Virus record (IMG/VR): IMGVR_UViG_3300020595_003017
Coordinates: 32,001 to 96,000 of that record
Length of the DNA stretch: 64,000 nucleotides
DNA from: a virus
Strand: one strand, 5' to 3'
Part shown: positions 1 to 64,000 of the stretch, one piece after another
Layout: the number at the start of each line of letters is the position of its first letter
How positions within the stretch are numbered: the stretch's first letter is position 1
Program-made: the position numbers and the translations under genes
Notes under the pieces: generated by a model
Database searches by the model: none
The model's input: the letters and a program-made list of their open reading frames with translations, nothing else
What the model was told of the DNA's origin: nothing

Positions 1-2
1 CC

Positions 3-362
3 GAGGGTAAGAATTTCCCTTATAGGTCAGCCGCTGGAATAAATCAAGAAGATACCTTAAAGGTTCCCCGACGAACCCAGGATTCAATAGACGAGACAAG
101 CTTAACAAGGGCACAGGTCATGCAAAGCCCCCAAGGAAGCCCCGGCAATAACCCCAATGACCCAGGCAAGATTCTCTTTGATGCACACGGGGAGAGGGCA
201 CTTTGGTGGGAGAGAAAATATAATACGGAACTTGTTGACGGTAAAATTACATCAACAATGGTTGCCGCTGGTCCAAACGTTGAGTATTATGAAAAAGAAA
301 ACCCTGTAGGGCTAGCGTTTGCCAGAGATGTGATGAACGATACAACCGGTAGAGGAAAATAA
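3..362 (+). CDS. 3' part of a hypothetical gene that begins before the window (probably virion-related)
   Basis: The frame of the 120..362 ORF is open back to position 3; it lies directly upstream of baseplate-type genes. Confidence 0.5.
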   Translation, partial: EGKNFPYRSAAGINQEDTLKVPRRTQDSIDETSLTRAQVMQSPQGSPGNNPNDPGKILFDAHGERALWWERKYNTELVDGKITSTMVAAGPNVEYYEKENPVGLAFARDVMNDTTGRGK

Positions 363-367
363 TAATC

Positions 368-1279
368 ATGAAAAATTATTTTATGAAAACTGGGATGCCG
401 GGTGAACAAAATCTCTTTAACGAAGGTTATCGCCTAGAGATAACTCACTTACCGACAGGATACTCGGTGGCCTTCTCTGCCTTTATAGACCAGATGAGTG
501 ACTCTTACAATGCAAATTGGGCTTCGGAGCAAGTCTTTGGCAGAATGGATCCTATTGGTACCTACGAAAGAACAAAAAGGAACATCTCTGTCGTATGGAG
601 AGTCCCTGCATCAGACGTTATCATGGCTAGAGACAACTTAGATAAAATGAACAGATTAGTATCTTTTTTGTATCCCACATATGGGAATTCTATGGGCGCA
701 ACAATGATGACTCAATCGCCCATGTGGAGAGTTAAATTTGGAAATTTAATTTGTGATGCACGCACAGGGGACGGGCTTTTAGGCTGGGTTAGAGGCATAA
801 CTATAGACCCAGCTTTAGACGAGGGAATATTTACACTAGACTCGAAAGCTCAAGCAGCTAATTCTGCTTTCGGTGCGGGCGTTGATTATTTTCCCAAAAC
901 GGTTCGCTTGAATATTGAACTAGCGGTGGTGCATGAACATGACCTTGGCTGGGAAAACGTTGGTGGCACCGAGAGCGGCGAAGAAATATTTGTTTTTCGG
1001 GGATCGGGCAGAGAATCACAATCTGGACAGAAAGAGGGTATGGCTTTCCCGTATCCTTCCAGAAGACATGTCTCTGACCCGATACATGAAGTTTCAAAAA
1101 ATACAAAGCAGGGTTTAATAGACCTAAGGAAAGCTTTTAATTCCCTTCTTACAAGGCAGGATCCAATGGGGAATCTTGTTCAATTGGCTGTAGACGCCGT
1201 AAGCCCCACTGATGTCCCGGATCAAGATCGGACTGCTCAAAACGCCGTTCTAAGTGCGCAGACAGGAGGTAAGAAATAA
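368..1279 (+). CDS. putative baseplate/tail-tube-associated protein
   Basis: FIDQMSDSYNANW..EQVFGRMDPIGTY..TKRNIS pattern resembles large-phage tail-tube initiator/baseplate proteins; adjacent to a LysM/gpX-like gene. Confidence 0.5.
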   Translation: MKNYFMKTGMPGEQNLFNEGYRLEITHLPTGYSVAFSAFIDQMSDSYNANWASEQVFGRMDPIGTYERTKRNISVVWRVPASDVIMARDNLDKMNRLVSFLYPTYGNSMGATMMTQSPMWRVKFGNLICDARTGDGLLGWVRGITIDPALDEGIFTLDSKAQAANSAFGAGVDYFPKTVRLNIELAVVHEHDLGWENVGGTESGEEIFVFRGSGRESQSGQKEGMAFPYPSRRHVSDPIHEVSKNTKQGLIDLRKAFNSLLTRQDPMGNLVQLAVDAVSPTDVPDQDRTAQNAVLSAQTGGKK

Positions 1280-1620
1280 TGGGATCAAGATACAGAGGTC
1301 GAGGACTCATCTTTAACGATAATGAAGAATACAGGAAAAAGTTCTTCATTGATCGTAATGTCAATCAAGTTGTACAATATGACACAGCAGAATTTTTCTA
1401 TCCTGATGCAGATGAGGTTGGTAGTTTACAGAATATTAAAGTTCGCTGGGGTGCGACCTCAAAATTATATAACTTAGCAGCACAACATTATGGAGATCCA
1501 ACCTATTGGTGGGTTATTGCGTGGTATAATAAGAAGCCCACAGAGGCAGATTTTAATGTAGGGGATATTATATACGTCCCGTTGCCACTTGAAGAAGCTT
1601 TGGAATATTTCGGAGTATAA
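1279..1620 (+). CDS. baseplate wedge protein, LysM/P2 gpX/T4 gp53-like
   Basis: LYNLAAQHYGDPTYWWVIAWYNKK...FNVGDIIYVP motif; 1-nt overlap with the upstream gene. Confidence 0.65.
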   Translation: MGSRYRGRGLIFNDNEEYRKKFFIDRNVNQVVQYDTAEFFYPDADEVGSLQNIKVRWGATSKLYNLAAQHYGDPTYWWVIAWYNKKPTEADFNVGDIIYVPLPLEEALEYFGV

Positions 1621-1623
1621 CAT

Positions 1624-4600
1624 ATGGCTAAGTGGGTTTACGCATCATTTCCTTGGGTAGAAGCCGCTCCGGACGGTGGCTGGGGAGCCCTGACACAACG
1701 AGCCCAAGATGATAACAGGTCAACTGTTGGTGCTATTGGTAGTTACTATAGTACGGAAGATGCATGGCTAACTAACATAGGCTTTAAAAAAGGTATTAGA
1801 GAAGACGCCAGTCAGTTAACTGGCGACATCAACGGCATGATAGCTGACATGGCCTTGACAACCCTGCCTGGCGAAGATCCGAATGGAAAAACATATTATG
1901 TTCCGGCACTTATCAAAGAGGCGATTGAGGTCTCATACATTATCCGTGGCGCTCTTCAGGTTCTTCAAGAGTCAAATCTTTTAGGTCCCTTGGAGGTTGT
2001 TGGCATATCGAGTATTAATTCAGTAAGAAAAATATACAAAGAAATGTTCGGCAGCCAACGTGGCATTGATATTCTCATAGAAGAAATGGAGAACATGTCC
2101 ATCACAAGTGGACAAGCAGCGGACGGCGACAAAGCAGCGGATGCAGATTTTTATGGTGTGGATAATAGACTGCCGCAAGGACGCAAGCTTGGCAACGGGA
2201 TGCTTTTTTCGGAGGCTGTACTAAGACTAAAACAAACCTATCCGCTGTGTGTTGCTTATGACCCGTTTTATCAATATTCTGACAACCCGCAAGATGATTT
2301 GGCTGTGCAGCCTTATGGTTTAAACTTGAGAGGCAACTATACTGGATACTTTGAAAATTTTCTTGGTGTTGATTCGATATTTTCAAGACAAGAATTAACG
2401 AGGTTAGGCTACGGTAATACCACAGCCGAAATACGTCAGCAAGCTGTTATGGATCTCCTTGATTCTGGTGAAGCGTTTACTAGTGATAAGGGATACAGAG
2501 GAAGAGTTGATGTATCTAGTGTAACTTATCCTTTAACATCGCTGATTGGTGCCCTCCCGGCAGAGCCAGGACAAGCTCCAAGAGATCCGATAATAGGAGC
2601 TTTGCGATATCCACCAATGGCACCTGGCGGACGAGCACCTGAGCCCTCGGGGCAAATACTAGGCGGACTTAGTGCAACTGAGAGAACTTATCAAATACGG
2701 TTCAAATATTTTAACACTACAGCTTACAACAACGTAAGAAAATTTATTCTGTCCGAGCACAGAAAGTTTCTGAAACAACAATTAGAAGAAGCTAAAAAGA
2801 AAAAGGCTGCTGGTGACTTTCAACCCGAACCAGCTAGAGCCGCCTCTGGAGTCATGTCTGGAGCGAGGGCAACGGCAAAGACTGCACCTAAGCAGGGTGA
2901 TCCTGCTAGAGATGCAGCGATTAGAATTTTAAATTCACAACTTATATTGATGCGTAACTTAAGAAGCTTAATGCCCGTCGCAACACTTACACACTATCAT
3001 GCTTCCGGAAGACCAGATTCACCGATCGCTCGTAACCTTCGTTTTGATCATTTGATAAACGCCCTTTGTGAACCAGAATCCGTGATACCGTTATTAAATA
3101 ATCCGATGACAGGCTTAGACTCTTTTATAAATGCACCTAATTCTGCACTTTCAACTCTCGTTCCAAAGCTAACGTTTTTCATCGGAGACTCGAAGGGAAA
3201 TAGAAGGAAGGTGGAGTTCCCGGATCACATTCATGATTACCAGATTAAAGCTTTGGCAAAGGGAAAGAGCAGTACTCAAATAAAAGATATATTAAGAAAC
3301 AGGTCTAACCATGGCACCGATGCAGGTGTTAAAAGTTTCTCTTGGGATTTTGACCAAATCCATGAAGGCGACAATGCGGTAAAAGCCCGCTTGTCTTTGT
3401 TTTTCGGCTCAGCACTTGATATGATGAATGATGATTATAAGGCCTTCTTGTATACAACGGGCGACCCAAGCTCAGATGCACCTAGAATCAAGGGTCGCAG
3501 GTTTGTAAAAGAGACCAAAGAGAAAAAAGTTGAAAGACTATCGATAGTTTTACAGAAGAGGCAAGAGAAGCTAACAGATCCAAATCAGAACCCCCCGGTG
3601 GAGGATGGTAAGGACTCCATATCAAGAAACAACAGGGCTAGCAAGAGGACTGCTCCTGGCAAGCCATCTTTGGGTCTTTATGTTAGGGTCGGATGGGCTG
3701 TTCCACAAGGTAAAATGCCGGCTGATGCGCCAACCGATTTTATAAAAACTATAGAAAAAACTCAACGTGAAATAAAATTAAATTTAACTGGACATAGTGT
3801 ATCGTATAGTCCCAACGGACAACTAACTCTGGACCTTGAATATGCTGGGTCTATTGGTAATGCTCTTGATCACTTGTCAAGATCAGACGTTCTAAGAACC
3901 AGAAAAGGTCCAACGGATATAGATTTTGTTGAATATTCAATACCAAACATAGTAGTGCCAGTACCAGAAGATTCTATAGACCCTGAAATTTCCAGACTTG
4001 ACTCAGCAACTTATGCCAACTCGGCTTGGCCCCAAGGTTACATAAAAAGGAAAGCCATAAAAAATTATAGAGTTACAGAGCAAAATCCAAACCCGTCATA
4101 TCGGCTTAAAGATGTTCAACCAACTGTTGCGCTCGCTAAGGCGGGAATTGAATATGAAATAAAAACCCTTGACACCTTGATTCAAACAATGCATGATAAA
4201 ACTGCACTTTTACCAAAAAAGAAAAGAGCAAAGGTGGAGAAGGATGCAACTCTTGCTGCAATGCATGACGCCTTACAGCGCCACCGTCGAGTTGCTCAGA
4301 TAGCTTTAGACAACATTCTAGAAAAAATTAGAGAGCCAAAATATGCCTCCATACTGGAGCGCCTGTTGGCTGATAAAAAAATATATTATGGTAGAATAAT
4401 ACCGAGGACAGATTCCTTACCCGTAAGTGCTTACGGTACCGTGAAGTCTGGCAATTATACTGACGCCACTGCTGGTACAACCAGGCATAATTTTGATGTT
4501 GTCTTCACCAAAAAGCAGCCAAAAAGCAAAACAGAAACAAAGTCTGAGAGACTAAAAAGAGTCAAAGATGCTTTGAGTGACGCCTATAGGACAGGAGCTA

Positions 4601-5550
4601 ACCCAGCCCTGAGACTTGATCCAACCTCGGCATCGACAAGAGATTTTGATGTGGATTATGGCTCCAGGAACTTATATTATATTAGGTTGGGAGACCTGAT
4701 AGATAACATACTTGAAAACATAGACAACACAGAGGAAAATAATGATGATTTTTATAAGGTTGTCTTAGGATCTATACGCCCGATAAACTATGGAATACCA
4801 GGGTTTACAGAAACAGATGTTTTTATGTTAGCAGACTTGCCAATATCTATAGAATATTTTGGACAGTTCTTTATAGATACTGTTGTTGCCCCTCAGCGTA
4901 ATTCTATATCTTTGAAAGAGTTTTTGGATGCTCTTAGACTGAAACTGCTGTCTCCCATGTTCAGAGAGTTTTCCCAAACGCAAGGTAAAAAATCAACTCC
5001 GATATTTAACATGACGCCTCTTTTTTCTGGGGTCGAAGCAGAGCCAGGGGCGGTGCTAAACCAAGACGAACTAAGACAGTTGGCTTTTAATAGAACTCAA
5101 GCAAATCTTGCCAAGAATAAATACTTAGTTATATCCCCACGAACTATAACATACAAAAAGCGCAGGGGCATAGAATCCGAAGATATTAAAAACGGCATAT
5201 ATCATCTAAAGATTGGAGTTGACAAGGGTATAGTTAAATCATTCTCTACCACCGAGAGAAATATGACAAAATTTCACCGAGCGATGCAGGTGGAACGCAG
5301 CAATGAACCTGATGGTTTTTTGGTTGTGCCGCAAAACTTTGATTTAACCTTGGTTGGTAATCAGTTCTTTCCAAACGGCACTACGGTATATATTGATGCA
5401 GATGTTGGCTTTGGTAGAGAAATAGCTCAGACCTTAGGAATCGGCGGTTACTACGGGGTCGTTAGGTCCTCTCACTCAATAGAGGGTGGAACCTTCGAGA
5501 CTGTGTTACAGTGTGTATGGCAATCTTCTGGCAACAAGGACGGATTATAA
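1624..5550 (+). CDS. large virion protein (1308 aa) with a baseplate-hub-like C-terminus
   Basis: C-terminal DLTLVGNQFFPNGTTVYID...GGYYGVVRSSHSIEGGTFETVLQC resembles late-control-D/gp27-type hub ends; follows the wedge gene. Confidence 0.45.
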   Translation: MAKWVYASFPWVEAAPDGGWGALTQRAQDDNRSTVGAIGSYYSTEDAWLTNIGFKKGIREDASQLTGDINGMIADMALTTLPGEDPNGKTYYVPALIKEAIEVSYIIRGALQVLQESNLLGPLEVVGISSINSVRKIYKEMFGSQRGIDILIEEMENMSITSGQAADGDKAADADFYGVDNRLPQGRKLGNGMLFSEAVLRLKQTYPLCVAYDPFYQYSDNPQDDLAVQPYGLNLRGNYTGYFENFLGVDSIFSRQELTRLGYGNTTAEIRQQAVMDLLDSGEAFTSDKGYRGRVDVSSVTYPLTSLIGALPAEPGQAPRDPIIGALRYPPMAPGGRAPEPSGQILGGLSATERTYQIRFKYFNTTAYNNVRKFILSEHRKFLKQQLEEAKKKKAAGDFQPEPARAASGVMSGARATAKTAPKQGDPARDAAIRILNSQLILMRNLRSLMPVATLTHYHASGRPDSPIARNLRFDHLINALCEPESVIPLLNNPMTGLDSFINAPNSALSTLVPKLTFFIGDSKGNRRKVEFPDHIHDYQIKALAKGKSSTQIKDILRNRSNHGTDAGVKSFSWDFDQIHEGDNAVKARLSLFFGSALDMMNDDYKAFLYTTGDPSSDAPRIKGRRFVKETKEKKVERLSIVLQKRQEKLTDPNQNPPVEDGKDSISRNNRASKRTAPGKPSLGLYVRVGWAVPQGKMPADAPTDFIKTIEKTQREIKLNLTGHSVSYSPNGQLTLDLEYAGSIGNALDHLSRSDVLRTRKGPTDIDFVEYSIPNIVVPVPEDSIDPEISRLDSATYANSAWPQGYIKRKAIKNYRVTEQNPNPSYRLKDVQPTVALAKAGIEYEIKTLDTLIQTMHDKTALLPKKKRAKVEKDATLAAMHDALQRHRRVAQIALDNILEKIREPKYASILERLLADKKIYYGRIIPRTDSLPVSAYGTVKSGNYTDATAGTTRHNFDVVFTKKQPKSKTETKSERLKRVKDALSDAYRTGANPALRLDPTSASTRDFDVDYGSRNLYYIRLGDLIDNILENIDNTEENNDDFYKVVLGSIRPINYGIPGFTETDVFMLADLPISIEYFGQFFIDTVVAPQRNSISLKEFLDALRLKLLSPMFREFSQTQGKKSTPIFNMTPLFSGVEAEPGAVLNQDELRQLAFNRTQANLAKNKYLVISPRTITYKKRRGIESEDIKNGIYHLKIGVDKGIVKSFSTTERNMTKFHRAMQVERSNEPDGFLVVPQNFDLTLVGNQFFPNGTTVYIDADVGFGREIAQTLGIGGYYGVVRSSHSIEGGTFETVLQCVWQSSGNKDGL

Positions 5551-5551
5551 A

Positions 5552-6982
5552 ATGGTGCAACCTAGAAAAGTAGATCCAAACTTAAATTCAATTAGGTACT
5601 CGAACGCCGACAACGATTCGGATGCGAGAGAGGTTTTTAAAGACAGAGAAAAGTATGCCAATTTCATTTTCCCAGCCGCTTCGTCTCTTGGTGTCGGTAC
5701 GGCTTATAATTTTTGGGGTAAGGACAGGTTTTTTGGAAAAATAAACCCGGTTGGAAACCCCGCTATAGTAATTGAGAGTCGCCTAAGACAACTTAGGCAC
5801 GCAGATCCAGGACAAACATTTTATGCGTTAGATTTCGTAGCCGATGCGTGGAGAGATTTTTGCGACAGAATTAATCTCGAATTGGCCAACGGGACGCTGT
5901 ACGACTCTGGTCCCTATTCGTCAATGACTGTCAAGCGAGGGTGGACAGACGTCTATAAAGAATATCACAACTATATGGTAAATGATTTGTACCCTGCTTT
6001 TCAAAATATTTTCATGAGTTCCCCAAAAAGAAAAAGAATGCTGACAGACTTTGATACTTTCCTAGAGGTATTTGATGAGTTTTCAGGGAAAATAATTAAA
6101 AACGCAGGACCTATAACTTTATCGGGCTTTGTAGAGAGTTTATATTATTCACCACTGAACACAGGGCTTGCGCTTGAGATCGCCACTGATGCTCATGATG
6201 ATGATCTAAGAAAAGAAATAAAGTTTTTGTACGATGAAAATTTTCCACTGGTTATGAAATTAGCAACATACTATGGTTTTTCTGTGGACAAGAATGCGCC
6301 TTGGAGATTTGTTATAGATCCAAGCTCCCTTGCAGCGCAGGAATATATGCTTGGCCTTTTTATGGAAAGCGGAGATCTGCCACCACAATCAGGAGCGGAG
6401 TGTGAGGATGGCGTGTTTATACCAAAAAACAGAAGAAGTCCAGAACTTTTTGGTTATTCAGAAATACCAGGCTTTGAAGATGTAATCAGGCACGCCCCTG
6501 GTTACGCCCACTACCAAGATCAGATAGGGGGTTCTTATTCTCCAGTCGTAGTGTATACTGGGTTATTTAACGCTTCTTACCTTGAAACTATTACAGACGA
6601 CATGAATTTACTAAAGGTTTATTTGTTTGACTTTTACAACAGATATGTGTCCGCCAACGCTAGCTTATTAATACCTGCTGGGACAATAGACGATTGTGAC
6701 AAACCTAGAACTATCTTAAGGGACTTAGTGAATCCTGAAATTTTGTCATTATACGGAGACAAATGGTCTCTTAGGGCCACCTATGTTCTACGTCGCCGAG
6801 AGCGAGGGATAGTGGAAAGTAGAGATAATGAGATTAAAGACTTGAGAGATATTTTTAATTTCTATGACTTCATGCCAAGCAACAGAAACTCTAACAAGTA
6901 TCTTCGTGCCCTAGGGTACATCAATGAAAAGTTCATTGGGAGGTTAACGACTAGCTCGTTTGATACTAATATTATCTCATAG
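5552..6982 (+). CDS. hypothetical protein
   Basis: Long ORF; the ATG at 5552, right after the previous stop, is preferred to the track start at 5486. Confidence 0.6.
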   Translation: MVQPRKVDPNLNSIRYSNADNDSDAREVFKDREKYANFIFPAASSLGVGTAYNFWGKDRFFGKINPVGNPAIVIESRLRQLRHADPGQTFYALDFVADAWRDFCDRINLELANGTLYDSGPYSSMTVKRGWTDVYKEYHNYMVNDLYPAFQNIFMSSPKRKRMLTDFDTFLEVFDEFSGKIIKNAGPITLSGFVESLYYSPLNTGLALEIATDAHDDDLRKEIKFLYDENFPLVMKLATYYGFSVDKNAPWRFVIDPSSLAAQEYMLGLFMESGDLPPQSGAECEDGVFIPKNRRSPELFGYSEIPGFEDVIRHAPGYAHYQDQIGGSYSPVVVYTGLFNASYLETITDDMNLLKVYLFDFYNRYVSANASLLIPAGTIDDCDKPRTILRDLVNPEILSLYGDKWSLRATYVLRRRERGIVESRDNEIKDLRDIFNFYDFMPSNRNSNKYLRALGYINEKFIGRLTTSSFDTNIIS

Positions 6983-6989
6983 GTTATTT

Positions 6990-8210
6990 ATGTTATTTCA
7001 AACTTTAGACGACAAGACTGAGTGTGTTGGCATTTACGCTGACAATAAACTACTATTTGATGTAGGTGACTTCCCCGAGGGGCTTAAGTCTACTTGGAGT
7101 TACTCGCCCTACCTAAGAGGCATGGATATCGATTACGCATCCTTGTATCTTGAAGGCGAAGACCTGTCTGGCAATATACCTGAGTTTTTGCGGGACGACT
7201 GGAGTGATGTATCAGAAAGAATATTGGCTTTCAGGCGGTCTTTACAAATCTCTAAGGTCAATCAAGACGAAAACTGTTTCTTCGACCTTGTGCCAGAAAG
7301 ATTCCTCAAGGACTTTTGTGAGGTAAAGAATAATATAACTAAACATATTCTTAAGACAGTACCAAAGCCTAAAAGATACGATTATCACAAGCATGTTTCA
7401 ATGCTGCTAGGAGATATAGCTTGCCAACCAGTAACTGTGGACAGAAAAAAGCTTTCATCTTATCTTACTAGTAAGAAGCTAGGCAATCAAGCCAGGGCTA
7501 TGATGGAGTGCTCTCCTTATGTTAGGTATAATCAGTTTGGTACTGTTACAGGTAGGCTTACCACTAAGAAAAACTCTTTCCCGATTTTAACTTTGAATAG
7601 ATCACTAAGACATGCTATTAAGCCACAAAATGATTATTTTTTAGAACTGGATTTTAATGGGGCAGAGGTAAGAACTCTTCTTGGGATGTTAGGATCACCG
7701 CAACCTGTGAATGACGTTCATGACTTCCACCTGACAAACGTTTTTAATTCTTTGGTTTCTAGAGAGCAGGCCAAGACTTTGTTTTTCTCGTGGCTGTATG
7801 GCTCAAGGCAAATGGCTGCCTCTGCGGAGGGTAAAAAGCTAGAAAGTTTTTATGAGAGATCAAAACTGTTGGATAAATTTTATTGTGACTCTACTGTAAC
7901 GACGCCATTTGGCAAAGTCATTAACGACGTGGACAAACATCTTGCTTTGAACTATTTGGTCCAGTCAACCACGGCAGAACTAACCCTAAAGCAAGCTTTG
8001 AAGATAGATTACCTGCTCAGAAGAGATGGCACTGGCTCAACAATAGCTTTTTTAATACATGACGCTATTGTTCTGGACCTTAAAAATGAGGATGAGTGGT
8101 TGTTGCCTAGCATTAAAAAACTAATGGCTTCAACCAATTTTGGCAACTTCATCATAAATACTAAATCAGGAAAAACACTTGGTTCTTTAAGGGATATTAA
8201 AATTGGATAA
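6990..8210 (+). CDS. minimal family A (PolA-like) DNA polymerase domain, no exonuclease domains
   Basis: GTVTGRLT; motif A ELDFNGAEVR; motif B REQAKTLFFSWLYG; NYLVQSTTAE; motif C IHDAIV; only ~406 aa. Confidence 0.8.
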   Translation: MLFQTLDDKTECVGIYADNKLLFDVGDFPEGLKSTWSYSPYLRGMDIDYASLYLEGEDLSGNIPEFLRDDWSDVSERILAFRRSLQISKVNQDENCFFDLVPERFLKDFCEVKNNITKHILKTVPKPKRYDYHKHVSMLLGDIACQPVTVDRKKLSSYLTSKKLGNQARAMMECSPYVRYNQFGTVTGRLTTKKNSFPILTLNRSLRHAIKPQNDYFLELDFNGAEVRTLLGMLGSPQPVNDVHDFHLTNVFNSLVSREQAKTLFFSWLYGSRQMAASAEGKKLESFYERSKLLDKFYCDSTVTTPFGKVINDVDKHLALNYLVQSTTAELTLKQALKIDYLLRRDGTGSTIAFLIHDAIVLDLKNEDEWLLPSIKKLMASTNFGNFIINTKSGKTLGSLRDIKIG

Positions 8211-9060
8211 GGTTATAGGATTAGGAAAATTTGGCTGTTCCATCGCTGAGCATTTAACGTCTTATCCAGAGTATCGAGTTTATAAAATCGATTCTGACAT
8301 TACAGAACGAGGCTCCCTTTCTATCGGAGCACATAACGACATGCAAGAATATGAAAACTTAATTGATGATCAAGAAATAACAGTATACCTCAGGTCAGTT
8401 AAGACAGACGATGAGGTGCTGATTATCACAGAGGGCGGCGAACCAATATCTGGTGCTTTGCTTAGAATTTTATCGACTATAAAAGACGCTAAAGTCTCAG
8501 TTCTTTATGTTTGCCCAGATCGACAAATATGTTCTGAAATACAAAAACGAGACGATAAAATATGTTTCAATATAATTCAGCAATACGCCCGCAGCGGGGC
8601 CATTGAAACTGTTTATTTGTTAAGCAAATCATCTGTTGAGGCTCTGGTCGGAGATGTTTCGATTCAAGAGTATGAGAAAAGTATGTCGTACTTTGTTTCT
8701 TATGTGTTGGCGATGGTTAATTACTTTAACCACACAAAAGCAATTGTCTCAAACAAGTTATCTGTAAGAAATTCTTGTAGGATTGCAACTTTTGGAGTAT
8801 GCTCCCTTGAGAACAACGCCCCGGTTAGCTTGTTGTTCCCGTTACAAAAAATATCAGACGTGCATTTCTATTATGGGTTACCTGAAGAAACCATAGAGGG
8901 TGACGGAACCATCATGAAAAAAATAAAACAGCAAGTTACGGATTACAAAACAGACGAAAATATGAGCGTTGGTTTCTCTGTCTATCCTTTAACTTTGGAC
9001 GACCCATTTGTGGCTTGTCTTGCCTATTCGAGTGAAATACAAAATTTTGCCTTTATTTGA
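8203..9060 (+). CDS. divergent tubulin/FtsZ-like protein
   Basis: N-terminal VIGLGKFGCSIAEHL...VYKIDS matches the tubulin/FtsZ T1 loop; the signature loop is degenerate (EGGEPISG vs GGGTGSG); TTG start overlaps the polA stop. Confidence 0.55.
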   Translation: MDKVIGLGKFGCSIAEHLTSYPEYRVYKIDSDITERGSLSIGAHNDMQEYENLIDDQEITVYLRSVKTDDEVLIITEGGEPISGALLRILSTIKDAKVSVLYVCPDRQICSEIQKRDDKICFNIIQQYARSGAIETVYLLSKSSVEALVGDVSIQEYEKSMSYFVSYVLAMVNYFNHTKAIVSNKLSVRNSCRIATFGVCSLENNAPVSLLFPLQKISDVHFYYGLPEETIEGDGTIMKKIKQQVTDYKTDENMSVGFSVYPLTLDDPFVACLAYSSEIQNFAFI

Positions 9061-9097
9061 CACTATATATTGTGATATAAAATAGGGTAATTTCCGC

Positions 9098-9538
9098 ATG
9101 AACCAAAACAATAGGCGAGGTATTCTTCTAGCCTCTTTTGTGAACACTGAAGACGAAAATATAATAAATGCAGAGGTTCAATGGATTGTTGAAAAGCTTG
9201 AGCTTACCAATAATTACATTTTTTTGCTACAGAATCTTGATACCCCAGAAAAGAAAATACTAACTTACAGTGCTATAACAGAGCCGGGGAAAAGATTTAA
9301 TCCAAGGTTGCACACTATGCGAATCCACCGGAAAAAACAGACAAATACGCTTTACACCATAAATGCACTTAATGCAGCAGTGTCAAAACAACACGATGGA
9401 CAGACTGGGAAGCATCTAAAACTTGATTGGGAAGAGTATTCTAATTGTCTGTTATTGACCTCTGGAAAAAAACTTCAAGCTTATCCCATTGAAGTAATAA
9501 AGATTTTTAAAATAGAAGACCCTCCTGAGGAAAATTAG
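9098..9538 (+). CDS. conserved large-phage hypothetical protein
   Basis: RIHRKKQTNTLYTINALN motif; located next to the SSB gene. Confidence 0.6.
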   Translation: MNQNNRRGILLASFVNTEDENIINAEVQWIVEKLELTNNYIFLLQNLDTPEKKILTYSAITEPGKRFNPRLHTMRIHRKKQTNTLYTINALNAAVSKQHDGQTGKHLKLDWEEYSNCLLLTSGKKLQAYPIEVIKIFKIEDPPEEN

Positions 9539-9539
9539 C

Positions 9540-9567
9540 TTTACACCCTATCCTGATATGGTATAGT
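9540..9567 (+). promoter_or_regulatory. sigma70-like promoter for ssb-recA
   Basis: TTTACA-16 nt-TATAGT with extended TG; AAGGAG RBS before the ATG at 9604. Confidence 0.6.
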
Positions 9568-9603
9568 AGATCACGGTCAACTAACCAGTAAAGGAGAAAT
9601 ACA

Positions 9604-10377
9604 ATGGGTATTGACTTGAGCAAGATGAGGGCGAAGCACGCTGCTCTTACGACCAGAGGAGGAGACTCCTCAGAAAACTTTTGGAAGCCAGAAGAGGGCA
9701 CGCACCAGTTGCGACTAGTATGCCCGCCAAACGGCGATCCTTTCTTTGAGGCATATTATCACTACGGCATGGGTGCCGAGGGTAAGACCACTGTCCTCAG
9801 CCCACGCACTAACGGTGGTGATGACCCCATCGCAGAGTGGGGAACCCGTCTTTGGAACGAAGGCACCGACGGCTCTAAGGAAGCAGCCAAACGCTTTTGG
9901 CCTAAGATGCGTATTTTCGCCCCCATCGTCGTCCGTGGCGAAGAGGACAAAGGCGTCCGCTGGTGGGGCTTTTCCCGCACCACCTATCAGGCACTTCTTG
10001 ACTTAGTTCTTGATCCTGAATACGGTGACATCACCGATACCGAGAAGGGTACAGACATCCGTATTGATTACGGCAAGAAGTCTGGTCAATCCTTTCCGAC
10101 GACGGATGTCCGACCAATGCGTCGTACTTCGCCCCTTGCGAAGACAGAGGAAGAAGTCAACACTCTTCTTGAAAGCATTACATCCGCTGCCGAAATCTTT
10201 GACGTCGCCTCCTATGAGGATTGTGAGAAGGTTCTTAATGAGACGCTCGGTGACACAGACACCAGCGCCACCAACGAGACAACTCGCTACAACGACAGCA
10301 CCGCTACCAAGTCTGACAAGGGCATGGAAGGCGTGGCAGATATCGAATCAGCGTTTGACGATTTGCTGTCTAGTTGA
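9604..10377 (+). CDS. single-stranded DNA-binding protein, T4 gp32-like
   Basis: FWKPEEGTHQLRLV..PFFEAYYHY, DDPIAE, DPEYGDITD...GTDIRI; acidic tail DIESAFDDLL; adjacent to recA. Confidence 0.8.
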   Translation: MGIDLSKMRAKHAALTTRGGDSSENFWKPEEGTHQLRLVCPPNGDPFFEAYYHYGMGAEGKTTVLSPRTNGGDDPIAEWGTRLWNEGTDGSKEAAKRFWPKMRIFAPIVVRGEEDKGVRWWGFSRTTYQALLDLVLDPEYGDITDTEKGTDIRIDYGKKSGQSFPTTDVRPMRRTSPLAKTEEEVNTLLESITSAAEIFDVASYEDCEKVLNETLGDTDTSATNETTRYNDSTATKSDKGMEGVADIESAFDDLLSS

Positions 10378-10381
10378 CCAG

Positions 10382-10414
10382 CACCCGCAGGGGGGCACGG
10401 GGTGACAGGTGCCC
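10382..10414 (+). other. predicted H-type RNA pseudoknot between ssb and recA
   Basis: CACCC(10382-86)/GGGTG(10399-403) and GGGGCAC(10391-97)/GTGCCCC(10408-14) are interleaved; no U-tract follows. Confidence 0.5.
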
Positions 10415-10437
10415 CTCCTTATGGAAATGGAGATTAA

Positions 10438-11508
10438 ATGGGAAACAAAGCTGGAAACAGCCTTGTAAGTGATTTGCGCAGCGAATTAAACAAGGCAGCT
10501 AAAGAAAATATTGCATATGACTTGCATGGGGATAACCCAACAGACGTCAAGACTTGGATTTCCACCGGCTCAACGCTTTTGGATTATATTATTTCCAACC
10601 GCCGAGACGGGGGGATCCCTGTTGGCAAGCTCACCACGATTGCTGGTGAATCTGCTAGTGGCAAGAGTCTTGTTGTCACTCAGATCCTGGCCAACTGTCA
10701 GAAGATGGGAGGCGTTGCTGTTTATATTGATACGGAGAACGCAGCATCCCCAGATTTTATGGAACAACTAGGACTTGACACAAAGAACAACTTTATGTAT
10801 GTTCAACCTGGCACGATTGAAGAAGTGTTTGAAACTATTGAACGCCTCATCGGACTCATCAGGGAAAAAGCACCTGACCGCTTAGTCTGTATTGTGTGGG
10901 ACAGCGTTGCTGGAACCCCAGTCAAAGCCGAGGTAGAAGGGGACTATGATCCCAACAGTCGTATCGGTCTGACAGCCAAGGCACTAGCCAAAGGTATGCG
11001 GAAAGTAACGGAGACACTCGGCAAAGAGCAGATCGCCATGGTTTTCACCAACCAGTTGAAGACCAACATCGGCGTGATGTTTGGAGACAACCGAGTGGAG
11101 CCAGGTGGCAAGGCTCTACCCTATCATGCTTCCAGTCGTATCTGGCTGACCCAGCACAAGGGAAAAGCCAACGGTCAGATTCTAAACGAGAAGAAGCAGG
11201 TCATTGGTTTCCATACCAGTGCCAAGACGATGAAGTCTCGCTTCGGACCATCACCAAGGAGTTGTCAGTTTGATGTATTATTTGACCTTGCTAACGACCG
11301 TGTTGGCGTTGATGATGAAGGTTCCTGGCTTAGTGCTATCGCTGGCACGCCTGGCTGTATTCGCAGCGGCGCTTGGTATACTATCAATGTTGACGGGGAA
11401 GATAAAAAGTTCCAAAGTAAAGACTTTTCGAAGCTCTTAGAAGATAAGAAGTTTAAGGAAAGAGTTCTTGACATCCTAGAGGATGAGTGTAGAATAGGTA
11501 AGAAGTAG
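10438..11508 (+). CDS. recA: RecA/UvsX-like recombinase
   Basis: ISTGSTLLD, Walker A GESASGKS, VYIDTE, IVWDSVA, FTNQL, PGGKALPYHAS. Confidence 0.95.
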   Translation: MGNKAGNSLVSDLRSELNKAAKENIAYDLHGDNPTDVKTWISTGSTLLDYIISNRRDGGIPVGKLTTIAGESASGKSLVVTQILANCQKMGGVAVYIDTENAASPDFMEQLGLDTKNNFMYVQPGTIEEVFETIERLIGLIREKAPDRLVCIVWDSVAGTPVKAEVEGDYDPNSRIGLTAKALAKGMRKVTETLGKEQIAMVFTNQLKTNIGVMFGDNRVEPGGKALPYHASSRIWLTQHKGKANGQILNEKKQVIGFHTSAKTMKSRFGPSPRSCQFDVLFDLANDRVGVDDEGSWLSAIAGTPGCIRSGAWYTINVDGEDKKFQSKDFSKLLEDKKFKERVLDILEDECRIGKK

Positions 11509-11532
11509 AGATACTACTCTTACGGAGACCCC

Positions 11533-12489
11533 ATGAAAAGATTGCTGATTATTGATGGACAAAATATGTTCATCCGTAACTATGTCATGTCCCCTCAGTT
11601 GGATATCAACGGAAATCCAATTGGGGGGCTGACTGGTTTTATGCGCTCCCTTCAGAAAGAAGTACGACGTGCCAAGCCTGACCGAGTGGTCATCTGCTGG
11701 GAGGGCCCAGGCGGTTCACAAAAACGCCGGGAGAAGAATAAGAATTATAAACTTGGGCGCAAGGCTCCTAAGCTCAATCGTGAGTATGAATTTGCCACAC
11801 CCGAAGCAGAGCGGGAAAATAAATACGAACAACTCATGCGACTAATTGAATATCTAGAAAACCTTCCAGTGCTCCAGATGTCGCTTGACAGTGTAGAGGC
11901 TGACGATATCATTGCCTGGTTGTGTCACTGTAACGAGTACGCCGAATGGCAGAAGATCATCGTATCTAACGACCAAGATTTTTTGCAGTTGTGTGACGAT
12001 AAAACTATCCTTCTACGACCGGGTAAAAACGAACAGGTTCTTAATAAGAACAAGGTCTTAGAGGAATATGGAATCCATCCTCGCAACTTTGCCTGGGCTC
12101 GTGCAGTTGTTGGAGATAAGTCTGACAACTTAGATGGTGTTAAAGGTCTTGGTCTAAAAACCATGGCTAAAAGATTTCCCTTCCTTTCGGAAAATAAAGA
12201 CTATGGCCTCGACGACATTATGTCGCACGCAAGAAATAATAAAAATAAAATTAAGGCATATCAAAATGTTGTTGATAATGAAGAAATTATCGCCCTAAAT
12301 TATGAGATTATGCAGCTATATATCTCTACCATATCACCGCAAGGAGTTAACAAACTCAAGTATGCGATTCAGAACGACGGGGTTGATCTAAATCGCACCA
12401 AAATTAGGACAATGCTTCTCAAGGATGGTATCGGTACTCTTAATATTGACGAACTTATGTTGATGCTAAACTCTCATAAAAAAGTTTGA
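11533..12489 (+). CDS. 5'-3' exonuclease / flap endonuclease (T4 RNase H-like)
   Basis: LIIDGQNMFIR, EADDIIAWL, SNDQDFLQL, GDKSDNLDGVKGLGLKT. Confidence 0.9.
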   Translation: MKRLLIIDGQNMFIRNYVMSPQLDINGNPIGGLTGFMRSLQKEVRRAKPDRVVICWEGPGGSQKRREKNKNYKLGRKAPKLNREYEFATPEAERENKYEQLMRLIEYLENLPVLQMSLDSVEADDIIAWLCHCNEYAEWQKIIVSNDQDFLQLCDDKTILLRPGKNEQVLNKNKVLEEYGIHPRNFAWARAVVGDKSDNLDGVKGLGLKTMAKRFPFLSENKDYGLDDIMSHARNNKNKIKAYQNVVDNEEIIALNYEIMQLYISTISPQGVNKLKYAIQNDGVDLNRTKIRTMLLKDGIGTLNIDELMLMLNSHKKV

Positions 12490-12543
12490 GAGCAGCCTTC
12501 ACATTTTCGTTAGATGAGTTATAGTAAGGAACAAGGAATACAA

Positions 12544-14031
12544 ATGCCCGAACAACAGTACGACACATTCAGCAAGTTCGGAAAGTCGTTCCAAGAAAAA
12601 TTAGTAAAGACAGTCCTCTTTGATCGCAATTTTGCGAATCAGATGGAAGAGGTATTGGATACCAGTTATCTAGAACTAAAGTATCTTCAGGTTTTTGTAG
12701 ACCTGATGTTCCAACATAAGCAGTCCTATCCGCACCCAACCTATGAAGCAATGGTTTCAGTTGTGCGTACACAGACCGAAGATTACTCAGATAGTATTAT
12801 TAAACAAGTCATTGAGTTTATGGCTCGCATCAAGAGCAATGCTATTGGTGATGACGACGAAGAATACGTCAAGGAAAAGTCCTTAGACTTTTGCAAGAAG
12901 CAGAAATTAAAAGAAGCCATCCTTAAGTCCGTTGACCTTCTCCAGTCCCAGAGCTTTGATCAGATCCAAAAGGTTATCAACGAAGCTATGAATCTTGGAG
13001 CCGATAATAACCATGGACATGACTGGCACAAGGACGTTCTTGATCGCTTTGAGCTAAAGATGCGCAATCCTGTTTCTACCCAGTGGGACGAGATTGATAT
13101 GATTACTAAGGGTGGGCTTGGTAAGCGTGAGCTTGGCGTGGTGGTTGCTCCAACTGGCGCAGGTAAATCCATGGCTCTTGCTCACCTGGGTGCTCATGCA
13201 GTGATTAAAGGCAAGACCGTGGTCCATTATACGCTGGAGCTTGCCGACACCGTAGTTGGCCAACGCTACGATTCCTGTATTACAGGCATTGATTTAAAGA
13301 ATTTGATGTCTATGAAAGATTCCATCTTGGGGGTGATTGAGCACATCCCTGGGCAACTCATTATCAAAGAGTATCCAACCAAGTCAGCATCCACTCGTAC
13401 AATCTCAACGCACCTAGAGAAACTAAAGCAAAAGGGTATCAACCCTGATATGATTATCGTGGACTATGCTGATCTTTTGAAACCAACAGCCTCCGGGTTC
13501 AAGACCCAGGAGCTACGCCACAGTCTTGGAAACATCTATGAAGAACTTCGAGCCATTGGCCAAGTTTGGGATATCCCAGTGTGGACAGCATCGCAGACGA
13601 ATCGCAGTGGATTGAACGCCGAGGTTATCACGATGGAGTCCATCAGTGAAGCATTTAGCAAGTGCTTTGTAGCTGACTTTATCTGTTCCATCTCCCGCAC
13701 GGTTGAGGATAAGACCGAGAACAAAGGTCGCATGTTTGTGGCCAAAAACCGTAACGGTGTTGATGGCATTGTTTACCCAATGGAGATTGATACAGCCAAG
13801 GTTCATCTGCGAGTGCTCCCACCTGACGAGCACTCGACAATAGATGCTGTGGTGATGAAGACCAAACAAGAACAAGATGAACACCTACGCAAGAAGTATC
13901 AGAAGTTTAAAGAAGAGCGCCGCAAACAACAAGCGGACGATAAAAAAAAAGTGAATGAAGAGAAGAGCCTTAAAAATGAGTTACAAGATTTAGCAAAAAA
14001 AATAAAATCTGAGGAGCAAGAAGCAGTATGA
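12544..14031 (+). CDS. replicative helicase, DnaB/T4 gp41-like
   Basis: Walker A APTGAGKS, YTLEL, IIVDYADLL, WTASQTNR, VAKNRNG; the start at 12544 follows TTCACA-16-TATAGT and an AAGGA RBS. Confidence 0.9.
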   Translation: MPEQQYDTFSKFGKSFQEKLVKTVLFDRNFANQMEEVLDTSYLELKYLQVFVDLMFQHKQSYPHPTYEAMVSVVRTQTEDYSDSIIKQVIEFMARIKSNAIGDDDEEYVKEKSLDFCKKQKLKEAILKSVDLLQSQSFDQIQKVINEAMNLGADNNHGHDWHKDVLDRFELKMRNPVSTQWDEIDMITKGGLGKRELGVVVAPTGAGKSMALAHLGAHAVIKGKTVVHYTLELADTVVGQRYDSCITGIDLKNLMSMKDSILGVIEHIPGQLIIKEYPTKSASTRTISTHLEKLKQKGINPDMIIVDYADLLKPTASGFKTQELRHSLGNIYEELRAIGQVWDIPVWTASQTNRSGLNAEVITMESISEAFSKCFVADFICSISRTVEDKTENKGRMFVAKNRNGVDGIVYPMEIDTAKVHLRVLPPDEHSTIDAVVMKTKQEQDEHLRKKYQKFKEERRKQQADDKKKVNEEKSLKNELQDLAKKIKSEEQEAV

Positions 14032-15899
14032 AAGATCAAGAAATTTCAACCAGGATATTATCCGATATCACAGTGTACATGAAGTATGCCCGTTATTTGC
14101 CTGAGTTAAAGCGTCGAGAAACTTGGGAGGAACTTGTTGCTCGTAATATGGAAATGCATATGAAGAAGTACCCAAATCTCAAGCAAGAGATTAAGGATAA
14201 CTACCAATTCGTATATGATAAAAAGGTTCTCCCATCGATGCGATCCATGCAGTTCGCAGGGAAACCTATTGAAATCTCTCCTAACCGTGTGTTTAATTGC
14301 GCTTATGCTCCCGTGGATGACTGGCGTGTATTCGGCGAGATTATGTTTTTGTTACTTGGTGGAACTGGTGTCGGTTACTCGGTCCAACAACATCATGTTG
14401 ATGAATTGCCAGAGATCCGTAAACCTAATCCCAACAGAACTCGGAGGTATTTAGTAAATGATAGTATTGAAGGATGGGCTGATGCCGTCAAGTATCTTAT
14501 CCGTAGTTACTTCTTCGGTGGCTCACGGCTACGATTTGATTATAGCGATATTCGCCCTAAGGGTGCTCGCCTTGTAACGTCTGGCGGCAAAGCCCCAGGA
14601 CCCCAACCACTGAAAGAGTGCTTGGTCAAAGTGGAAGGTGTTTTAACTGAGAAGAGTGATGGTGAAAAACTGTCGGCCATTGAAGTGCATGACATCGTTT
14701 GCCATATTGCCGACGCTGTTTTGGCTGGAGGCATTCGCCGTGCTGCTCTCATCTCTCTTTTTTCCGCAGATGATAAAGAGATGATTGCTTGCAAGTCTGG
14801 CAACTGGTGGGAGACTAATTCACAGCGAGGACGAGCCAACAACTCCGCTGTGCTTTTGCGGCACAAAGTAACAAAAGAATTCTTCTTAGATTTGTGGAAG
14901 CGAGTGGAAGCATCCAATGCCGGCGAGCCTGGTATCTACCTGTCCAACGATAAGGACTGGGGAACCAACCCGTGCTGCGAGATTGGGCTGCGACCATTTC
15001 AGTTTTGCAACCTGACTGAAGTCAATGTCAGTAATATTGCTGGACAGAATGATCTAGAAGAACGAGTGAGAGCCGCATCTTTTATCGGCACACTCCAAGC
15101 TGGCTACACAGACTTTCATTATCTCCGTCCAGTTTGGCAGCGGACCACCGAGAAGGACGCCCTTATTGGTGTGTCTATGACTGGTATCGCTTCCGGTCGT
15201 GTGCTTCAAGATGACATTAGTTTGACGGATGCTGCCAACGTAGTGAAAGAGGAAAATGTTCGTGTTGCAGATATGATTGGAATCAATCACGCAGCCCGCA
15301 CAACCTGTGTTAAGCCTGCTGGAACCACCAGCTTGACCCTAGGAACTTCCAGTGGTATTCACGCCTGGCACAATGATTATTATATCCGCCGAATTAGAGT
15401 TGGCAAAAATGAGCCAATTTATTGGCACCTTGCTGTCAACCACCCTGATCTGGTTGAGGATGAGTACTTCCGCCCACATGATACAGCCGTAATATCAGTG
15501 CCCCAGCGGGCACCCGAAGGTTCTATTTTGCGTGATGAAAGTGCGTTTCAGCTTTTGCGTCGGGTAAAGAAGATTACCAAAGAATGGATTAACCCTGGCA
15601 AACGCTCTGGACAGAACGGCCACAATGTCTCTGCGACTGTATCTTTACATGAAAATGAGTGGACTGATGCTGGCGAATGGATGTGGGATAACCGTAACTC
15701 ATACAACGGATTGGCTGTTCTTCCGTACAACGGTGGAACTTATCAACAAGCACCGTTTGAGGACTGTTCGAAAGAAAAATACGAAGCCATGTTATCGGCT
15801 CTTGAAAACGTTGACCTCACAAAGATTATTGAAGAGGATGACAACACCGATCTCAAAGGCGAGGCTGCTTGTGCCGGGGGTGCGTGTGAAATTACTTAA
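14028..15899 (+). CDS. nrdJ: class II (adenosylcobalamin-dependent) ribonucleotide reductase
   Basis: LPSMRSMQFAG, FNCAY, GTNPCCEI, FCNLTEVN, TTCVKPAGT, C-terminal ACAGGACEI. Confidence 0.9.
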   Translation: MKDQEISTRILSDITVYMKYARYLPELKRRETWEELVARNMEMHMKKYPNLKQEIKDNYQFVYDKKVLPSMRSMQFAGKPIEISPNRVFNCAYAPVDDWRVFGEIMFLLLGGTGVGYSVQQHHVDELPEIRKPNPNRTRRYLVNDSIEGWADAVKYLIRSYFFGGSRLRFDYSDIRPKGARLVTSGGKAPGPQPLKECLVKVEGVLTEKSDGEKLSAIEVHDIVCHIADAVLAGGIRRAALISLFSADDKEMIACKSGNWWETNSQRGRANNSAVLLRHKVTKEFFLDLWKRVEASNAGEPGIYLSNDKDWGTNPCCEIGLRPFQFCNLTEVNVSNIAGQNDLEERVRAASFIGTLQAGYTDFHYLRPVWQRTTEKDALIGVSMTGIASGRVLQDDISLTDAANVVKEENVRVADMIGINHAARTTCVKPAGTTSLTLGTSSGIHAWHNDYYIRRIRVGKNEPIYWHLAVNHPDLVEDEYFRPHDTAVISVPQRAPEGSILRDESAFQLLRRVKKITKEWINPGKRSGQNGHNVSATVSLHENEWTDAGEWMWDNRNSYNGLAVLPYNGGTYQQAPFEDCSKEKYEAMLSALENVDLTKIIEEDDNTDLKGEAACAGGACEIT

Positions 15900-15946
15900 A
15901 GGGAAACAAAAACTATAATATAATATAAAGAGGAAAGGAGTCTAAC

Positions 15947-16180
15947 ATGGCTACTCTAAACTTTATTATGCCCCGTGAGCTACAAGAAGGATTTTGTAAT
16001 CGAGAGGCGAAACAAAACAAGGTGAAACATGCGTGGGTTCCCTCTGGGCAGACCCGTGCTATCTTTGGCGACCAGATAGCGATCGAGTGTTATTGTAAAC
16101 ATTGTAATAAACGAGAATGGACCCAGACTTCTCGCTTTGAGTTTGAAATGCTACAGGATTATTGGGAGGAATTAAGATGA
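15947..16180 (+). CDS. small putative Zn-binding protein
   Basis: CYCKHC motif; AAGGAG RBS. Confidence 0.5.
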   Translation: MATLNFIMPRELQEGFCNREAKQNKVKHAWVPSGQTRAIFGDQIAIECYCKHCNKREWTQTSRFEFEMLQDYWEELR

Positions 16181-16428
16181 AACCTTTAAATCGCAGACTA
16201 CTTATTGAAATAATCGAGGAGGATCCACAACAGGGTGCGTTCTTTGTACCTACAGAGGAGAAGGTTGAAGACTTCTTACCGGCTAAAGTATTGGACTGCG
16301 CTGACGATTGCGCAAAAGACTTAACCGGAAAGACAGTTGTCATCCACGCTTTTGGTAGAGAGGAAGTAACCGTTAAAGGTAAAAGATATACTTTTATTGG
16401 TGAAAGTCATCTGATCTGTGTGGAGTAA
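16177..16428 (+). CDS. groES: GroES-like co-chaperonin
   Basis: MKPLNRRLLIE...GAFFVP...VTVKGKRYTFIGESHLI; GGAGG RBS. Confidence 0.7.
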   Translation: MKPLNRRLLIEIIEEDPQQGAFFVPTEEKVEDFLPAKVLDCADDCAKDLTGKTVVIHAFGREEVTVKGKRYTFIGESHLICVE

Positions 16429-16431
16429 TGT

Positions 16432-17130
16432 ATGAAAAAGATTTTGAGCGAGTGGAAGAAGTTTTTGAATGAGTCTGGTTTCAATAGGATTAGAAATATT
16501 CTTCAAGGCAAGGTGGCCTCGGTAAACACCATAGGCTTCATGACTGGTGAGAATCCTATGGCGCAAAAGCTATCTCGCAAACAGAATCAAAAACTAAACA
16601 AAGAGTTGATGGCATTCATGCGAGAGCGAGGCTATGGACCTATCCGCATCAAAGGACGCTTTGGAAACAAGGAGCGGTCACTAATGATTCCCAACATTAC
16701 TAGAGAAGACATGGTAGAGGCTGGGCAATATTTCAACCAAGAATCTGTTATCTGGGGAGAAAAGACAGGCGAAGATAAATTTGTCTTCGAATATATTGAA
16801 GGTAACAAGACCTTACAGAAAAGAGACGCTGTTCTGTTTGACGATGAGGTACAGGCTCGTGAAGATTTCTTTTCCCAAGAGAGGCAATCAGCCGGCCGTA
16901 AGTTTTTTATTCCGTTCTTTGATGAGCAGTATGAGATGGAAGAGGGTTTTGAATATGATTACGACTTACCCAGTCTAAACGAAACCCAACGGGAACAGAA
17001 CAAAGAACTAATCAAAGAAATAAATGAGCGAGTTAAAAACACTTTAGATACTAATCGAACACCAAAGTCTCGCTGGCACCATCGTCAAATATTGAAAATT
17101 AATCTTCGGGAACTAAAAAATAAATTATGA
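16432..17130 (+). CDS. DUF3293-like protein with a putative capsid-targeting N-terminus
   Basis: FMTGENPM...N.KL..EL...GY.PI...G......ERS...NQESVIW; N-terminus MKKILSEWKKFLNE. Confidence 0.55.
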   Translation: MKKILSEWKKFLNESGFNRIRNILQGKVASVNTIGFMTGENPMAQKLSRKQNQKLNKELMAFMRERGYGPIRIKGRFGNKERSLMIPNITREDMVEAGQYFNQESVIWGEKTGEDKFVFEYIEGNKTLQKRDAVLFDDEVQAREDFFSQERQSAGRKFFIPFFDEQYEMEEGFEYDYDLPSLNETQREQNKELIKEINERVKNTLDTNRTPKSRWHHRQILKINLRELKNKL

Positions 17131-17627
17131 ATTCATTAGTTGAAAAGTTTAAGGACTTTATTACAGAGCAGCGTGCTCGTAAAGATCAGTTTGACCGGAA
17201 CGGTCTCATTAAGTTGTTTCACTATTCTCGCCCCGATGTAGAAAGCCTGATGCTGGACCCAGAATTCGGCGCTCAATCCTATTCCAGAAATGATTATATT
17301 GTTTCAGACGTTCCGAGAGTTTTCTTTTATGTAGACCCGAATGACAAAGAAAGATATTTCTATGGAGCAAACTTATTTACTGTTGACGTTCCGACAAATA
17401 AGGTGTATGATCTTACGGCAGATAAAGAAGGATATATTGAAAAGGTAAGACACCCTATATATGGTCTAAGAGATCGTGAGGAGTGGAACACCCTGTTAGA
17501 AACGATCAGAGAAGATTACGATGGTGTTTTTTATGACACAGGAAACCTTAAAATAGTAACTTGGTTTTACCCCATTGAGGTAAACCGCATATCATCAGAA
17601 GAACAAGCCCGACTTGAGGGCAGATAA
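17127..17627 (+). CDS. putative ADP-ribosyltransferase-fold protein with a capsid-targeting-like N-terminus
   Basis: LFHYS / RVFFY / LFTVDVP strand pattern; N-terminus MNSLVEKFKDFITE. Confidence 0.4.
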   Translation: MNSLVEKFKDFITEQRARKDQFDRNGLIKLFHYSRPDVESLMLDPEFGAQSYSRNDYIVSDVPRVFFYVDPNDKERYFYGANLFTVDVPTNKVYDLTADKEGYIEKVRHPIYGLRDREEWNTLLETIREDYDGVFYDTGNLKIVTWFYPIEVNRISSEEQARLEGR

Positions 17628-17642
17628 AGAAAGGTATAAAAA

Positions 17643-18605
17643 ATGAAAAGAACCGCTGAGTGCATTACCCCGCACCATCCTGATAAGATTTGTGATAGGG
17701 TATCAGACGCTGTTTTGGACGAGTGTCTCAGGCAAGATCCTAATTCTAGGGTTGCTATTGAGACCATGGGAGGACATCGAAAGATTGTCGTGATGGGCGA
17801 AATTACCACAGACGCTGAATTGGATATCCCCAGGATTGTAAAAAGTGTCTATGATGATGTTGATGAAATAGATGTCCACGTTGTCAAGCAGAGTAATTTT
17901 ATTTCTCAAGGAGTGGATACCGGCGGTGCTGGTGACCAGGGTATCATGGTAGGTTATGCCTGCGATGATAATCAGCAGATGATCCCGCAAGAGCTTTATC
18001 TTGCTCGGCAGTTATGCCAACTACTTTATGAAGACTATCCCTATGACGGTAAGACTCAGGTAACTTTAGATGATGGCGTTATTACTGCTGTCGTGGCAAG
18101 TTTTCAAAAGACTTCAGGCTTAGAGCTTTATAACCGGGTGGAAGAGTGGCTCGACGATCAAGGGTATAAGAACCCATCTGGCTCCGTTGAGATTCATTGC
18201 AACCCAGCGGGCGATTGGGAAGTCGGCGGCTTTGATGCAGACACAGGACTGACCGGTCGCAAATTGGTTGTTGATAATTATGGCCCTAGGGTCCCAATTG
18301 GCGGCGGTGCCTTCTCCGGCAAAGACCCTAGTAAGGTTGATCGCTCGGCAGCTTATATGGCTCGCCGCATTGCAGTTGACTATCTAAATAATCACGACGC
18401 TAAAGAAGTTTATGTTTACCTTGCTTATGCGATTGGGCACCCGGCACCTGTTCAAGCCACAGCTATCGTGGACGGACAGCATCATGATGTCGAGGGCTAT
18501 GACTTAACACCCAATGGTATCTCAGAATTGTTACAGTTACGAGAGCCAAAGTATCGCCAGACAGCCGGCTGGGGTCACTTTGGAAACGGTTTTCTCTGGG
18601 GCTAA
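17643..18605 (+). CDS. metK: S-adenosylmethionine synthetase (short form)
   Basis: HPDKICDRVSDAVLD, GAGDQG, DGKTQVT, DTGLTGRK, GGGAFSGKDPSKVDRSAAYMAR. Confidence 0.95.
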   Translation: MKRTAECITPHHPDKICDRVSDAVLDECLRQDPNSRVAIETMGGHRKIVVMGEITTDAELDIPRIVKSVYDDVDEIDVHVVKQSNFISQGVDTGGAGDQGIMVGYACDDNQQMIPQELYLARQLCQLLYEDYPYDGKTQVTLDDGVITAVVASFQKTSGLELYNRVEEWLDDQGYKNPSGSVEIHCNPAGDWEVGGFDADTGLTGRKLVVDNYGPRVPIGGGAFSGKDPSKVDRSAAYMARRIAVDYLNNHDAKEVYVYLAYAIGHPAPVQATAIVDGQHHDVEGYDLTPNGISELLQLREPKYRQTAGWGHFGNGFLWG

Positions 18606-18629
18606 TAACATCTTATGGGAGACGCAAAG

Positions 18630-18989
18630 ATGAGCGAAGAACAGAAAACAGTTAACACAGTTGCTGACGACTTGATTCCTAAGCCACCACCAAAGTTGGC
18701 ACCAAGAGGAATTACCAGTTTTACCGTATACCGCCAACACGACGAGACAGGAGTTTCGGGTGACGGTGTTGTTATTGAGGGAGTTGTCATGGCCACGGGT
18801 CAATGTGTTGTACATTGGCTTTACCCTCCACCCCGTGGTGGTATCGCTATCTTTGACAGTATGAGTGATTTTGTTAAGGTTCATATTGAACCACACCCAG
18901 CCAATCAAACCATCATCACTTATCAGGACGGACACAAAGATGTGTACGGGCACAAGCCTGATGAAGATAAAGAGGAAGAAGAAAAATAA
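18630..18989 (+). CDS. conserved phage hypothetical protein
   Basis: FTVYRQHDETGVSGDGVVIEGV...GQCVVHWL motif. Confidence 0.6.
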   Translation: MSEEQKTVNTVADDLIPKPPPKLAPRGITSFTVYRQHDETGVSGDGVVIEGVVMATGQCVVHWLYPPPRGGIAIFDSMSDFVKVHIEPHPANQTIITYQDGHKDVYGHKPDEDKEEEEK

Positions 18990-19033
18990 TACTTCTATTT
19001 AAAACAATTGGAGATCCCCACATGCTGGGTGGA

Positions 19034-19066
19034 GAGCAGGGCGGCTGGTGCCCTGCTCATTTTTTT
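19034..19066 (+). terminator. intrinsic terminator
   Basis: GAGCAGGGC/GCCCTGCTC 9-bp stem followed by a 7-T tract. Confidence 0.85.
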
Positions 19067-19119
19067 CTTGAACAATTTAGAATCTCTGCTATAATATACA
19101 TATAGAAGAGGAGAGAGAA

Positions 19120-19332
19120 ATGAAAGTCGGAGATCTTGTCAAGTTCACCAATCGCAGTCACAGCCTTTATCACAAGTATTCCAAGGGTGTAGGTCTTGTT
19201 ACAGAGATTGATCACATTGCTAAATACAACAGAGGCTCCCGCCAAGAATATCTTGGAGCTAAGGTCACAGTCCAGTTCCCAGAACTAGACAAACCATCAG
19301 TCGTTACAGAATTTTCACTACAAGTAATTTAA
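19120..19332 (+). CDS. small SH3/KOW-like protein
   Basis: MKVGDLVKF...GVGLV...VTVQF...LQVI; GGAGAGAG RBS. Confidence 0.7.
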   Translation: MKVGDLVKFTNRSHSLYHKYSKGVGLVTEIDHIAKYNRGSRQEYLGAKVTVQFPELDKPSVVTEFSLQVI

Positions 19333-19345
19333 AGGAAGGTAGTCA

Positions 19346-22300
19346 ATGACTAACCGAATTGAAAGCAAGATCCCATTCGTGGGATTACATGCTCACTCAG
19401 GACTCTCACCGTTTGACGGACTGGGAATGCCTGGGGAGCATATGGACTTCGCCTACGAGAACGGGATGAACGCCCACGCCCTGACCGACCACGGTCACAT
19501 GAACGGGCTCTCGTTTCAGGTGGAGCACTTAAAGAAAATGAAGGAGGGCGGCAAAGACTTCCGAGCCATCTACGGATGTGAATCTTACTTCATTAAGTCC
19601 CATCGTAAATGGCGTACAATGTACGAGGAGCACAAGGCTAACTCCAAGAAGCAGAAGAAGGAAGAGTATGGGATGGTCATCGAGGATGAGGACCGACAAA
19701 AGAAGTTCAACCCACTCAACCGACGAAGCCATCTTGTGATGGTCGCTCAGAATCAGACAGGTCTAAATAACTTATTCAAGCTAGTGTCCGATAGTTATCA
19801 GCCTGAAAACTTCTATCGCTATCCTCGTATGGATTTTGAGATGCTAGACAAATACAACGAGGGGCTTATTATCAGCACCGCTTGTATGTCTGGCCCATTG
19901 TTTGGAGACTTCTGGAAGAACCGAGACAAGAGTCCAGACCATGTACTCTCCGCTATGCGGGATACCATTGCTCAGTTCAAGGAGATCTTCGGCGACAGGT
20001 TTTACGGAGAGGTCCAGTGGAATGATATTCCCGAGCAGCATCTCGGCAACAATTATATTATCCAAGCCTGTATGGAAATGGGAGTAGAGGTTATCAGCAC
20101 AGCCGATAGTCATTACCCACGACCAGAACTTTGGAAAGAGCGAGAGATGTACAAGCGCATCGGCTGGGGCGGCAAGATCCCAGCCTGGGCTGAAGGCGGC
20201 AATGGTCTTCCCGATTCGGTTGATGAGGTCGGCTACGAACTCTACCCGAAGAATGGCGACCAAATGTGGGAGAGTTACAAGAGTTACTCTGCCAAGCATC
20301 GCACAGAGTACGACGATACTTTTGTCCGTGACTCAATTGAGCGTACACATCACATTGCCTTTGACCGCTGTGAAGACTTCCTTCCTGACAGCACCGTCCG
20401 ACTCCCTGAGTTCGTGGTACCTGAAGGCAAGACAGCCATCCAGGCTCTGACCTCTGACGCTCTGGCGGGAATGAAAGAAAAGAATATCACAGACCCAGAG
20501 TATGTGGACCGCTTGAAGTATGAACTTAATATTATCAAGGAGCGAGGCTTCGCTCAATACTTCCTGACGATGAAAGCCATTTCAGACAAAGCCCAGGAGG
20601 AAATGCTGGTAGGCCTTGGACGGGGGTCGGCTGCCGGCTCGCTCCTGTCATATGTTCTGGACATCACACAGATTGACCCAATCAAATATGCTCTCCAGTT
20701 TGAGAGGTTTCTGACCAAGGGCGGCAAGGGCTACCCCGACATTGACTTTGATGTTGAGGAACCAATGGAACTGAAGCAGCAACTGGCAGAGGAGTGGGCT
20801 AAGATCGGCGTGAACGTTGTTCCCATCAGCAACTTCAACACACTCCAGTTGCGTTCACTTATCAAAGACATCGGTAAATTTTATGATATTCCATTCACCG
20901 AGGTCAACAAGGTGACTGGTGTGATGATGGCGGAAGCCACCCCTCTAGCCAAGAAGGCTCACGGGCAGACTGCCGGTGTCTACACTCCCACATTTGATGA
21001 GGTAAAAGAATACAGTGAAACACTCCAAGCATTTTTCCAGAAGTACCCAGAGGTTGCTACTCACGTTGATCACTTGTTCGGCAATATGCGGAGTATTTCT
21101 CGGCACGCTGGTGGGGTTGTTGTTGCGGAGAACCTTGACAGGCACATGCCCCTGATCAACTCCGGCGGTGTCATCCAGACCCCCTGGAGTGAAGGTCAGA
21201 ACGTCAGACACTTAGAACCCCTCGGATTCATTAAGTTCGACCTGCTTGGCCTGTCAACTCTTCGTATGATTTCGGGAGCTATCCGTCACATCCTTAAGCG
21301 CCACCAAGGCATTGAGGAGCCGACCTTTGAACAGGTCAGAGATTATTATAATACTCATCTCCACCCGGATACCATTGACTTTGATAATCAGCAAGTCTGG
21401 AAGGAAGTATTCCACGAGGGCAAGTGGGCTGGCATCTTCCAGATGACCAATGGTGGAGCCCAGCGGTTCTGTCAAGAAGCCCAGCCAGAATCTCTTTTGG
21501 ACTTCGCTGCTGTCACGGCTATCTTCCGCCCTGGTCCACTTAGCGCCAAGGCTCACAGCCTGTACGTCGCAAACAAGACCAACCCTGACCAAGTACATTA
21601 CGACCACCCAATCATCAAAGAAGTGCTCGGAGAAACCTATGGTCTTTTAGTCTTCCAAGAGCAGTTAGCTATGCTCGCCCACAAACTCGGCAAGGACCTC
21701 TCGCTGGATGAGGGCAACCTTCTCCGTAAGGTCCTGACCAAAAAGGGAACAGGGAAAGATAAAGTAAAAGATAACCTGTACAAGAAGTTTGTAGCCGGCT
21801 GTGCCGAACACGGATTGTCCAAAGAGGTTGCCGACAAGCAGTGGGCAAACATGGAGTTCTTCTCAGGCTACGGCTTCAACTTGTCGCACGCCGTGTCCTA
21901 CGGAGCGGTATCCTTCCAGTGTGCGTGGCTCAGTCATTACTACCCAGTGGAGTGGATGGCTGCGTTCTTGGACAAGGAGCCAGAAGACAAGAAGGCAGGG
22001 GCAATTAACACAGCCAAGTCCTTTGGCTTCGAGATCGTCCCACCCAGTATCAACAAGTCAGGACGAGTGTGGGAGATCGGTGAAGATGGCAACACTTTGA
22101 TTCAGCCGCTTGCCGGCATTAAGGGTCTGGGCGACAGTGCCATTGATCAGATTGTAGCCAACCGACCTTTCAATAGTATTGAGGAGTTTATCTTCAACGA
22201 GAATATTACATACTCCAAGCTCAATAAGAAAGCCTTGGATGTTCTGGTCAGAAGCAAAGCCCTTGACGAGTTGATGGACGACAGGTTCACAGGACTGAAA

Positions 22301-22762
22301 CACTTCTGGTCAGCCGTTGCCGTGGATAGGCCACGCAAGGAAAAGAACCTGATTGAAAACATTGACCTCTACGCTCCCGAAGGAGACTTCTCCGAGGAAG
22401 AGAAGTTGGAACACTTCGCATCGCTCACAGGGATCTTCCCCATCCACGAGATTATGCCACAGGAAATCCAAGACAACCTGATGACCCGTGGCTGTCCGCC
22501 CATCAGCGAGTACGACCCTGACCTCAAGCTGGTCTGGTTCATTCCAAGGGAAGTAAAAGTAAAGAAGACAAAGAACGGCAAAGAATACTGGGTCATCAGC
22601 ACAACCGACAGTAACGCCTTTGATGCGAACATCCGCTGCTGGGGTGTGAGAGAAGATGACAAAATCTCTCTTAATAAAGTATACATTGCTAACTTAGACT
22701 ACAATGAGAAGTGGGGATTCAGCACCCGCTCTATCAAAAGAAGTTTTAGAAGATTAACTTAA
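19346..22762 (+). CDS. dnaE: DNA polymerase III alpha subunit
   Basis: PHP domain LHAHS/LTDHG/TADSHY; GRGSAAGSL; YPDIDFD; SRHAGGVV; KFDLLGL; YGFNLSHAVSY; no intein visible. Confidence 0.97.
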   Translation: MTNRIESKIPFVGLHAHSGLSPFDGLGMPGEHMDFAYENGMNAHALTDHGHMNGLSFQVEHLKKMKEGGKDFRAIYGCESYFIKSHRKWRTMYEEHKANSKKQKKEEYGMVIEDEDRQKKFNPLNRRSHLVMVAQNQTGLNNLFKLVSDSYQPENFYRYPRMDFEMLDKYNEGLIISTACMSGPLFGDFWKNRDKSPDHVLSAMRDTIAQFKEIFGDRFYGEVQWNDIPEQHLGNNYIIQACMEMGVEVISTADSHYPRPELWKEREMYKRIGWGGKIPAWAEGGNGLPDSVDEVGYELYPKNGDQMWESYKSYSAKHRTEYDDTFVRDSIERTHHIAFDRCEDFLPDSTVRLPEFVVPEGKTAIQALTSDALAGMKEKNITDPEYVDRLKYELNIIKERGFAQYFLTMKAISDKAQEEMLVGLGRGSAAGSLLSYVLDITQIDPIKYALQFERFLTKGGKGYPDIDFDVEEPMELKQQLAEEWAKIGVNVVPISNFNTLQLRSLIKDIGKFYDIPFTEVNKVTGVMMAEATPLAKKAHGQTAGVYTPTFDEVKEYSETLQAFFQKYPEVATHVDHLFGNMRSISRHAGGVVVAENLDRHMPLINSGGVIQTPWSEGQNVRHLEPLGFIKFDLLGLSTLRMISGAIRHILKRHQGIEEPTFEQVRDYYNTHLHPDTIDFDNQQVWKEVFHEGKWAGIFQMTNGGAQRFCQEAQPESLLDFAAVTAIFRPGPLSAKAHSLYVANKTNPDQVHYDHPIIKEVLGETYGLLVFQEQLAMLAHKLGKDLSLDEGNLLRKVLTKKGTGKDKVKDNLYKKFVAGCAEHGLSKEVADKQWANMEFFSGYGFNLSHAVSYGAVSFQCAWLSHYYPVEWMAAFLDKEPEDKKAGAINTAKSFGFEIVPPSINKSGRVWEIGEDGNTLIQPLAGIKGLGDSAIDQIVANRPFNSIEEFIFNENITYSKLNKKALDVLVRSKALDELMDDRFTGLKHFWSAVAVDRPRKEKNLIENIDLYAPEGDFSEEEKLEHFASLTGIFPIHEIMPQEIQDNLMTRGCPPISEYDPDLKLVWFIPREVKVKKTKNGKEYWVISTTDSNAFDANIRCWGVREDDKISLNKVYIANLDYNEKWGFSTRSIKRSFRRLT

Positions 22763-22772
22763 AGTAAATATA

Positions 22773-22964
22773 ATGGAACGATGTAAACTATTTAAAACTA
22801 AGAAGACCTATCGCATACCGGTCGGATTAACGGGGGTGGTTCTAGATACTTTAGAATCATTCCCTCAACTTAAAGTTGTTGCCATTAAGTATGATGTTAG
22901 CGGTTGGAAGTTGTCTGTGATAGCCGAGAAAGATCTTGAATATTTAGAGGACCAAAATGATTGA
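22773..22964 (+). CDS. small hypothetical protein, possibly SH3-like
   Basis: PVGLTGVVLD...EKDLEYL; overlaps the next start. Confidence 0.45.
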   Translation: MERCKLFKTKKTYRIPVGLTGVVLDTLESFPQLKVVAIKYDVSGWKLSVIAEKDLEYLEDQND

Positions 22965-23517
22965 CGGAAAGAAATTAATTAAAAACGAAAACGATTGTTA
23001 CAATTGTGGCTGCAATTTAAAACCAGTCTGTCCAGACTATGAAGGAGACAAGATGGAAGTAAGAGTAGAGCGACTTCACGAAAACGCTAAGCTGCCTGTG
23101 CGGGCACACCCGACAGATGCCGGCATGGATTTATTCTTTTGTCCAGAGCCTAAGCCGGAATTAAAAAATCAAATCGAAACAGTCCTTCCTTTTGGATCGT
23201 CAGTGATTCCCACAGGATTAAAGATTGAAGTTCCAGAAGGGTACATGCTGGAGATTAAAAACAAATCTGGAATCGCCTCAAAGCGTGGGCTGTTAGTTGG
23301 TGCCTGTGTTGTAGATCGTGGGTACACAGGAGAAATCTTTGTGAACCTTCATAACGTGACACACAGAAACCAAACTATCCACGATGGAGATAAGGTTGCC
23401 CAAGCTGTCTTCGTCAAAGTTGACACCGATATTAAATTAGTGGAAACAGAAAAGGGTATCTACGACGAGGACACTAGTCGTGGCGACGGCTCTTTAGGAT
23501 CCACAGGTGACAGATAA
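22957..23517 (+). CDS. dut: trimeric dUTPase
   Basis: DAGMDL, KSGIASKRG, VVDRGYTGE, KVAQAV, RGDGSLGSTG; alternative start at 23053 with a GAAGGAG RBS. Confidence 0.95.
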   Translation: MIDGKKLIKNENDCYNCGCNLKPVCPDYEGDKMEVRVERLHENAKLPVRAHPTDAGMDLFFCPEPKPELKNQIETVLPFGSSVIPTGLKIEVPEGYMLEIKNKSGIASKRGLLVGACVVDRGYTGEIFVNLHNVTHRNQTIHDGDKVAQAVFVKVDTDIKLVETEKGIYDEDTSRGDGSLGSTGDR

Positions 23518-23618
23518 TTTTTGGCAATATATTAAAATATCTTAAAACCTGAATGCCTCCGAAAAAATCTTCCTCCATATTTTCCAGATTTTTAGATTTT
23601 ATTTCACGAAGATAAAAC

Positions 23619-23646
23619 TTGACAGACTCTCTTTCCATGATAATAT
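23619..23646 (+). promoter_or_regulatory. early promoter cassette copy 1
   Basis: AAAAC-TTGACA-16-TAATAT, then AGGAGAGAG RBS and ATG at 23666. Confidence 0.8.
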
Positions 23647-23665
23647 AAGATATAAGGAGAGAGTT

Positions 23666-23893
23666 ATGCATGTCGGTGACAAAGTAAAACTTACAGGCAT
23701 CACCCAGCACGGCAAAAATCGTGTTCGTGAACAGAGTGATGTCTGGGAGGTTATCCGCATGAGTCCCACAGTTTCATTTAAAACATCTGCCTCTGGTCCG
23801 TTTATGTTGTTGCAGGCCACCAAGGGTATCCATATGCGCTGGGTTTCCACCGTCAACGACGACAACTTTTCAGTAGAGGTTATTGATGAGTAA
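23666..23893 (+). CDS. SH3/KOW-like microprotein
   Basis: MHVGDKVKL...FSVEVI. Confidence 0.7.
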   Translation: MHVGDKVKLTGITQHGKNRVREQSDVWEVIRMSPTVSFKTSASGPFMLLQATKGIHMRWVSTVNDDNFSVEVIDE

Positions 23894-24095
23894 GAATGAG
23901 TGGCGTAAAGACTTGAAGGTCGGGGACCTCGTGATGATGAAGAGCGGCGGGATGGCTATCCTTACAGAGGTGTTCTTTCGGTTTCCAGAAACTGACCCAT
24001 CCTATCCCCATATAAAGATGATTTATTGTGATGACAACACACCAGGCAGTTGTAGCGCCTGGCGAGTAGAGGAACTAATCAATGCAAGTCGGTGA
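23886..24095 (+). CDS. SH3/KOW-like microprotein
   Basis: LKVGDLVMM...VEELINASR. Confidence 0.7.
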   Translation: MSKNEWRKDLKVGDLVMMKSGGMAILTEVFFRFPETDPSYPHIKMIYCDDNTPGSCSAWRVEELINASR

Positions 24096-24255
24096 TTTGG
24101 TAAAACGACACGAAGGCTGGCAAGGCTGGAAGCGTCAGCAACTCGGGCTCGTAGTAAATGTAGACCGAGCCGTTATCAGAGTTCAGTGGTCTGGCGACTA
24201 CGGAACATTTTCTCACCCTATCACGTCGCTGGAGGTGCTCAATGAAAGAAGGTGA
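24082..24255 (+). CDS. SH3/KOW-like microprotein (57 aa, not in ORF track)
   Basis: MQVGDLVKRHEGWQGWKRQQLGLVVNVDRAVIRVQWSGDYGTFSHPITSLEVLNERR, translated by hand. Confidence 0.75.
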   Translation: MQVGDLVKRHEGWQGWKRQQLGLVVNVDRAVIRVQWSGDYGTFSHPITSLEVLNERR

Positions 24256-24394
24256 TTTGGTTCGCATGGATGGCCAAACGGGAGTTATTGTTCTCGCTTG
24301 GGGCGTCATGGATGTTGTAGAGGTGCTCTGGGACGATGGGGAAACCAGAGGTCAGAACACCTGCGAGTTGGAGTTGCTCAATGAAGCCCGGTGA
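24242..24394 (+). CDS. SH3/KOW-like microprotein (50 aa, not in ORF track)
   Basis: MKEGDLVRMDGQTGVIVLAWGVMDVVEVLWDDGETRGQNTCELELLNEAR. Confidence 0.75.
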   Translation: MKEGDLVRMDGQTGVIVLAWGVMDVVEVLWDDGETRGQNTCELELLNEAR

Positions 24395-24545
24395 TTTGGT
24401 AAAATATAAAGGCAACGGAAAATGCTATCTGGTATCCGAGGTACGAAAAATTAAAGGTGAGGTAAGGTACTTCCACTTGGACACCTTCCATCCCCAAAGA
24501 GTTTTCTATTCAGATGATGTGAAGGTGATTAATGAAACCAGGTGA
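24381..24545 (+). CDS. SH3/KOW-like microprotein
   Basis: MKPGDLVKYK...VKVINETR; ATG at 24381 after a GGAG RBS. Confidence 0.75.
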   Translation: MKPGDLVKYKGNGKCYLVSEVRKIKGEVRYFHLDTFHPQRVFYSDDVKVINETR

Positions 24546-24720
24546 CTTGGTAAGAATCTCAGATTGGGATTCGGTTGGGGGTTGGAACCCCATCGGTCTT
24601 GTTTTATCTTATCCTGAAGTAAAGAATCACGGGACAACCTCTGTCCTTGTTGACTGGCTTGAATCGCCCGACACAGAATATTACTCAGTCCATCATTTGG
24701 AAATCATCAGTGAAGGCTGA
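24532..24720 (+). CDS. SH3/KOW-like microprotein
   Basis: MKPGDLVRIS...IGLVL...VLVDW...LEIISEG. Confidence 0.75.
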   Translation: MKPGDLVRISDWDSVGGWNPIGLVLSYPEVKNHGTTSVLVDWLESPDTEYYSVHHLEIISEG

Positions 24721-24931
24721 CTTTGAATATCAACTTGGCGACCTCGTATCTTTCAACCCAAGGCGACTGACGGAAGAATATATTAATGATGTTGTCCTGA
24801 CTGGCGTTGTAATCAAGCAGCGTTTAGTTTTCACTGCGGACAATAAGTTCTTGGTGCGAACCCCCGAAAGAGATTACTGGGTTTCAAGACCACGCCTAAC
24901 TTTACTTTCGAGGGCACAAAATAAAACTTGA
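24710..24931 (+). CDS. SH3/KOW-like microprotein
   Basis: GTG start; YQLGDLVSF...TGVVI...LTLLS. Confidence 0.65.
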   Translation: MKADFEYQLGDLVSFNPRRLTEEYINDVVLTGVVIKQRLVFTADNKFLVRTPERDYWVSRPRLTLLSRAQNKT

Positions 24932-24955
24932 CAAACACTCTATCCATAGTAAGAT
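24928..24955 (+). promoter_or_regulatory. early promoter cassette copy 2
   Basis: AAAAC-TTGACA-16-TAAGAT, then AAGGGAGAGAG-TT-ATG (24976). Confidence 0.75.
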
Positions 24956-24975
24956 AAGTTGTAAGGGAGAGAGTT

Positions 24976-25131
24976 ATGTCGGTTCAAGACCATATTGAAA
25001 ATATTCTCAACGCCGAAGGTCAAGAGTGTCTTGACGCTTGGTATGTTGCCATCAACGAGTATCCCCAAAATGCTATGGAAATTCACGATGTGGTTGTTGA
25101 CCACCTCGTTGAAAATACCTTCTTGTATTAA
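24976..25131 (+). CDS. 51-aa hypothetical protein (not in ORF track)
   Basis: MSVQDHIENILNAEGQECLDAWYVAINEYPQNAMEIHDVVVDHLVENTFLY; follows the cassette RBS; the track ORF 24995..25189 is in another frame. Confidence 0.7.
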   Translation: MSVQDHIENILNAEGQECLDAWYVAINEYPQNAMEIHDVVVDHLVENTFLY

Positions 25132-25142
25132 GGGAGAGAGTA

Positions 25143-25337
25143 ATGATTACGGCAGCAGGTTTCGGGATGGGCGCTCTAGTCAACTTTGAGTGGAAGCTGG
25201 ACAAAGAGTTGGGTATGATTGTGCGTCAAAGCAGAGGATACTTTTGGATGGTCAAACGTCTTAGCGACGGCAAGAACCTACTCGTCCCCGAGCGGGATAT
25301 GGAAGTGCTCAGTCCAGCCAGGCCAGCGGCTATTTAA
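25143..25337 (+). CDS. SH3/KOW-like microprotein
   Basis: FGMGALVNF...LGMIV...MEVLS; GGGAGAGAG RBS. Confidence 0.65.
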   Translation: MITAAGFGMGALVNFEWKLDKELGMIVRQSRGYFWMVKRLSDGKNLLVPERDMEVLSPARPAAI

Positions 25338-25340
25338 AAC

Positions 25341-25368
25341 TTGACAAGCACCCTAGACGTGGTAATAT
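25341..25368 (+). promoter_or_regulatory. early promoter cassette copy 3
   Basis: AAAAC-TTGACA-16-TAATAT, AGGAGAGAG RBS, ATG at 25388. Confidence 0.8.
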
Positions 25369-25387
25369 AAGGTACAAGGAGAGAGAT

Positions 25388-25633
25388 ATGTTGTACGGAA
25401 AAGAGTTAGCCCAATCAATCCAGAAACGCTGTAAGATTCAGCCAGGGATGCTGGTCAAGTCCTCGGCGGGAACCGAGGTAAACAAAATTGCCCTCGTTGT
25501 CCGGTTGTCTCCAGCCTGTGAGTTTGACCGAGATTATGAAGGATCAGAGGATCACATCTTTTATATCTGCGAGCCTTGTGATGGAACGCCAGCCTTCTCG
25601 GACTATGTAACGAATATGGAACAGGTCTCATGA
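25388..25633 (+). CDS. SH3/KOW-like microprotein
   Basis: IQPGMLVKS...IALVV...MEQVS. Confidence 0.65.
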   Translation: MLYGKELAQSIQKRCKIQPGMLVKSSAGTEVNKIALVVRLSPACEFDRDYEGSEDHIFYICEPCDGTPAFSDYVTNMEQVS

Positions 25634-25803
25634 AACTCGGAACCCTAGTCCAGTTCGCCGCCTACGGGGCGGTCATGGATACTGGCTATGTTTCAAAGTA
25701 TGATGAGGACCCAAAATTCATGTGGGTAGAGTGTGTGAAGATGGGACCTCAGCGGGTCAGCAAAGACAGCACGATGTTGGAGGTGCTAAGTGAAGCCGGG
25801 TGA
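25630..25803 (+). CDS. SH3/KOW-like microprotein (57 aa, not in ORF track)
   Basis: MKLGTLVQFAAYGAVMDTGYVSKYDEDPKFMWVECVKMGPQRVSKDSTMLEVLSEAG. Confidence 0.7.
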   Translation: MKLGTLVQFAAYGAVMDTGYVSKYDEDPKFMWVECVKMGPQRVSKDSTMLEVLSEAG

Positions 25804-25987
25804 TTTAGTCCGCATCAGAAAAACCTCAATTGACCACATGTCGGCCAATTGGTTTATCTGGCACGCAGAACACAAGACCCCGCTGGTTTTGATTAAAGAA
25901 CTAAACAAAAGTTATTGGAATGTACTGAAGCCTGATGGCGAGACTGTGTTCATTCACAAAAGCCACTTGACGAAGAGAATGTATTGA
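25790..25987 (+). CDS. SH3/KOW-like microprotein
   Basis: GTG start; KPGDLVRIR. Confidence 0.7.
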   Translation: MKPGDLVRIRKTSIDHMSANWFIWHAEHKTPLVLIKELNKSYWNVLKPDGETVFIHKSHLTKRMY

Positions 25988-26178
25988 TGGAACACAAATT
26001 ATATAATATCGGAGACTTGGTAGCGGTTGCTTCCAACCGAGTGCTTGGCATCATCACCAAGTCCAACTACTGGGCTCTTGATGAATATCTCGGTGGTGAG
26101 ATTGAGATGGTGGATGTGATGTTCGGCTCCTCGGTTTCCAAGCAATACCCAGTTCAATATCTGGTGGAGATGAGATGA
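25984..26178 (+). CDS. SH3/KOW-like microprotein
   Basis: YNIGDLVAV...LGII...VDVMF...LVEM. Confidence 0.7.
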   Translation: MMEHKLYNIGDLVAVASNRVLGIITKSNYWALDEYLGGEIEMVDVMFGSSVSKQYPVQYLVEMR

Positions 26179-26396
26179 CCAGAGTTATCACATACCGACC
26201 CGAAGTCGGCGACATCGTGAAGTATCATATGTTTGGCTGCCGTGATAAGGTCGGCGTAGTTTTGGGAATAGAAAAAAAAGAAATGAACTACACATCCTGT
26301 AAGGTAGTTGAGGATGGTTGCTTAGTGTCTTTTAATAATAAGCCCCCCGTGTGGGAACCATTATATTCTTTGGAAAAGGTTGATGGTAAATACTGA
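26175..26396 (+). CDS. SH3/KOW-like microprotein
   Basis: PEVGDIVKY...VGVVL...LEKV. Confidence 0.7.
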   Translation: MTRVITYRPEVGDIVKYHMFGCRDKVGVVLGIEKKEMNYTSCKVVEDGCLVSFNNKPPVWEPLYSLEKVDGKY

Positions 26397-26589
26397 TTTA
26401 AAAATAGGCACACTGCTCCGAGTGAGAGAGCACTGCCGGAAAAATATCACCATCCGCAACAACGGCGAGTATGGTATTTTGGCACTAAGTGCTAACGGAA
26501 AATATATTACACACGATGTATTATTTCCCAACGGAACCAGATGTATTTATATGCCCTTGAATTGGGAGGTTGTTAGTTATGCGGGATAA
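26380..26589 (+). CDS. SH3/KOW-like microprotein
   Basis: LKIGTLLRV...YGIL...DVLF...WEVVS. Confidence 0.65.
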   Translation: MMVNTDLKIGTLLRVREHCRKNITIRNNGEYGILALSANGKYITHDVLFPNGTRCIYMPLNWEVVSYAG

Positions 26590-26836
26590 GATGTGGGAAG
26601 TTCAACAGCCCGGAACTCTTTTGCGAGCACGCAGTAGCCATCAATATGGTAAACTGGCTTTAGTCCTTCAAGAGGCTTATGCTGGACCTACGCCAAGCAA
26701 CGGCTATCCTCCCCGCCAGTATGTGAAGATGCAGTGGCTTGCCACTGGCGAGCGGTTTGAAGAAATGTTAACAAATGCTCATAATTGTTTTGACATTGTG
26801 GGTTCCTGTGATACACTAGGACCTGAGGAGAACTGA
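26579..26836 (+). CDS. SH3/KOW-like microprotein
   Basis: QQPGTLLRA...LALVL...VKMQW...FDIV. Confidence 0.6.
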   Translation: MRDKMWEVQQPGTLLRARSSHQYGKLALVLQEAYAGPTPSNGYPPRQYVKMQWLATGERFEEMLTNAHNCFDIVGSCDTLGPEEN

Positions 26837-27039
26837 TGGCTATCACACCCAAGTTCAAGCCAGGGCAACTGGTAGAGTATGCTGACCCTGACTGGTCACT
26901 TGTTGGTCTGGTCAAGTCTACACAATTCGCCCGTCGCCGAGGTGACCCAGTTTTTGTGCTGGTCCAGTGGTGTGGAAAGTATCGGAACAATGAAGAATAT
27001 ATTCCCCAATCAGAACTTAAACTAGTGGAGGGTTCATGA
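26836..27039 (+). CDS. SH3/KOW-like microprotein
   Basis: FKPGQLVEY...VGLV...VLVQW...LKLV. Confidence 0.7.
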   Translation: MAITPKFKPGQLVEYADPDWSLVGLVKSTQFARRRGDPVFVLVQWCGKYRNNEEYIPQSELKLVEGS

Positions 27040-27563
27040 ATATTTTTGCTATCGAAGGCGATGAAGAGACAGGACAGATTGACTGGGAGAAGTCAGCACA
27101 GTCTCAAGACAACTTGCGGGTCGTCAAGATGATCCTAGAGTCTTGTCAGATCATGTCAACAGTTATCAACGAGCAGGGGCTCAAAGCTCCCTACCGTTCG
27201 TTCAATCCCAAGCACCCATCGTGCCTATGGGCTGCTGAGTCGGCAAGTAACTATATGAATCTTGCTTTGCACTGCCAGGCTATGATTGATGAGTACGAGC
27301 ATCGCTTCAACAAGACTCACAAGTGCCAAGCGGTTCTCAAGACTCTTATTGAGTTGTTTGACCCTGGCTTGTTTCCATCCATGGAGTGTACCCCGCTCCG
27401 CCTGGCCATGCCTGACGAGTTTCGATCAGACAATCCTGTAGTATCTTACCGCAGGTTCTATGCTTCTAAACCACGTTTGCGCTACCCAGTTGACAAAATC
27501 CCACAATGGGTATATGATTATCGTACTGAACCATTTGAAGTAGTTGAAGGAGAAAAAAGATGA
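27036..27563 (+). CDS. pyrimidine-dimer DNA glycosylase family protein
   Basis: MNIF...VVKMILESCQIMS...HPSCLW...NY...EYEHRFNKTH. Confidence 0.75.
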   Translation: MNIFAIEGDEETGQIDWEKSAQSQDNLRVVKMILESCQIMSTVINEQGLKAPYRSFNPKHPSCLWAAESASNYMNLALHCQAMIDEYEHRFNKTHKCQAVLKTLIELFDPGLFPSMECTPLRLAMPDEFRSDNPVVSYRRFYASKPRLRYPVDKIPQWVYDYRTEPFEVVEGEKR

Positions 27564-27727
27564 CAACTGAATGGAACCCCAGCACCACTGTGATGAACAC
27601 CAAGACCAATGAGACGGGTCGTTTGTTAGGCCAGTTTTTTAGAAAGGGTGAGCGATGGTGGACTGTCTATTGGGAAAGCGGCGAGACCACAGCCGAGTGT
27701 GAGAAAGAAATGCTTGGTGATGAGTAA
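27560..27727 (+). CDS. 55-aa hypothetical protein, possibly SH3-like (not in ORF track)
   Basis: MTTEWNPSTTVMNTKTNETGRLLGQFFRKGERWWTVYWESGETTAECEKEMLGDE; overlaps both neighbours. Confidence 0.55.
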   Translation: MTTEWNPSTTVMNTKTNETGRLLGQFFRKGERWWTVYWESGETTAECEKEMLGDE

Positions 27728-27998
27728 GAAGCATTTAAAGAAACTTAAGCGAGCCAAAAAGAAAAAGAAAGATAAAAAGGTTTCCGAAGAGCAGCAGCGA
27801 CATCTAGCTAAACAGATGAACATGTTTGATAGGTTGCCTGATTCTTGTTCGGCTTGCAAAAAAGAGTTCCCTAAGACCCGCCAGGCACACACAACCTGGA
27901 AGGTCGTGGTGAGGACAGAAAAACAGCAAGTGAGACTTTTTTGCCCAGAGTGTCAGAAATTAGCCAATAAGTTGGCGGAGGAACAAAATGAAGTTTAA
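27720..27998 (+). CDS. basic Zn-finger protein
   Basis: CSAC...CPEC with a Lys-rich N-terminus. Confidence 0.6.
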   Translation: MSKKHLKKLKRAKKKKKDKKVSEEQQRHLAKQMNMFDRLPDSCSACKKEFPKTRQAHTTWKVVVRTEKQQVRLFCPECQKLANKLAEEQNEV

Positions 27999-29028
27999 AG
28001 AGGCTATCACCTACGATGATATGTTACTAGTGCCTCAGTACAGTGATATTACGAGCAGAAGTGAAGTTGAGATCGGCAATAGGATGGGACACAGGCATCT
28101 CAAGATGCCGATTATCGCTTCCCCGATGGACACTGTGTCGGAGCATGAAATGGCAATCGCCATGTATCGTGCCGGAGGCATGGCTGTTCTTCATAGATAT
28201 AATACTATTCAAGAACAAGTAAGCATGGCAGAAAAAGTCACACAAGTGTCAAACTGGTCGGGACAGGTGGCCGCTGCCGTTGGTGTGACGGGCGATTTCA
28301 TCGAGCGTTCCGAGGCTTTGATCGCAGCAGGTGTTGATGTTTTGTGCATTGATGTGGCTCATGGTCATCATATTTTAGTAAAAAAAGCTCTTGAGCAATT
28401 GCGAAACGAATATGATAATCATATTTACATCATCGCAGGAAACGTCTGCACGCTGGAGGGTATTAACGATGTTGCTGATTGGGGGGCTGACGCTGTACGG
28501 TGTAACATTGGTGGCGGCTCCATTTGTTCTACTAGGACTGTCACAGGCCACGGTTTACCCGGCCTCCAAACGATCTTCGACTGCGCAAGAACAGACCGCC
28601 AAGTCTCGATCATCGCAGACGGCGGCATCAAAACCTCGGGAGATATTGTTAAAGCTTTAGCAGCCGGCGCAGATTTTGTAATGTGCGGCTCTTTATTAGC
28701 AGGCACCACCGAAAGTCCAGGAAAAGTAATTCACCTGCCTGACAATAACCGAGTAAAAGAATATAGAGGGATGGCCTCCAAAGACGCCCAACTGGACTGG
28801 CGCAGCAAATCATCCACCCCAGAAGGCGTGGCGTCTTATATCCCATTCAAGGGTAGCGTCTTAGATATTTTGACAGACCTGAGCGGAGGTATCAAGTCTG
28901 GATTTTCTTACAGCGGCGCTCGGAATTTATCAGAACTACAACACAAGGCGGAGTGGGCGAGGCAAACTTCTGCCGGAACCCATGAAAGTAGCACTCATAT
29001 TTTTTCTCAAGAAGGGAAACAAAAATAA
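27988..29028 (+). CDS. guaB: IMP dehydrogenase, short form without CBS domains (GMP reductase not excluded)
   Basis: ASPMDTV, IDVAHGH, AGNV, GGGSICSTR (catalytic Cys), IADGGI, YRGMAS, PEGV. Confidence 0.85.
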   Translation: MKFKEAITYDDMLLVPQYSDITSRSEVEIGNRMGHRHLKMPIIASPMDTVSEHEMAIAMYRAGGMAVLHRYNTIQEQVSMAEKVTQVSNWSGQVAAAVGVTGDFIERSEALIAAGVDVLCIDVAHGHHILVKKALEQLRNEYDNHIYIIAGNVCTLEGINDVADWGADAVRCNIGGGSICSTRTVTGHGLPGLQTIFDCARTDRQVSIIADGGIKTSGDIVKALAAGADFVMCGSLLAGTTESPGKVIHLPDNNRVKEYRGMASKDAQLDWRSKSSTPEGVASYIPFKGSVLDILTDLSGGIKSGFSYSGARNLSELQHKAEWARQTSAGTHESSTHIFSQEGKQK

Positions 29029-29351
29029 TGTTTTATCGTAAATCATCAGCAGATCAGCAAGCAGACATTGATCGTGAGCCAACTGAATTTGAGACTCAGT
29101 ACAATGAGAACCCAACTTGTTTCGAAGTCCACGAGAAGTGGCAACTGGAGTGCGATCAAGACAAGTGTAGGAACTGGATGGATTACTCTAGTGATTTAAA
29201 CTGTGCTGTCGTTTGCGCCAGGAAGCACGACAATGGCTTAAGCTTACGAGAAGTGGCAGAAAGAATGAATGTGAGCTTCCCCAGAATCAGCCAAATTGAG
29301 CACGCTGCTTTCAAGAAACTAAAAACAGCAGGAGTTTTTCAAGAAGAATAG
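29028..29351 (+). CDS. stand-alone sigma70 region-4 HTH protein with a Cys-rich N-terminus
   Basis: LSLREVAERMNVSFPRISQIEHAAFKKL. Confidence 0.75.
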   Translation: MFYRKSSADQQADIDREPTEFETQYNENPTCFEVHEKWQLECDQDKCRNWMDYSSDLNCAVVCARKHDNGLSLREVAERMNVSFPRISQIEHAAFKKLKTAGVFQEE

Positions 29352-29421
29352 GGTTTTTTACTTATTGATAAACTATTTAAAGATGATTGTAAACAATCAC
29401 CCCCTTAAGGAGATCATTATA

Positions 29422-30009
29422 ATGACTAAAAAGAAAACCCTTGTAAACGAAAGCGTTATCCGTCGTTGGGGCAAACTGGCAAATATGCCTGCCTTGACTG
29501 AAAACTTTCTTGATACTGCTGAAGAGCTAGAGGAAGAAGAAGGTGAAGAGGAAATGGAAATGAGCATGGACGCTGCACCTGCGGATGACGCTGCTGAAGC
29601 ACCTGCCGCAGAACAAGACGCAGTGGAAAAAATTGTTAACGCTGTCGTAGACGCTATCTCGCAAGAAACTGGTGTTGACATTGAAGTCGAAGGCGAAGCT
29701 GGTGCTGACGCTGGTGGCGAAGAAATGGACATGGCTGCCGACGATGATGACGTGGCTATGCGTGGCGCAGACCCCTCGATGGCGATGAGGGACGAAGATC
29801 CTGCCAATAGAGCAGACGAAGTTGAAGAAGGAATGCGTGGTAAGACAGCTATGCGTGGCGACAAGGATGAAAAAGCCATGCGTGATGATGACGACGAAGA
29901 TGATAAAAAGGTAAAGAAAGAAGAGCTTGACCTTGAAGTAATCGACGACGAGGCCCTCACCGAAGCAGTTCTTCGAAGAGTGGTTGAACGACTTTTAAGC
30001 CGCAAATAA
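29422..30009 (+). CDS. highly acidic protein, possibly prohead core/scaffold
   Basis: LVNESVIRRWGKLA N-terminus; D/E/A-rich body; AAGGAG RBS; ACTATTTA upstream. Confidence 0.55.
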   Translation: MTKKKTLVNESVIRRWGKLANMPALTENFLDTAEELEEEEGEEEMEMSMDAAPADDAAEAPAAEQDAVEKIVNAVVDAISQETGVDIEVEGEAGADAGGEEMDMAADDDDVAMRGADPSMAMRDEDPANRADEVEEGMRGKTAMRGDKDEKAMRDDDDEDDKKVKKEELDLEVIDDEALTEAVLRRVVERLLSRK

Positions 30010-30025
30010 TCTTTCTGGAGACAGA

Positions 30026-30958
30026 ATGAACTCTCTTAACGCAAACGACCTCCGTAAGTTAATTACTGAGGTCGTTTCTGTTTATTGGACAGAAAAACAT
30101 CAGTGGCTACTGGAAAGCCCCAAAGTGTTAAAGGAAGGGGTTTTTGATCCCGGCATCCTCAAGGCAATCTTTACGGCTGGTGGACCAGGCAGCGGAAAAT
30201 CTTTCGTGGCTGATATGTTGATGGGCGCTCGCTCCCTTGAAAAACCCTACCAGAAGTATTTTGAGGAGCACACCTCATACCTTCCAGCCGGCATTAAGTA
30301 TGTCAACTCTGATAACCTCTTTGAAAAGGGGCTTCTGAAAATGGGCATCAATCCTAAAGACCTAGCCGACATAGAATCATTGCCCAGCGACGAGTTGTGG
30401 GATATCATTCAGGGGGAAGACCCAGAATCTATTCGCAACATAGCCAAAGGACAGCTTGCAGCCCAGCGTGCCTTTTACGAGAGTGGTCGTCTTGGAGTTC
30501 TTGTTGATGGAACTGGGCGAGAGTATGAGAAAATTGCGAGACAAAAAGAAAAGATGGAGAAGTTAGGATACGATACTGCTATGGTATTTGTAAATACTTC
30601 CGAAGAAGTCGCCCAACAGCGCAATGCCGGCAGAGACCGAGTTCTCCCAGAGAAAACTATTACAGACCTTTGGAATCAGGTGCAGAACAACCTGAAAGCC
30701 TACGCTCAACTTTTTGGTAACGACTTCACTATCGTCATGAACGATGCGCCAGGCGCTCCTCCTGAATCAGCAGTCAAGGCTATGAACGACTTCGTAGCCG
30801 CCCCGGTTGAAAACAAGTTTGGACAGTCATGGATTGAAGGAGAACTTGAGCGTCGAGGTGTCCAGACATTAGAGCCTGGCGGAGCCGGTGGCTTTCGTGG
30901 CGACCGAGAGTCTGCCGAACGCATCCAACAAATGAGGGACAGAAAGGCGGAACAGTGA
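30026..30958 (+). CDS. zeta-toxin-like P-loop kinase
   Basis: AGGPGSGKS, YVNSD, VLVDGTG, MVFVNTS..VAQQRN..RDR. Confidence 0.75.
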   Translation: MNSLNANDLRKLITEVVSVYWTEKHQWLLESPKVLKEGVFDPGILKAIFTAGGPGSGKSFVADMLMGARSLEKPYQKYFEEHTSYLPAGIKYVNSDNLFEKGLLKMGINPKDLADIESLPSDELWDIIQGEDPESIRNIAKGQLAAQRAFYESGRLGVLVDGTGREYEKIARQKEKMEKLGYDTAMVFVNTSEEVAQQRNAGRDRVLPEKTITDLWNQVQNNLKAYAQLFGNDFTIVMNDAPGAPPESAVKAMNDFVAAPVENKFGQSWIEGELERRGVQTLEPGGAGGFRGDRESAERIQQMRDRKAEQ

Positions 30959-31332
30959 CGTTTGACGTCCTTAAGCTTTTAGAACAAGAAGGCTACATCA
31001 AAGACGGCGAGGACAACTTAGTTCATGCTGAGAAGGCCTTTTTCGCTGCACGAGTTATGCAGTGGATAAGAAATAAAGTAAACACAGAACCTGATTTCAA
31101 TCTTCAAGCCTATTTAACAATGTTAATGTATTATAAGACAGACGTGGCTGACTTAAAGTTTACAGAGGATGGTAGTAAACTAGTTTACCGGATGAGAAAT
31201 AATGATAAAGAGGTGCAGGATCTTGTTAACTCACTTATTAAATCTAGTAGCAAATCTCATGAAGAACCTACCTCAGAAGAAGGAAACACTCCCAGTGACA
31301 CCAAAAGCTCTGATAGAGATTCTGAATCCTAA
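30955..31332 (+). CDS. hypothetical protein
   Basis: ORF coupled to neighbours by overlaps. Confidence 0.55.
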   Translation: MTFDVLKLLEQEGYIKDGEDNLVHAEKAFFAARVMQWIRNKVNTEPDFNLQAYLTMLMYYKTDVADLKFTEDGSKLVYRMRNNDKEVQDLVNSLIKSSSKSHEEPTSEEGNTPSDTKSSDRDSES

Positions 31333-31933
31333 GAATATAAAATCATATTTTGCAGCAAAAGATTATAAATTCTTTGACACTCCTGACAAGTTACTAAACC
31401 TAAATCTGATAGGTGTGCGTCGAGACAATCAAGGCACAAACACTTTTGATGATTTCTTGCTGGTAATGTATCGTGAAGAAGAATTAATGATTAGCACCCG
31501 ATATCAAGTAACAACTGACCCAGGGAAGCACTGGCTTGAAAAACCGATCAATCCCAAGGGAACAGCGGTGCTCGTGCCCGGACAATATCGAGGGACTTGG
31601 CAACTAGGAAAGCACCAGGGCAAGTATGAAGCACTAGTTCAGCGCAAGCCTGTTAAAGTTTATCGAGACAATAACAAAGACGAGATCATAGATTATAATA
31701 ATATAAACACGATAGTTGATGAGGGGTACTTTGGTATCAACATCCATCGCAGTAATCCCTACGATCAGTCTTATGTAATTAATAAATGGAGCGCAGGCTG
31801 CCAGGTCTTCAAAAAGATTGAAGATTATAATAATTTTATGGAACTCTGCAAAGAATCAGCAAAGATTTATGGCAACGGATTTACCTACACGCTCATTACT
31901 GAGAAAGATTTAAGAAATCACCTAGATAGCTGA
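31295..31933 (+). CDS. YkuD/L,D-transpeptidase-fold cell-wall enzyme (putative lysin)
   Basis: NLIGVR, TTDPG, GINIHR...WSAGCQV (His...S-x-G-C); start uncertain (31259 or 31295). Confidence 0.6.
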   Translation: MTPKALIEILNPKNIKSYFAAKDYKFFDTPDKLLNLNLIGVRRDNQGTNTFDDFLLVMYREEELMISTRYQVTTDPGKHWLEKPINPKGTAVLVPGQYRGTWQLGKHQGKYEALVQRKPVKVYRDNNKDEIIDYNNINTIVDEGYFGINIHRSNPYDQSYVINKWSAGCQVFKKIEDYNNFMELCKESAKIYGNGFTYTLITEKDLRNHLDS

Positions 31934-31975
31934 CTATTTATAGATAGTTCTATTTTCTGAGGAGAAAAAATAATA

Positions 31976-32440
31976 ATGTCCCAATATAAAATTTCCAAAG
32001 CAAGGTTATCGCAAATTATCAAAGAAGAATACGAAAAGATTCTGCTTGAAGATGAGCAAAGAACTGATGAGGGCTACATGGATGCTCTTGATCGGGAGAG
32101 AGACGACGACGCCCGTGAGCGCCGCCGGCAATTGCAACGCATTAAAGACGAAGAAGAAAGAAAGCGCAGAAGCGGTGGCTATCGACGACCCGGCGCAGGC
32201 TCTGGCATGGGTGGCATCGGCGGCGGAGGATCTGGCAAAAAGAGATTCCCTGGCTTTAATCGTAAAGACGAAAAGATGGACGCAGTTGGCAAAGAAGATG
32301 CCGACGTTGACAACGATGGCGACACTGATAGCAGCGACGAGTATCTGAAGAAGCGCCGCAAAGCCATTGGCAAGGCCATGAAAAAGGAATCTCTGGATTC
32401 TATCCGAGATTTAATTCAGCAAGAACTTAAGAATTTCTAG
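31976..32440 (+). CDS. charged low-complexity protein, possibly head-associated
   Basis: KISKARLSQIIKEE N-terminus; DADVDNDGDTDSSDEYLKKRRKAI motif; ACTATTTA upstream. Confidence 0.55.
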   Translation: MSQYKISKARLSQIIKEEYEKILLEDEQRTDEGYMDALDRERDDDARERRRQLQRIKDEEERKRRSGGYRRPGAGSGMGGIGGGGSGKKRFPGFNRKDEKMDAVGKEDADVDNDGDTDSSDEYLKKRRKAIGKAMKKESLDSIRDLIQQELKNF

Positions 32441-32445
32441 TAGCC

Positions 32446-34635
32446 ATGGATCAGGATCTTCGACCCGATCAGATCGAGATTTTAGTTGGCAGTCCTGCTG
32501 TCAATGATGAATTCTCACGAAAAATAAAAGAGCTTGATCGAAGGCTCCAGGCTAATGGTATGTATTATAAAGACTGGGAGACACTGAACGATCGGCAGCA
32601 TGACGTTTTCTCCAGCGATATGTTTTTAGAAGGTGACAACGCAAACAGCGTTAAGCACTATGTTATGGCTGCGGTTAATTCATGTTGGTGTCCGGATGTT
32701 ATTGAAGACCTACACCATCACTCCCCAGTTTTGATAAGGGAAATAGAAAAACAACAAGAGATGCTCCCCGACATGACAGTAAAGATCGGGGAAGGTCTTC
32801 AGTATATTAACAACTTGATAGACAATACGCTCGTTGAGTTTTTAGGTGTTCCCGATAAAGAGACTGCCCAATTTTTTGGCTCTGAAGAATACAACGAATT
32901 ACTAGACAAACTAGATAGCCTAGGTAATCCTAAGAGCCCGGAAGAGCTTTACGATAATGTCAGCAAAGTAGCCCTCAAAGAACTAGAAAAATACTTCGGA
33001 AAGGGCTGGATTGATAATACTGCCGAAGAATGGAAGATAGACGGAAAAAAAATTAAAAACCCCACCCTCGAAAAAGAGGGAAATCTTGGGAGGATGTGGC
33101 GATTGACCAACGCTGGTAATCGTGCCAATAGAAACGAGGCACTAGAGAAGATTCGAGAGGCGTTGGATGATGGTGCTTATGGTGCTGATATACAAGTAGT
33201 TAAGGACGAAGAGGGCGACATATACAAGAAAGGTTTTTTAGTCAGACTATCCATGGTGTTTAAATTCCCAACTGCTGATGGCAAAGTGGTTGATGTCCCA
33301 TGGAAAATGGACCTGAGCGAGGGCATGGGTGCCGGCGGCACAGCCGAGGGACGACAACTATCTGAATTTCAACAAGCCCTTCAAGAAGCCATAGAAAAAA
33401 ACAATGGACAACCTGTTACGATTGAATTCCCTAACGGTCTTGGGACAGTTAGCGGAGTTGCAAATATCATAAGCGGACCTAAGCGAAAAACAAAGGGACG
33501 AGTTGGAGACCCAAAAACAGATTTTGTTTTACAAGACAAATCCGGAAATAGTTTATATTTCTTATCCGCCAAAGACGGAAATAAACCCAGTAACTTTAAC
33601 CAGTGGGGCGGGTTCTCTAACATCCCAGGCGAAGCCATGAAAGAGATTAATGACTTTGCTAAAGCGGCGGCTAATTTTATATTATACGACAGGAGAGATG
33701 CAAAGACGGATGGCGACCCTCTGCGTTATTACGAATGGCAAAAACAAGGGGGCGAGAACGTTCTAAAGAGAATGAATCCCGGTAGTGTGCCTTACGGAAT
33801 GGTGATCACAAAACCAATAAAAAATCGAATGCTAAAACTTAAGGCAGTTTTTGGAGAGGACTTTGGTACGGTCAATCCACAAACCAAAAAAGCCAACCAT
33901 GGACTGGACTATGTTAATGCCACTTTTCAGATTCCAGAAGGGGCTGCTTTAACTTTAAAAGAGAAGACAGAGGGGGACCCAAGTGTTCTAGTCCCGGATG
34001 GTTTTGTTCATGTGTTCGGTCCAGCACAATTTAGCGGCTATCCGTCAATGACTGATATGTCTGATGAGGAAATAGACGAAGAAATTGATAACGTGATGGG
34101 AAGAGGCTATCATCCTATTCTACTACTCAGAAGAGCAGAGGGAGGCCGAGGAGAAGGCGTCTCAGGAAAAATGTTTGGTCCTAGGTCCGGTACTAAGAAA
34201 TTCAGCAAAAGAAAAGAAGCCGAGGCGGCAGCACAATCCGCCGTTGATGCGGCAGCCGGCATCCAGATTTCTATGCCGAAGGATATTTATGGTCCGAAAG
34301 TCCCATATTCAATGCAAAGCGTTAGGTTTGGGATATTCCCAGCAGAAAACAGAGCCATTACTCACGTTATGAATGATAACTTTCAGGTGGAAGCTGTCTG
34401 GGACAAAGAAGGTGCCCTCGCTTCAGCCCAATGCGGCTCTTGGTATTGCAACAAGGCAGCCCTTGACGCTGTTGGTGGGGCAGTAGAAATAAAAGAAGAC
34501 GGATCAAGAACGCCTTTAGACTTAACAGGTCCAGTTGATGATGATACTATTGGGGGAGCAGATGGGAATCCAAAACCACCATCGGCTCAGAAGTTTAACA
34601 AGTTTAAATTGCCGGCAGCAAATATAAAAAGATGA
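32446..34635 (+). CDS. large protein with a PD-(D/E)xK-like nuclease domain
   Basis: GDPKTDFVL...YFLSAKDG...NQWGG. Confidence 0.45.
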   Translation: MDQDLRPDQIEILVGSPAVNDEFSRKIKELDRRLQANGMYYKDWETLNDRQHDVFSSDMFLEGDNANSVKHYVMAAVNSCWCPDVIEDLHHHSPVLIREIEKQQEMLPDMTVKIGEGLQYINNLIDNTLVEFLGVPDKETAQFFGSEEYNELLDKLDSLGNPKSPEELYDNVSKVALKELEKYFGKGWIDNTAEEWKIDGKKIKNPTLEKEGNLGRMWRLTNAGNRANRNEALEKIREALDDGAYGADIQVVKDEEGDIYKKGFLVRLSMVFKFPTADGKVVDVPWKMDLSEGMGAGGTAEGRQLSEFQQALQEAIEKNNGQPVTIEFPNGLGTVSGVANIISGPKRKTKGRVGDPKTDFVLQDKSGNSLYFLSAKDGNKPSNFNQWGGFSNIPGEAMKEINDFAKAAANFILYDRRDAKTDGDPLRYYEWQKQGGENVLKRMNPGSVPYGMVITKPIKNRMLKLKAVFGEDFGTVNPQTKKANHGLDYVNATFQIPEGAALTLKEKTEGDPSVLVPDGFVHVFGPAQFSGYPSMTDMSDEEIDEEIDNVMGRGYHPILLLRRAEGGRGEGVSGKMFGPRSGTKKFSKRKEAEAAAQSAVDAAAGIQISMPKDIYGPKVPYSMQSVRFGIFPAENRAITHVMNDNFQVEAVWDKEGALASAQCGSWYCNKAALDAVGGAVEIKEDGSRTPLDLTGPVDDDTIGGADGNPKPPSAQKFNKFKLPAANIKR

Positions 34636-34647
34636 AAGTGAGGATAG

Positions 34648-35636
34648 TTGAAATCTCTTTTAAGATACCCAGGTGGTAAAACTAGAGCACTCAAATGGAT
34701 CACACCTTATTTCCCAAAAGACATGACAGAAATGGTCAGTCCGTTTTTTGGCGGTGGTTCCATTGAGATTCATTACGCAAGTCAAGGTGTACGAGTTCAT
34801 GGCTATGAGATCTTCGAGCCACTAGTCAACTTCTGGCAGTATGCTCTGGAGGATCCAGAGTATATGGCCGAAACACTTGAATCACTATTCCATCCCTGTA
34901 CTGAGTTAAAGTTTAAAGAATATCAAAAGAAGCATTGCTGGACTCATATGGACAGCACTCACCGGAACTACAAGCAATACCGAGCCTGTATGTACTATGC
35001 TTTGAATCGCTCATCATTTAGCGGGGCAACTACGAGCGGCGGTTACTCACAACAGGCTGCGGACAAGCGGTTCACCCAAAGTAGTATTGACCGACTTAAA
35101 GAGTTCCTATGTCCCTTCCTAACTGTCAAGCACGCAGACTTCAAGGATAGCATAGCAAAACATGATGACGATACATTCATATACGCAGACCCTCCTTATG
35201 CTATCGACAACCCAGTCCTCTATGGTGACAACGGTTCAACCCATAAAGGTTTTGACCACGTTGGTTTCGCAAAGGCAATAAAAGAAAAGAATAATTGGAT
35301 CATTTCTTATAACGATAGCAAATATATTAGGGACCTATATCAGGGTTACGAGATCATTGAGACTGGTTGGTCCTATGGGATGCATGGTGGTCAGGCCAAA
35401 GAGGGAGAACTAGTCAATAAGTCGAGCGAAATTCTTATTCTAAATGGTATCGACCCGGATCACATTGCTGCTGCCAATGAGCAAGTCCAGCGGATGCGTG
35501 CTGAGGAGCTAGAGAAGAAGAAAAAAGCTGCCACCAAGAAATTTAAAAAGCTATTCAAGGAGCAACAGCAGCAACGCTGGGCTAAACAACTGAAGAGTTT
35601 TAGGGCTAAACAACTGAAGAGTTTTAGGGTAAGGCA

Positions 35637-35640
<4 letters not shown>
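34648..35640 (+). CDS. D12-class N6-adenine DNA methyltransferase (Dam-like)
   Basis: LRYPGGK, SPFFGGGS, IYADPPY; charged C-terminal extension. Confidence 0.9.
35581..35628 (+). repeat. perfect 24-bp tandem duplication
   Basis: GCTAAACAACTGAAGAGTTTTAGG x2 (AKQLKSFR x2). Confidence 0.95.
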
Positions 35641-37384
<1,744 letters not shown>

Positions 37385-37431
37385 AAATGCAAGTCTAGCG
37401 ACTATTTATTAAGACAGCCGGTTTCATACAT

Positions 37432-37464
37432 AAAGACCAGTATATTTTGTGCTGGTCTTTTTTT
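37432..37464 (+). terminator. intrinsic terminator after groEL
   Basis: AAAGACCAG/CTGGTCTTT stem followed by a T tract. Confidence 0.8.
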
Positions 37465-37479
37465 ATATGAGGGTTCCCT

Positions 37480-37938
37480 ATGAGCGACGAACTTTTAAAA
37501 ATTGTTTTGCAAAAAGTAGAGAGCATGGAGCACAAGATTACTAGTGCCAAGTCGCTCAATGGTGGTTTTGACAAGTTGGCAGGGGATGTTGAGCACATCA
37601 AAGCAGCACAATCAGAAGTTCTGGATGCTGTGAGGGGTGTTAAGCAAACCCTTTATGAACCTGATTCGGGATTGTTTAGTCGAGTTAAGGAACTTGAGTC
37701 AGAGTCTAGAATTCGTAACGCCTATGTGAAAGAAACGAAACCTGCTTTAGACTTTGCCAAAGAGTTAGTTGTCTGGAAAAAACACGCAGACAAAGAGCTA
37801 GAACAATTTGAAGCACTTCAGATTGAGTTTGCTAAACTTCAGGACTGGAAACAGGGTGCTCAAAAGGTTATTTGGCTTATAGCCACTGCCGCTGGTGGTA
37901 TGTGGGTCAAGCACTTCATGGATTTGATGATGAGATGA
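37480..37938 (+). CDS. coiled-coil protein with a C-terminal hydrophobic segment
   Basis: Heptad pattern; C-terminal VIWLIATAAGGMWV; ACTATTTA upstream. Confidence 0.55.
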   Translation: MSDELLKIVLQKVESMEHKITSAKSLNGGFDKLAGDVEHIKAAQSEVLDAVRGVKQTLYEPDSGLFSRVKELESESRIRNAYVKETKPALDFAKELVVWKKHADKELEQFEALQIEFAKLQDWKQGAQKVIWLIATAAGGMWVKHFMDLMMR

Positions 37939-38070
37939 CTGGTTTCGTGTTAGGAGCGATTATATTTTCTGTCCCTACGATATATTACCGCATCAAATTA
38001 AAAGAAACCGAGAAGAGATTACAGAAACATATTGAAACCCGCTGGATGTGGGAAGAATGGGGAGAATAAA

Positions 38071-38478
38071 ATGAAGAACTGGAAACCTTTTTTCTTTGAG
38101 GACAGTAGGATTCCTGTATGGTTATCTCACATAGCTCCCATTAATATCGGGGCTATCACTCTATTCTTTTTAGTTTTTAGTCGAAGCAAGATAAACGAGT
38201 TTACGAAACGACATGAGACAATACACTTCCAACAAATGCTAGAAACAGGTGTCATTGGGTTTGTCGTTTTGTATTTGCTTGATTATCTGGTTGGGCTTTG
38301 GAAATATAAAAATGATTGGAAAGGGCAGAAAACAACCCGTGGCTATGAATACCGGTCTGCTGCTCATAAGGCCTACCATCGAATTCGTGCAGAACAAGAA
38401 GCCTATCAGAATGAAATGGTTCATAACTATCCGGTGGCACGTTCCCGTTATGCGTGGATAAAAATGTATAAAGTATAA
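38071..38478 (+). CDS. HExxH-motif hypothetical protein
   Basis: RHETIHFQQ; hydrophobic segments. Confidence 0.55.
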   Translation: MKNWKPFFFEDSRIPVWLSHIAPINIGAITLFFLVFSRSKINEFTKRHETIHFQQMLETGVIGFVVLYLLDYLVGLWKYKNDWKGQKTTRGYEYRSAAHKAYHRIRAEQEAYQNEMVHNYPVARSRYAWIKMYKV

Positions 38479-38486
38479 AATAAAAC

Positions 38487-38514
38487 TTGACCTACCTTAG
38501 AAGTATGATACTAT
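38487..38514 (+). promoter_or_regulatory. early promoter cassette copy 4
   Basis: AAAAC-TTGACC-16-TACTAT, AAGGGAGAGAG-AT-ATG (38536). Confidence 0.8.
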
Positions 38515-38535
38515 ACATATGTAAGGGAGAGAGAT

Positions 38536-38664
38536 ATGTTTTACAAGGTAGTGATCTACGAGTGCTATGACGGTCAGAAGAAACTAGGACACGTCATCCC
38601 CAATAAAAACCTTCTTGCGTTGCTCCGCAAGGGTGGCTCATCTCACCTTGGAGATTCCAAATAA
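38536..38664 (+). CDS. 42-aa hypothetical protein (not in ORF track)
   Basis: MFYKVVIYECYDGQKKLGHVIPNKNLLALLRKGGSSHLGDSK; follows the cassette RBS; TAATG overlap with the next gene. Confidence 0.55.
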   Translation: MFYKVVIYECYDGQKKLGHVIPNKNLLALLRKGGSSHLGDSK

Positions 38665-39299
38665 TGTCTTACTGGAGCCAGATGTACGCCCGCCCTCAAA
38701 AAGCAGAGCGCCTTGAAGTTCAGAACGGCGAGGCTCGCTTCGAGTCCTTGATGGCTAAGAAGCTGTCAGAGGGTGACCGCAAGTTTGCTGAGTCTCTCAA
38801 GAGCCAGTTTGAAGATGGCGGCAAGTTGAGTCACAAACAGATTGAGTGCGTTGAGCGTATGGAGCAACGCTACTCTCCTGAGTCACAACTCAAGCGGGAA
38901 CGCTGGGCTCAGTCCTACAAGGCGGAGCACCGTGAGACTGCTCTTATTTGTGCGAACTACTACGCCACAACCATGTACTTCCGTGACCTGTCTCTCAAGA
39001 TTGCCACGGATGAGGACTTTGTTCCCACCGAAAAGCAGTTCAATGCTCTCGCCAAAAACAAATATGCCCTGAAGGCCATCAAGGCTGCGACTGAGCCGCC
39101 TGCCTTCCCTATCGGATCTTTGTGCAAGGTTCGTGCAAACTTCAACTTGGTCAGTAATCCTAAGCTTCACGACCAGATGGGTCTAGTTGTGGCTAACCAC
39201 GCCAAGGGTCTCTACGCCTCTTCAACCATCCTTGTGAATGGCGAGAACGTCAAGCTTGAAGACCGCTGCTTGAAAGCTGCGGCAAAGAAAAAGAAATAA
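38664..39299 (+). CDS. hypothetical protein with a C-terminal SH3-like domain
   Basis: FPIGSLCKV...MGLVV near the C-terminus. Confidence 0.6.
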   Translation: MSYWSQMYARPQKAERLEVQNGEARFESLMAKKLSEGDRKFAESLKSQFEDGGKLSHKQIECVERMEQRYSPESQLKRERWAQSYKAEHRETALICANYYATTMYFRDLSLKIATDEDFVPTEKQFNALAKNKYALKAIKAATEPPAFPIGSLCKVRANFNLVSNPKLHDQMGLVVANHAKGLYASSTILVNGENVKLEDRCLKAAAKKKK

Positions 39300-39351
39300 C
39301 TTAAACAACATCAGACAATGATGTATAATCCTGTTAAGGAGGATTTAGTGT

Positions 39352-39759
39352 ATGCGAGCAACAATTAGTTTTGAGACCGATGTAGGTGAGGTGGAGGGCA
39401 CGATGGCAGTTTTAGCCTGTTCGGAAGAGCACAACCTTCGTGCTGCTGCTGACCTCTTGTCTGACTTCACTGTTTTAGATGGAAGTGTGTTAGATGCAAT
39501 TACGGAAGTTTTGCGCTTGGTGGATATGTCTGCCGGACAACTTAGGCAGTACCAGCAAATGATGTTGAGTTTTGAAAAGGCAAAGTTTGAGACAATGCTG
39601 CCCCAGCCAGTTGAGCAAGCTATCCCAGTCGTTGACAACATGGAAAAGCTCAACGAGGTCAAGAAAAATATGCAGGGACTAGAGTCCTTCCTCGACAAGA
39701 TAGCGGCGGTGAGTGAAGCCGATGATCAGGAGGCTAACCATGAAACCCAGAAAGGGTGA
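39352..39759 (+). CDS. hypothetical protein
   Basis: TATAAT and AGGAGG upstream. Confidence 0.55.
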   Translation: MRATISFETDVGEVEGTMAVLACSEEHNLRAAADLLSDFTVLDGSVLDAITEVLRLVDMSAGQLRQYQQMMLSFEKAKFETMLPQPVEQAIPVVDNMEKLNEVKKNMQGLESFLDKIAAVSEADDQEANHETQKG

Positions 39760-39958
39760 TCTGGTTTATCTGCCATCAGATATCATGCTGATCGATAATC
39801 ATACTGTAAAGAAGTGGATTAAACTTGAGGAGCCAACTTACGCAGTTATGGTTGAGCCTCAAATAAATAAAGAAGATATATATCACAAAGTCCATGTCAA
39901 AGGAAATGACTGGCTTGTTCGGACAATAGATACAATGGAGGTAATGTCCCGTGCTTAA
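39740..39958 (+). CDS. SH3/KOW-like microprotein
   Basis: MKPRKGDLVYL; AGGAGG RBS. Confidence 0.65.
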   Translation: MKPRKGDLVYLPSDIMLIDNHTVKKWIKLEEPTYAVMVEPQINKEDIYHKVHVKGNDWLVRTIDTMEVMSRA

Positions 39959-40262
39959 GGTTTCAGAAGTTTATGAAAGACAAACAAAAGTAATCAAAGA
40001 GCGGCCTGATGGTTCAGAGTACGCAAGCTTTGAAAACATCTTTGATACAAGGGATGCTCTTATCAACGAGAGTTTTGTTGTATCAGTCCACCCTCACGAG
40101 TTTACTACCTCGGCTGGTCTCTCAAAAATGGAGGCAGCATTCCCTGATGGGACAAAGTTCAGTACATTTATTGTTGATGGTAACTCTTTTCGCAAATCTG
40201 AGATGATTGTAATCGGTTCGTTTGAGCGGTTTTGTGACATGTTACAGGATAGAGAGACATGA
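39951..40262 (+). CDS. hypothetical protein
   Basis: GTG start with GGAGG RBS; coupled to neighbours. Confidence 0.55.
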   Translation: MLKVSEVYERQTKVIKERPDGSEYASFENIFDTRDALINESFVVSVHPHEFTTSAGLSKMEAAFPDGTKFSTFIVDGNSFRKSEMIVIGSFERFCDMLQDRET

Positions 40263-41002
40263 GCTTCCCAACCTGGGGTGACTTGTTTGATAATTATTGT
40301 TCTCATACAACGATTAAAACATCTTTGGGACTTAAGCAAAATCTCTTTTATGAGGAGTTTGCAAGAAGAAGATATAATCCATCGCCCATTAGTGACACCT
40401 CTTGTTGTCGGCTGGTGTTCTTAAAAGACGTATTGCACAACCCCACTAACAAAACGCTTTGTCGCCAGGGTCGATTTATCTGGTGCAAAAATTTGCACTA
40501 TGAAGGTCGTGATGATAACGGTTACAGGCAAATATCTTTTACAATTGACAAGGGTAAGAAGAGATTTAAAGTATCAGAAAAGAACATGTTATGTCTTCCG
40601 TCAAAAGTTTTTATTCACAACAACAGGTATTTTAGATCAAACTTGAAGACCTTTGCAGCTTTTTCTACTGTATTTAGTCACAGGCAGACCATGACCATGA
40701 TGCGTAAGTCTTGGTCAGGCGCAGACGGAGAGTTAGATACTATCATTGACGAAGACAGTCCTTTTAAGCCGGGCACGCTGGTATCACCTCGTGTTGGGTA
40801 TTTTCATCCAGATGTTGATTGGAATTCTGTCGGCGACACGAAACAAAACATGTCCGGAAGAGACCACCCATGTGGGATCATTCTCGGAAAGTCTCTCGTA
40901 GATAACGATTATGTAGGAAGAGAGTTCTACCGTGTGCGTTTTGGAAATACTACATATGAAAAGGTTCACCCTGTGCAAATGGAGATATTAAATGAAGTTT
41001 AG
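40259..41002 (+). CDS. hypothetical protein with a C-terminal SH3-like domain
   Basis: FKPGTLVSP...CGIIL...YRVRF...MEIL. Confidence 0.55.
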   Translation: MSFPTWGDLFDNYCSHTTIKTSLGLKQNLFYEEFARRRYNPSPISDTSCCRLVFLKDVLHNPTNKTLCRQGRFIWCKNLHYEGRDDNGYRQISFTIDKGKKRFKVSEKNMLCLPSKVFIHNNRYFRSNLKTFAAFSTVFSHRQTMTMMRKSWSGADGELDTIIDEDSPFKPGTLVSPRVGYFHPDVDWNSVGDTKQNMSGRDHPCGIILGKSLVDNDYVGREFYRVRFGNTTYEKVHPVQMEILNEV

Positions 41003-41249
41003 ACTGTACACAAAGACCGATTGTCCTTATTGTCAAATGGCCATCCGATTGTTGGCAGAGAGACAGAAGGAGTTTGAGTGCTATGCACTTGATAACCAAC
41101 CCAAGCTACTTAATGAGATAAAGAGCACATATCGCTGGGAGACTGTTCCTGTTGTTGTTGAAATAACAGAGGGTCAAGAAAAGTTTATTGGTGGTTATGA
41201 CGATCTCAGAGAGTATTTAAATAAAGGTAAACAATTATTAAAAGGATAG
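40992..41249 (+). CDS. glutaredoxin
   Basis: CPYC, TVP, FIGGYDDL. Confidence 0.9.
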   Translation: MKFRLYTKTDCPYCQMAIRLLAERQKEFECYALDNQPKLLNEIKSTYRWETVPVVVEITEGQEKFIGGYDDLREYLNKGKQLLKG

Positions 41250-41252
41250 AAT

Positions 41253-41855
41253 ATGATTTGGACTTCTAAAGTTTCCCCGCTGATCAAAGAGATTGACTTA
41301 CGAAAACCTCCGGTAATCGTAAACGTTAACAAGTTTACAGAAGATTCAGCTAAAAAGTTTCACCAAGAGATGGCTGCGGCTCATAACAGTGGTCAGCCTG
41401 TGATTCCAATTGTTATCGATTCATATGGTGGACAAGTATACTCATTGATGTCGATGATTTCAGCCATCGAGTCAGCCGAGATACCTGTTGCTACTATTGT
41501 TGAGGGCAAAGCAATGTCATGCGGCGCAGTGCTTTTAACTTTTGGAGAGCAGGGTATGAGATTCGCCGATCCTAACGCTACGATTATGATCCATGATGTC
41601 AGTAGTGGGTGCTTCGGCAAAATAGAAGAGATGAAAGCCGATGTCAAAGAAGCTGAACGACTTGACGAAAAGATCTTTACCATGATGGCTCGTAACTGCG
41701 GTAAAAAAGACGACTACTTTAAGAAAAAGGTTTTTAATAAAAAACATGCTGATTGGTTTATGGATGCCCAAGAAGCAAAGAAACATGGACTTGTCAATCA
41801 CCTTAGAGTACCTAAGCTCAATATTAAGGTAGATGTGGACATTAGTTTTGACTGA
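41253..41855 (+). CDS. clpP: ClpP-like serine protease
   Basis: IDSYGGQV, GKAMSCGAVLL, NATIMIHD. Confidence 0.85.
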   Translation: MIWTSKVSPLIKEIDLRKPPVIVNVNKFTEDSAKKFHQEMAAAHNSGQPVIPIVIDSYGGQVYSLMSMISAIESAEIPVATIVEGKAMSCGAVLLTFGEQGMRFADPNATIMIHDVSSGCFGKIEEMKADVKEAERLDEKIFTMMARNCGKKDDYFKKKVFNKKHADWFMDAQEAKKHGLVNHLRVPKLNIKVDVDISFD

Positions 41856-42340
41856 TGGTAGAGTTTGTTTTAGTTTCCTTACTTGCGTACAACTTTCCGT
41901 CGTACTTTGATACGGAACAAGAACTTAATGCTGCTGTAATCATTGACCAATCAATCACTCTTAAAGAGGATCCATATTTTATGGTAGCTCTTGCCTGGGT
42001 TGAGTCCCGGCTTAAGACCGGACGCATATCTCATACTGGTGATTATGGTTTGTTCCAAATAAATTATAATTTCTGGGGACGCAAATGGGGTTATAAAAAT
42101 CGCCAGAAATTCTTGGTTGATATGTCCAGTGCTAACCATGCTACGGTAGCAGCAGTTGTGGTCCTTGAAGAGATGAGGAAATATAAATCATGTGCTGGTC
42201 TTAATTTGCCAGCCTGCTATAATGGTGGCCCGAATTGGCAAAACTCCAAGAACAAAGAAAAGATTTTAGAGTACGCTACAAAAGTTCACAAGATGCGAGT
42301 CATATTCAAAAGAAAGTTTATAGGCTGGGCAAAAAGGTGA
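41855..42340 (+). CDS. SLT-family lytic transglycosylase
   Basis: ALAWVESR, DYGLFQIN, CYNGG. Confidence 0.8.
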   Translation: MVEFVLVSLLAYNFPSYFDTEQELNAAVIIDQSITLKEDPYFMVALAWVESRLKTGRISHTGDYGLFQINYNFWGRKWGYKNRQKFLVDMSSANHATVAAVVVLEEMRKYKSCAGLNLPACYNGGPNWQNSKNKEKILEYATKVHKMRVIFKRKFIGWAKR

Positions 42341-42672
42341 CTAAGCAAAAGTACGGAATAAAGATTAGCACCATTTTAAATGCAGCGGAAAAACTGACTG
42401 CCGATCTTGAGTATCTTTGCTCTATAGCAGAAAGTCCAGACCCTGAGTTTCCTATCATGGATGCTTTGGCTTACGCTAGGGCTGTCTCTGCGGTAGCTAA
42501 CCATTTAGATTTTGTCATTGAAGATTTGACTGAAAATGACTTAAGCGAAGACGAAGAGTATGTTAAACTAAGTGAGGATGATTTAGTTTTAATGAGCAGC
42601 CTAACTGAGAGTTCAGAAGAGGCCATCAAAATATTGGAGAAAACATGTGGTATCTACCTTCAAAACAATTGA
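42337..42672 (+). CDS. acidic hypothetical protein
   Basis: GTG at 42337 overlaps the SLT stop. Confidence 0.5.
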   Translation: MTKQKYGIKISTILNAAEKLTADLEYLCSIAESPDPEFPIMDALAYARAVSAVANHLDFVIEDLTENDLSEDEEYVKLSEDDLVLMSSLTESSEEAIKILEKTCGIYLQNN

Positions 42673-43092
42673 TGTACATGAGTTTTTATTATTTTTCAAT
42701 TATATTCTTAATAGCTTGTATCCTGTATGATTTGTTTGCAGACACCATAACAGGGTTTACGTTTGGATACTTTTTCGCACTGTTTTATATGATTGCCCGC
42801 ACCCGAACGGTACTGAGGCTGTTGGAGGATATGGATGATGAACCGTAGGCAAATTGATGAGATGGTATATAGGATTTATACGCTGGCGGTTACAGTTGCC
42901 TATTACCCAGTCTACCTTTCCATCCTCGGTATGGATAAAATTAAACAAAGACTTGACTTAGACTAAAAATAGGATATATTAGTTGATATATGCTAAAAGA
43001 TTTTACGACATATGTGATAGCTAGTGCAATTAGTTTGGCCTGCTTGGGTCTACTAGCCGCAATCATGGCACGAGACACAATTAAGGACATTG

Positions 43093-43557
43093 ATGCTGGA
43101 CCATCTAACGACTGACAATTGGGTATCATTGGGCGGTAAGCCCATCGCTGATATCAGACAACGTATTCAAAAACGATTTGAAGCAGACCGTTTCACGTTT
43201 CATGTAGGCACCGATAGTAAATCGTATGCGGACCACACCATCATTAGCACAACAATATGTTTTCGAGAGAATGGTCATGGTGCCTTGGTGGCATATCAGC
43301 GAAACAAAATAGACAACTTTAATAATATAACTGAGCGATTACTGCACGAAACAATAGTATCGCTAGAGGCTGCGAAAATGGTACAGGACATTACCGGCGA
43401 CCCGCCTACGATTCATGCAGATGTTAATACAAAAGAAACAGCCTTAAGTTATAGGATGCTTAATGTTATAATAGGACTGGTTCAAGGTATGGGATTCCCT
43501 ATAAAAGTAAAGCCTGATGCTTGGGCTGCTGATATTGCAGATATGTACACCAGATAA
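43093..43557 (+). CDS. DUF458/YkuK RNase H-like protein
   Basis: FHVGTDS, RLLHET..SLE, TIHADVN, VKPDAWAA. Confidence 0.75.
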   Translation: MLDHLTTDNWVSLGGKPIADIRQRIQKRFEADRFTFHVGTDSKSYADHTIISTTICFRENGHGALVAYQRNKIDNFNNITERLLHETIVSLEAAKMVQDITGDPPTIHADVNTKETALSYRMLNVIIGLVQGMGFPIKVKPDAWAADIADMYTR

Positions 43558-43576
43558 ATCATCGAAAGGAAAAAAG

Positions 43577-43948
43577 ATGAGTGAAGAGCAACTTTTTGAA
43601 AAACAAATAGAAACGTTTAAGACATTCTGTAAGAATAATCGCTTGCGCCTCCGAGAAGCCGGCGATGGACTTCCGGTTGCCAGAGCCATTGGAAAGTTTA
43701 AGGAAGATCAATTCTTTTGCAACTTTAGAAACGGAACTATTGGCGTGTATGTCACCAGGGAAACTCAACGTCAATTTACATATTTGAATAAAAAACTGAT
43801 TAAAATGGGTTGCATCCCAACACAACTCGGAGATTTTGAAGCATCTTACGATTTAGAGTGGATGAATATTCCTCCTGTCGCCAAGCTTCTCAAGATCAAA
43901 AAAGGTGCAGCCAAGGTAAAAGATCCAAAGTGGTTGAGGGAACTATGA
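43577..43948 (+). CDS. hypothetical protein
   Basis: AAGGA RBS; RLREAGDGLP motif. Confidence 0.55.
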   Translation: MSEEQLFEKQIETFKTFCKNNRLRLREAGDGLPVARAIGKFKEDQFFCNFRNGTIGVYVTRETQRQFTYLNKKLIKMGCIPTQLGDFEASYDLEWMNIPPVAKLLKIKKGAAKVKDPKWLREL

Positions 43949-44154
43949 AAGAAGAAGATAAAGAATATAATATTGATGAGTGGAAAACTAAATTTTCCGA
44001 AGGTGAGATTAGCGAATCTGCTGCTGAACTTGCCGCTAAATTTATGTTTGCAATGTCTTACTATCATGAGCGAATGAAACTGCATATCATGTTACACCCT
44101 CTCTTCTTTCTAGCTGGTTTCATGATCGCATTTTTTGCGTTCGGAGAAATGTGA
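43945..44154 (+). CDS. small protein with a C-terminal TM segment
   Basis: PLFFLAGFMIAFFAF. Confidence 0.5.
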   Translation: MKEEDKEYNIDEWKTKFSEGEISESAAELAAKFMFAMSYYHERMKLHIMLHPLFFLAGFMIAFFAFGEM

Positions 44155-44324
44155 TGAAGTGGAAAGTTGGAGATCTCGTGCAGGAAGCTCTCCCGCTCAT
44201 GGCTGGTGATGCTCCTGAGAGGCTGGGGTTAATTGTTGAGATAGGCAAGAGTGGATTCTTTAAAGTTTTATTTGACAAAGAAGAACTTGTGCATTATAAT
44301 TCATTAAGAAAAATGGAGGCTTAA
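44154..44324 (+). CDS. SH3/KOW-like microprotein (56 aa, not in ORF track)
   Basis: MKWKVGDLVQEALPLMAGDAPERLGLIVEIGKSGFFKVLFDKEELVHYNSLRKMEA. Confidence 0.7.
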   Translation: MKWKVGDLVQEALPLMAGDAPERLGLIVEIGKSGFFKVLFDKEELVHYNSLRKMEA

Positions 44325-44561
44325 ATGGCTACACGACCCGGAAGACTATTGGACAAAACATTCACCTCGTTCACGGAAGCGAGCGGCCGCCTCGAAGATA
44401 CGATGGGGTGGATCACGGCAGCGGAGGAGTTGGCGCACGAGGTCCAACCCGGATGCAAGGCAGAGGTCACACTCCACTTGTTGGGCAAAGTATTAGAAAA
44501 GGCTCGCACCGAGTTGGACCAAGCGTCCGAGGATCTAGCCATTGAGGTCTTCGGAAAATGA
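44325..44561 (+). CDS. small helical hypothetical protein
   Basis: GGAGG RBS. Confidence 0.55.
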   Translation: MATRPGRLLDKTFTSFTEASGRLEDTMGWITAAEELAHEVQPGCKAEVTLHLLGKVLEKARTELDQASEDLAIEVFGK

Positions 44562-44660
44562 GGGCACGTCATAGATATATTTCAGCAGGCAAAGGTAGGC
44601 GCAGCCTTCGCCAAATTTTTTTACAACTAAGCGCAGAAAAACAAAGAAAGGCAATCAAAA

Positions 44661-44900
44661 ATGACCACAATCAACAATGAATTTAAAACCACCGTCAAGG
44701 AATTTGTGAGTAAGCTCACGACCATCGAGAACGAGATGACAATCCTTCGACAAGATCGTTCGGAACTCTTTACAGAGATGAAGAGTAAGTTGGACCCTCG
44801 TTCATTTCGAGCAGCCGTGAAGATCCATAACTTGCAAAAGTCCACACCGGATCAAACTTCTTTAAACAGAATTCTGGAAGTTTTAGATACTGCTGAATAG
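44661..44900 (+). CDS. T4 DsbA/GapR-like small DNA-binding protein
   Basis: VKEFVSKLTTIENEM..LRQDRSELFTEMK..LDPRSFRAAVKI. Confidence 0.55.
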   Translation: MTTINNEFKTTVKEFVSKLTTIENEMTILRQDRSELFTEMKSKLDPRSFRAAVKIHNLQKSTPDQTSLNRILEVLDTAE

Positions 44901-44910
44901 TTATTATACT

Positions 44911-45386
44911 ATGGGGTAACTGAAGCAGCCAAACCACACCAACTTTGTGTAGCCTTCTACAAGGGAGAGGGTGAGTGGCACAACCGCATAGTTAGATGGA
45001 CAACTCAAAGTAAATATTCGCACGCAGAACTGATCATGCCAGACAATACTTGCATAAGCATAACACCCTTCGGAACAAATGGTATCCGTAGAAAAAAGTT
45101 CGACGAACCTGAGCAGGATTATGACATGATCTGTGTGCCGGTATCTGACGAACAACTGGAAACCATTCAAAGGTTTTATGAAGACACTAAGGGAGATGGC
45201 TATGACTGGCCCGGTATGATACTGTCCAAGTTCACACCATTCTTTATCAAGCGGACAGGGCGTTGGTATTGTTCTGAATGGATTGCATATGCGTTGCGAT
45301 TGGCTGGTGCGGTGGACAACCTTTACCACTATAATGACTTAACACCGCAGAGGCTTTATGAAGTGTTAAAAAATTATGCCGACTAA
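44911..45386 (+). pseudogene. permuted papain-like (YiiX/C92-type) amidase whose conserved N-terminus lacks an in-frame start
   Basis: VAFYKG...RWTTQSKYSHAEL (44949-45032) lies upstream of the first in-frame ATG (45036); catalytic YCSEW lies downstream; ATG-GGG-TAA at 44911 is one base out of frame. Confidence 0.55.
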
Positions 45387-45600
45387 AACCACAGAAACGT
45401 TTCTTTACGCTCCGGGAAGTTTAGTAAAAACCAGAAAAGAAATATATTCGATGGATCCACATATGCGGTTACAAGCCGGCACGGTTGGGATCGTGTTATC
45501 GGGCCCGAGAGAAAACTATAATCATCATTGCCAGGTTCAGTTTACTGGCATCAGTAATGCTTGGTGGGTTAATTATGCAGAAATTGAGCCGCACCTATAA
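45376..45600 (+). CDS. SH3/KOW-like microprotein
   Basis: YAPGSLVKT...VGIVL...CQVQF...IEP. Confidence 0.7.
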   Translation: MPTKTTETFLYAPGSLVKTRKEIYSMDPHMRLQAGTVGIVLSGPRENYNHHCQVQFTGISNAWWVNYAEIEPHL

Positions 45601-45649
45601 ACAAAAAAATAATTTGAATTATACTTATCTATGAAAGGAGTCACTAGCT

Positions 45650-45946
45650 ATGACAAAAACAAAAGAACTTATTAATTACCAACAAATTTATGAGGACGAC
45701 CTGTCCGATACCGTTAAGGATGCCCTGGAGTTGCCAAGAGGTTTCTATGAGTTGGAACAACAGAAGCGGCAGATGGTGGAGCAAATGATTGACGCAGGGT
45801 ATGATCGTGCTGTGAAGGACGCTCTGGATCCAGATGTGTTGAATGATACTGCCGCACTTGCAGCCGAGATGGGCACGCAGCTTTATAATTTTGCAAATGT
45901 CATTGGAGAATACTTGACCAACCTTGATGAGGACGACGATGATTAA
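45650..45946 (+). CDS. acidic hypothetical protein
   Basis: AAGGAG RBS. Confidence 0.55.
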   Translation: MTKTKELINYQQIYEDDLSDTVKDALELPRGFYELEQQKRQMVEQMIDAGYDRAVKDALDPDVLNDTAALAAEMGTQLYNFANVIGEYLTNLDEDDDD

Positions 45947-46304
45947 AGTCGGTGATCTTGTTAAGATCTCCAATCACAATGGTTGGACTATCTGCCTACC
46001 CAAGGTGCCACAACCACAGCACAAAAGTTTAATCGATGAGTACCTCAAGGAGCGCATGATGGTCCAGGTCGGCAACACCAAATACAGTGCCGATAATAAA
46101 AAGTATCGGGACTTGGACGGTGACTTTGGGCTAATTACAAAAGTAATCCAAAATAAAATTGATCAAACAACTGCCTACGAGGTCATGATTGACGGAAGAG
46201 TTATGAGGGTGAAAGGCATAGTTGGTGAGAAGTATTTTCATGTTGTAAAGAATGGACAAGATTACCTTGATACTATACAAGAGGAGTTAAGTAATGAAAG
46301 CTAA
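45939..46304 (+). CDS. SH3/KOW-like protein with an insertion
   Basis: MIKVGDLVKI...FGLIT...YEVMI. Confidence 0.65.
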   Translation: MIKVGDLVKISNHNGWTICLPKVPQPQHKSLIDEYLKERMMVQVGNTKYSADNKKYRDLDGDFGLITKVIQNKIDQTTAYEVMIDGRVMRVKGIVGEKYFHVVKNGQDYLDTIQEELSNES

Positions 46305-46497
46305 TTATCATTGTTGCTCAGTGGGTGCTGTTAACAATGGCTTGTTAAGAGAGTGTGGGTTCCGGTTCCGATTTGAGGAGGGCAGCCACAACTGTCCACT
46401 CTGCGGATCTGCACTTGTTCGTATGCCAACTGGCAAGTCTGTTGCACAAATTCTTAAAGAAGGTTTTGAGCAAGAGAGAAAACAGAATAAAAGTTAA
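46294..46497 (+). CDS. small Zn-ribbon protein
   Basis: CC...ECG...CPLCG; GAGGAG RBS. Confidence 0.55.
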   Translation: MKANYHCCSVGAVNNGLLRECGFRFRFEEGSHNCPLCGSALVRMPTGKSVAQILKEGFEQERKQNKS

Positions 46498-46599
46498 TGT
46501 TTTCACAATCCTCTCGCCTATGTATAGTAGGCCCGGCTCGTTAGCATAAACTGACCCCACCAGTGAGCCGGTGGCATGTGGACAAAGGAGGATTTAATT

Positions 46600-47253
46600 A
46601 TGCCAAAAGTAAAGTATAGCCAATCAAGAGGTTTGTTTCAAGTTGCAGGTTCCGGTCTTGACCTTGACGGCACCGTTAATCACAACGGTACCGTTAATCT
46701 TAACCAAAAAGTAGCCAGTGGCTATCTGCGTTGGTGCATGGGAGATCATTCTGGTCTGTCTTTGCTCACCAAGACAGATGCTAACTGCGATTCGGGATTC
46801 ACAGCAGCAGCCAACACACTTCACGAGTGCGCTGCGCTCGGTGATGCAACCAACGCTTACGTTTTGCCAGAAGCAACCGTCGGCACCGTTGTTGTCTTTA
46901 AGTTTACGGCTCAGTATGACGGCGGCAACAATGCTACCTTTACCACTACGGCTGGCGACTTCTTCGCAGCACAAACGCTGAACTTCCTAACTCTTAATTC
47001 AGACGCTGGCGCTGTCGGTCCCCGTATCATCGGAACTGATTTCACCACGACTCAAAGCGTGGGTAAAATCAGCACGCTGACAGCAGCACATAACAGAATT
47101 ACAATGTCAACGACTGCCACCAACAACCAAACCAATGTCGGTTCGGAGTTGTCATTCTTCTGCGAAGATGCTGGATTCTGGAGAGTTCTTTTCCAGGGCG
47201 TGTGCTTGGGCAACGGAGCGATGAATGCCACATTTGCTGGAAGCACAGCTTAA
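46600..47253 (+). CDS. Gly/Ala/Thr-rich beta-strand protein, possibly a virion component
   Basis: Strong AAAGGAGG RBS; own promoter and terminator. Confidence 0.6.
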   Translation: MPKVKYSQSRGLFQVAGSGLDLDGTVNHNGTVNLNQKVASGYLRWCMGDHSGLSLLTKTDANCDSGFTAAANTLHECAALGDATNAYVLPEATVGTVVVFKFTAQYDGGNNATFTTTAGDFFAAQTLNFLTLNSDAGAVGPRIIGTDFTTTQSVGKISTLTAAHNRITMSTTATNNQTNVGSELSFFCEDAGFWRVLFQGVCLGNGAMNATFAGSTA

Positions 47254-47293
47254 TAGCTGAGCTTAACAGGCAACTATGTTGTATGATACACTG

Positions 47294-47315
47294 GGCACCC
47301 GCAAGGGTGCCTTTT
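47294..47315 (+). terminator. intrinsic terminator
   Basis: GGCACCC-GCAA-GGGTGCC followed by TTTT. Confidence 0.8.
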
Positions 47316-47333
47316 GTATTTTAAGGAGCAATT

Positions 47334-47996
47334 TTGAACAAAGAAGAAAATATATTTACCCAAATAAATGATTTGGAAAAATATGATAAGCCGCTGATCA
47401 ACATTTATGAAAAACTCATTGCACCAGTAATGAATGAAGAGGTCCAGGGTGTTCCGAATTTCAAATGGGAACAAACAATGTGCCAGGAAAGTAACGCACT
47501 CGCTAGGTGTGACTATGATACTTACGAGTCATTAAAGGCCGCCGGCAAAAGAACCACCCACCGTAACGACTCAATCACATACTCCTATCCTAATCATGAC
47601 TGTGTTTCTGATTCACTCGATGAAGCAATTAATATATTGGGTAAAGAAGTTGACTGTGATTATCTTGGCTTATCTAATCACCCAACCTGCTACAGAAGTC
47701 ATGAAGGGTATGACGGCTACATGGGCTGGCACACCAATCACGATTTCCCAGGAGACCGGTGGTATTTTGTATATAATACTGAGGCAGATAAGTCATTTTT
47801 TCGATACATAGATCCAAACACTGAGCAGATGGAAACAGTACGGGAGCCAGCAGGATGGTGTTTAAATCATTTTGTCGCAGGTAATTATCACAGCCCCTTG
47901 TGGCATTGTATACACACTAGTGGTCATAGATTTTCTTTCGGAATACGAAAAATAGAATTACTTAAGTATACAAACGGAAAAGTTAACTTGAGGTAA
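47334..47996 (+). CDS. 2OG-Fe(II) oxygenase-like protein
   Basis: MGWHTNHD...WYFVYN...WHCI...RFSFG; TTG start with AGGAG RBS. Confidence 0.6.
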   Translation: MNKEENIFTQINDLEKYDKPLINIYEKLIAPVMNEEVQGVPNFKWEQTMCQESNALARCDYDTYESLKAAGKRTTHRNDSITYSYPNHDCVSDSLDEAINILGKEVDCDYLGLSNHPTCYRSHEGYDGYMGWHTNHDFPGDRWYFVYNTEADKSFFRYIDPNTEQMETVREPAGWCLNHFVAGNYHSPLWHCIHTSGHRFSFGIRKIELLKYTNGKVNLR

Positions 47997-48003
47997 CACA
48001 AGC

Positions 48004-48318
48004 ATGAGCGACGAAAAAAAGCCACCAGTTCGCAAGGATCGCCGCCGGGCTAAAAAGAAAACATATAAACTTACTGAGCGCCATGTTAAGATGATAAGGT
48101 CTCAAAAAGGAAAACAGTCAGTCCGAGAGATAGCAAAGTGGTTTGCGAGAGAGACCCACTATATTTATAAGGTTTCTCCGTCGATGGTTCACCACATCTT
48201 ATCCGGTAAGCGACACAGCAAGAAAGAAGACCAGAAGTCAATCTATGATTTGATTGAGGAAGAAGTTTCAGAGGAAGAGTTGGCTAAAATAGATCCAAAA
48301 AAAGTTAATTATGAGTGA
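48004..48318 (+). CDS. HTH DNA-binding protein
   Basis: SVREIAKWF...VSPSMVHHILSGK. Confidence 0.6.
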   Translation: MSDEKKPPVRKDRRRAKKKTYKLTERHVKMIRSQKGKQSVREIAKWFARETHYIYKVSPSMVHHILSGKRHSKKEDQKSIYDLIEEEVSEEELAKIDPKKVNYE

Positions 48319-48757
48319 TGACACCAAGGCTCTGCGGAGCACAACATATCCACTACAGACTTTATCACCCGTTATAAAGCCTGACAACATGACACTTTAT
48401 CGGGCACAGCAGGCTAATGCTGTCAGTCATTACGTTAAACAAGAGTACGATCGCCTCTTTGCCCAGGCAGAGGTCATCAACAGACAGTTCAAAGAGTTGC
48501 AGCGCCGTGTTAAGATCACAGAGATGATAGAGAACTCCCGCTACAGATTCAAACCTATCGCTGGCCAAGTATATTATCTTTATCAAAATGTTAATAAACA
48601 ATCCTATCAGCTTTCCCTTTTGTCTCCGAACGACTGGGCTCTTGGTATGCCAGATACATATCTCTGGGTTGCGGATGTAAGAAAGCTCGGAGACAACACT
48701 TGGGACATAGAAAAATTTAATAAAGAATTTGCACAATTATTCCCTGAACGTGAATAA
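48311..48757 (+). CDS. DUF2452-like protein
   Basis: YRFKPIAGQVYYLY...LSLLSPNDW. Confidence 0.65.
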   Translation: MSDDTKALRSTTYPLQTLSPVIKPDNMTLYRAQQANAVSHYVKQEYDRLFAQAEVINRQFKELQRRVKITEMIENSRYRFKPIAGQVYYLYQNVNKQSYQLSLLSPNDWALGMPDTYLWVADVRKLGDNTWDIEKFNKEFAQLFPERE

Positions 48758-48762
48758 AAAAC

Positions 48763-48790
48763 TTGACCGATCCCATATCCATGATATTAT
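48763..48790 (+). promoter_or_regulatory. early promoter cassette copy 5
   Basis: AAAAC-TTGACC-16-TATTAT, AAGGGAGAGAG-AT-ATG (48812). Confidence 0.8.
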
Positions 48791-48811
48791 GTGTTTGTAA
48801 GGGAGAGAGAT

Positions 48812-49714
48812 ATGAGTCGTTCTAACCAATGTCAGCACTGCGGTCAATTCGGACACAACCGTCGTGGTTGCCCACAAATCAAAGAAGCCCACGCCAGAGT
48901 TGAAAGACTTGCTGAGAAGTATGGTGTTTACCGCTTGGAAGATGAGCTTGCTTATGCTTCCACCTCTTGGATCAGCAGGATCAACGAGGCTGCTAAGATT
49001 CAAGACGCCGATGAGGATGAGGTCTCCTGGCGTGAACGCTGGATGTGGGAAGAAGTTGAAGAGCGCAAGATGGCTCAGGCTCGTAAGAATGCTCGTGGTC
49101 GCCAGTGTGGCTTCTGCGGTGAGCGTGGACACAACGCTCGCACCTGCCCAGCTAAGAAGCAACATCGCAAAGATTGTGATGCGATGCGAGGCTTGGCTCA
49201 CCGAGTTGTGGCTGCCTGCCTCAAGAAGGCTGGCATCGTGCCCGGCGCTTTGATGCGCAAACAACAGTGGAGTTGGAAGGCCAACGACCAGGTTCAAGTG
49301 ATGTGCATGGTCGTCGGCATTGAATGGGACCGAGTTGCGGAGCCTGGCTACGATACTCCCCAAGGTTTGCCTCGCAACGCTGACCGCTGGTTCAAGGGTC
49401 CCATGATTCGGGTGCGTGAACCTAACGGTGATGAAGGCTTGATGCGTATCCCGCAAAACATCCAGCAGCAAACCTGCTACGGCTACTACGAGGGTGAGGA
49501 CCAAAGCTGGGGACTAGTCAGCGGTGTTGCCGGTGGCAATCTCAATGAAGACAAGGGCTGGATGGGCGACAATGTGACGCTCCTCAGTCCCGAGGCTGGC
49601 GGCGTCTACTCCTACGGGCATCAGGTTGAAAAAGGTCAGCGCATTGAAGACCAAGACTTTCAGCCTGAGATTGACGAGCTTGTCAATCAGGTCAGCCAGT
49701 GGAGGGATTACTAA
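48812..49714 (+). CDS. protein with two CCHC zinc knuckles
   Basis: CQHCGQFGHNRRGC and CGFCGERGHNARTC (CX2CX4HX4C). Confidence 0.8.
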   Translation: MSRSNQCQHCGQFGHNRRGCPQIKEAHARVERLAEKYGVYRLEDELAYASTSWISRINEAAKIQDADEDEVSWRERWMWEEVEERKMAQARKNARGRQCGFCGERGHNARTCPAKKQHRKDCDAMRGLAHRVVAACLKKAGIVPGALMRKQQWSWKANDQVQVMCMVVGIEWDRVAEPGYDTPQGLPRNADRWFKGPMIRVREPNGDEGLMRIPQNIQQQTCYGYYEGEDQSWGLVSGVAGGNLNEDKGWMGDNVTLLSPEAGGVYSYGHQVEKGQRIEDQDFQPEIDELVNQVSQWRDY

Positions 49715-49781
49715 AATAAGGCCTTAACAACTTATCAGAATGTGCTATTGTTATATTACCATTTACTAAGGAGAACAAAAA

Positions 49782-49940
49782 ATGGAACTGTCAGATGCAA
49801 TGAGACTGGTGGAAAGCCTCTCAAAACAAGTACGAGAACTCGGGACTGAACTTGCAAACGTTAATCGAAATGTGACCGAAGTTCAGCGCCGAATTGGAGA
49901 CCTGGAGGTGTTTTCGGCGAACCTAGCGAAAAAGAAGTAA
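49782..49940 (+). CDS. 52-aa coiled-coil protein (not in ORF track)
   Basis: MELSDAMRLVESLSKQVRELGTELANVNRNVTEVQRRIGDLEVFSANLAKKK; AAGGAG RBS. Confidence 0.6.
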   Translation: MELSDAMRLVESLSKQVRELGTELANVNRNVTEVQRRIGDLEVFSANLAKKK

Positions 49941-49942
49941 AA

Positions 49943-50206
49943 GTGAAAAAGATAATCCACGTTAATCAACATGTCATTAAGCGGAACACGAAGAACGGGA
50001 CAGATGAGCCAGTTCTCACGGTGAAGACTTATAAAGAAAACAATTATGCCCACGAGGCTATACTGAAGACGAAAGAAGGTGTAGAGTTAGCTAGAGTTAT
50101 TTATAGCCCTCACAAGCCATTAAGTTGTGGAGCGAGGGTTTGGTTAGAAACAAATACAGATTCTACAGACGTAGAACTAGTCATTAGAGAAGGAGAAGTC
50201 TCATGA
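49943..50206 (+). CDS. conserved phage hypothetical protein
   Basis: IIHVNQHVIK...PVLTVK...YSPHKPLSCGARVWLET. Confidence 0.65.
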   Translation: MKKIIHVNQHVIKRNTKNGTDEPVLTVKTYKENNYAHEAILKTKEGVELARVIYSPHKPLSCGARVWLETNTDSTDVELVIREGEVS

Positions 50207-51486
50207 GGAAAGATCAAGTAGATCGAGATAGTTTTAAAGCTATCCCGCTCACAAACGAGGAAGCTAACAACAGGATGACCCTGAAGCAGCACCTCAGAAA
50301 AAACTATGGCGATGTAATTACTCGCCAAGCCCCAAAACATGAAAAGGGAAAGTTTGTTTTCGATGAGAACGCAAACATCTCAGACGCCTGTGAGGATATC
50401 AGGCAACATGGAATCGATCATTATATGTCGATTAACAAGATCCCAATGGATCTTATTGACGACCCTAGTGGCGCTTCTGGCAACCAAGTTCGTGATCAAC
50501 TGAAGTATGATAAGAATGTGAGGTCAATCTCTCGCAGTCTCGCTCATCGGATTAAGAATGGCATGTCATTTGAAGATGCCCAGAAAACCCCAGTGTTCCT
50601 AGAGGAGACTGGCAACGGCCGATATCAAATCGTCGATGGCAATCATAGATTCTATGCACTTTTGGTGCTCGATATTGATATCTTACCTAAGGCGGTTCTG
50701 TTCCCTAAAGATTGGTTCGTCAAGCAGGGGCTTACGAAAGATGTTTTTCAGGTTGACTGTAATCCTGTAGCTGAACAGCAAGGAATGAAGCTCAAGAAAG
50801 TTCGTGAAACTATTTTGAGTAACTGGAACACCAAGTGGATCAATGCCAGTAAAGAAAGGGCGATCACATGGGTTAAGGAAAGTAACCTGACCACTGCCAC
50901 TGACGAGAGCATCGAGAAGATGGTTAACGCTATTGAAAAGTTGCTTAAGAAGCAGGACAACCAAGCTGCTGTCGCAGCAGCAGCTAACGCAGCTACCTCG
51001 ACCAAGCCAAACTTTTTTGAATGGAATGGTGGTAAGAACGAGCAGGATCTGAAAGCACCGTTTCACACCCATACCTTTATTGAAAAGCACTGCGCAGGCA
51101 AGATTAAAAACGCTAATTATCTTTCTTTCGATTGTAGCGATGGACCGATGAGAGATAAGATCATGGGTGGTTTTGTCAGGACTTTGAAAAATCAAAGTAC
51201 ATCGATCAAGGATTTTGTGCTAAACAAAATCAAGAAGCGAAAAAAGAATGTTCTTTTTCTTTCTGTAAAGTCTCCAAACTCTGGTGACATGGCTGGGCTG
51301 AAGAAGAATCGTGTCAATGGTTTGGCTGGAGTTCTTGTGTTTTATGAATCTGGTTTCCCTTTTGATGAGATTTATTTTCTGCCACAGGCAGCCGGTGTAG
51401 AAAACTTGAAGACACCTGTGTTGGCTTGGAGCAAGAAAAACGGAATCGAAAAGGCGTTTGAAACGAAGGACAAGGGGAGCAAGTAA
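50203..51486 (+). CDS. ParB/Srx N-terminal-domain protein
   Basis: PVFLEETGNGRYQIVDGNHRFYAL. Confidence 0.65.
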   Translation: MRKDQVDRDSFKAIPLTNEEANNRMTLKQHLRKNYGDVITRQAPKHEKGKFVFDENANISDACEDIRQHGIDHYMSINKIPMDLIDDPSGASGNQVRDQLKYDKNVRSISRSLAHRIKNGMSFEDAQKTPVFLEETGNGRYQIVDGNHRFYALLVLDIDILPKAVLFPKDWFVKQGLTKDVFQVDCNPVAEQQGMKLKKVRETILSNWNTKWINASKERAITWVKESNLTTATDESIEKMVNAIEKLLKKQDNQAAVAAAANAATSTKPNFFEWNGGKNEQDLKAPFHTHTFIEKHCAGKIKNANYLSFDCSDGPMRDKIMGGFVRTLKNQSTSIKDFVLNKIKKRKKNVLFLSVKSPNSGDMAGLKKNRVNGLAGVLVFYESGFPFDEIYFLPQAAGVENLKTPVLAWSKKNGIEKAFETKDKGSK

Positions 51487-51794
51487 TGAAATTAAAGCTT
51501 CACTGGGCTGAAAAGTATGAAGTTGTGCGTGAGTTTCCTTCGTTCGTGCTAGACTCGAAGAAGTTCCCAGAACTTGAACTGGAAATGCTTCAGGTTTATA
51601 ACGCCGGCAGTTTAGATGAGCGTGATAGTGCTTTAGATCAATTAGAATATAAAATGCACCACACAGAAACTGGTGAGCGTGGAGAAACTATTTTTCAAAT
51701 GGTCGGGCCTTATGAGAAAGATAAATATGATCAGTCTGTGGTCCACACTTTAGATGATGAAAGCAATGGGTGCTTTCGTCTAGACGAGGTATAG
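51486..51794 (+). CDS. hypothetical protein
   Basis: Coupled ORF (TAATG overlap). Confidence 0.55.
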   Translation: MKLKLHWAEKYEVVREFPSFVLDSKKFPELELEMLQVYNAGSLDERDSALDQLEYKMHHTETGERGETIFQMVGPYEKDKYDQSVVHTLDDESNGCFRLDEV

Positions 51795-51798
51795 TAAA

Positions 51799-52317
51799 AT
51801 GGATAGCACAAAAAGCTTTGTAAAAGTATTCAACGTCTCACCCGAAACCGCTGAGGATTTTGAGTTTGATTATGACACGAACACGTCGGACTTGTTGACC
51901 GAACTTGTCCCAGACTTAGACAACTGGGGAGGGCTAGGTTGGATGGAACTAGAAGAATACGAATACAACCATCATAACAAGACCATGCATCTTATTCTAG
52001 ATACAAAGTGGGAACCACCCACTATGTGGCTACAATGCGCTAGCAGCGGCACGCATTATTTTCAAAATAAACTGATCACCATGGCGACCATCCAGAAAGA
52101 TGAAACATGCGTTACAGGTGTGGCTGTCATGGACGGAGAAACCCTCCAAAACAAGTGTATTTTTGATATGAGTTCGGAGGAGGTCGGAAAATATTATAAT
52201 GATAGTGAGACTGACTTTGAGCTTGATCATCTAGATAATCAAATTTGGGACTCAATTGGAAAGTTCGTTAATGTCTGCGAACAATTTTACCTTGAAAAGG
52301 AAGAAAAAAATGACTAA
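51799..52317 (+). CDS. acidic protein, DUF1281/YubB C-terminal-like
   Basis: LILDTKWEPPTMWL. Confidence 0.45.
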   Translation: MDSTKSFVKVFNVSPETAEDFEFDYDTNTSDLLTELVPDLDNWGGLGWMELEEYEYNHHNKTMHLILDTKWEPPTMWLQCASSGTHYFQNKLITMATIQKDETCVTGVAVMDGETLQNKCIFDMSSEEVGKYYNDSETDFELDHLDNQIWDSIGKFVNVCEQFYLEKEEKND

Positions 52318-52768
52318 CACAGTAGAACGAGGGAGTAAAGTTACCCTTCACTATAAGGGGACCTTTGAAGATGGAACCCAGTTTGATAGCTCTCACGACA
52401 GAGGGGAGCCAATGTCGGTAGAGGTTGGAACCGGAAACTTGATCAAGGGCTTTAATGACGCTCTTGTTGGCATGACGGAGGGCGAAAGCAAGACCTTTAC
52501 CTTAGAACCTGGTGAGGCTTACGGAGATGTCGATCCTGATGCAAAGACAGAACTGTCACGGGATATTTTTCCTGATGGTTTTGATTTGTCAGAGGGTCAG
52601 ACAATTCCTTTGCAGGGACCAAACGATCAAACGCTTCTGTCTAGAGTGATTGGGTATGATGACAGCACAGTCACGGTTGATCTGAACCACCCGATGGCAG
52701 GCAAGAACCTTACCTTTGATGTAGATGTTATCACAGTGGACAACGATGATGAGACTACAGCTAGCTAG
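52310..52768 (+). CDS. FKBP-type peptidyl-prolyl isomerase (SlyD/FkpB-like)
   Basis: VTLHYKGTFEDGTQFDSS, GNLIKGF..ALVGM, AYG, VDLNHPMAGKNLTFDV. Confidence 0.92.
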   Translation: MTNTVERGSKVTLHYKGTFEDGTQFDSSHDRGEPMSVEVGTGNLIKGFNDALVGMTEGESKTFTLEPGEAYGDVDPDAKTELSRDIFPDGFDLSEGQTIPLQGPNDQTLLSRVIGYDDSTVTVDLNHPMAGKNLTFDVDVITVDNDDETTAS

Positions 52769-52851
52769 ATTATTATTTTTCTTCGCTAGAATTTTGCAAG
52801 GCAGGGGGATGCCATTGGGACAATGGTTCCAAAGCAAAGGCATCCTCCTGC

Positions 52852-53061
52852 TTGCGGCCGCAAAGTCCAAGAGTGAATAACCTACTAGAGATTATAAAAG
52901 ATATCCACCTTAAGGCGTGTCTTGAAGAAGAAGACGGCTATATCGATCCAGAATCTGGCAGATATGTGATGACGGAATATTATTTAAAAAAACGTGGACA
53001 CTGTTGCCAGTCCGGCTGTAGGCATTGTCCTTACCCAGAAACGGGGAAAAATCATGATTAG
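52852..53061 (+). CDS. DUF5522-like Cys-rich protein
   Basis: GRYVMTEYYLKKRGHCCQSGCRHCPY; start uncertain. Confidence 0.65.
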   Translation: MRPQSPRVNNLLEIIKDIHLKACLEEEDGYIDPESGRYVMTEYYLKKRGHCCQSGCRHCPYPETGKNHD

Positions 53062-53344
53062 TTTACTTTTAGCGGGATGGTTAGCAGCCCCTAGTTACGG
53101 CGCAAGGGCAAACCTGAACAACACCCAGGTTCGCCAACGAGCACACCAAATCGTACAACTTTTGCGGAGACAAGACCCAAGGGTTTTACGCTCCGTCATG
53201 TATTATATGGAGTGGGTTCCCAAGGTAAAATACACTCGGGAAAAATGTAAAAAGAATACTATTAAAACCCAACCAGATCCAGTGATGGATATGTTATTAG
53301 ACGCTGCTGGGATCCCCAGTTCAGGACCAAGGAAAAGAAAATGA
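53054..53344 (+). CDS. putative secreted protein
   Basis: Signal-like N-terminus MISLLLAGWLAAPSYG. Confidence 0.5.
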   Translation: MISLLLAGWLAAPSYGARANLNNTQVRQRAHQIVQLLRRQDPRVLRSVMYYMEWVPKVKYTREKCKKNTIKTQPDPVMDMLLDAAGIPSSGPRKRK

Positions 53345-53778
53345 AGAAGTTTAATCTAATTGATATTATTACTATGCTAGGCATCGCCGCATCTATTTTA
53401 TTAATATTGATGTTTGCATCTGGATGCTCTATGAAGTTCTATAAGAAATCAACAGAGGATGTTCGCAAATGTTGTGAACGTGTAAGCCTTCACCAAAAGC
53501 AGATGGCACAATTTACTCGCTATTGTAAAGTGGCCTTGTTTCTGGCGAACAGTGAAAACAAAAAAGAAGTTGGAAATGGAGTACGCAAGGGGGCTAGAGA
53601 TGCTGTTAATGTTTGTAAGTTTGTGTTTGGTGTAGACAGCGATGAAGATTTGTTAGCTGCCGGAGACAGACAAGATTATTATAAGGTTCGTTCTTATATT
53701 TATACAAAGGACGATCCAAGCGGACGGTGGCATCCTCCTCAGTGTGATCCTGCTGAGATTCATTGCGAGGAGTTTTAA
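53341..53778 (+). CDS. putative Cys-rich lipoprotein
   Basis: Hydrophobic leader ending in lipobox-like FASG-C. Confidence 0.6.
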   Translation: MKKFNLIDIITMLGIAASILLILMFASGCSMKFYKKSTEDVRKCCERVSLHQKQMAQFTRYCKVALFLANSENKKEVGNGVRKGARDAVNVCKFVFGVDSDEDLLAAGDRQDYYKVRSYIYTKDDPSGRWHPPQCDPAEIHCEEF

Positions 53779-53779
53779 A

Positions 53780-54487
53780 ATGAGTGTTAACCAACAAGGC
53801 TTTGACTACGAGAATGTGGTCATTGAATCGTTAAAGAAGGCTGGCGTAGCTGGAGACATCCAACAGGGAGCAGGAGCATCTGCCGCCGCTGCCGACGCTG
53901 ACTTTATTGTGGACGGAAAGAAGTATTTGCTTGAAGTGAAAAGTGATCTTGAGGCACAAATGGGTGGTACTTCCGTCAGGTACAGTGACGGCGAGTTTGA
54001 GATCGTAAGCGAAGCAGTTGATAAGAGCACTGCCGCATTAATTATCGCTGCCCTTTCTAGCAAGCGAGGACCAATTGAAAGACTCTTGGCTGCCATTGGC
54101 GGCGACAAATTTCCTACCACATGTGACAAGCACACTTGGACGGTAGCAAAAGAAAAAGGACTACTAAAGCCAATCAACACTAAGGTAAGAAAGAACACAT
54201 CATTCATCGCAAACCATTACAAGCAAAAGGGCATTCACTATGTTCAAATTGGTGGAGCCGGGCTGTTCTATTTGGAGGATAATCCTGCTGGTCTAAACAT
54301 ACCAAAGCTTGAGGGTGAAATTGATATTGAACTGAGAGCAGGCCGTAGCGGATCAACTTTGAACGCTGCTGGTGATCGACGTGTAAGCGGACTGTTGCGA
54401 GCACAAGCTCGCCTCAAGTTCAAGGGTCAATCACCCATCACACTTGATTCCCAAATTGGAATTGCCCAGATCAAAGGCACACAATAA
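53780..54487 (+). CDS. PD-(D/E)xK nuclease-like protein
   Basis: GFDYENVV...ADADFIVDGKKYLLEVK. Confidence 0.6.
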   Translation: MSVNQQGFDYENVVIESLKKAGVAGDIQQGAGASAAAADADFIVDGKKYLLEVKSDLEAQMGGTSVRYSDGEFEIVSEAVDKSTAALIIAALSSKRGPIERLLAAIGGDKFPTTCDKHTWTVAKEKGLLKPINTKVRKNTSFIANHYKQKGIHYVQIGGAGLFYLEDNPAGLNIPKLEGEIDIELRAGRSGSTLNAAGDRRVSGLLRAQARLKFKGQSPITLDSQIGIAQIKGTQ

Positions 54488-54489
54488 AA

Positions 54490-54627
54490 ATGTTATACAT
54501 ACTAAAGGTAGTAGCAACCATGATCGTATCATTCGCTGCTGGTATAGTATTGCATAGAATGTTATGGAAGTTCTTTGACTGGGTGTTAGATGCACTTGAA
54601 CGTATGGATGATGAGGAAGGTTTATAG
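54490..54627 (+). CDS. 45-aa membrane peptide (not in ORF track)
   Basis: MLYILKVVATMIVSFAAGIVLHRMLWKFFDWVLDALERMDDEEGL. Confidence 0.45.
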   Translation: MLYILKVVATMIVSFAAGIVLHRMLWKFFDWVLDALERMDDEEGL

Positions 54628-54727
54628 ATGTATTCAGTAAGAGAGTTTGTAGTTGTATTGGTAGTAGCCAGCGGGCTTGTTCTGTCTGCTTTTGGTCTAG
54701 CTTACCTGAATTAATCAACCGTTTACA

Positions 54728-54890
54728 GCTTTGTTGACAAATTATGCACAATTGACTGCAAAAGTTGCACAATTGTTAAGTATTTGTTTTTATTGTTTTG
54801 TACAGCGGATGACTGCTTGTTATCCAGTGTTATCAACAGTTTAATATATTGTCAGCGATTGTCGGCATTTGACAGCCATTGTCTCAATGG
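54728..54890. repeat. non-coding tract with phased short repeats (origin-like)
   Basis: TGCACAATTG x2 (54745, 54766); TGTTATC x2 (54818, 54828); WTTGWC at 54848/58/68/78; TTATGCACA at 54742. Confidence 0.55.
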
Positions 54891-54956
54891 GCCTAGTACA
54901 TGAGTAATGCGTCAGCGTCAAGAGAAAAGAAAATGCAGGAAAAGCACATTAAAAAC

Positions 54957-54984
54957 TTGACACATATGCTATCCATGGTAATAT
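54957..54984 (+). promoter_or_regulatory. early promoter cassette copy 6
   Basis: AAAAC-TTGACA-16-TAATAT, GAGAGAGGGAG RBS, ATG at 55009. Confidence 0.8.
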
Positions 54985-55008
54985 ACAGTTGAGAGAGGGA
55001 GACACCAA

Positions 55009-56049
55009 ATGTCCGTAGACTTCAAAACCTTCGTGAGCTTAGCACCTTCAGTGAGTGCAGCCAAACTTCCAGTACTTCTCGGTGGTCGCCGCGGCCTCGG
55101 CAAGAGCCAAGTTGTTTATCAGCTTGCTGCTAATGCCGGCTTGCCTGTAGTTGAGCGTCGTGCCAGCCAGATGACCGAGGGTGACTTGGTTGGGCTGCCT
55201 AGCGTTGAAGGCAATCGCACCAGCTTCAACCCACCTGATTGGTTCAAGCAAGCTTGTGAAGAGCCTGTCTGCCTTTTCCTTGATGAGGTTGACCGAGCTA
55301 CCCTTGAAGTTCGACAAGGAATCTTCGAGTTGACGGACAGTCGGAAACTCAACGGTCACAACCTTCATCCTGACACGATCATCTTCGCTGCCGTCAACGG
55401 CGGTGAGCACGGTGAGAACTACCAAGTCAATGAGATGGATCCTGCGGAACTTGACCGCTGGTCAGTCTGGGACATCGAACCGACGGTTGAAGATTGGTTA
55501 GCCTGGGCTAAGAACAATGTTGATGGCCTCGTCTGGGACTTCATCAACCAGAACCGTGGTCACCTCGAACACAATGAGGATATCGAACCTAACAAACGCT
55601 ACCCCAGCCGTCGTAGCTGGGACCGGCTTGACAAAGTTCTCAAGCAGGCAGATGCTCTTGAAGCTGGTCCAGTAATGTTCAACCTGGCTCAAAGCTTCGT
55701 CGGCTTCGAAGCTGCTGTGGCTCTCAACGACTACGCCAAGAACTACGAGCGGGTTGTGACGGTTGAGCAACTCCTCAACGGTGACCGAGTTGAAGCTCTG
55801 GCTGCCTTCTCCCTCAACGAGCACTGCGCTATGATCGAAAAGGTCGAGGCAGAAGAGATCTGCAAAGCTGAGTTCAGCGATGAGCATGTCGAGAACCTTG
55901 CCAACTACTTCGTGACGCTTCCCAGCGAAGCAGCCATGAAGCTCTGGTCGGTAATCAGCCAAGCTGGTGTCCAAGAAAACGTGGTCAAGTTCCACGGTGC
56001 CAACGAAGGTGCTGTCGGTAGCCACCTCTCCAAAATCCTGGGAGCCTAA
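55009..56049 (+). CDS. MoxR-like AAA+ ATPase
   Basis: GRRGLGKS, LFLDEVDRA, FAAVN, MDPAELDRW, PSRRSW. Confidence 0.85.
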   Translation: MSVDFKTFVSLAPSVSAAKLPVLLGGRRGLGKSQVVYQLAANAGLPVVERRASQMTEGDLVGLPSVEGNRTSFNPPDWFKQACEEPVCLFLDEVDRATLEVRQGIFELTDSRKLNGHNLHPDTIIFAAVNGGEHGENYQVNEMDPAELDRWSVWDIEPTVEDWLAWAKNNVDGLVWDFINQNRGHLEHNEDIEPNKRYPSRRSWDRLDKVLKQADALEAGPVMFNLAQSFVGFEAAVALNDYAKNYERVVTVEQLLNGDRVEALAAFSLNEHCAMIEKVEAEEICKAEFSDEHVENLANYFVTLPSEAAMKLWSVISQAGVQENVVKFHGANEGAVGSHLSKILGA

Positions 56050-56078
56050 TCTCTCTCTCAACCCTGCTCTCAGGTGAC

Positions 56079-56107
56079 AAGCCCAGCCAAGTGCTGGGTT
56101 TTGTTTT
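56079..56107 (+). terminator. intrinsic terminator after the AAA gene
   Basis: AAGCCCAGC/GCTGGGTTT stem followed by a T-rich tail. Confidence 0.75.
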
Positions 56108-56125
56108 TGGGGAACAAATAAAAAC

Positions 56126-56153
56126 TTGACAGGTAGTGTATCCATGGTAGTAT
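56126..56153 (+). promoter_or_regulatory. early promoter cassette copy 7
   Basis: AAAAC-TTGACA-16-TAGTAT, GGGAGAGAG RBS, ATG at 56177. Confidence 0.8.
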
Positions 56154-56176
56154 ATGAATGAGGGAGAGAGACAGTA

Positions 56177-57388
56177 ATGAGCTTTGACTTAAAACTGCAC
56201 GCTTATAGACTGCTCATGGATGAGCCGTTCTTTGCTGCACTAAGCCGCAAGATTGAGAAGCGTGCTGATTATAATATTCCTACTGCTGGTGTTCGGGTAG
56301 ATCCCGAGAGTGCCCAGTTCGAAATGATTTACAACCCTGACTTCTTTGCCAGCCTGCCTGAAGAGCATGTGCGTGGTGTACTCAAGCATGAGTTCTACCA
56401 CTTGATCTTTGAACATGTGACCAGCCGGAAGCCTGAGGGCGTTAACCACAAGGTCTGGAACATCTGTGCTGACCTGGCTATCAACAGCCACTTGGTCGGC
56501 GAGTTGCCGGACATGGCCTGTATGCCTGGTGGTCCTAACTTCGAAGAGCTTCCGCTGGGCATGAGCGCCGAGTGGTACTTGGCTAACTTCCCAGAGCGTG
56601 AAGAGGGTGAGGACTCTGAGGATGGTGACAGCGAGAGTGGTGATGGCGAGGGTCAGCCTGGTCAAGGTGAGGGCGGAGAGCCTGGCAGCTTTGATGACCA
56701 CTCCGGTTGGGATGATGCCAGCCAAAGCCCTGAGCAGCAAGCAGCTAATCAGATGGCTAAGGAGCGACTCAAGCAAGCCATGAAAGATGCTGCCCAAGAA
56801 GCTAGCCAGTCTGCCAAAGGCTGGGGCACGATGTCGGCGGAGATTAAAAAAGATATTCTAAAAAGACTAGAGAGTAAGGTAGACTGGCGTAAGGTACTCA
56901 GGTACTTCATCAAAACCAGCCAGCGTGCCAGCCGCCGGTCCAGTGTCAAGCGGATCAACAAGCGGTATGCCTACATTCATCCCGGCAAGAAGGTACTGAG
57001 GCAAGCAAAGATTGCCATCGCTATCGACCAGTCCGGCTCTGTCTGCGATGAGATGCTGTCAGCCTTCTTCGGAGAACTCAACGGGCTAGCCAAGCTGGCA
57101 GAGTTCACGGTGATCCCCTTCGACACTGAGGTGCCAGAGGATAAGGTCTACGTTTGGAAGAAGGGCAAGAGCCAAAACCCTGAGCGTGTTTCCTGCGGCG
57201 GTACCTGCTTCAATGCTCCTACCGACTATGTTAACAAGCGTGGGGACTTTGATGGTGTCATTATTCTGACGGACATGGAAGCTCCCAAGCCCAAGGCTTG
57301 CAAAGCTCAACGGATGTGGATGACGGATCAGCGGGGTGCCAGCAATCCCTACTTCAAAACCAATGAGAAAGTTATCGCAATTGACTAA
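56177..57388 (+). CDS. DUF2201-type metallopeptidase + VWA domain protein
   Basis: HEFYH; WNICADLAIN; acidic/Gly linker; MIDAS IDQSGS; GGTCF; ILTD. Confidence 0.85.
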   Translation: MSFDLKLHAYRLLMDEPFFAALSRKIEKRADYNIPTAGVRVDPESAQFEMIYNPDFFASLPEEHVRGVLKHEFYHLIFEHVTSRKPEGVNHKVWNICADLAINSHLVGELPDMACMPGGPNFEELPLGMSAEWYLANFPEREEGEDSEDGDSESGDGEGQPGQGEGGEPGSFDDHSGWDDASQSPEQQAANQMAKERLKQAMKDAAQEASQSAKGWGTMSAEIKKDILKRLESKVDWRKVLRYFIKTSQRASRRSSVKRINKRYAYIHPGKKVLRQAKIAIAIDQSGSVCDEMLSAFFGELNGLAKLAEFTVIPFDTEVPEDKVYVWKKGKSQNPERVSCGGTCFNAPTDYVNKRGDFDGVIILTDMEAPKPKACKAQRMWMTDQRGASNPYFKTNEKVIAID

Positions 57389-57394
57389 CGCATT

Positions 57395-57595
57395 TTGCGG
57401 GAAGAAATAAAAAGAATGAAAGAACTAAAAGAGATAGCAGATAGAATTGTAGCTTATGAAAGCGGGGAGCTAGATCAAGAGCAGACCATCCAGCTATTCC
57501 AAGAACTGTATGACAGCGGTATGGTGTGGAATCTTCAAGGTCACTACGGTAGATTAGCTTTTCAGCTTCTGGAAGCAGGTTTGATTAGAGGGTGA
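57395..57595 (+). CDS. conserved small phage protein
   Basis: YESGELD....LFQEL.DSG.VW.LQGHYGR.A..LLEAG; start may be 57417. Confidence 0.65.
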   Translation: MREEIKRMKELKEIADRIVAYESGELDQEQTIQLFQELYDSGMVWNLQGHYGRLAFQLLEAGLIRG

Positions 57596-57739
57596 CAGCA
57601 GTGGGGTGGGGTGCCAGCCCTGCCAGCCTACTACCCCTAATGTTAGTCCCAGGGGGTTGACTGGGGGTATATGCTGTGCTAAGCACATTTTCAACGGATA
57701 GATAATTTTTCCAGATTTTGACTTTTGAGGAATAATAGA

Positions 57740-57967
57740 ATGATTAAAGTGGGAGATATTGTGTTTCGGAAATATAAAGGGGGAATAAGGAATAACCAGC
57801 CGAATGAATCAGCACTAGGCCTAGTTATTAAAGAACACGGAACAGATCTAGCTATCTCAGTTAATCAGTACCAAGTTCGATTTGGACAGGAACAAAGTGC
57901 AAAATGGTATTGGCAACATGAGCTTTATAAAATCAAATGGGAAAATAAAGGAGCTAAATATGATTAA
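57740..57967 (+). CDS. SH3/KOW-like microprotein
   Basis: MIKVGDIVFR...LGLVI...YQVRF...LYKI. Confidence 0.7.
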   Translation: MIKVGDIVFRKYKGGIRNNQPNESALGLVIKEHGTDLAISVNQYQVRFGQEQSAKWYWQHELYKIKWENKGAKYD

Positions 57968-58220
57968 CTTTAAAACCAACATACCAGAGATCGACGCAGA
58001 AAACGACATCTTGTTTAAAGCAGCAGCTTTTCTACAGATGTGTGGTAATGATCCAGGGCTAACAATGTCAGATTTCTACTCAGTGCTGCTAGCGGAAGAT
58101 TCAAGTCTTTCAAAGGAGGAGTGCGGCAGACTAACCTCGGCAGCAGTTGCCCTTGAGACTATGATGCAGTCAGGGTTTGAAATGGAAGAAGAGCAGTTTG
58201 GAGACCTCACTACTCACTAG
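57960..58220 (+). CDS. hypothetical protein
   Basis: AAGGAG RBS. Confidence 0.55.
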   Translation: MINFKTNIPEIDAENDILFKAAAFLQMCGNDPGLTMSDFYSVLLAEDSSLSKEECGRLTSAAVALETMMQSGFEMEEEQFGDLTTH

Positions 58221-58429
58221 TGCTTAGCATTGGCGACCTAGTAATAGTCAACGATATTTGCGCATTGAGCAGTTATCGTGGTGAACTAGCCATAGTGATC
58301 AAGCATATGGGCCAGGATCCTATAGACCTTGACGGCGGTTACTACTTTAAGATACAGTTCTCAGACGGCAGGCAGGAAATACTAACAAACAAAGAATTAT
58401 CACTATTGTCAAAGGCAGAAAGAAAATAA
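58220..58429 (+). CDS. SH3/KOW-like microprotein
   Basis: LSIGDLVIV...LAIVI...KIQF...LSLLS. Confidence 0.7.
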   Translation: MLSIGDLVIVNDICALSSYRGELAIVIKHMGQDPIDLDGGYYFKIQFSDGRQEILTNKELSLLSKAERK

Positions 58430-58430
58430 T

Positions 58431-58631
58431 ATGAAAATCGGAGATCTAGTGCAGTTCACCTACGGAAGAGTAGGAGGACAAATAGAACGTATAGGCATCT
58501 TTGCGGAGCGTGGTTATTACGGCATCCATAAAGTCATTTGTGAGAACAGAATATACTGGGTACCGGAAGACTGCATTAAACTAATTTCTATGAAACGAAA
58601 GGGCGATGTAAATGATTTCAACATCAACTAA
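58431..58631 (+). CDS. SH3/KOW-like microprotein
   Basis: MKIGDLVQF...IGIF...IKLIS. Confidence 0.7.
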   Translation: MKIGDLVQFTYGRVGGQIERIGIFAERGYYGIHKVICENRIYWVPEDCIKLISMKRKGDVNDFNIN

Positions 58632-58797
58632 GAAGAAGACTAAGGAAGACAGATTGCGGGAACAAGTGTTACACCTTTCTGTAGACTTGGAGTATGCAGG
58701 TAGGCAAGGGGATTCAGCATATTCAGCACGGGTAAACAAAAAGCTCAACAAGTTGTATAATAAGTTGGATAAATTACATAATGTTTCAGAAGGGTGA
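58612..58797 (+). CDS. small basic helical protein
   Basis: Overlaps both neighbours. Confidence 0.5.
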   Translation: MISTSTKKKTKEDRLREQVLHLSVDLEYAGRQGDSAYSARVNKKLNKLYNKLDKLHNVSEG

Positions 58798-58981
58798 CTT
58801 CATCGTTGAGTACCAGCGGGTCGATCGCACGGGCGGAATTAACTTTGGTGTAGTGATGGGCGCAGAGAAAGGCTTTCAGGATATGATCGTACTTGATGTA
58901 GTATTCCCCACGGAAAGATTATATACTTTTGCCAGCCACTGCCAGCCATATAAGGATTGGTTAAATGAAAACGGGTTTTAA
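58781..58981 (+). CDS. SH3/KOW-like microprotein
   Basis: MFQKGDFIVE...FGVVM...DVVF. Confidence 0.65.
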   Translation: MFQKGDFIVEYQRVDRTGGINFGVVMGAEKGFQDMIVLDVVFPTERLYTFASHCQPYKDWLNENGF

Positions 58982-59195
58982 AGCCGGCGACCTTGTTAAG
59001 GTCAAGGACGATTCATGGTGGTTACAAAGGTCTCAAACCTTCCGAGCCATGATAGCGCCTGGCAGCCTTGTATTGGTTACGGATAATATTGTAGGCAGTA
59101 AACGGTTCTTTTATGGCCTTGTCTGCGGTAGTGACGGCGAAGCACACTTGTGGAGTTGTGATCAATTTGATTTGGTTCAAAGCGCCGGACAGTAA
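58965..59195 (+). CDS. SH3/KOW-like microprotein
   Basis: FKAGDLVKV...FDLV. Confidence 0.7.
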   Translation: MKTGFKAGDLVKVKDDSWWLQRSQTFRAMIAPGSLVLVTDNIVGSKRFFYGLVCGSDGEAHLWSCDQFDLVQSAGQ

Positions 59196-59340
59196 AAAAA
59201 TTTCTAGAAAAAATTTCGGAGTTTTATAATGGTTATAGCTGCTCTTATCTTAGGATGGCTTATGATCGGGGTCGCTTCTGCCTTTATTGTGGCGGCTGCC
59301 TTCTTTGACATTAAAGAAAAAAATTTGGAGGAAAACGACC

Positions 59341-59688
59341 ATGATCTATAAGTCATTGTTTTTGCTTGTATTTGCTAATTTGTTTAATCAAGCGTACCAA
59401 CTAGAAAATATATCTTGCCCTAAATGGGTGCCTGGTACTAATGAAATCTTGCCGGCAGGGGTAACCCTATCTCCGGAATTGGAATTAAAAAACCGGGTAC
59501 GCTGTTATTGCGAGGTTGTCAAAGCAAAAGAACAAGAATGTGCTACCATGAGAATTCCATGGAACATCTGCAAGGCTAGGACAGCAGCATGGGTCGAAGA
59601 TAATTTGATGCTACGAGAAAATTTTAGGCGAGCGCAAGCGCCGGCTCCTCTACCACAACGTGATAGGATGATCAACATTGAACCGTAG
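59341..59688 (+). CDS. putative secreted Cys-rich protein
   Basis: Hydrophobic leader MIYKSLFLLVFANLF; 5 Cys; GGAGG RBS. Confidence 0.55.
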   Translation: MIYKSLFLLVFANLFNQAYQLENISCPKWVPGTNEILPAGVTLSPELELKNRVRCYCEVVKAKEQECATMRIPWNICKARTAAWVEDNLMLRENFRRAQAPAPLPQRDRMINIEP

Positions 59689-60079
59689 GGGTATGACTCT
59701 TATCTTAGTTTTGATGATGAGTGCATTCATTGGCATGAGTGCAATGTTATTATTTTCTACCACGAATATGGAAACTATGATCGCCGGCAACATTCGGCGC
59801 ATCAACCAAGCAAAAATTTCGGCGACGAGCGGGCTGAATCATTTCACCGCTCTTGACTTGGATTACAACACACTTAGAGAGCGGGCTGGCGGTCTGCAAA
59901 CTTTGCAGGTCTTGTCCGATGTCCGCTTGTCCACTTTCACGTCTTACGAGGTAAAAGTTCATTTTTCTCCGTCTCTAAGTGCGGGGCAATATTTGGTCGA
60001 GAGCATTGGATACTATACCAAGGGTGATAAGATTCTAGCCATCCATCCTATAAAAGCTCTTTTTGAGGGTGGCCAATAA
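59678..60079 (+). CDS. PilX/GspK-like minor type IV pilin
   Basis: NRRG|MTLILVLMMSAFIGMSAMLLFSTTNMETMIAGNIRRINQAKISATSGL: class III signal, no Glu5, PilX-type N..A...A.SG pattern. Confidence 0.7.
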   Translation: MNRRGMTLILVLMMSAFIGMSAMLLFSTTNMETMIAGNIRRINQAKISATSGLNHFTALDLDYNTLRERAGGLQTLQVLSDVRLSTFTSYEVKVHFSPSLSAGQYLVESIGYYTKGDKILAIHPIKALFEGGQ

Positions 60080-60118
60080 AAATACTAAACTACTTAGTGT
60101 TACAACGGAGGTTTCAAT

Positions 60119-60250
60119 ATGATTACTAAAACTGGTTTTTGGAAGACAATTAAAAAAGGTCTCATAGAAGCTGAGAGATCTAAGAAGTTGACAAAACAAA
60201 TTATGAAAATTATTAAGGATGTCCCGCAAAATGAAAATAGAGGAACTTAG
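60119..60250 (+). CDS. 43-aa basic protein (not in ORF track)
   Basis: MITKTGFWKTIKKGLIEAERSKKLTKQIMKIIKDVPQNENRGT; GGAGG RBS; ACTACTTA upstream. Confidence 0.5.
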   Translation: MITKTGFWKTIKKGLIEAERSKKLTKQIMKIIKDVPQNENRGT

Positions 60251-60434
60251 AAATTTAGTTCGGGACGTAATCCAGGAAACACTTGCTGATGGCGTATTTC
60301 AATCTCGTGCTAGAAAATCATATTCTAAAATGATAAAGCTAGCAGGATCTGGTGGGAATAAAAATACACCTCCGTTTGATGAAAAAGCAAAGTCAAAAAA
60401 CATGAAATCCGCACCTCCAACATCTGGAGAATAA
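60231..60434 (+). CDS. small putative head-associated protein
   Basis: MKIEELRNLVRDVIQE N-terminus. Confidence 0.5.
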   Translation: MKIEELRNLVRDVIQETLADGVFQSRARKSYSKMIKLAGSGGNKNTPPFDEKAKSKNMKSAPPTSGE

Positions 60435-60435
60435 A

Positions 60436-61257
60436 ATGCACCAAGCTAGGCAATGGTATAATTTTATAAACGAAGAAGTCAAGAAGATTTATGTCCATGG
60501 CTATATTAAGCCAGAGAAATCATTCCATACCTTATCTGAGTGGAGAGTATTTGTAGATAAGATTCTACAGTATCAAAAAGATGGGTACTATGTTAGTCAT
60601 GGTCACGGCGAATTGGTTGGTCCGGACGAACTAACATCTTTAATAAAAGATTTTTATGGTTTCCAATTAACTGTTGATGTGGACAGGTATGATCTTTTAA
60701 CTTCCAAGAATGTTATGGACCACATCGAGGATTTTGTAAATCACAGATACTGGTCACTAGAAAATGAGTTTAGTCAATACTTCACTGACATAGATAATTT
60801 AAAGTTTGCTTACTTTTATTCTCGTGGCGATTTAGAGCCTTACGTTTTGGTAGACGATGCGTTTACTGAGCAGGTCTATGGCTCAACAAATAATCCAAAA
60901 GTATTATACCATTATACTCACCCAGAAGGTATAGAGAGAATAAAGAGAGCTATTGAGGGCGGAGACCCTTTTGATATTTCCGCCTACACTGTGGCCAAGC
61001 GTGACTTCTTCCGAGCTAAGTCTAATATGATAATGGAGTTCGAAGGGAATGTAAGGGCAGGATTCCGAAGTGATGTCAAATCATACTCAGTTAGTAATGG
61101 CAGGAAATGTGTTAATCTTCACCGAATGGGTTATCCTGGAGACAAAGATAATTTATGTACAGACCTAGTTAATGATTGTAACGGTGAACTAAAGACGAGT
61201 CTTTGGAACGAGTTTATAGTTACTCCTATTCGTATTCTGGATGTGTCTAAAAAATGA
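60436..61257 (+). CDS. putative ADP-ribosyltransferase-fold protein with a capsid-targeting-like N-terminus
   Basis: VLYHYT / DISAYT / WNEFIV; N-terminus MHQARQWYNFINE. Confidence 0.45.
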   Translation: MHQARQWYNFINEEVKKIYVHGYIKPEKSFHTLSEWRVFVDKILQYQKDGYYVSHGHGELVGPDELTSLIKDFYGFQLTVDVDRYDLLTSKNVMDHIEDFVNHRYWSLENEFSQYFTDIDNLKFAYFYSRGDLEPYVLVDDAFTEQVYGSTNNPKVLYHYTHPEGIERIKRAIEGGDPFDISAYTVAKRDFFRAKSNMIMEFEGNVRAGFRSDVKSYSVSNGRKCVNLHRMGYPGDKDNLCTDLVNDCNGELKTSLWNEFIVTPIRILDVSKK

Positions 61258-62363
61258 AATTACTAATGGAACAATGGCGCAAGTTCCTAAAAGAAGGCAT
61301 CAGCGATGTCGTCTATCACTACACTAACGGACTTGAAAGGGGTGCCAAGATTCTAGAGCAGAATAGGTTTATGGCTTCTGGTGGATTTACCAAAGACGTT
61401 GAGTCTGAATTAGGTAAAGGGAAACTTTATTATTTTTCTACCGCAAGAACCCCAGCCAATGCTTACACGGGAAATTATCCACAGGGTGTTATCTTCAAAT
61501 TAGATGGTCGTGCTTTGGGACAGAAATATAAAGGAGTTCCGCTAGACTATTGGGCAACAAAGAAACGCTCTTCCAAGAAAGCAGCCAACCCTGACCCTGG
61601 CGAGACAGAAGGGTTTGAGGCAGAAGACAGGATACTTTTAGATGAACCCTACATTGAGGATGCTGACAGGTACATAGACGAAATCCATTTTGCTATTCCT
61701 TTGTATCGGTTTGAAAAGGGAATGTTTGATGATGAACCAAAAAGAAAAGCCGGCAGCGCCATAGAAGCCTACCAAATGAAAGGACTTAGAGATGGCGTCG
61801 CCATAGCGGAACAAAGAAACATCCCTTATTATATTCATATTGATAAACAAACTTTCCCCTTTGTTGAGGTTGGTAAAAAGAAAGCACTTACTAGCTTGGC
61901 TGCGTTTATGGAAGAAGTAGAAAAGTCTGGTGTCACAGTCAACGAGCCTCGTGACCAAGCATCGGTATATAAGAGTAGAAGCGGAGCAGAGTTTGGCGAA
62001 GATGAAGTGTTTCTGTATGTTCAGGCTGCCCAAGATATCCTAGCCGGTAAAGAGCGATTTGAAGGAGCCAGCGTGAAGGATAAAGTTGGATATAGAGACG
62101 AAGCTGAACGTAAGAGAGAAGGTACCGTAATGTTCCGAAATCTTACGGGCTCCCCTAATATGTATGGTCGCTTTTACAGGGAAATTGATAACAGTCTCCA
62201 TAATGTAAGTTCTAATCCCAAAGCTCGTAAGACTTTGGAGATGCTCGCCTCACTTATGCGGAGCACAAAACAAAAGACCCTAAAAGATTTTGAAAACTAT
62301 TTAAATCAGGTCTATAAACAAAATCATCCGGACGGCGACCCGACAGGTTATCGAAATACATAA
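61254..62363 (+). CDS. putative ADP-ribosyltransferase-fold protein with a capsid-targeting-like N-terminus
   Basis: VVYHYT / YYFSTAR / VIFKLD / FEAEDRI (ExE); N-terminus MKLLMEQWRKFLKE. Confidence 0.55.
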   Translation: MKLLMEQWRKFLKEGISDVVYHYTNGLERGAKILEQNRFMASGGFTKDVESELGKGKLYYFSTARTPANAYTGNYPQGVIFKLDGRALGQKYKGVPLDYWATKKRSSKKAANPDPGETEGFEAEDRILLDEPYIEDADRYIDEIHFAIPLYRFEKGMFDDEPKRKAGSAIEAYQMKGLRDGVAIAEQRNIPYYIHIDKQTFPFVEVGKKKALTSLAAFMEEVEKSGVTVNEPRDQASVYKSRSGAEFGEDEVFLYVQAAQDILAGKERFEGASVKDKVGYRDEAERKREGTVMFRNLTGSPNMYGRFYREIDNSLHNVSSNPKARKTLEMLASLMRSTKQKTLKDFENYLNQVYKQNHPDGDPTGYRNT

Positions 62364-63514
62364 TGAAAAAAAAGAAGCAAGATATTATCCTAGAAGACCT
62401 TGGCGATTATAATCCCATAGAGATACTTCGAACTGCCGGAAAGTATTATGTAGACCTGGCAAAAAGTCCTAACCCAAGAGAGCAATTCAGAAAAGATTTA
62501 AAAGACGCTGGGGTTGATGATTATCTACAAGGAGCGTCCGCCATACCTTTTATCGGTATGCCTTTTGGGCTAGCTTCAATCGGTTTAAACCTTGGGGCCG
62601 GGAATACACAACAAGCACTCATACAGGCAATAATAACAGTCAGCGCAACGCTTGGAGTCTCCGCAGCCGGCAAAGGGTTTCAAGCCGCAGCATCAAATCC
62701 TAGAGTTGCTCAGGGAGTTGCGAGAATAATACAAAGTGTGGCAGATAGGATGGGAAGACTGCCAGCCATAGGTCCTAGAATTGTCACTGCTGTTGAAGCG
62801 ATGAGCGGACAGCTTAAAAATCTTATGGGTGAGTTAGCAGAGGTTGTGACAGAAAAAGAAATTGAAAAAGCAGAGAATGAATCAAATAGGATCAAAGGGG
62901 CTTTAGATAAGCTCGCTGCCAGCCAGCCTGCTAAGAAGATTAAGAAGTCTACTGCGGCAAACAGAAAAGATGTTACGGAAATGAGAGAACTACTTAGAAA
63001 AAGGCGGATGCAGGAGAACTCCCAAGTGAAAATTACAAAAGACTACTTGCGAACAATTATCAAAGAGGAAATTGAAAATAAACTCCTCGTAGAGGATTTA
63101 GATCCAATGGCTGTCGCCCAACGTATTTCTTTAGCTATTGCCGGCGCTAAACTTGGTGCTGACCTTCGGAAACCTTTAGCGCAGACTGGTGTTGACATTG
63201 CTGCCATGCATAGCGCAGCGTTTAAGGGAGATGACCCCGTAAAAGAAAGGCTAAAAAAATTAGTAGCTATTAGCTCAGATGAAGAAGTACAAAAAGCTCA
63301 CGATGCCTTATATAAAATGGCAACTGGCGAAGATGAGGCAACTAAAAAATATGCTAAACAGATTAGAAGCAACATGCCAGTCTTTTCAGAGGATGGCTCT
63401 CTTGCCAGTCGGCTGTCAGTGTCAGGAGGAAAGGGAGGAAGAGGGATGAGCCGAGTTAGATCCCCCCAAGACTTAATTAAATGGTACGCATCCACAATGG
63501 GAGATAAAGAATAA
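62363..63514 (+). CDS. putative virion protein with a Gly/Ala hydrophobic segment and an internal restart
   Basis: In-frame GTG at 63026 with a CAGGAG RBS begins a KITKDYLRTIIKEE motif. Confidence 0.55.
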   Translation: MKKKKQDIILEDLGDYNPIEILRTAGKYYVDLAKSPNPREQFRKDLKDAGVDDYLQGASAIPFIGMPFGLASIGLNLGAGNTQQALIQAIITVSATLGVSAAGKGFQAAASNPRVAQGVARIIQSVADRMGRLPAIGPRIVTAVEAMSGQLKNLMGELAEVVTEKEIEKAENESNRIKGALDKLAASQPAKKIKKSTAANRKDVTEMRELLRKRRMQENSQVKITKDYLRTIIKEEIENKLLVEDLDPMAVAQRISLAIAGAKLGADLRKPLAQTGVDIAAMHSAAFKGDDPVKERLKKLVAISSDEEVQKAHDALYKMATGEDEATKKYAKQIRSNMPVFSEDGSLASRLSVSGGKGGRGMSRVRSPQDLIKWYASTMGDKE

Positions 63515-63515
63515 A

Positions 63516-63809
63516 ATGAAAATTACAAAATCCTTACTGAGAACAATTATCAAAGAAGAAATTGAAGAGGCTTTTCGCCTAGAAAGCGATTTCAGCGTCG
63601 GCGATGTTGTAAAGTGGTCCACCCTAGAAAAAGTAATGAAAACAACTGCCAGCGGCAGACAAAAAGTTGACTACGATAGGGTACCTAGATCAGGTGAGAT
63701 TGTAGAGCTTTATCGCAGTCCCAGAGGGGGCACACCAGGGTCTGCCAAAATACTTGACACTGATGGCGATTCGCACGAAGTAGAAATTTCAGAACTGACA
63801 TTCGCTTAA
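63516..63809 (+). CDS. small putative head-associated protein with an SH3-like C-terminal part
   Basis: MKITKSLLRTIIKEEIEE; FSVGDVVKW. Confidence 0.55.
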   Translation: MKITKSLLRTIIKEEIEEAFRLESDFSVGDVVKWSTLEKVMKTTASGRQKVDYDRVPRSGEIVELYRSPRGGTPGSAKILDTDGDSHEVEISELTFA

Positions 63810-63846
63810 GTTGCATATCGAGCCTATTTACTATAGGTCATAAGAT

Positions 63847-64000
63847 ATGAGTGTATTTAGAGAACATAAAACTATAGCAGATCGAGCGGCTAGTGATAGA
63901 AGCCGCCATCGTCAAAAAATAGAAAAAGCCATCAAAGAAAGCGTCAGAGATGTCGTTGCCGAAGAAAGTATAATTGGCCAAAACGGTAATAAGAAAATAA
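63847..64000 (+). CDS. 5' end of a YeaH/YhbH (DUF444) family protein, truncated by the window edge
   Basis: MSVFREHKTIADRAASDRSRHRQKIEKAIKESVRDVVAEESIIGQNGNKKI matches the DUF444 N-terminal pattern DR..RHR..I...I....I.EESII. Confidence 0.8.
   Translation, partial: MSVFREHKTIADRAASDRSRHRQKIEKAIKESVRDVVAEESIIGQNGNKKI

Follow-up and report, generated by a model that had tools for sequence, protein, structure and literature searches.

A chain of small SH3-like barrel genes in a marine phage, joined by an overlapping junction that may double as a crossover point

The window analysed here is a stretch of 64,000 nucleotides from the 190.5-kb genome of an uncultured marine phage. Positions 23666-27039 comprise 16 small paralogous genes (u01-u07 and u09-u17) and one unrelated ORF, x08 (Table 1). 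The array is bounded by a dUTPase gene and a denV-like gene, and is split into three operons by three sigma-70-type promoter cassettes; P1 heads the first operon and is homologous to the other two cassettes (84-89% identity). No stem-loop terminator was found beside these promoters, whose sequences suggest that the array is expressed early. The phage encodes a RecA, as a previous sequence-only reading of this DNA had noted, and no tyrosine integrase was found in its complete genome. Two small ORFs have no hhalign support as family members: x08 has orthologs in six genomes at varying positions and moves together with promoter cassettes, and the 27560 ORF is missing in several relatives and metagenome strains, with the joint 27535->27737 seen in two runs.

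Table 1. Array units, junction cores, promoter cassettes and other genes of the window
Feature	Positions	Strand	Evidence or remark
RecA-family recombinase of phage	10438..11508	+	PF00154, E 1.7e-44
Stand-alone family member	19120..19332	+	HMM E 2.8e-7
dUTPase	22957..23517	+	left array boundary, conserved among relatives
P1	23612..23665	+	TTGACA at 23619, 16-nt spacer, TAATAT, then AAGGAGAGAG ribosome-binding site
u01, 75 aa, probable family member	23666..23893	+	hhalign 70% vs profile A1
u02, 69 aa, family member	23886..24095	+	hhalign 96.8%; 14-nt tail overlap with u03
Junction core u02-u03	24070..24101	+	position-wise conservation
u03, 57 aa, family member	24082..24255	+	AlphaFold2 pLDDT 88, five-stranded barrel
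Junction core u03-u04	24230..24261	+	
u04, 50 aa, family member, most mobile cassette	24242..24394	+	five contexts in five genomes
Junction core u04-u05	24369..24400	+	
u05, 54 aa, family member	24381..24545	+	hhalign 99.3%; HMM E 4e-16
Junction core u05-u06	24520..24551	+	
u06, 62 aa, family member	24532..24720	+	hhalign 98.5%
u07, about 73 aa, family member	24710..24931	+	hhalign 96.4%; GTG start uncertain
P2	24923..24975	+	TTGACA at 24928, 16-nt spacer, TAAGAT
x08, 51 aa, conserved ORF, no family member	24976..25131	+	hhalign 0.1%
u09, 64 aa, family member	25143..25337	+	hhalign 94.4%; decayed junction at end
P3	25336..25387	+	TTGACA at 25341, 16-nt spacer, TAATAT
u10, 81 aa, family member with N-terminal extension	25388..25633	+	hhalign 90.3%
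u11, 57 aa, family member	25630..25803	+	hhalign 98.7%
Junction core u11-u12	25778..25809	+	
u12, 65 aa, family member	25790..25987	+	hhalign 96.5%; GTG start within 14-nt junction
u13, 63 aa, family member	25987..26178	+	hhalign 92.6%, 19 aligned columns only
u14, 73 aa, family member	26175..26396	+	hhalign 96.0%
u15, 68 aa, family member	26383..26589	+	hhalign 96.4%
u16, 85 aa, divergent member	26579..26836	+	hhalign 73%; AlphaFold2 pLDDT 84, small barrel
u17, 67 aa, family member, final unit ahead of 175-aa gene	26836..27039	+	hhalign 97.3%
175-aa gene	27036..27563	+	right array boundary, conserved; phrog_624, Pyr_excise/denV-like; no unit
55-aa ORF	27560..27727	+	hhalign 8% vs 48-unit profile
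Further members	44154, 45376, 45939, 57740, 58431, C-terminus of 40253-41002		HMM E <0.03
Stand-alone family member	58965..59195	+	HMM E 7.8e-5

Profile comparison and structural modelling identify the units as diverged paralogs, 50-85 aa long, in one very large, unannotated family with a predicted SH3 (KOW/Tudor-like) fold. When the 16 ORFs were tested by hhalign against a 48-unit profile, with controls below 1%, 14 exceeded 90%; the exceptions are u01 and u16, the latter modelled as a barrel, and the 16-member array described earlier is upheld. An HMM search of the genome ranked 20 matches, all of them on the + strand, above the best-scoring shuffled decoy (E 0.047). Eight of the ten stand-alone members previously listed outscore this decoy, among them 58220 (stop-to-stop ORF E 2.9e-4) solely because 16 residues lying upstream of its start give a C-terminal-type match, while the matches of the 39740 and 58781 ORFs are confined to the N-terminal motif. 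Neither Pfam nor PHROG has a model for the family, whose 3,695 clusters at 50% identity (E <= 1e-3 for the representatives) are without exception unnamed and of marine metagenomic origin. Among the 2,580 genes called across the genome and the related loci, 222 are members, and a single contig of 38.7 kb carries as many as 29 copies. Both predicted structures are five-stranded SH3/KOW/Tudor-like barrels, in agreement with the fold formerly called by pattern: u03 matches KOW, NdhS, Tudor and PWWP domains in the PDB (Z 7-8), u16 matches the CarD N-terminal domain, Tudor and KOW domains (Z 5.3-7.2), and the best matches include YorP (Z 5-8, TM 0.7-0.78 overall). Z-scores of 5-8 are common among small barrels and are uninformative on function.

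Exact 14-nt overlaps occur at 24082, 24242, 24381, 24532 and 25790, just as first described. At each, the next gene's GGT-GAY contains the upstream TGA stop, and GGAGGT lies 5 nt ahead of the start within the upstream L-E-V codons; the upstream last strand, L-E-V-(I/L)-(N/S)-E-x-(R/G), encodes both GGAGGT and the next start codon. In the u03 model the junction indeed encodes the last strand of one barrel (residues 50-52) and the first strand of the next (residues 6-9), as had been supposed. The 14-nt junction would appear to serve mainly to couple translation, with ribosomes terminating and then re-initiating. Position-wise conservation across 92 non-redundant junctions delimits a core of about 32 nt that spans -12 to +19 relative to the start codon. 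The reported match between 24368-24400 and 25777-25809 was reproduced at 28/33 nt; the remaining junction pairs of the window match at 19-27/33, and random 33-mers from the array at a mean of 8.4 and a maximum of 21 (20,000 draws). Counting only sites with ORFs of 35 aa or more on both sides, the 190.5-kb genome has six copies of the pattern [AGT]TG-N6-GGTGA[CT] on its + strand, five of them in the array, and none on its - strand; the related loci (1.23 Mb) hold 113 and one, respectively. Stop-within-GD overlaps do recur at 39740 (20 nt) and 58781 (17 nt), and the u07 start lies in an 11-nt overlap that, read from the sequence, resembles the junction one codon shorter (GTG AAG GCT GA). At the end of u09 (about 25301-25325), upstream of P3, the junction is decayed, with GGAAG for GGAGG, GTC for GTG and GGCCA for GGTGA. 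Seven relatives have an intact 14-nt junction at this position, followed by u04, a u05-like or a u17-like unit; in keeping with the deletion and the ensuing promoter cassette already proposed, the decayed junction marks a lost unit.

In 14 related IMG/VR contigs, the array likewise lies between dUTPase and a denV-like gene, with units gained, lost and reordered such that content and order differ. The order u03-u04 of the window and L003 is u04-u03 after u09 in L002 and L006, and L010 has u11-u04-u05; altogether, 61 14-nt junctions hold 33 distinct neighbour pairs. Unit u04 is about 90% identical across its five contexts, with homology limited by the junction cores. In 11 genomes u02 is always followed by a 14-nt junction, with four different successors; u03 is 92% identical in L015, yet has unrelated units on its flanks; u14 varies in presence and few relatives have it; u01 has orthologs in nine genomes (dN/dS 0.09). 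Across genome pairs, the successor of an orthologous unit differs at 67% of 14-nt junctions, 78% of promoter spacers (at least 30 nt) and 33% of other overlaps (Fisher p 1e-14), figures to be read knowing that genome pairs are phylogenetically non-independent, that the relatives' gene starts are calls by a simple heuristic, and that junction type is confounded with position because 14-nt junctions cluster in the array's left half.

Where two arrays share the upstream unit and differ downstream, identity is 0.7-1.0 to position 0 and at background beyond +23; where they share the downstream unit, identity is at background until -13. It is within the junction core, where breakpoints had been anticipated, that arrays change over from homologous to unrelated sequence, and new unit combinations have the exact 14-nt overlap rebuilt with no residual sequence on either side. 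Whole genes are exchanged at the junction, not the variable cores that crossover had been thought to swap. Identity steps between genomes coincide with junctions; u12, for example, rises from about 69% to 93-97% identity with L007 at 25769, the junction's left edge. Synonymous divergence is lower for u04 than for any other unit (median pS 0.41; the backbone gene reaches 0.65 across these same pairs of genomes), and in one genome pair it is 0.12 for u04 vs 0.57 and 0.53 for the adjacent u03 and u05. These comparisons demonstrate junction-bounded mosaicism, bearing in mind that breakpoints at gene borders are partly expected under any mechanism because selection removes gene-breaking recombinants.

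The array is probably a hyperplastic early-gene region in which the translational-coupling junction doubles as a short-homology crossover point, in the manner of the promoter-early stem-loop (PeSL) cassettes of T4-type phages. Because the junction core is the sole DNA common to otherwise unrelated units, rare short-homology recombination joining one junction to another, whether in a single genome or across co-infecting relatives, would delete, duplicate, insert or reorder whole genes and restore an intact coupled junction each time; promoter cassettes would play the same part at operon borders. We infer this mechanism from the comparison of arrays rather than from an event caught in the act. 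In all likelihood, shuffling simply follows from the conservation of coding and translation signals and is not the work of a dedicated system, and each unit is plausibly a conserved protein with its own function, a candidate for a role in early host take-over. The sequence-only reading had gone further, and it seems unlikely to us that the junction is kept by selection as a recombination linker in a self-shuffling, integrase-free, integron-like library of small binders acting as anti-defence or host take-over factors, selected for evolvability. Cassette mobility bounded by junctions is real, the family is huge and diverse, the barrel scaffold is conserved despite variable loops and surface charge (pI 4.1-9.8), the promoters are of early type, RecA is present without a detected integrase in the genome, and the most mobile unit, u04, has the low synonymous divergence expected of recent spread. 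However, the conservation of junction DNA, which the earlier reading had proposed to test against protein constraint, is almost fully accounted for by coding in two frames together with the Shine-Dalgarno sequence, the stop and a codon bias at the 5' end of genes: GAT encodes Asp5 in 86% of overlapping members vs 83% of those stand-alone members that have Gly at position 4 (p 0.75), and Leu TTR alone is marginally enriched (75% vs 57%, p 0.03). The earlier reading had itself named such an outcome as counting against it, and this is essentially what was found. Nor are junctions homogenized within genomes (similarity 0.645 within vs 0.642 between, p 0.40). Junction pairs share about 64% identity over 35 nt, in exact runs with a median of about 7 nt (maximum 33). 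RecA-type recombination usually needs longer exact homology; the junctions are therefore poor substrates for classical RecA recombination, and the mechanism would be one of rare short-homology recombination. Orthologous units are under purifying selection (dN/dS 0.07-0.26) and so do not form a hypervariable library, 116 of the 222 family members lack a 14-nt junction, and the binding or anti-defence role is only putative. The observations of the earlier reading are confirmed; its interpretation is partly supported.

Differential pruning of a large ancestral array, combined with ordinary homologous recombination inside orthologous units, would dispense with junction recombination altogether, the borders appearing junction-precise only since selection keeps genes intact. 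Differences between genomes are largely of unit presence and absence, junction homology is weak, and synonymous divergence is mosaic at non-14-nt junctions too, e.g. u15/u16. We nevertheless judge this account decidedly improbable: the order is permuted in ways that go beyond thinning, the neighbour pairs are many, the exact overlap is restored in every new combination, and reordered adjacencies need a crossover at or near the junction, for which loss alone is insufficient. It is scarcely credible that the overlap is a programmed frameshift site at which ribosomes cross junctions to make multi-barrel polyproteins. Metagenomes do contain in-frame two-unit fusions and one five-repeat protein (P0003, P0004, P0017, P0075 and P0077), but every junction has a well-spaced GGAGGT and its own ATG/GTG start, the upstream stop is strictly conserved, the junction core has no conserved slippery heptamer, and stand-alone members work as single domains.

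As proteins, the units resemble small SH3-fold barrels (KOW of NusG/Spt5, Tudor, NdhS, PWWP and SPbeta YorP) in their five strands and N-terminal G-D-hydrophobic-V strand, but show no sequence-level membership of these groups: no unit's Pfam match passes the cut-off, and the best PDB profile E-value is 0.008. The Tudor group includes the RNA-polymerase-binding domains of CarD, Mfd and UvrD. As a locus, the array is like an integron in that small promoter-less genes lie under an upstream promoter and cassette content and order vary between relatives. Unlike an integron, its cassettes are paralogs of one fold, the complete genome yielded no integrase, and recombination would be homology-driven rather than site-specific. 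A further parallel is with PeSLs, short motifs recurring across hyperplastic stretches whose small early ORFs are non-essential (Arbiol et al. 2010, PMC2839356; Comeau et al. 2014, PMC4122927). In both systems conserved motifs recur through a small-ORF region, indels and replacements between related phages end in them, and recombination restores a working expression signal, as for the cassettes at 23612, 24923 and 25336 with their 78% neighbour turnover. The linker described here differs in being a dual-coding stretch of 32 nt with RBS, start and stop, neither intergenic nor a promoter-terminator, whereas a PeSL spans about 100 bp; no stem-loop terminator was found next to the promoters, and the genes shuffled are one-family paralogs rather than unrelated ORFans. 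More broadly, the modular theory of phage evolution holds that homologous recombination at short conserved border 'linkers' yields mosaic junctions, yet other phages lack recognizable linkers of this kind at most of their mosaic borders (summarized in PMC3029335). Here the border sequence is identifiable, recurs up to 20 times per contig, and is conserved because it is protein-coding in two frames.

The array lies between a dUTPase gene and a denV-like gene of 175 aa, and comprises 17 small ORFs on the + strand, the family units among them designated here by u numbers. Five of its gene pairs overlap out of frame by exactly 14 nt, and the architecture described in the sequence-only reading was recovered at each of them; the upstream gene ends in L-E-V-L-N/S-E-x-R/G-stop, the next ATG or GTG lies within its AAT/AGT-GAA, and its TGA falls within the GGT-GAY of the following gene. 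The two junctions highlighted in that reading are identical at 28 of 33 nt, compared with 19-27 of 33 for other pairs in the window and a mean of 8.4 for random 33-mers. Genome-wide, this overlap pattern flanked by ORFs was recovered six times on the + strand, five of them within the array, and is absent from the - strand, and two further overlaps place the stop within the Gly-Asp codons. The terminal junction of u09, the gene at 25143, is decayed as claimed, and is followed by a TTGACA-16-TAATAT promoter; in seven relatives u09 ends in an intact junction followed by another unit, whereas the window copy is degraded and abuts the promoter cassette at 25336.

Features of the array and related genes (window positions)
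Feature	Position	Strand	Description
dUTPase gene	22957-23517		left border of array
Sigma-70-like early promoters	23619, 24928, 25341	+	TTGACA-16-TAATAT or TAAGAT, 10/12 consensus positions; consensus match only
blastn segment ends	23614-23668, 24923-24979, 25336-25390		
14-nt overlaps	24082, 24242, 24381, 24532, 25790		exact
x08	24976-25131		51 aa, acidic, non-family
denV-like gene	27036-27563		right border of array
Non-family ORF	27560-27727		accessory gene
Lysine-rich protein gene	27699-27998		~99 aa, two CxxC pairs (zinc-ribbon-like)
Stop-within-GD overlaps	39740, 58781		20 nt, 17 nt
Larger protein with family domain	40253-41002		247 aa

Across 92 junctions, GGAGGT occupies -11 to -6, the start codon begins at 0 and TGA lies at +11 to +13, within a conserved core spanning -12 to +19. 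With a start near the upstream stop and a Shine-Dalgarno sequence inside the upstream CDS, the array pairs appear to be translationally coupled overlaps. Nearly every conserved base of the core has a coding or translational reason; one frame encodes L-E-V-(I/L)-(N/S)-E and the other M-K-x-G-D-L-V, GGAGGT is the ribosome-binding site, and the start codon is a further constraint. The Gly codon is GGT in all 106 overlapping members, while stand-alone members use GGA (61%) or GGC, and the T of GGT is present solely to form the upstream TGA stop. No obvious inverted repeat, such as the imperfect palindrome of the attC site that borders each integron cassette, was apparent by eye in the core. Where u04 lacks an overlapping upstream gene (position 3885 of the related contig L009, corresponding to 24242 in the window), its Gly codon is GGC.

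None of the units matched a model in Pfam or PHROG scans. When all window units and 48 family members were searched by hmmscan, KOW (PF00467) and the named SH3-like Pfam families DUF2158, DUF4314, DUF1653 and YorP did not reach the gathering threshold, the best sub-threshold matches being DUF4314 (E 0.0056, in one of 48 members) and DUF2158 (E 0.21, over 13 residues). Because iterating an HMM strictly from six seeds recovered only nine members in the genome, a wider profile (A1) was built from 48 units of the window and related contigs, and the ortholog alignment of each unit was compared with it by hhalign. In the genome, 20 matches to A1 rank ahead of any shuffled decoy, all of them on the + strand. 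The hhalign comparison exceeded 90% for 14 of 16 units, with 70% for the 23666 ORF and 73% for the 26579 ORF (u16), against 0.1% for the non-family 24976 ORF, 8% for the 27560 ORF and <1% for neighbouring enzymes.

The AlphaFold2 model of u03, built with A1, is a five-stranded barrel (pLDDT 88; strands 6-9, 21-27, 31-36, 42-46 and 50-52), whose closest solved structures are the KOW domains of Spt5 and NusG, NdhS, PWWP, Tudor and SPbeta YorP (TM 0.7-0.78, Z 7-8). The divergent u16 (pLDDT 84) most closely resembles the CarD N-terminal domain, Tudor and KOW (Z 5.3-7.2). Taking the SH3 fold as five antiparallel strands that form a small barrel, partly open and some 50-70 residues long, the units are predicted to belong to this small beta-barrel class, from structural models for the two that were folded (u03 and u16) and via profile homology for the others. 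Small barrels ordinarily give such Z values, which settle the fold class and are silent on function. Since the last strand of u03 spans residues 50-52 and the first 6-9, each junction encodes the final strand of one barrel together with the opening strand of its successor, and the earlier proposal to this effect is thus borne out in the u03 model. Ortholog dN/dS across relatives is 0.07-0.26 for every unit, compared with 0.06-0.08 in the flanking enzymes; the units are conserved proteins rather than hypervariable ones.

The barrel is also found outside single-domain genes. The C-terminal ~75 residues of the 247-aa window protein are recognised by the family profile (E 0.006), with ...MEILNEV at their end, so the barrel also exists as a domain within a larger protein. 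Among the metagenome proteins P0003, P0004, P0017, P0075 and P0077 are fusions of two units in frame (100-129 aa) and one protein of 370 aa with five repeats; in these fusions the junction appears sometimes to have collapsed into a linker.

A search of 1.84 billion proteins with A1 returned 3,695 cluster representatives (50% identity; E <= 1e-3), nearly all of 50-70 aa and many with the C-terminus LEV(I/V)(S/N)E(S/A)R. The clusters sampled are unnamed and metagenomic, the Sargasso Sea data set included, and an Atlas feature search likewise returned unnamed viral clusters only. Members account for 222 of 2,580 genes called in 80 related loci and the genome (~9%), and 106 of the 222 feature the 14-nt overlap. 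A much larger array, with 20 fourteen-nt junctions and 29 family matches, occupies 6981-15391 of the 38.7-kb IMG/VR contig L039, where the favoured wording of the junction is GTG AAA GTC GGT GAT (M-K-V-G-D over S-E-S-R-stop).

The source record, of which the window is bases 32001-96000, is a single virus of 190.5 kb that CheckV rates as complete (completeness 100%). It encodes DNA polymerase III alpha, a DnaB-type helicase, class II ribonucleotide reductase, GroEL, GMP reductase, dUTPase and RecA. The virus lacks a close relative in culture; its RecA is best matched, at 40% identity, by that of Microcystis phage Mel-JY01, in which no family member was found, and neither the array nor u03 had a blastn or tblastn match in the collection of cultured phages. 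Near-identical DNA is carried by marine metagenome runs of approximately nine independent studies, and relatives of the 175-aa boundary gene are encoded in >300 IMG/VR contigs. RNA runs contain ~0.7 of the words of the stretch, which is not a demonstration of transcription. Immediately 5' of the GMP reductase gene, the lysine-rich protein is kept in relatives (cluster z19).

To compare gene order, we used 14 IMG/VR contigs in which the array lies between the same two flanking genes. Order is not fixed; units are gained, lost and reordered among these relatives, as the earlier cassette-shuffling proposal had envisaged. The window order u03-u04-u05-u06 is replaced by u02-u05-u06 ... u09-u04-u03-u11 in L002 and L006, u03-u06-u07 ... 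u04-u05 in L009, u11-u04-u05-u12 in L010, and u02-u06 ... u04-u09 in L011 and L012, while L018 features seven consecutive 14-nt junctions, u02 and a u06-like unit being separated there by six units for which the window has no close ortholog. These differences are permutations, not loss alone. In genome pairs that have a unit in common by orthology, its successor is a different gene in 67% of cases when both use the 14-nt junction, 78% across promoter-bearing spacers (>=30 nt) and 33% across other overlaps (-1, -4, -8, -11), a difference with Fisher p 1e-14 in which pairs are non-independent and junction type is confounded with array position.

Four lines of evidence place the breakpoints in the junction, where the sequence-only reading had predicted crossover. 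When pairs share an upstream unit and differ downstream, identity is 0.7-1.0 up to the start codon and at background (0.2-0.3) after +23; when they share the downstream unit, identity is at background up to -13, and homology is handed over between about 0 and +7, within the overlap. Moreover, u04 occurs in five contexts in five genomes with ~90% identity inside the gene, and beyond ~-12 on its left and ~+20 on its right the sequences show no relationship. Against L007, identity rises from ~69% to 93-97% at 25769, the left edge of the u11/u12 junction, and u03 of L015 is 92% identical to its window counterpart although the neighbours on either side are unrelated. Lastly, synonymous divergence is a mosaic unit by unit; in one genome pair it is 0.12 for u04, and 0.57 and 0.53 for the adjoining u03 and u05. 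Median synonymous divergence is lowest for u04, which is also the unit of greatest mobility, at 0.41 compared with 0.65 for the backbone gene.

Logan contigs of metagenome runs contain joints at 24104->24241, 24410->25780, 24554->25778, 24712->24923 and 25313->24274, all junction-to-junction or junction-to-promoter cassette, with sides of 22-83 nt at 88% likeness. These joints may stem from related strains, and are consistent with the contig comparison rather than independent proof. In a contig of virome run X8, 25322 is joined back to 24923, some 400 nt upstream, with a shorter side of only 38 nt; this could represent a tandem copy or circle of the second promoter cassette, x08 and u09 between homologous promoter cassettes, or a strain of other order. 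In two runs of different studies (X7 and X8), the same joint at 27535-27737 has 28 other letters in place of the 27560-27727 ORF. Several IMG/VR relatives also lack this ORF, which is therefore an accessory gene outside the family.

Whether the junction DNA is itself maintained for recombination is a separate question. Free synonymous sites just past the stop are biased relative to all non-overlapping members (GAT 86% vs 58%, Leu TTR 75% vs 46%), and excess synonymous conservation was considered as a sign of DNA-level selection. Against stand-alone members with Gly at residue 4, however, the comparison values are GAT 83% (p 0.75) and Leu TTR 57% (p 0.03, marginal), and the excess is gone once distance from the start codon is controlled; it is accordingly discarded as a sign of such selection. 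As the same GAT bias occurs in these stand-alone members, it is mostly the usual A/T-rich 5'-end effect. The synonymous-site check proposed with the cassette idea thus went against it, conservation being almost wholly accounted for by coding, translation signals and 5'-end codon bias. Nor do the junctions of a genome show concerted evolution, the likeness of non-orthologous junctions being 0.645 within and 0.642 between genomes (p 0.40), and the exact runs they share have a median of ~7 nt and a maximum of 33. Without homogenisation, and with such short runs, there is no sign of the DNA sequence itself being maintained for recombination, and classical RecA exchange between junctions would be inefficient.

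The array represents tandemly expanded paralogs within a hyperplastic region of the early type, and the junction that links its genes is most likely there for translational coupling. As the sole homology common to diverged units, the junction would be where rare short-homology crossovers take place, and only crossovers there would leave two intact genes; such events would be enough to account for the junction-bounded cassette pattern. A stronger interpretation is that selection keeps the dual-coding 14-nt junction as a portable linker for recombination, by which the very large family of SH3-fold early proteins in a widespread marine phage clade would form an integrase-free cassette library, exchanged among co-infecting phages to match host targets or defences. 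We consider this improbable. The evidence speaks neither for nor against the suggested role of the units as binders or anti-defence factors, for which RNA polymerase, the ribosome and nucleic acids would be candidate partners judging by the barrel fold; the wide spread of unit charge (pI 4.1-9.8) and the variable loops are not telling, because any old small-domain family varies in this way. If these findings hold, they describe an unannotated protein family of great size, with 3,695 clusters or more, whose SH3-like fold is confident and for which neither Pfam nor PHROG has a model, and they explain the modularity of a block of overlapping genes. The array would be a natural set of diverged small barrels expressed from early-type promoters in abundant ocean phages, and a defined place to seek factors for host take-over or counter-defence. 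Should the shuffling be a mere by-product, the array would neatly illustrate a principle already known and would be no new system.

The array had been likened to an integrase-free integron. Integrons feature an IntI tyrosine recombinase beside the array; PF00589 has no match in the complete 190.5-kb genome, while all 14 control genomes match. The integrase-free part of the description therefore stands, but the integron likeness is only loose, as the phage cassettes are paralogs in a genome without an integrase. A closer parallel for the promoter cassettes is provided by the PeSLs, cassettes of T4-type phages (PMC2839356, PMC4122927), whose part the three promoter cassettes appear to play, without the terminator stem-loop. 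Both have a strong sigma-70-like early promoter, in the array as a consensus match, and in both, indels and replacements end in the motif, as reflected by the 78% neighbour turnover over the longer spacers and by the blastn segments that end at the three cassettes. PeSLs, however, are composites of ~100 bp with an adjacent stem-loop terminator, whereas the array cassettes are about 55 nt and no terminator-like hairpin lies directly 5' of the three promoters on the + strand. The acidic x08 protein is kept in six relatives, always directly after a promoter cassette, while its place in the array varies. Overall, the case fits the model of phage mosaicism by short conserved boundary sequences, which is usually hard to document, such sequences not being found at most borders (PMC3029335). 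If these findings hold, the array would be a concrete, sequence-resolved case of this old conserved-linker model, in which the linker is protein-coding in two frames and carries translation signals, so that every crossover yields two intact, coupled genes.
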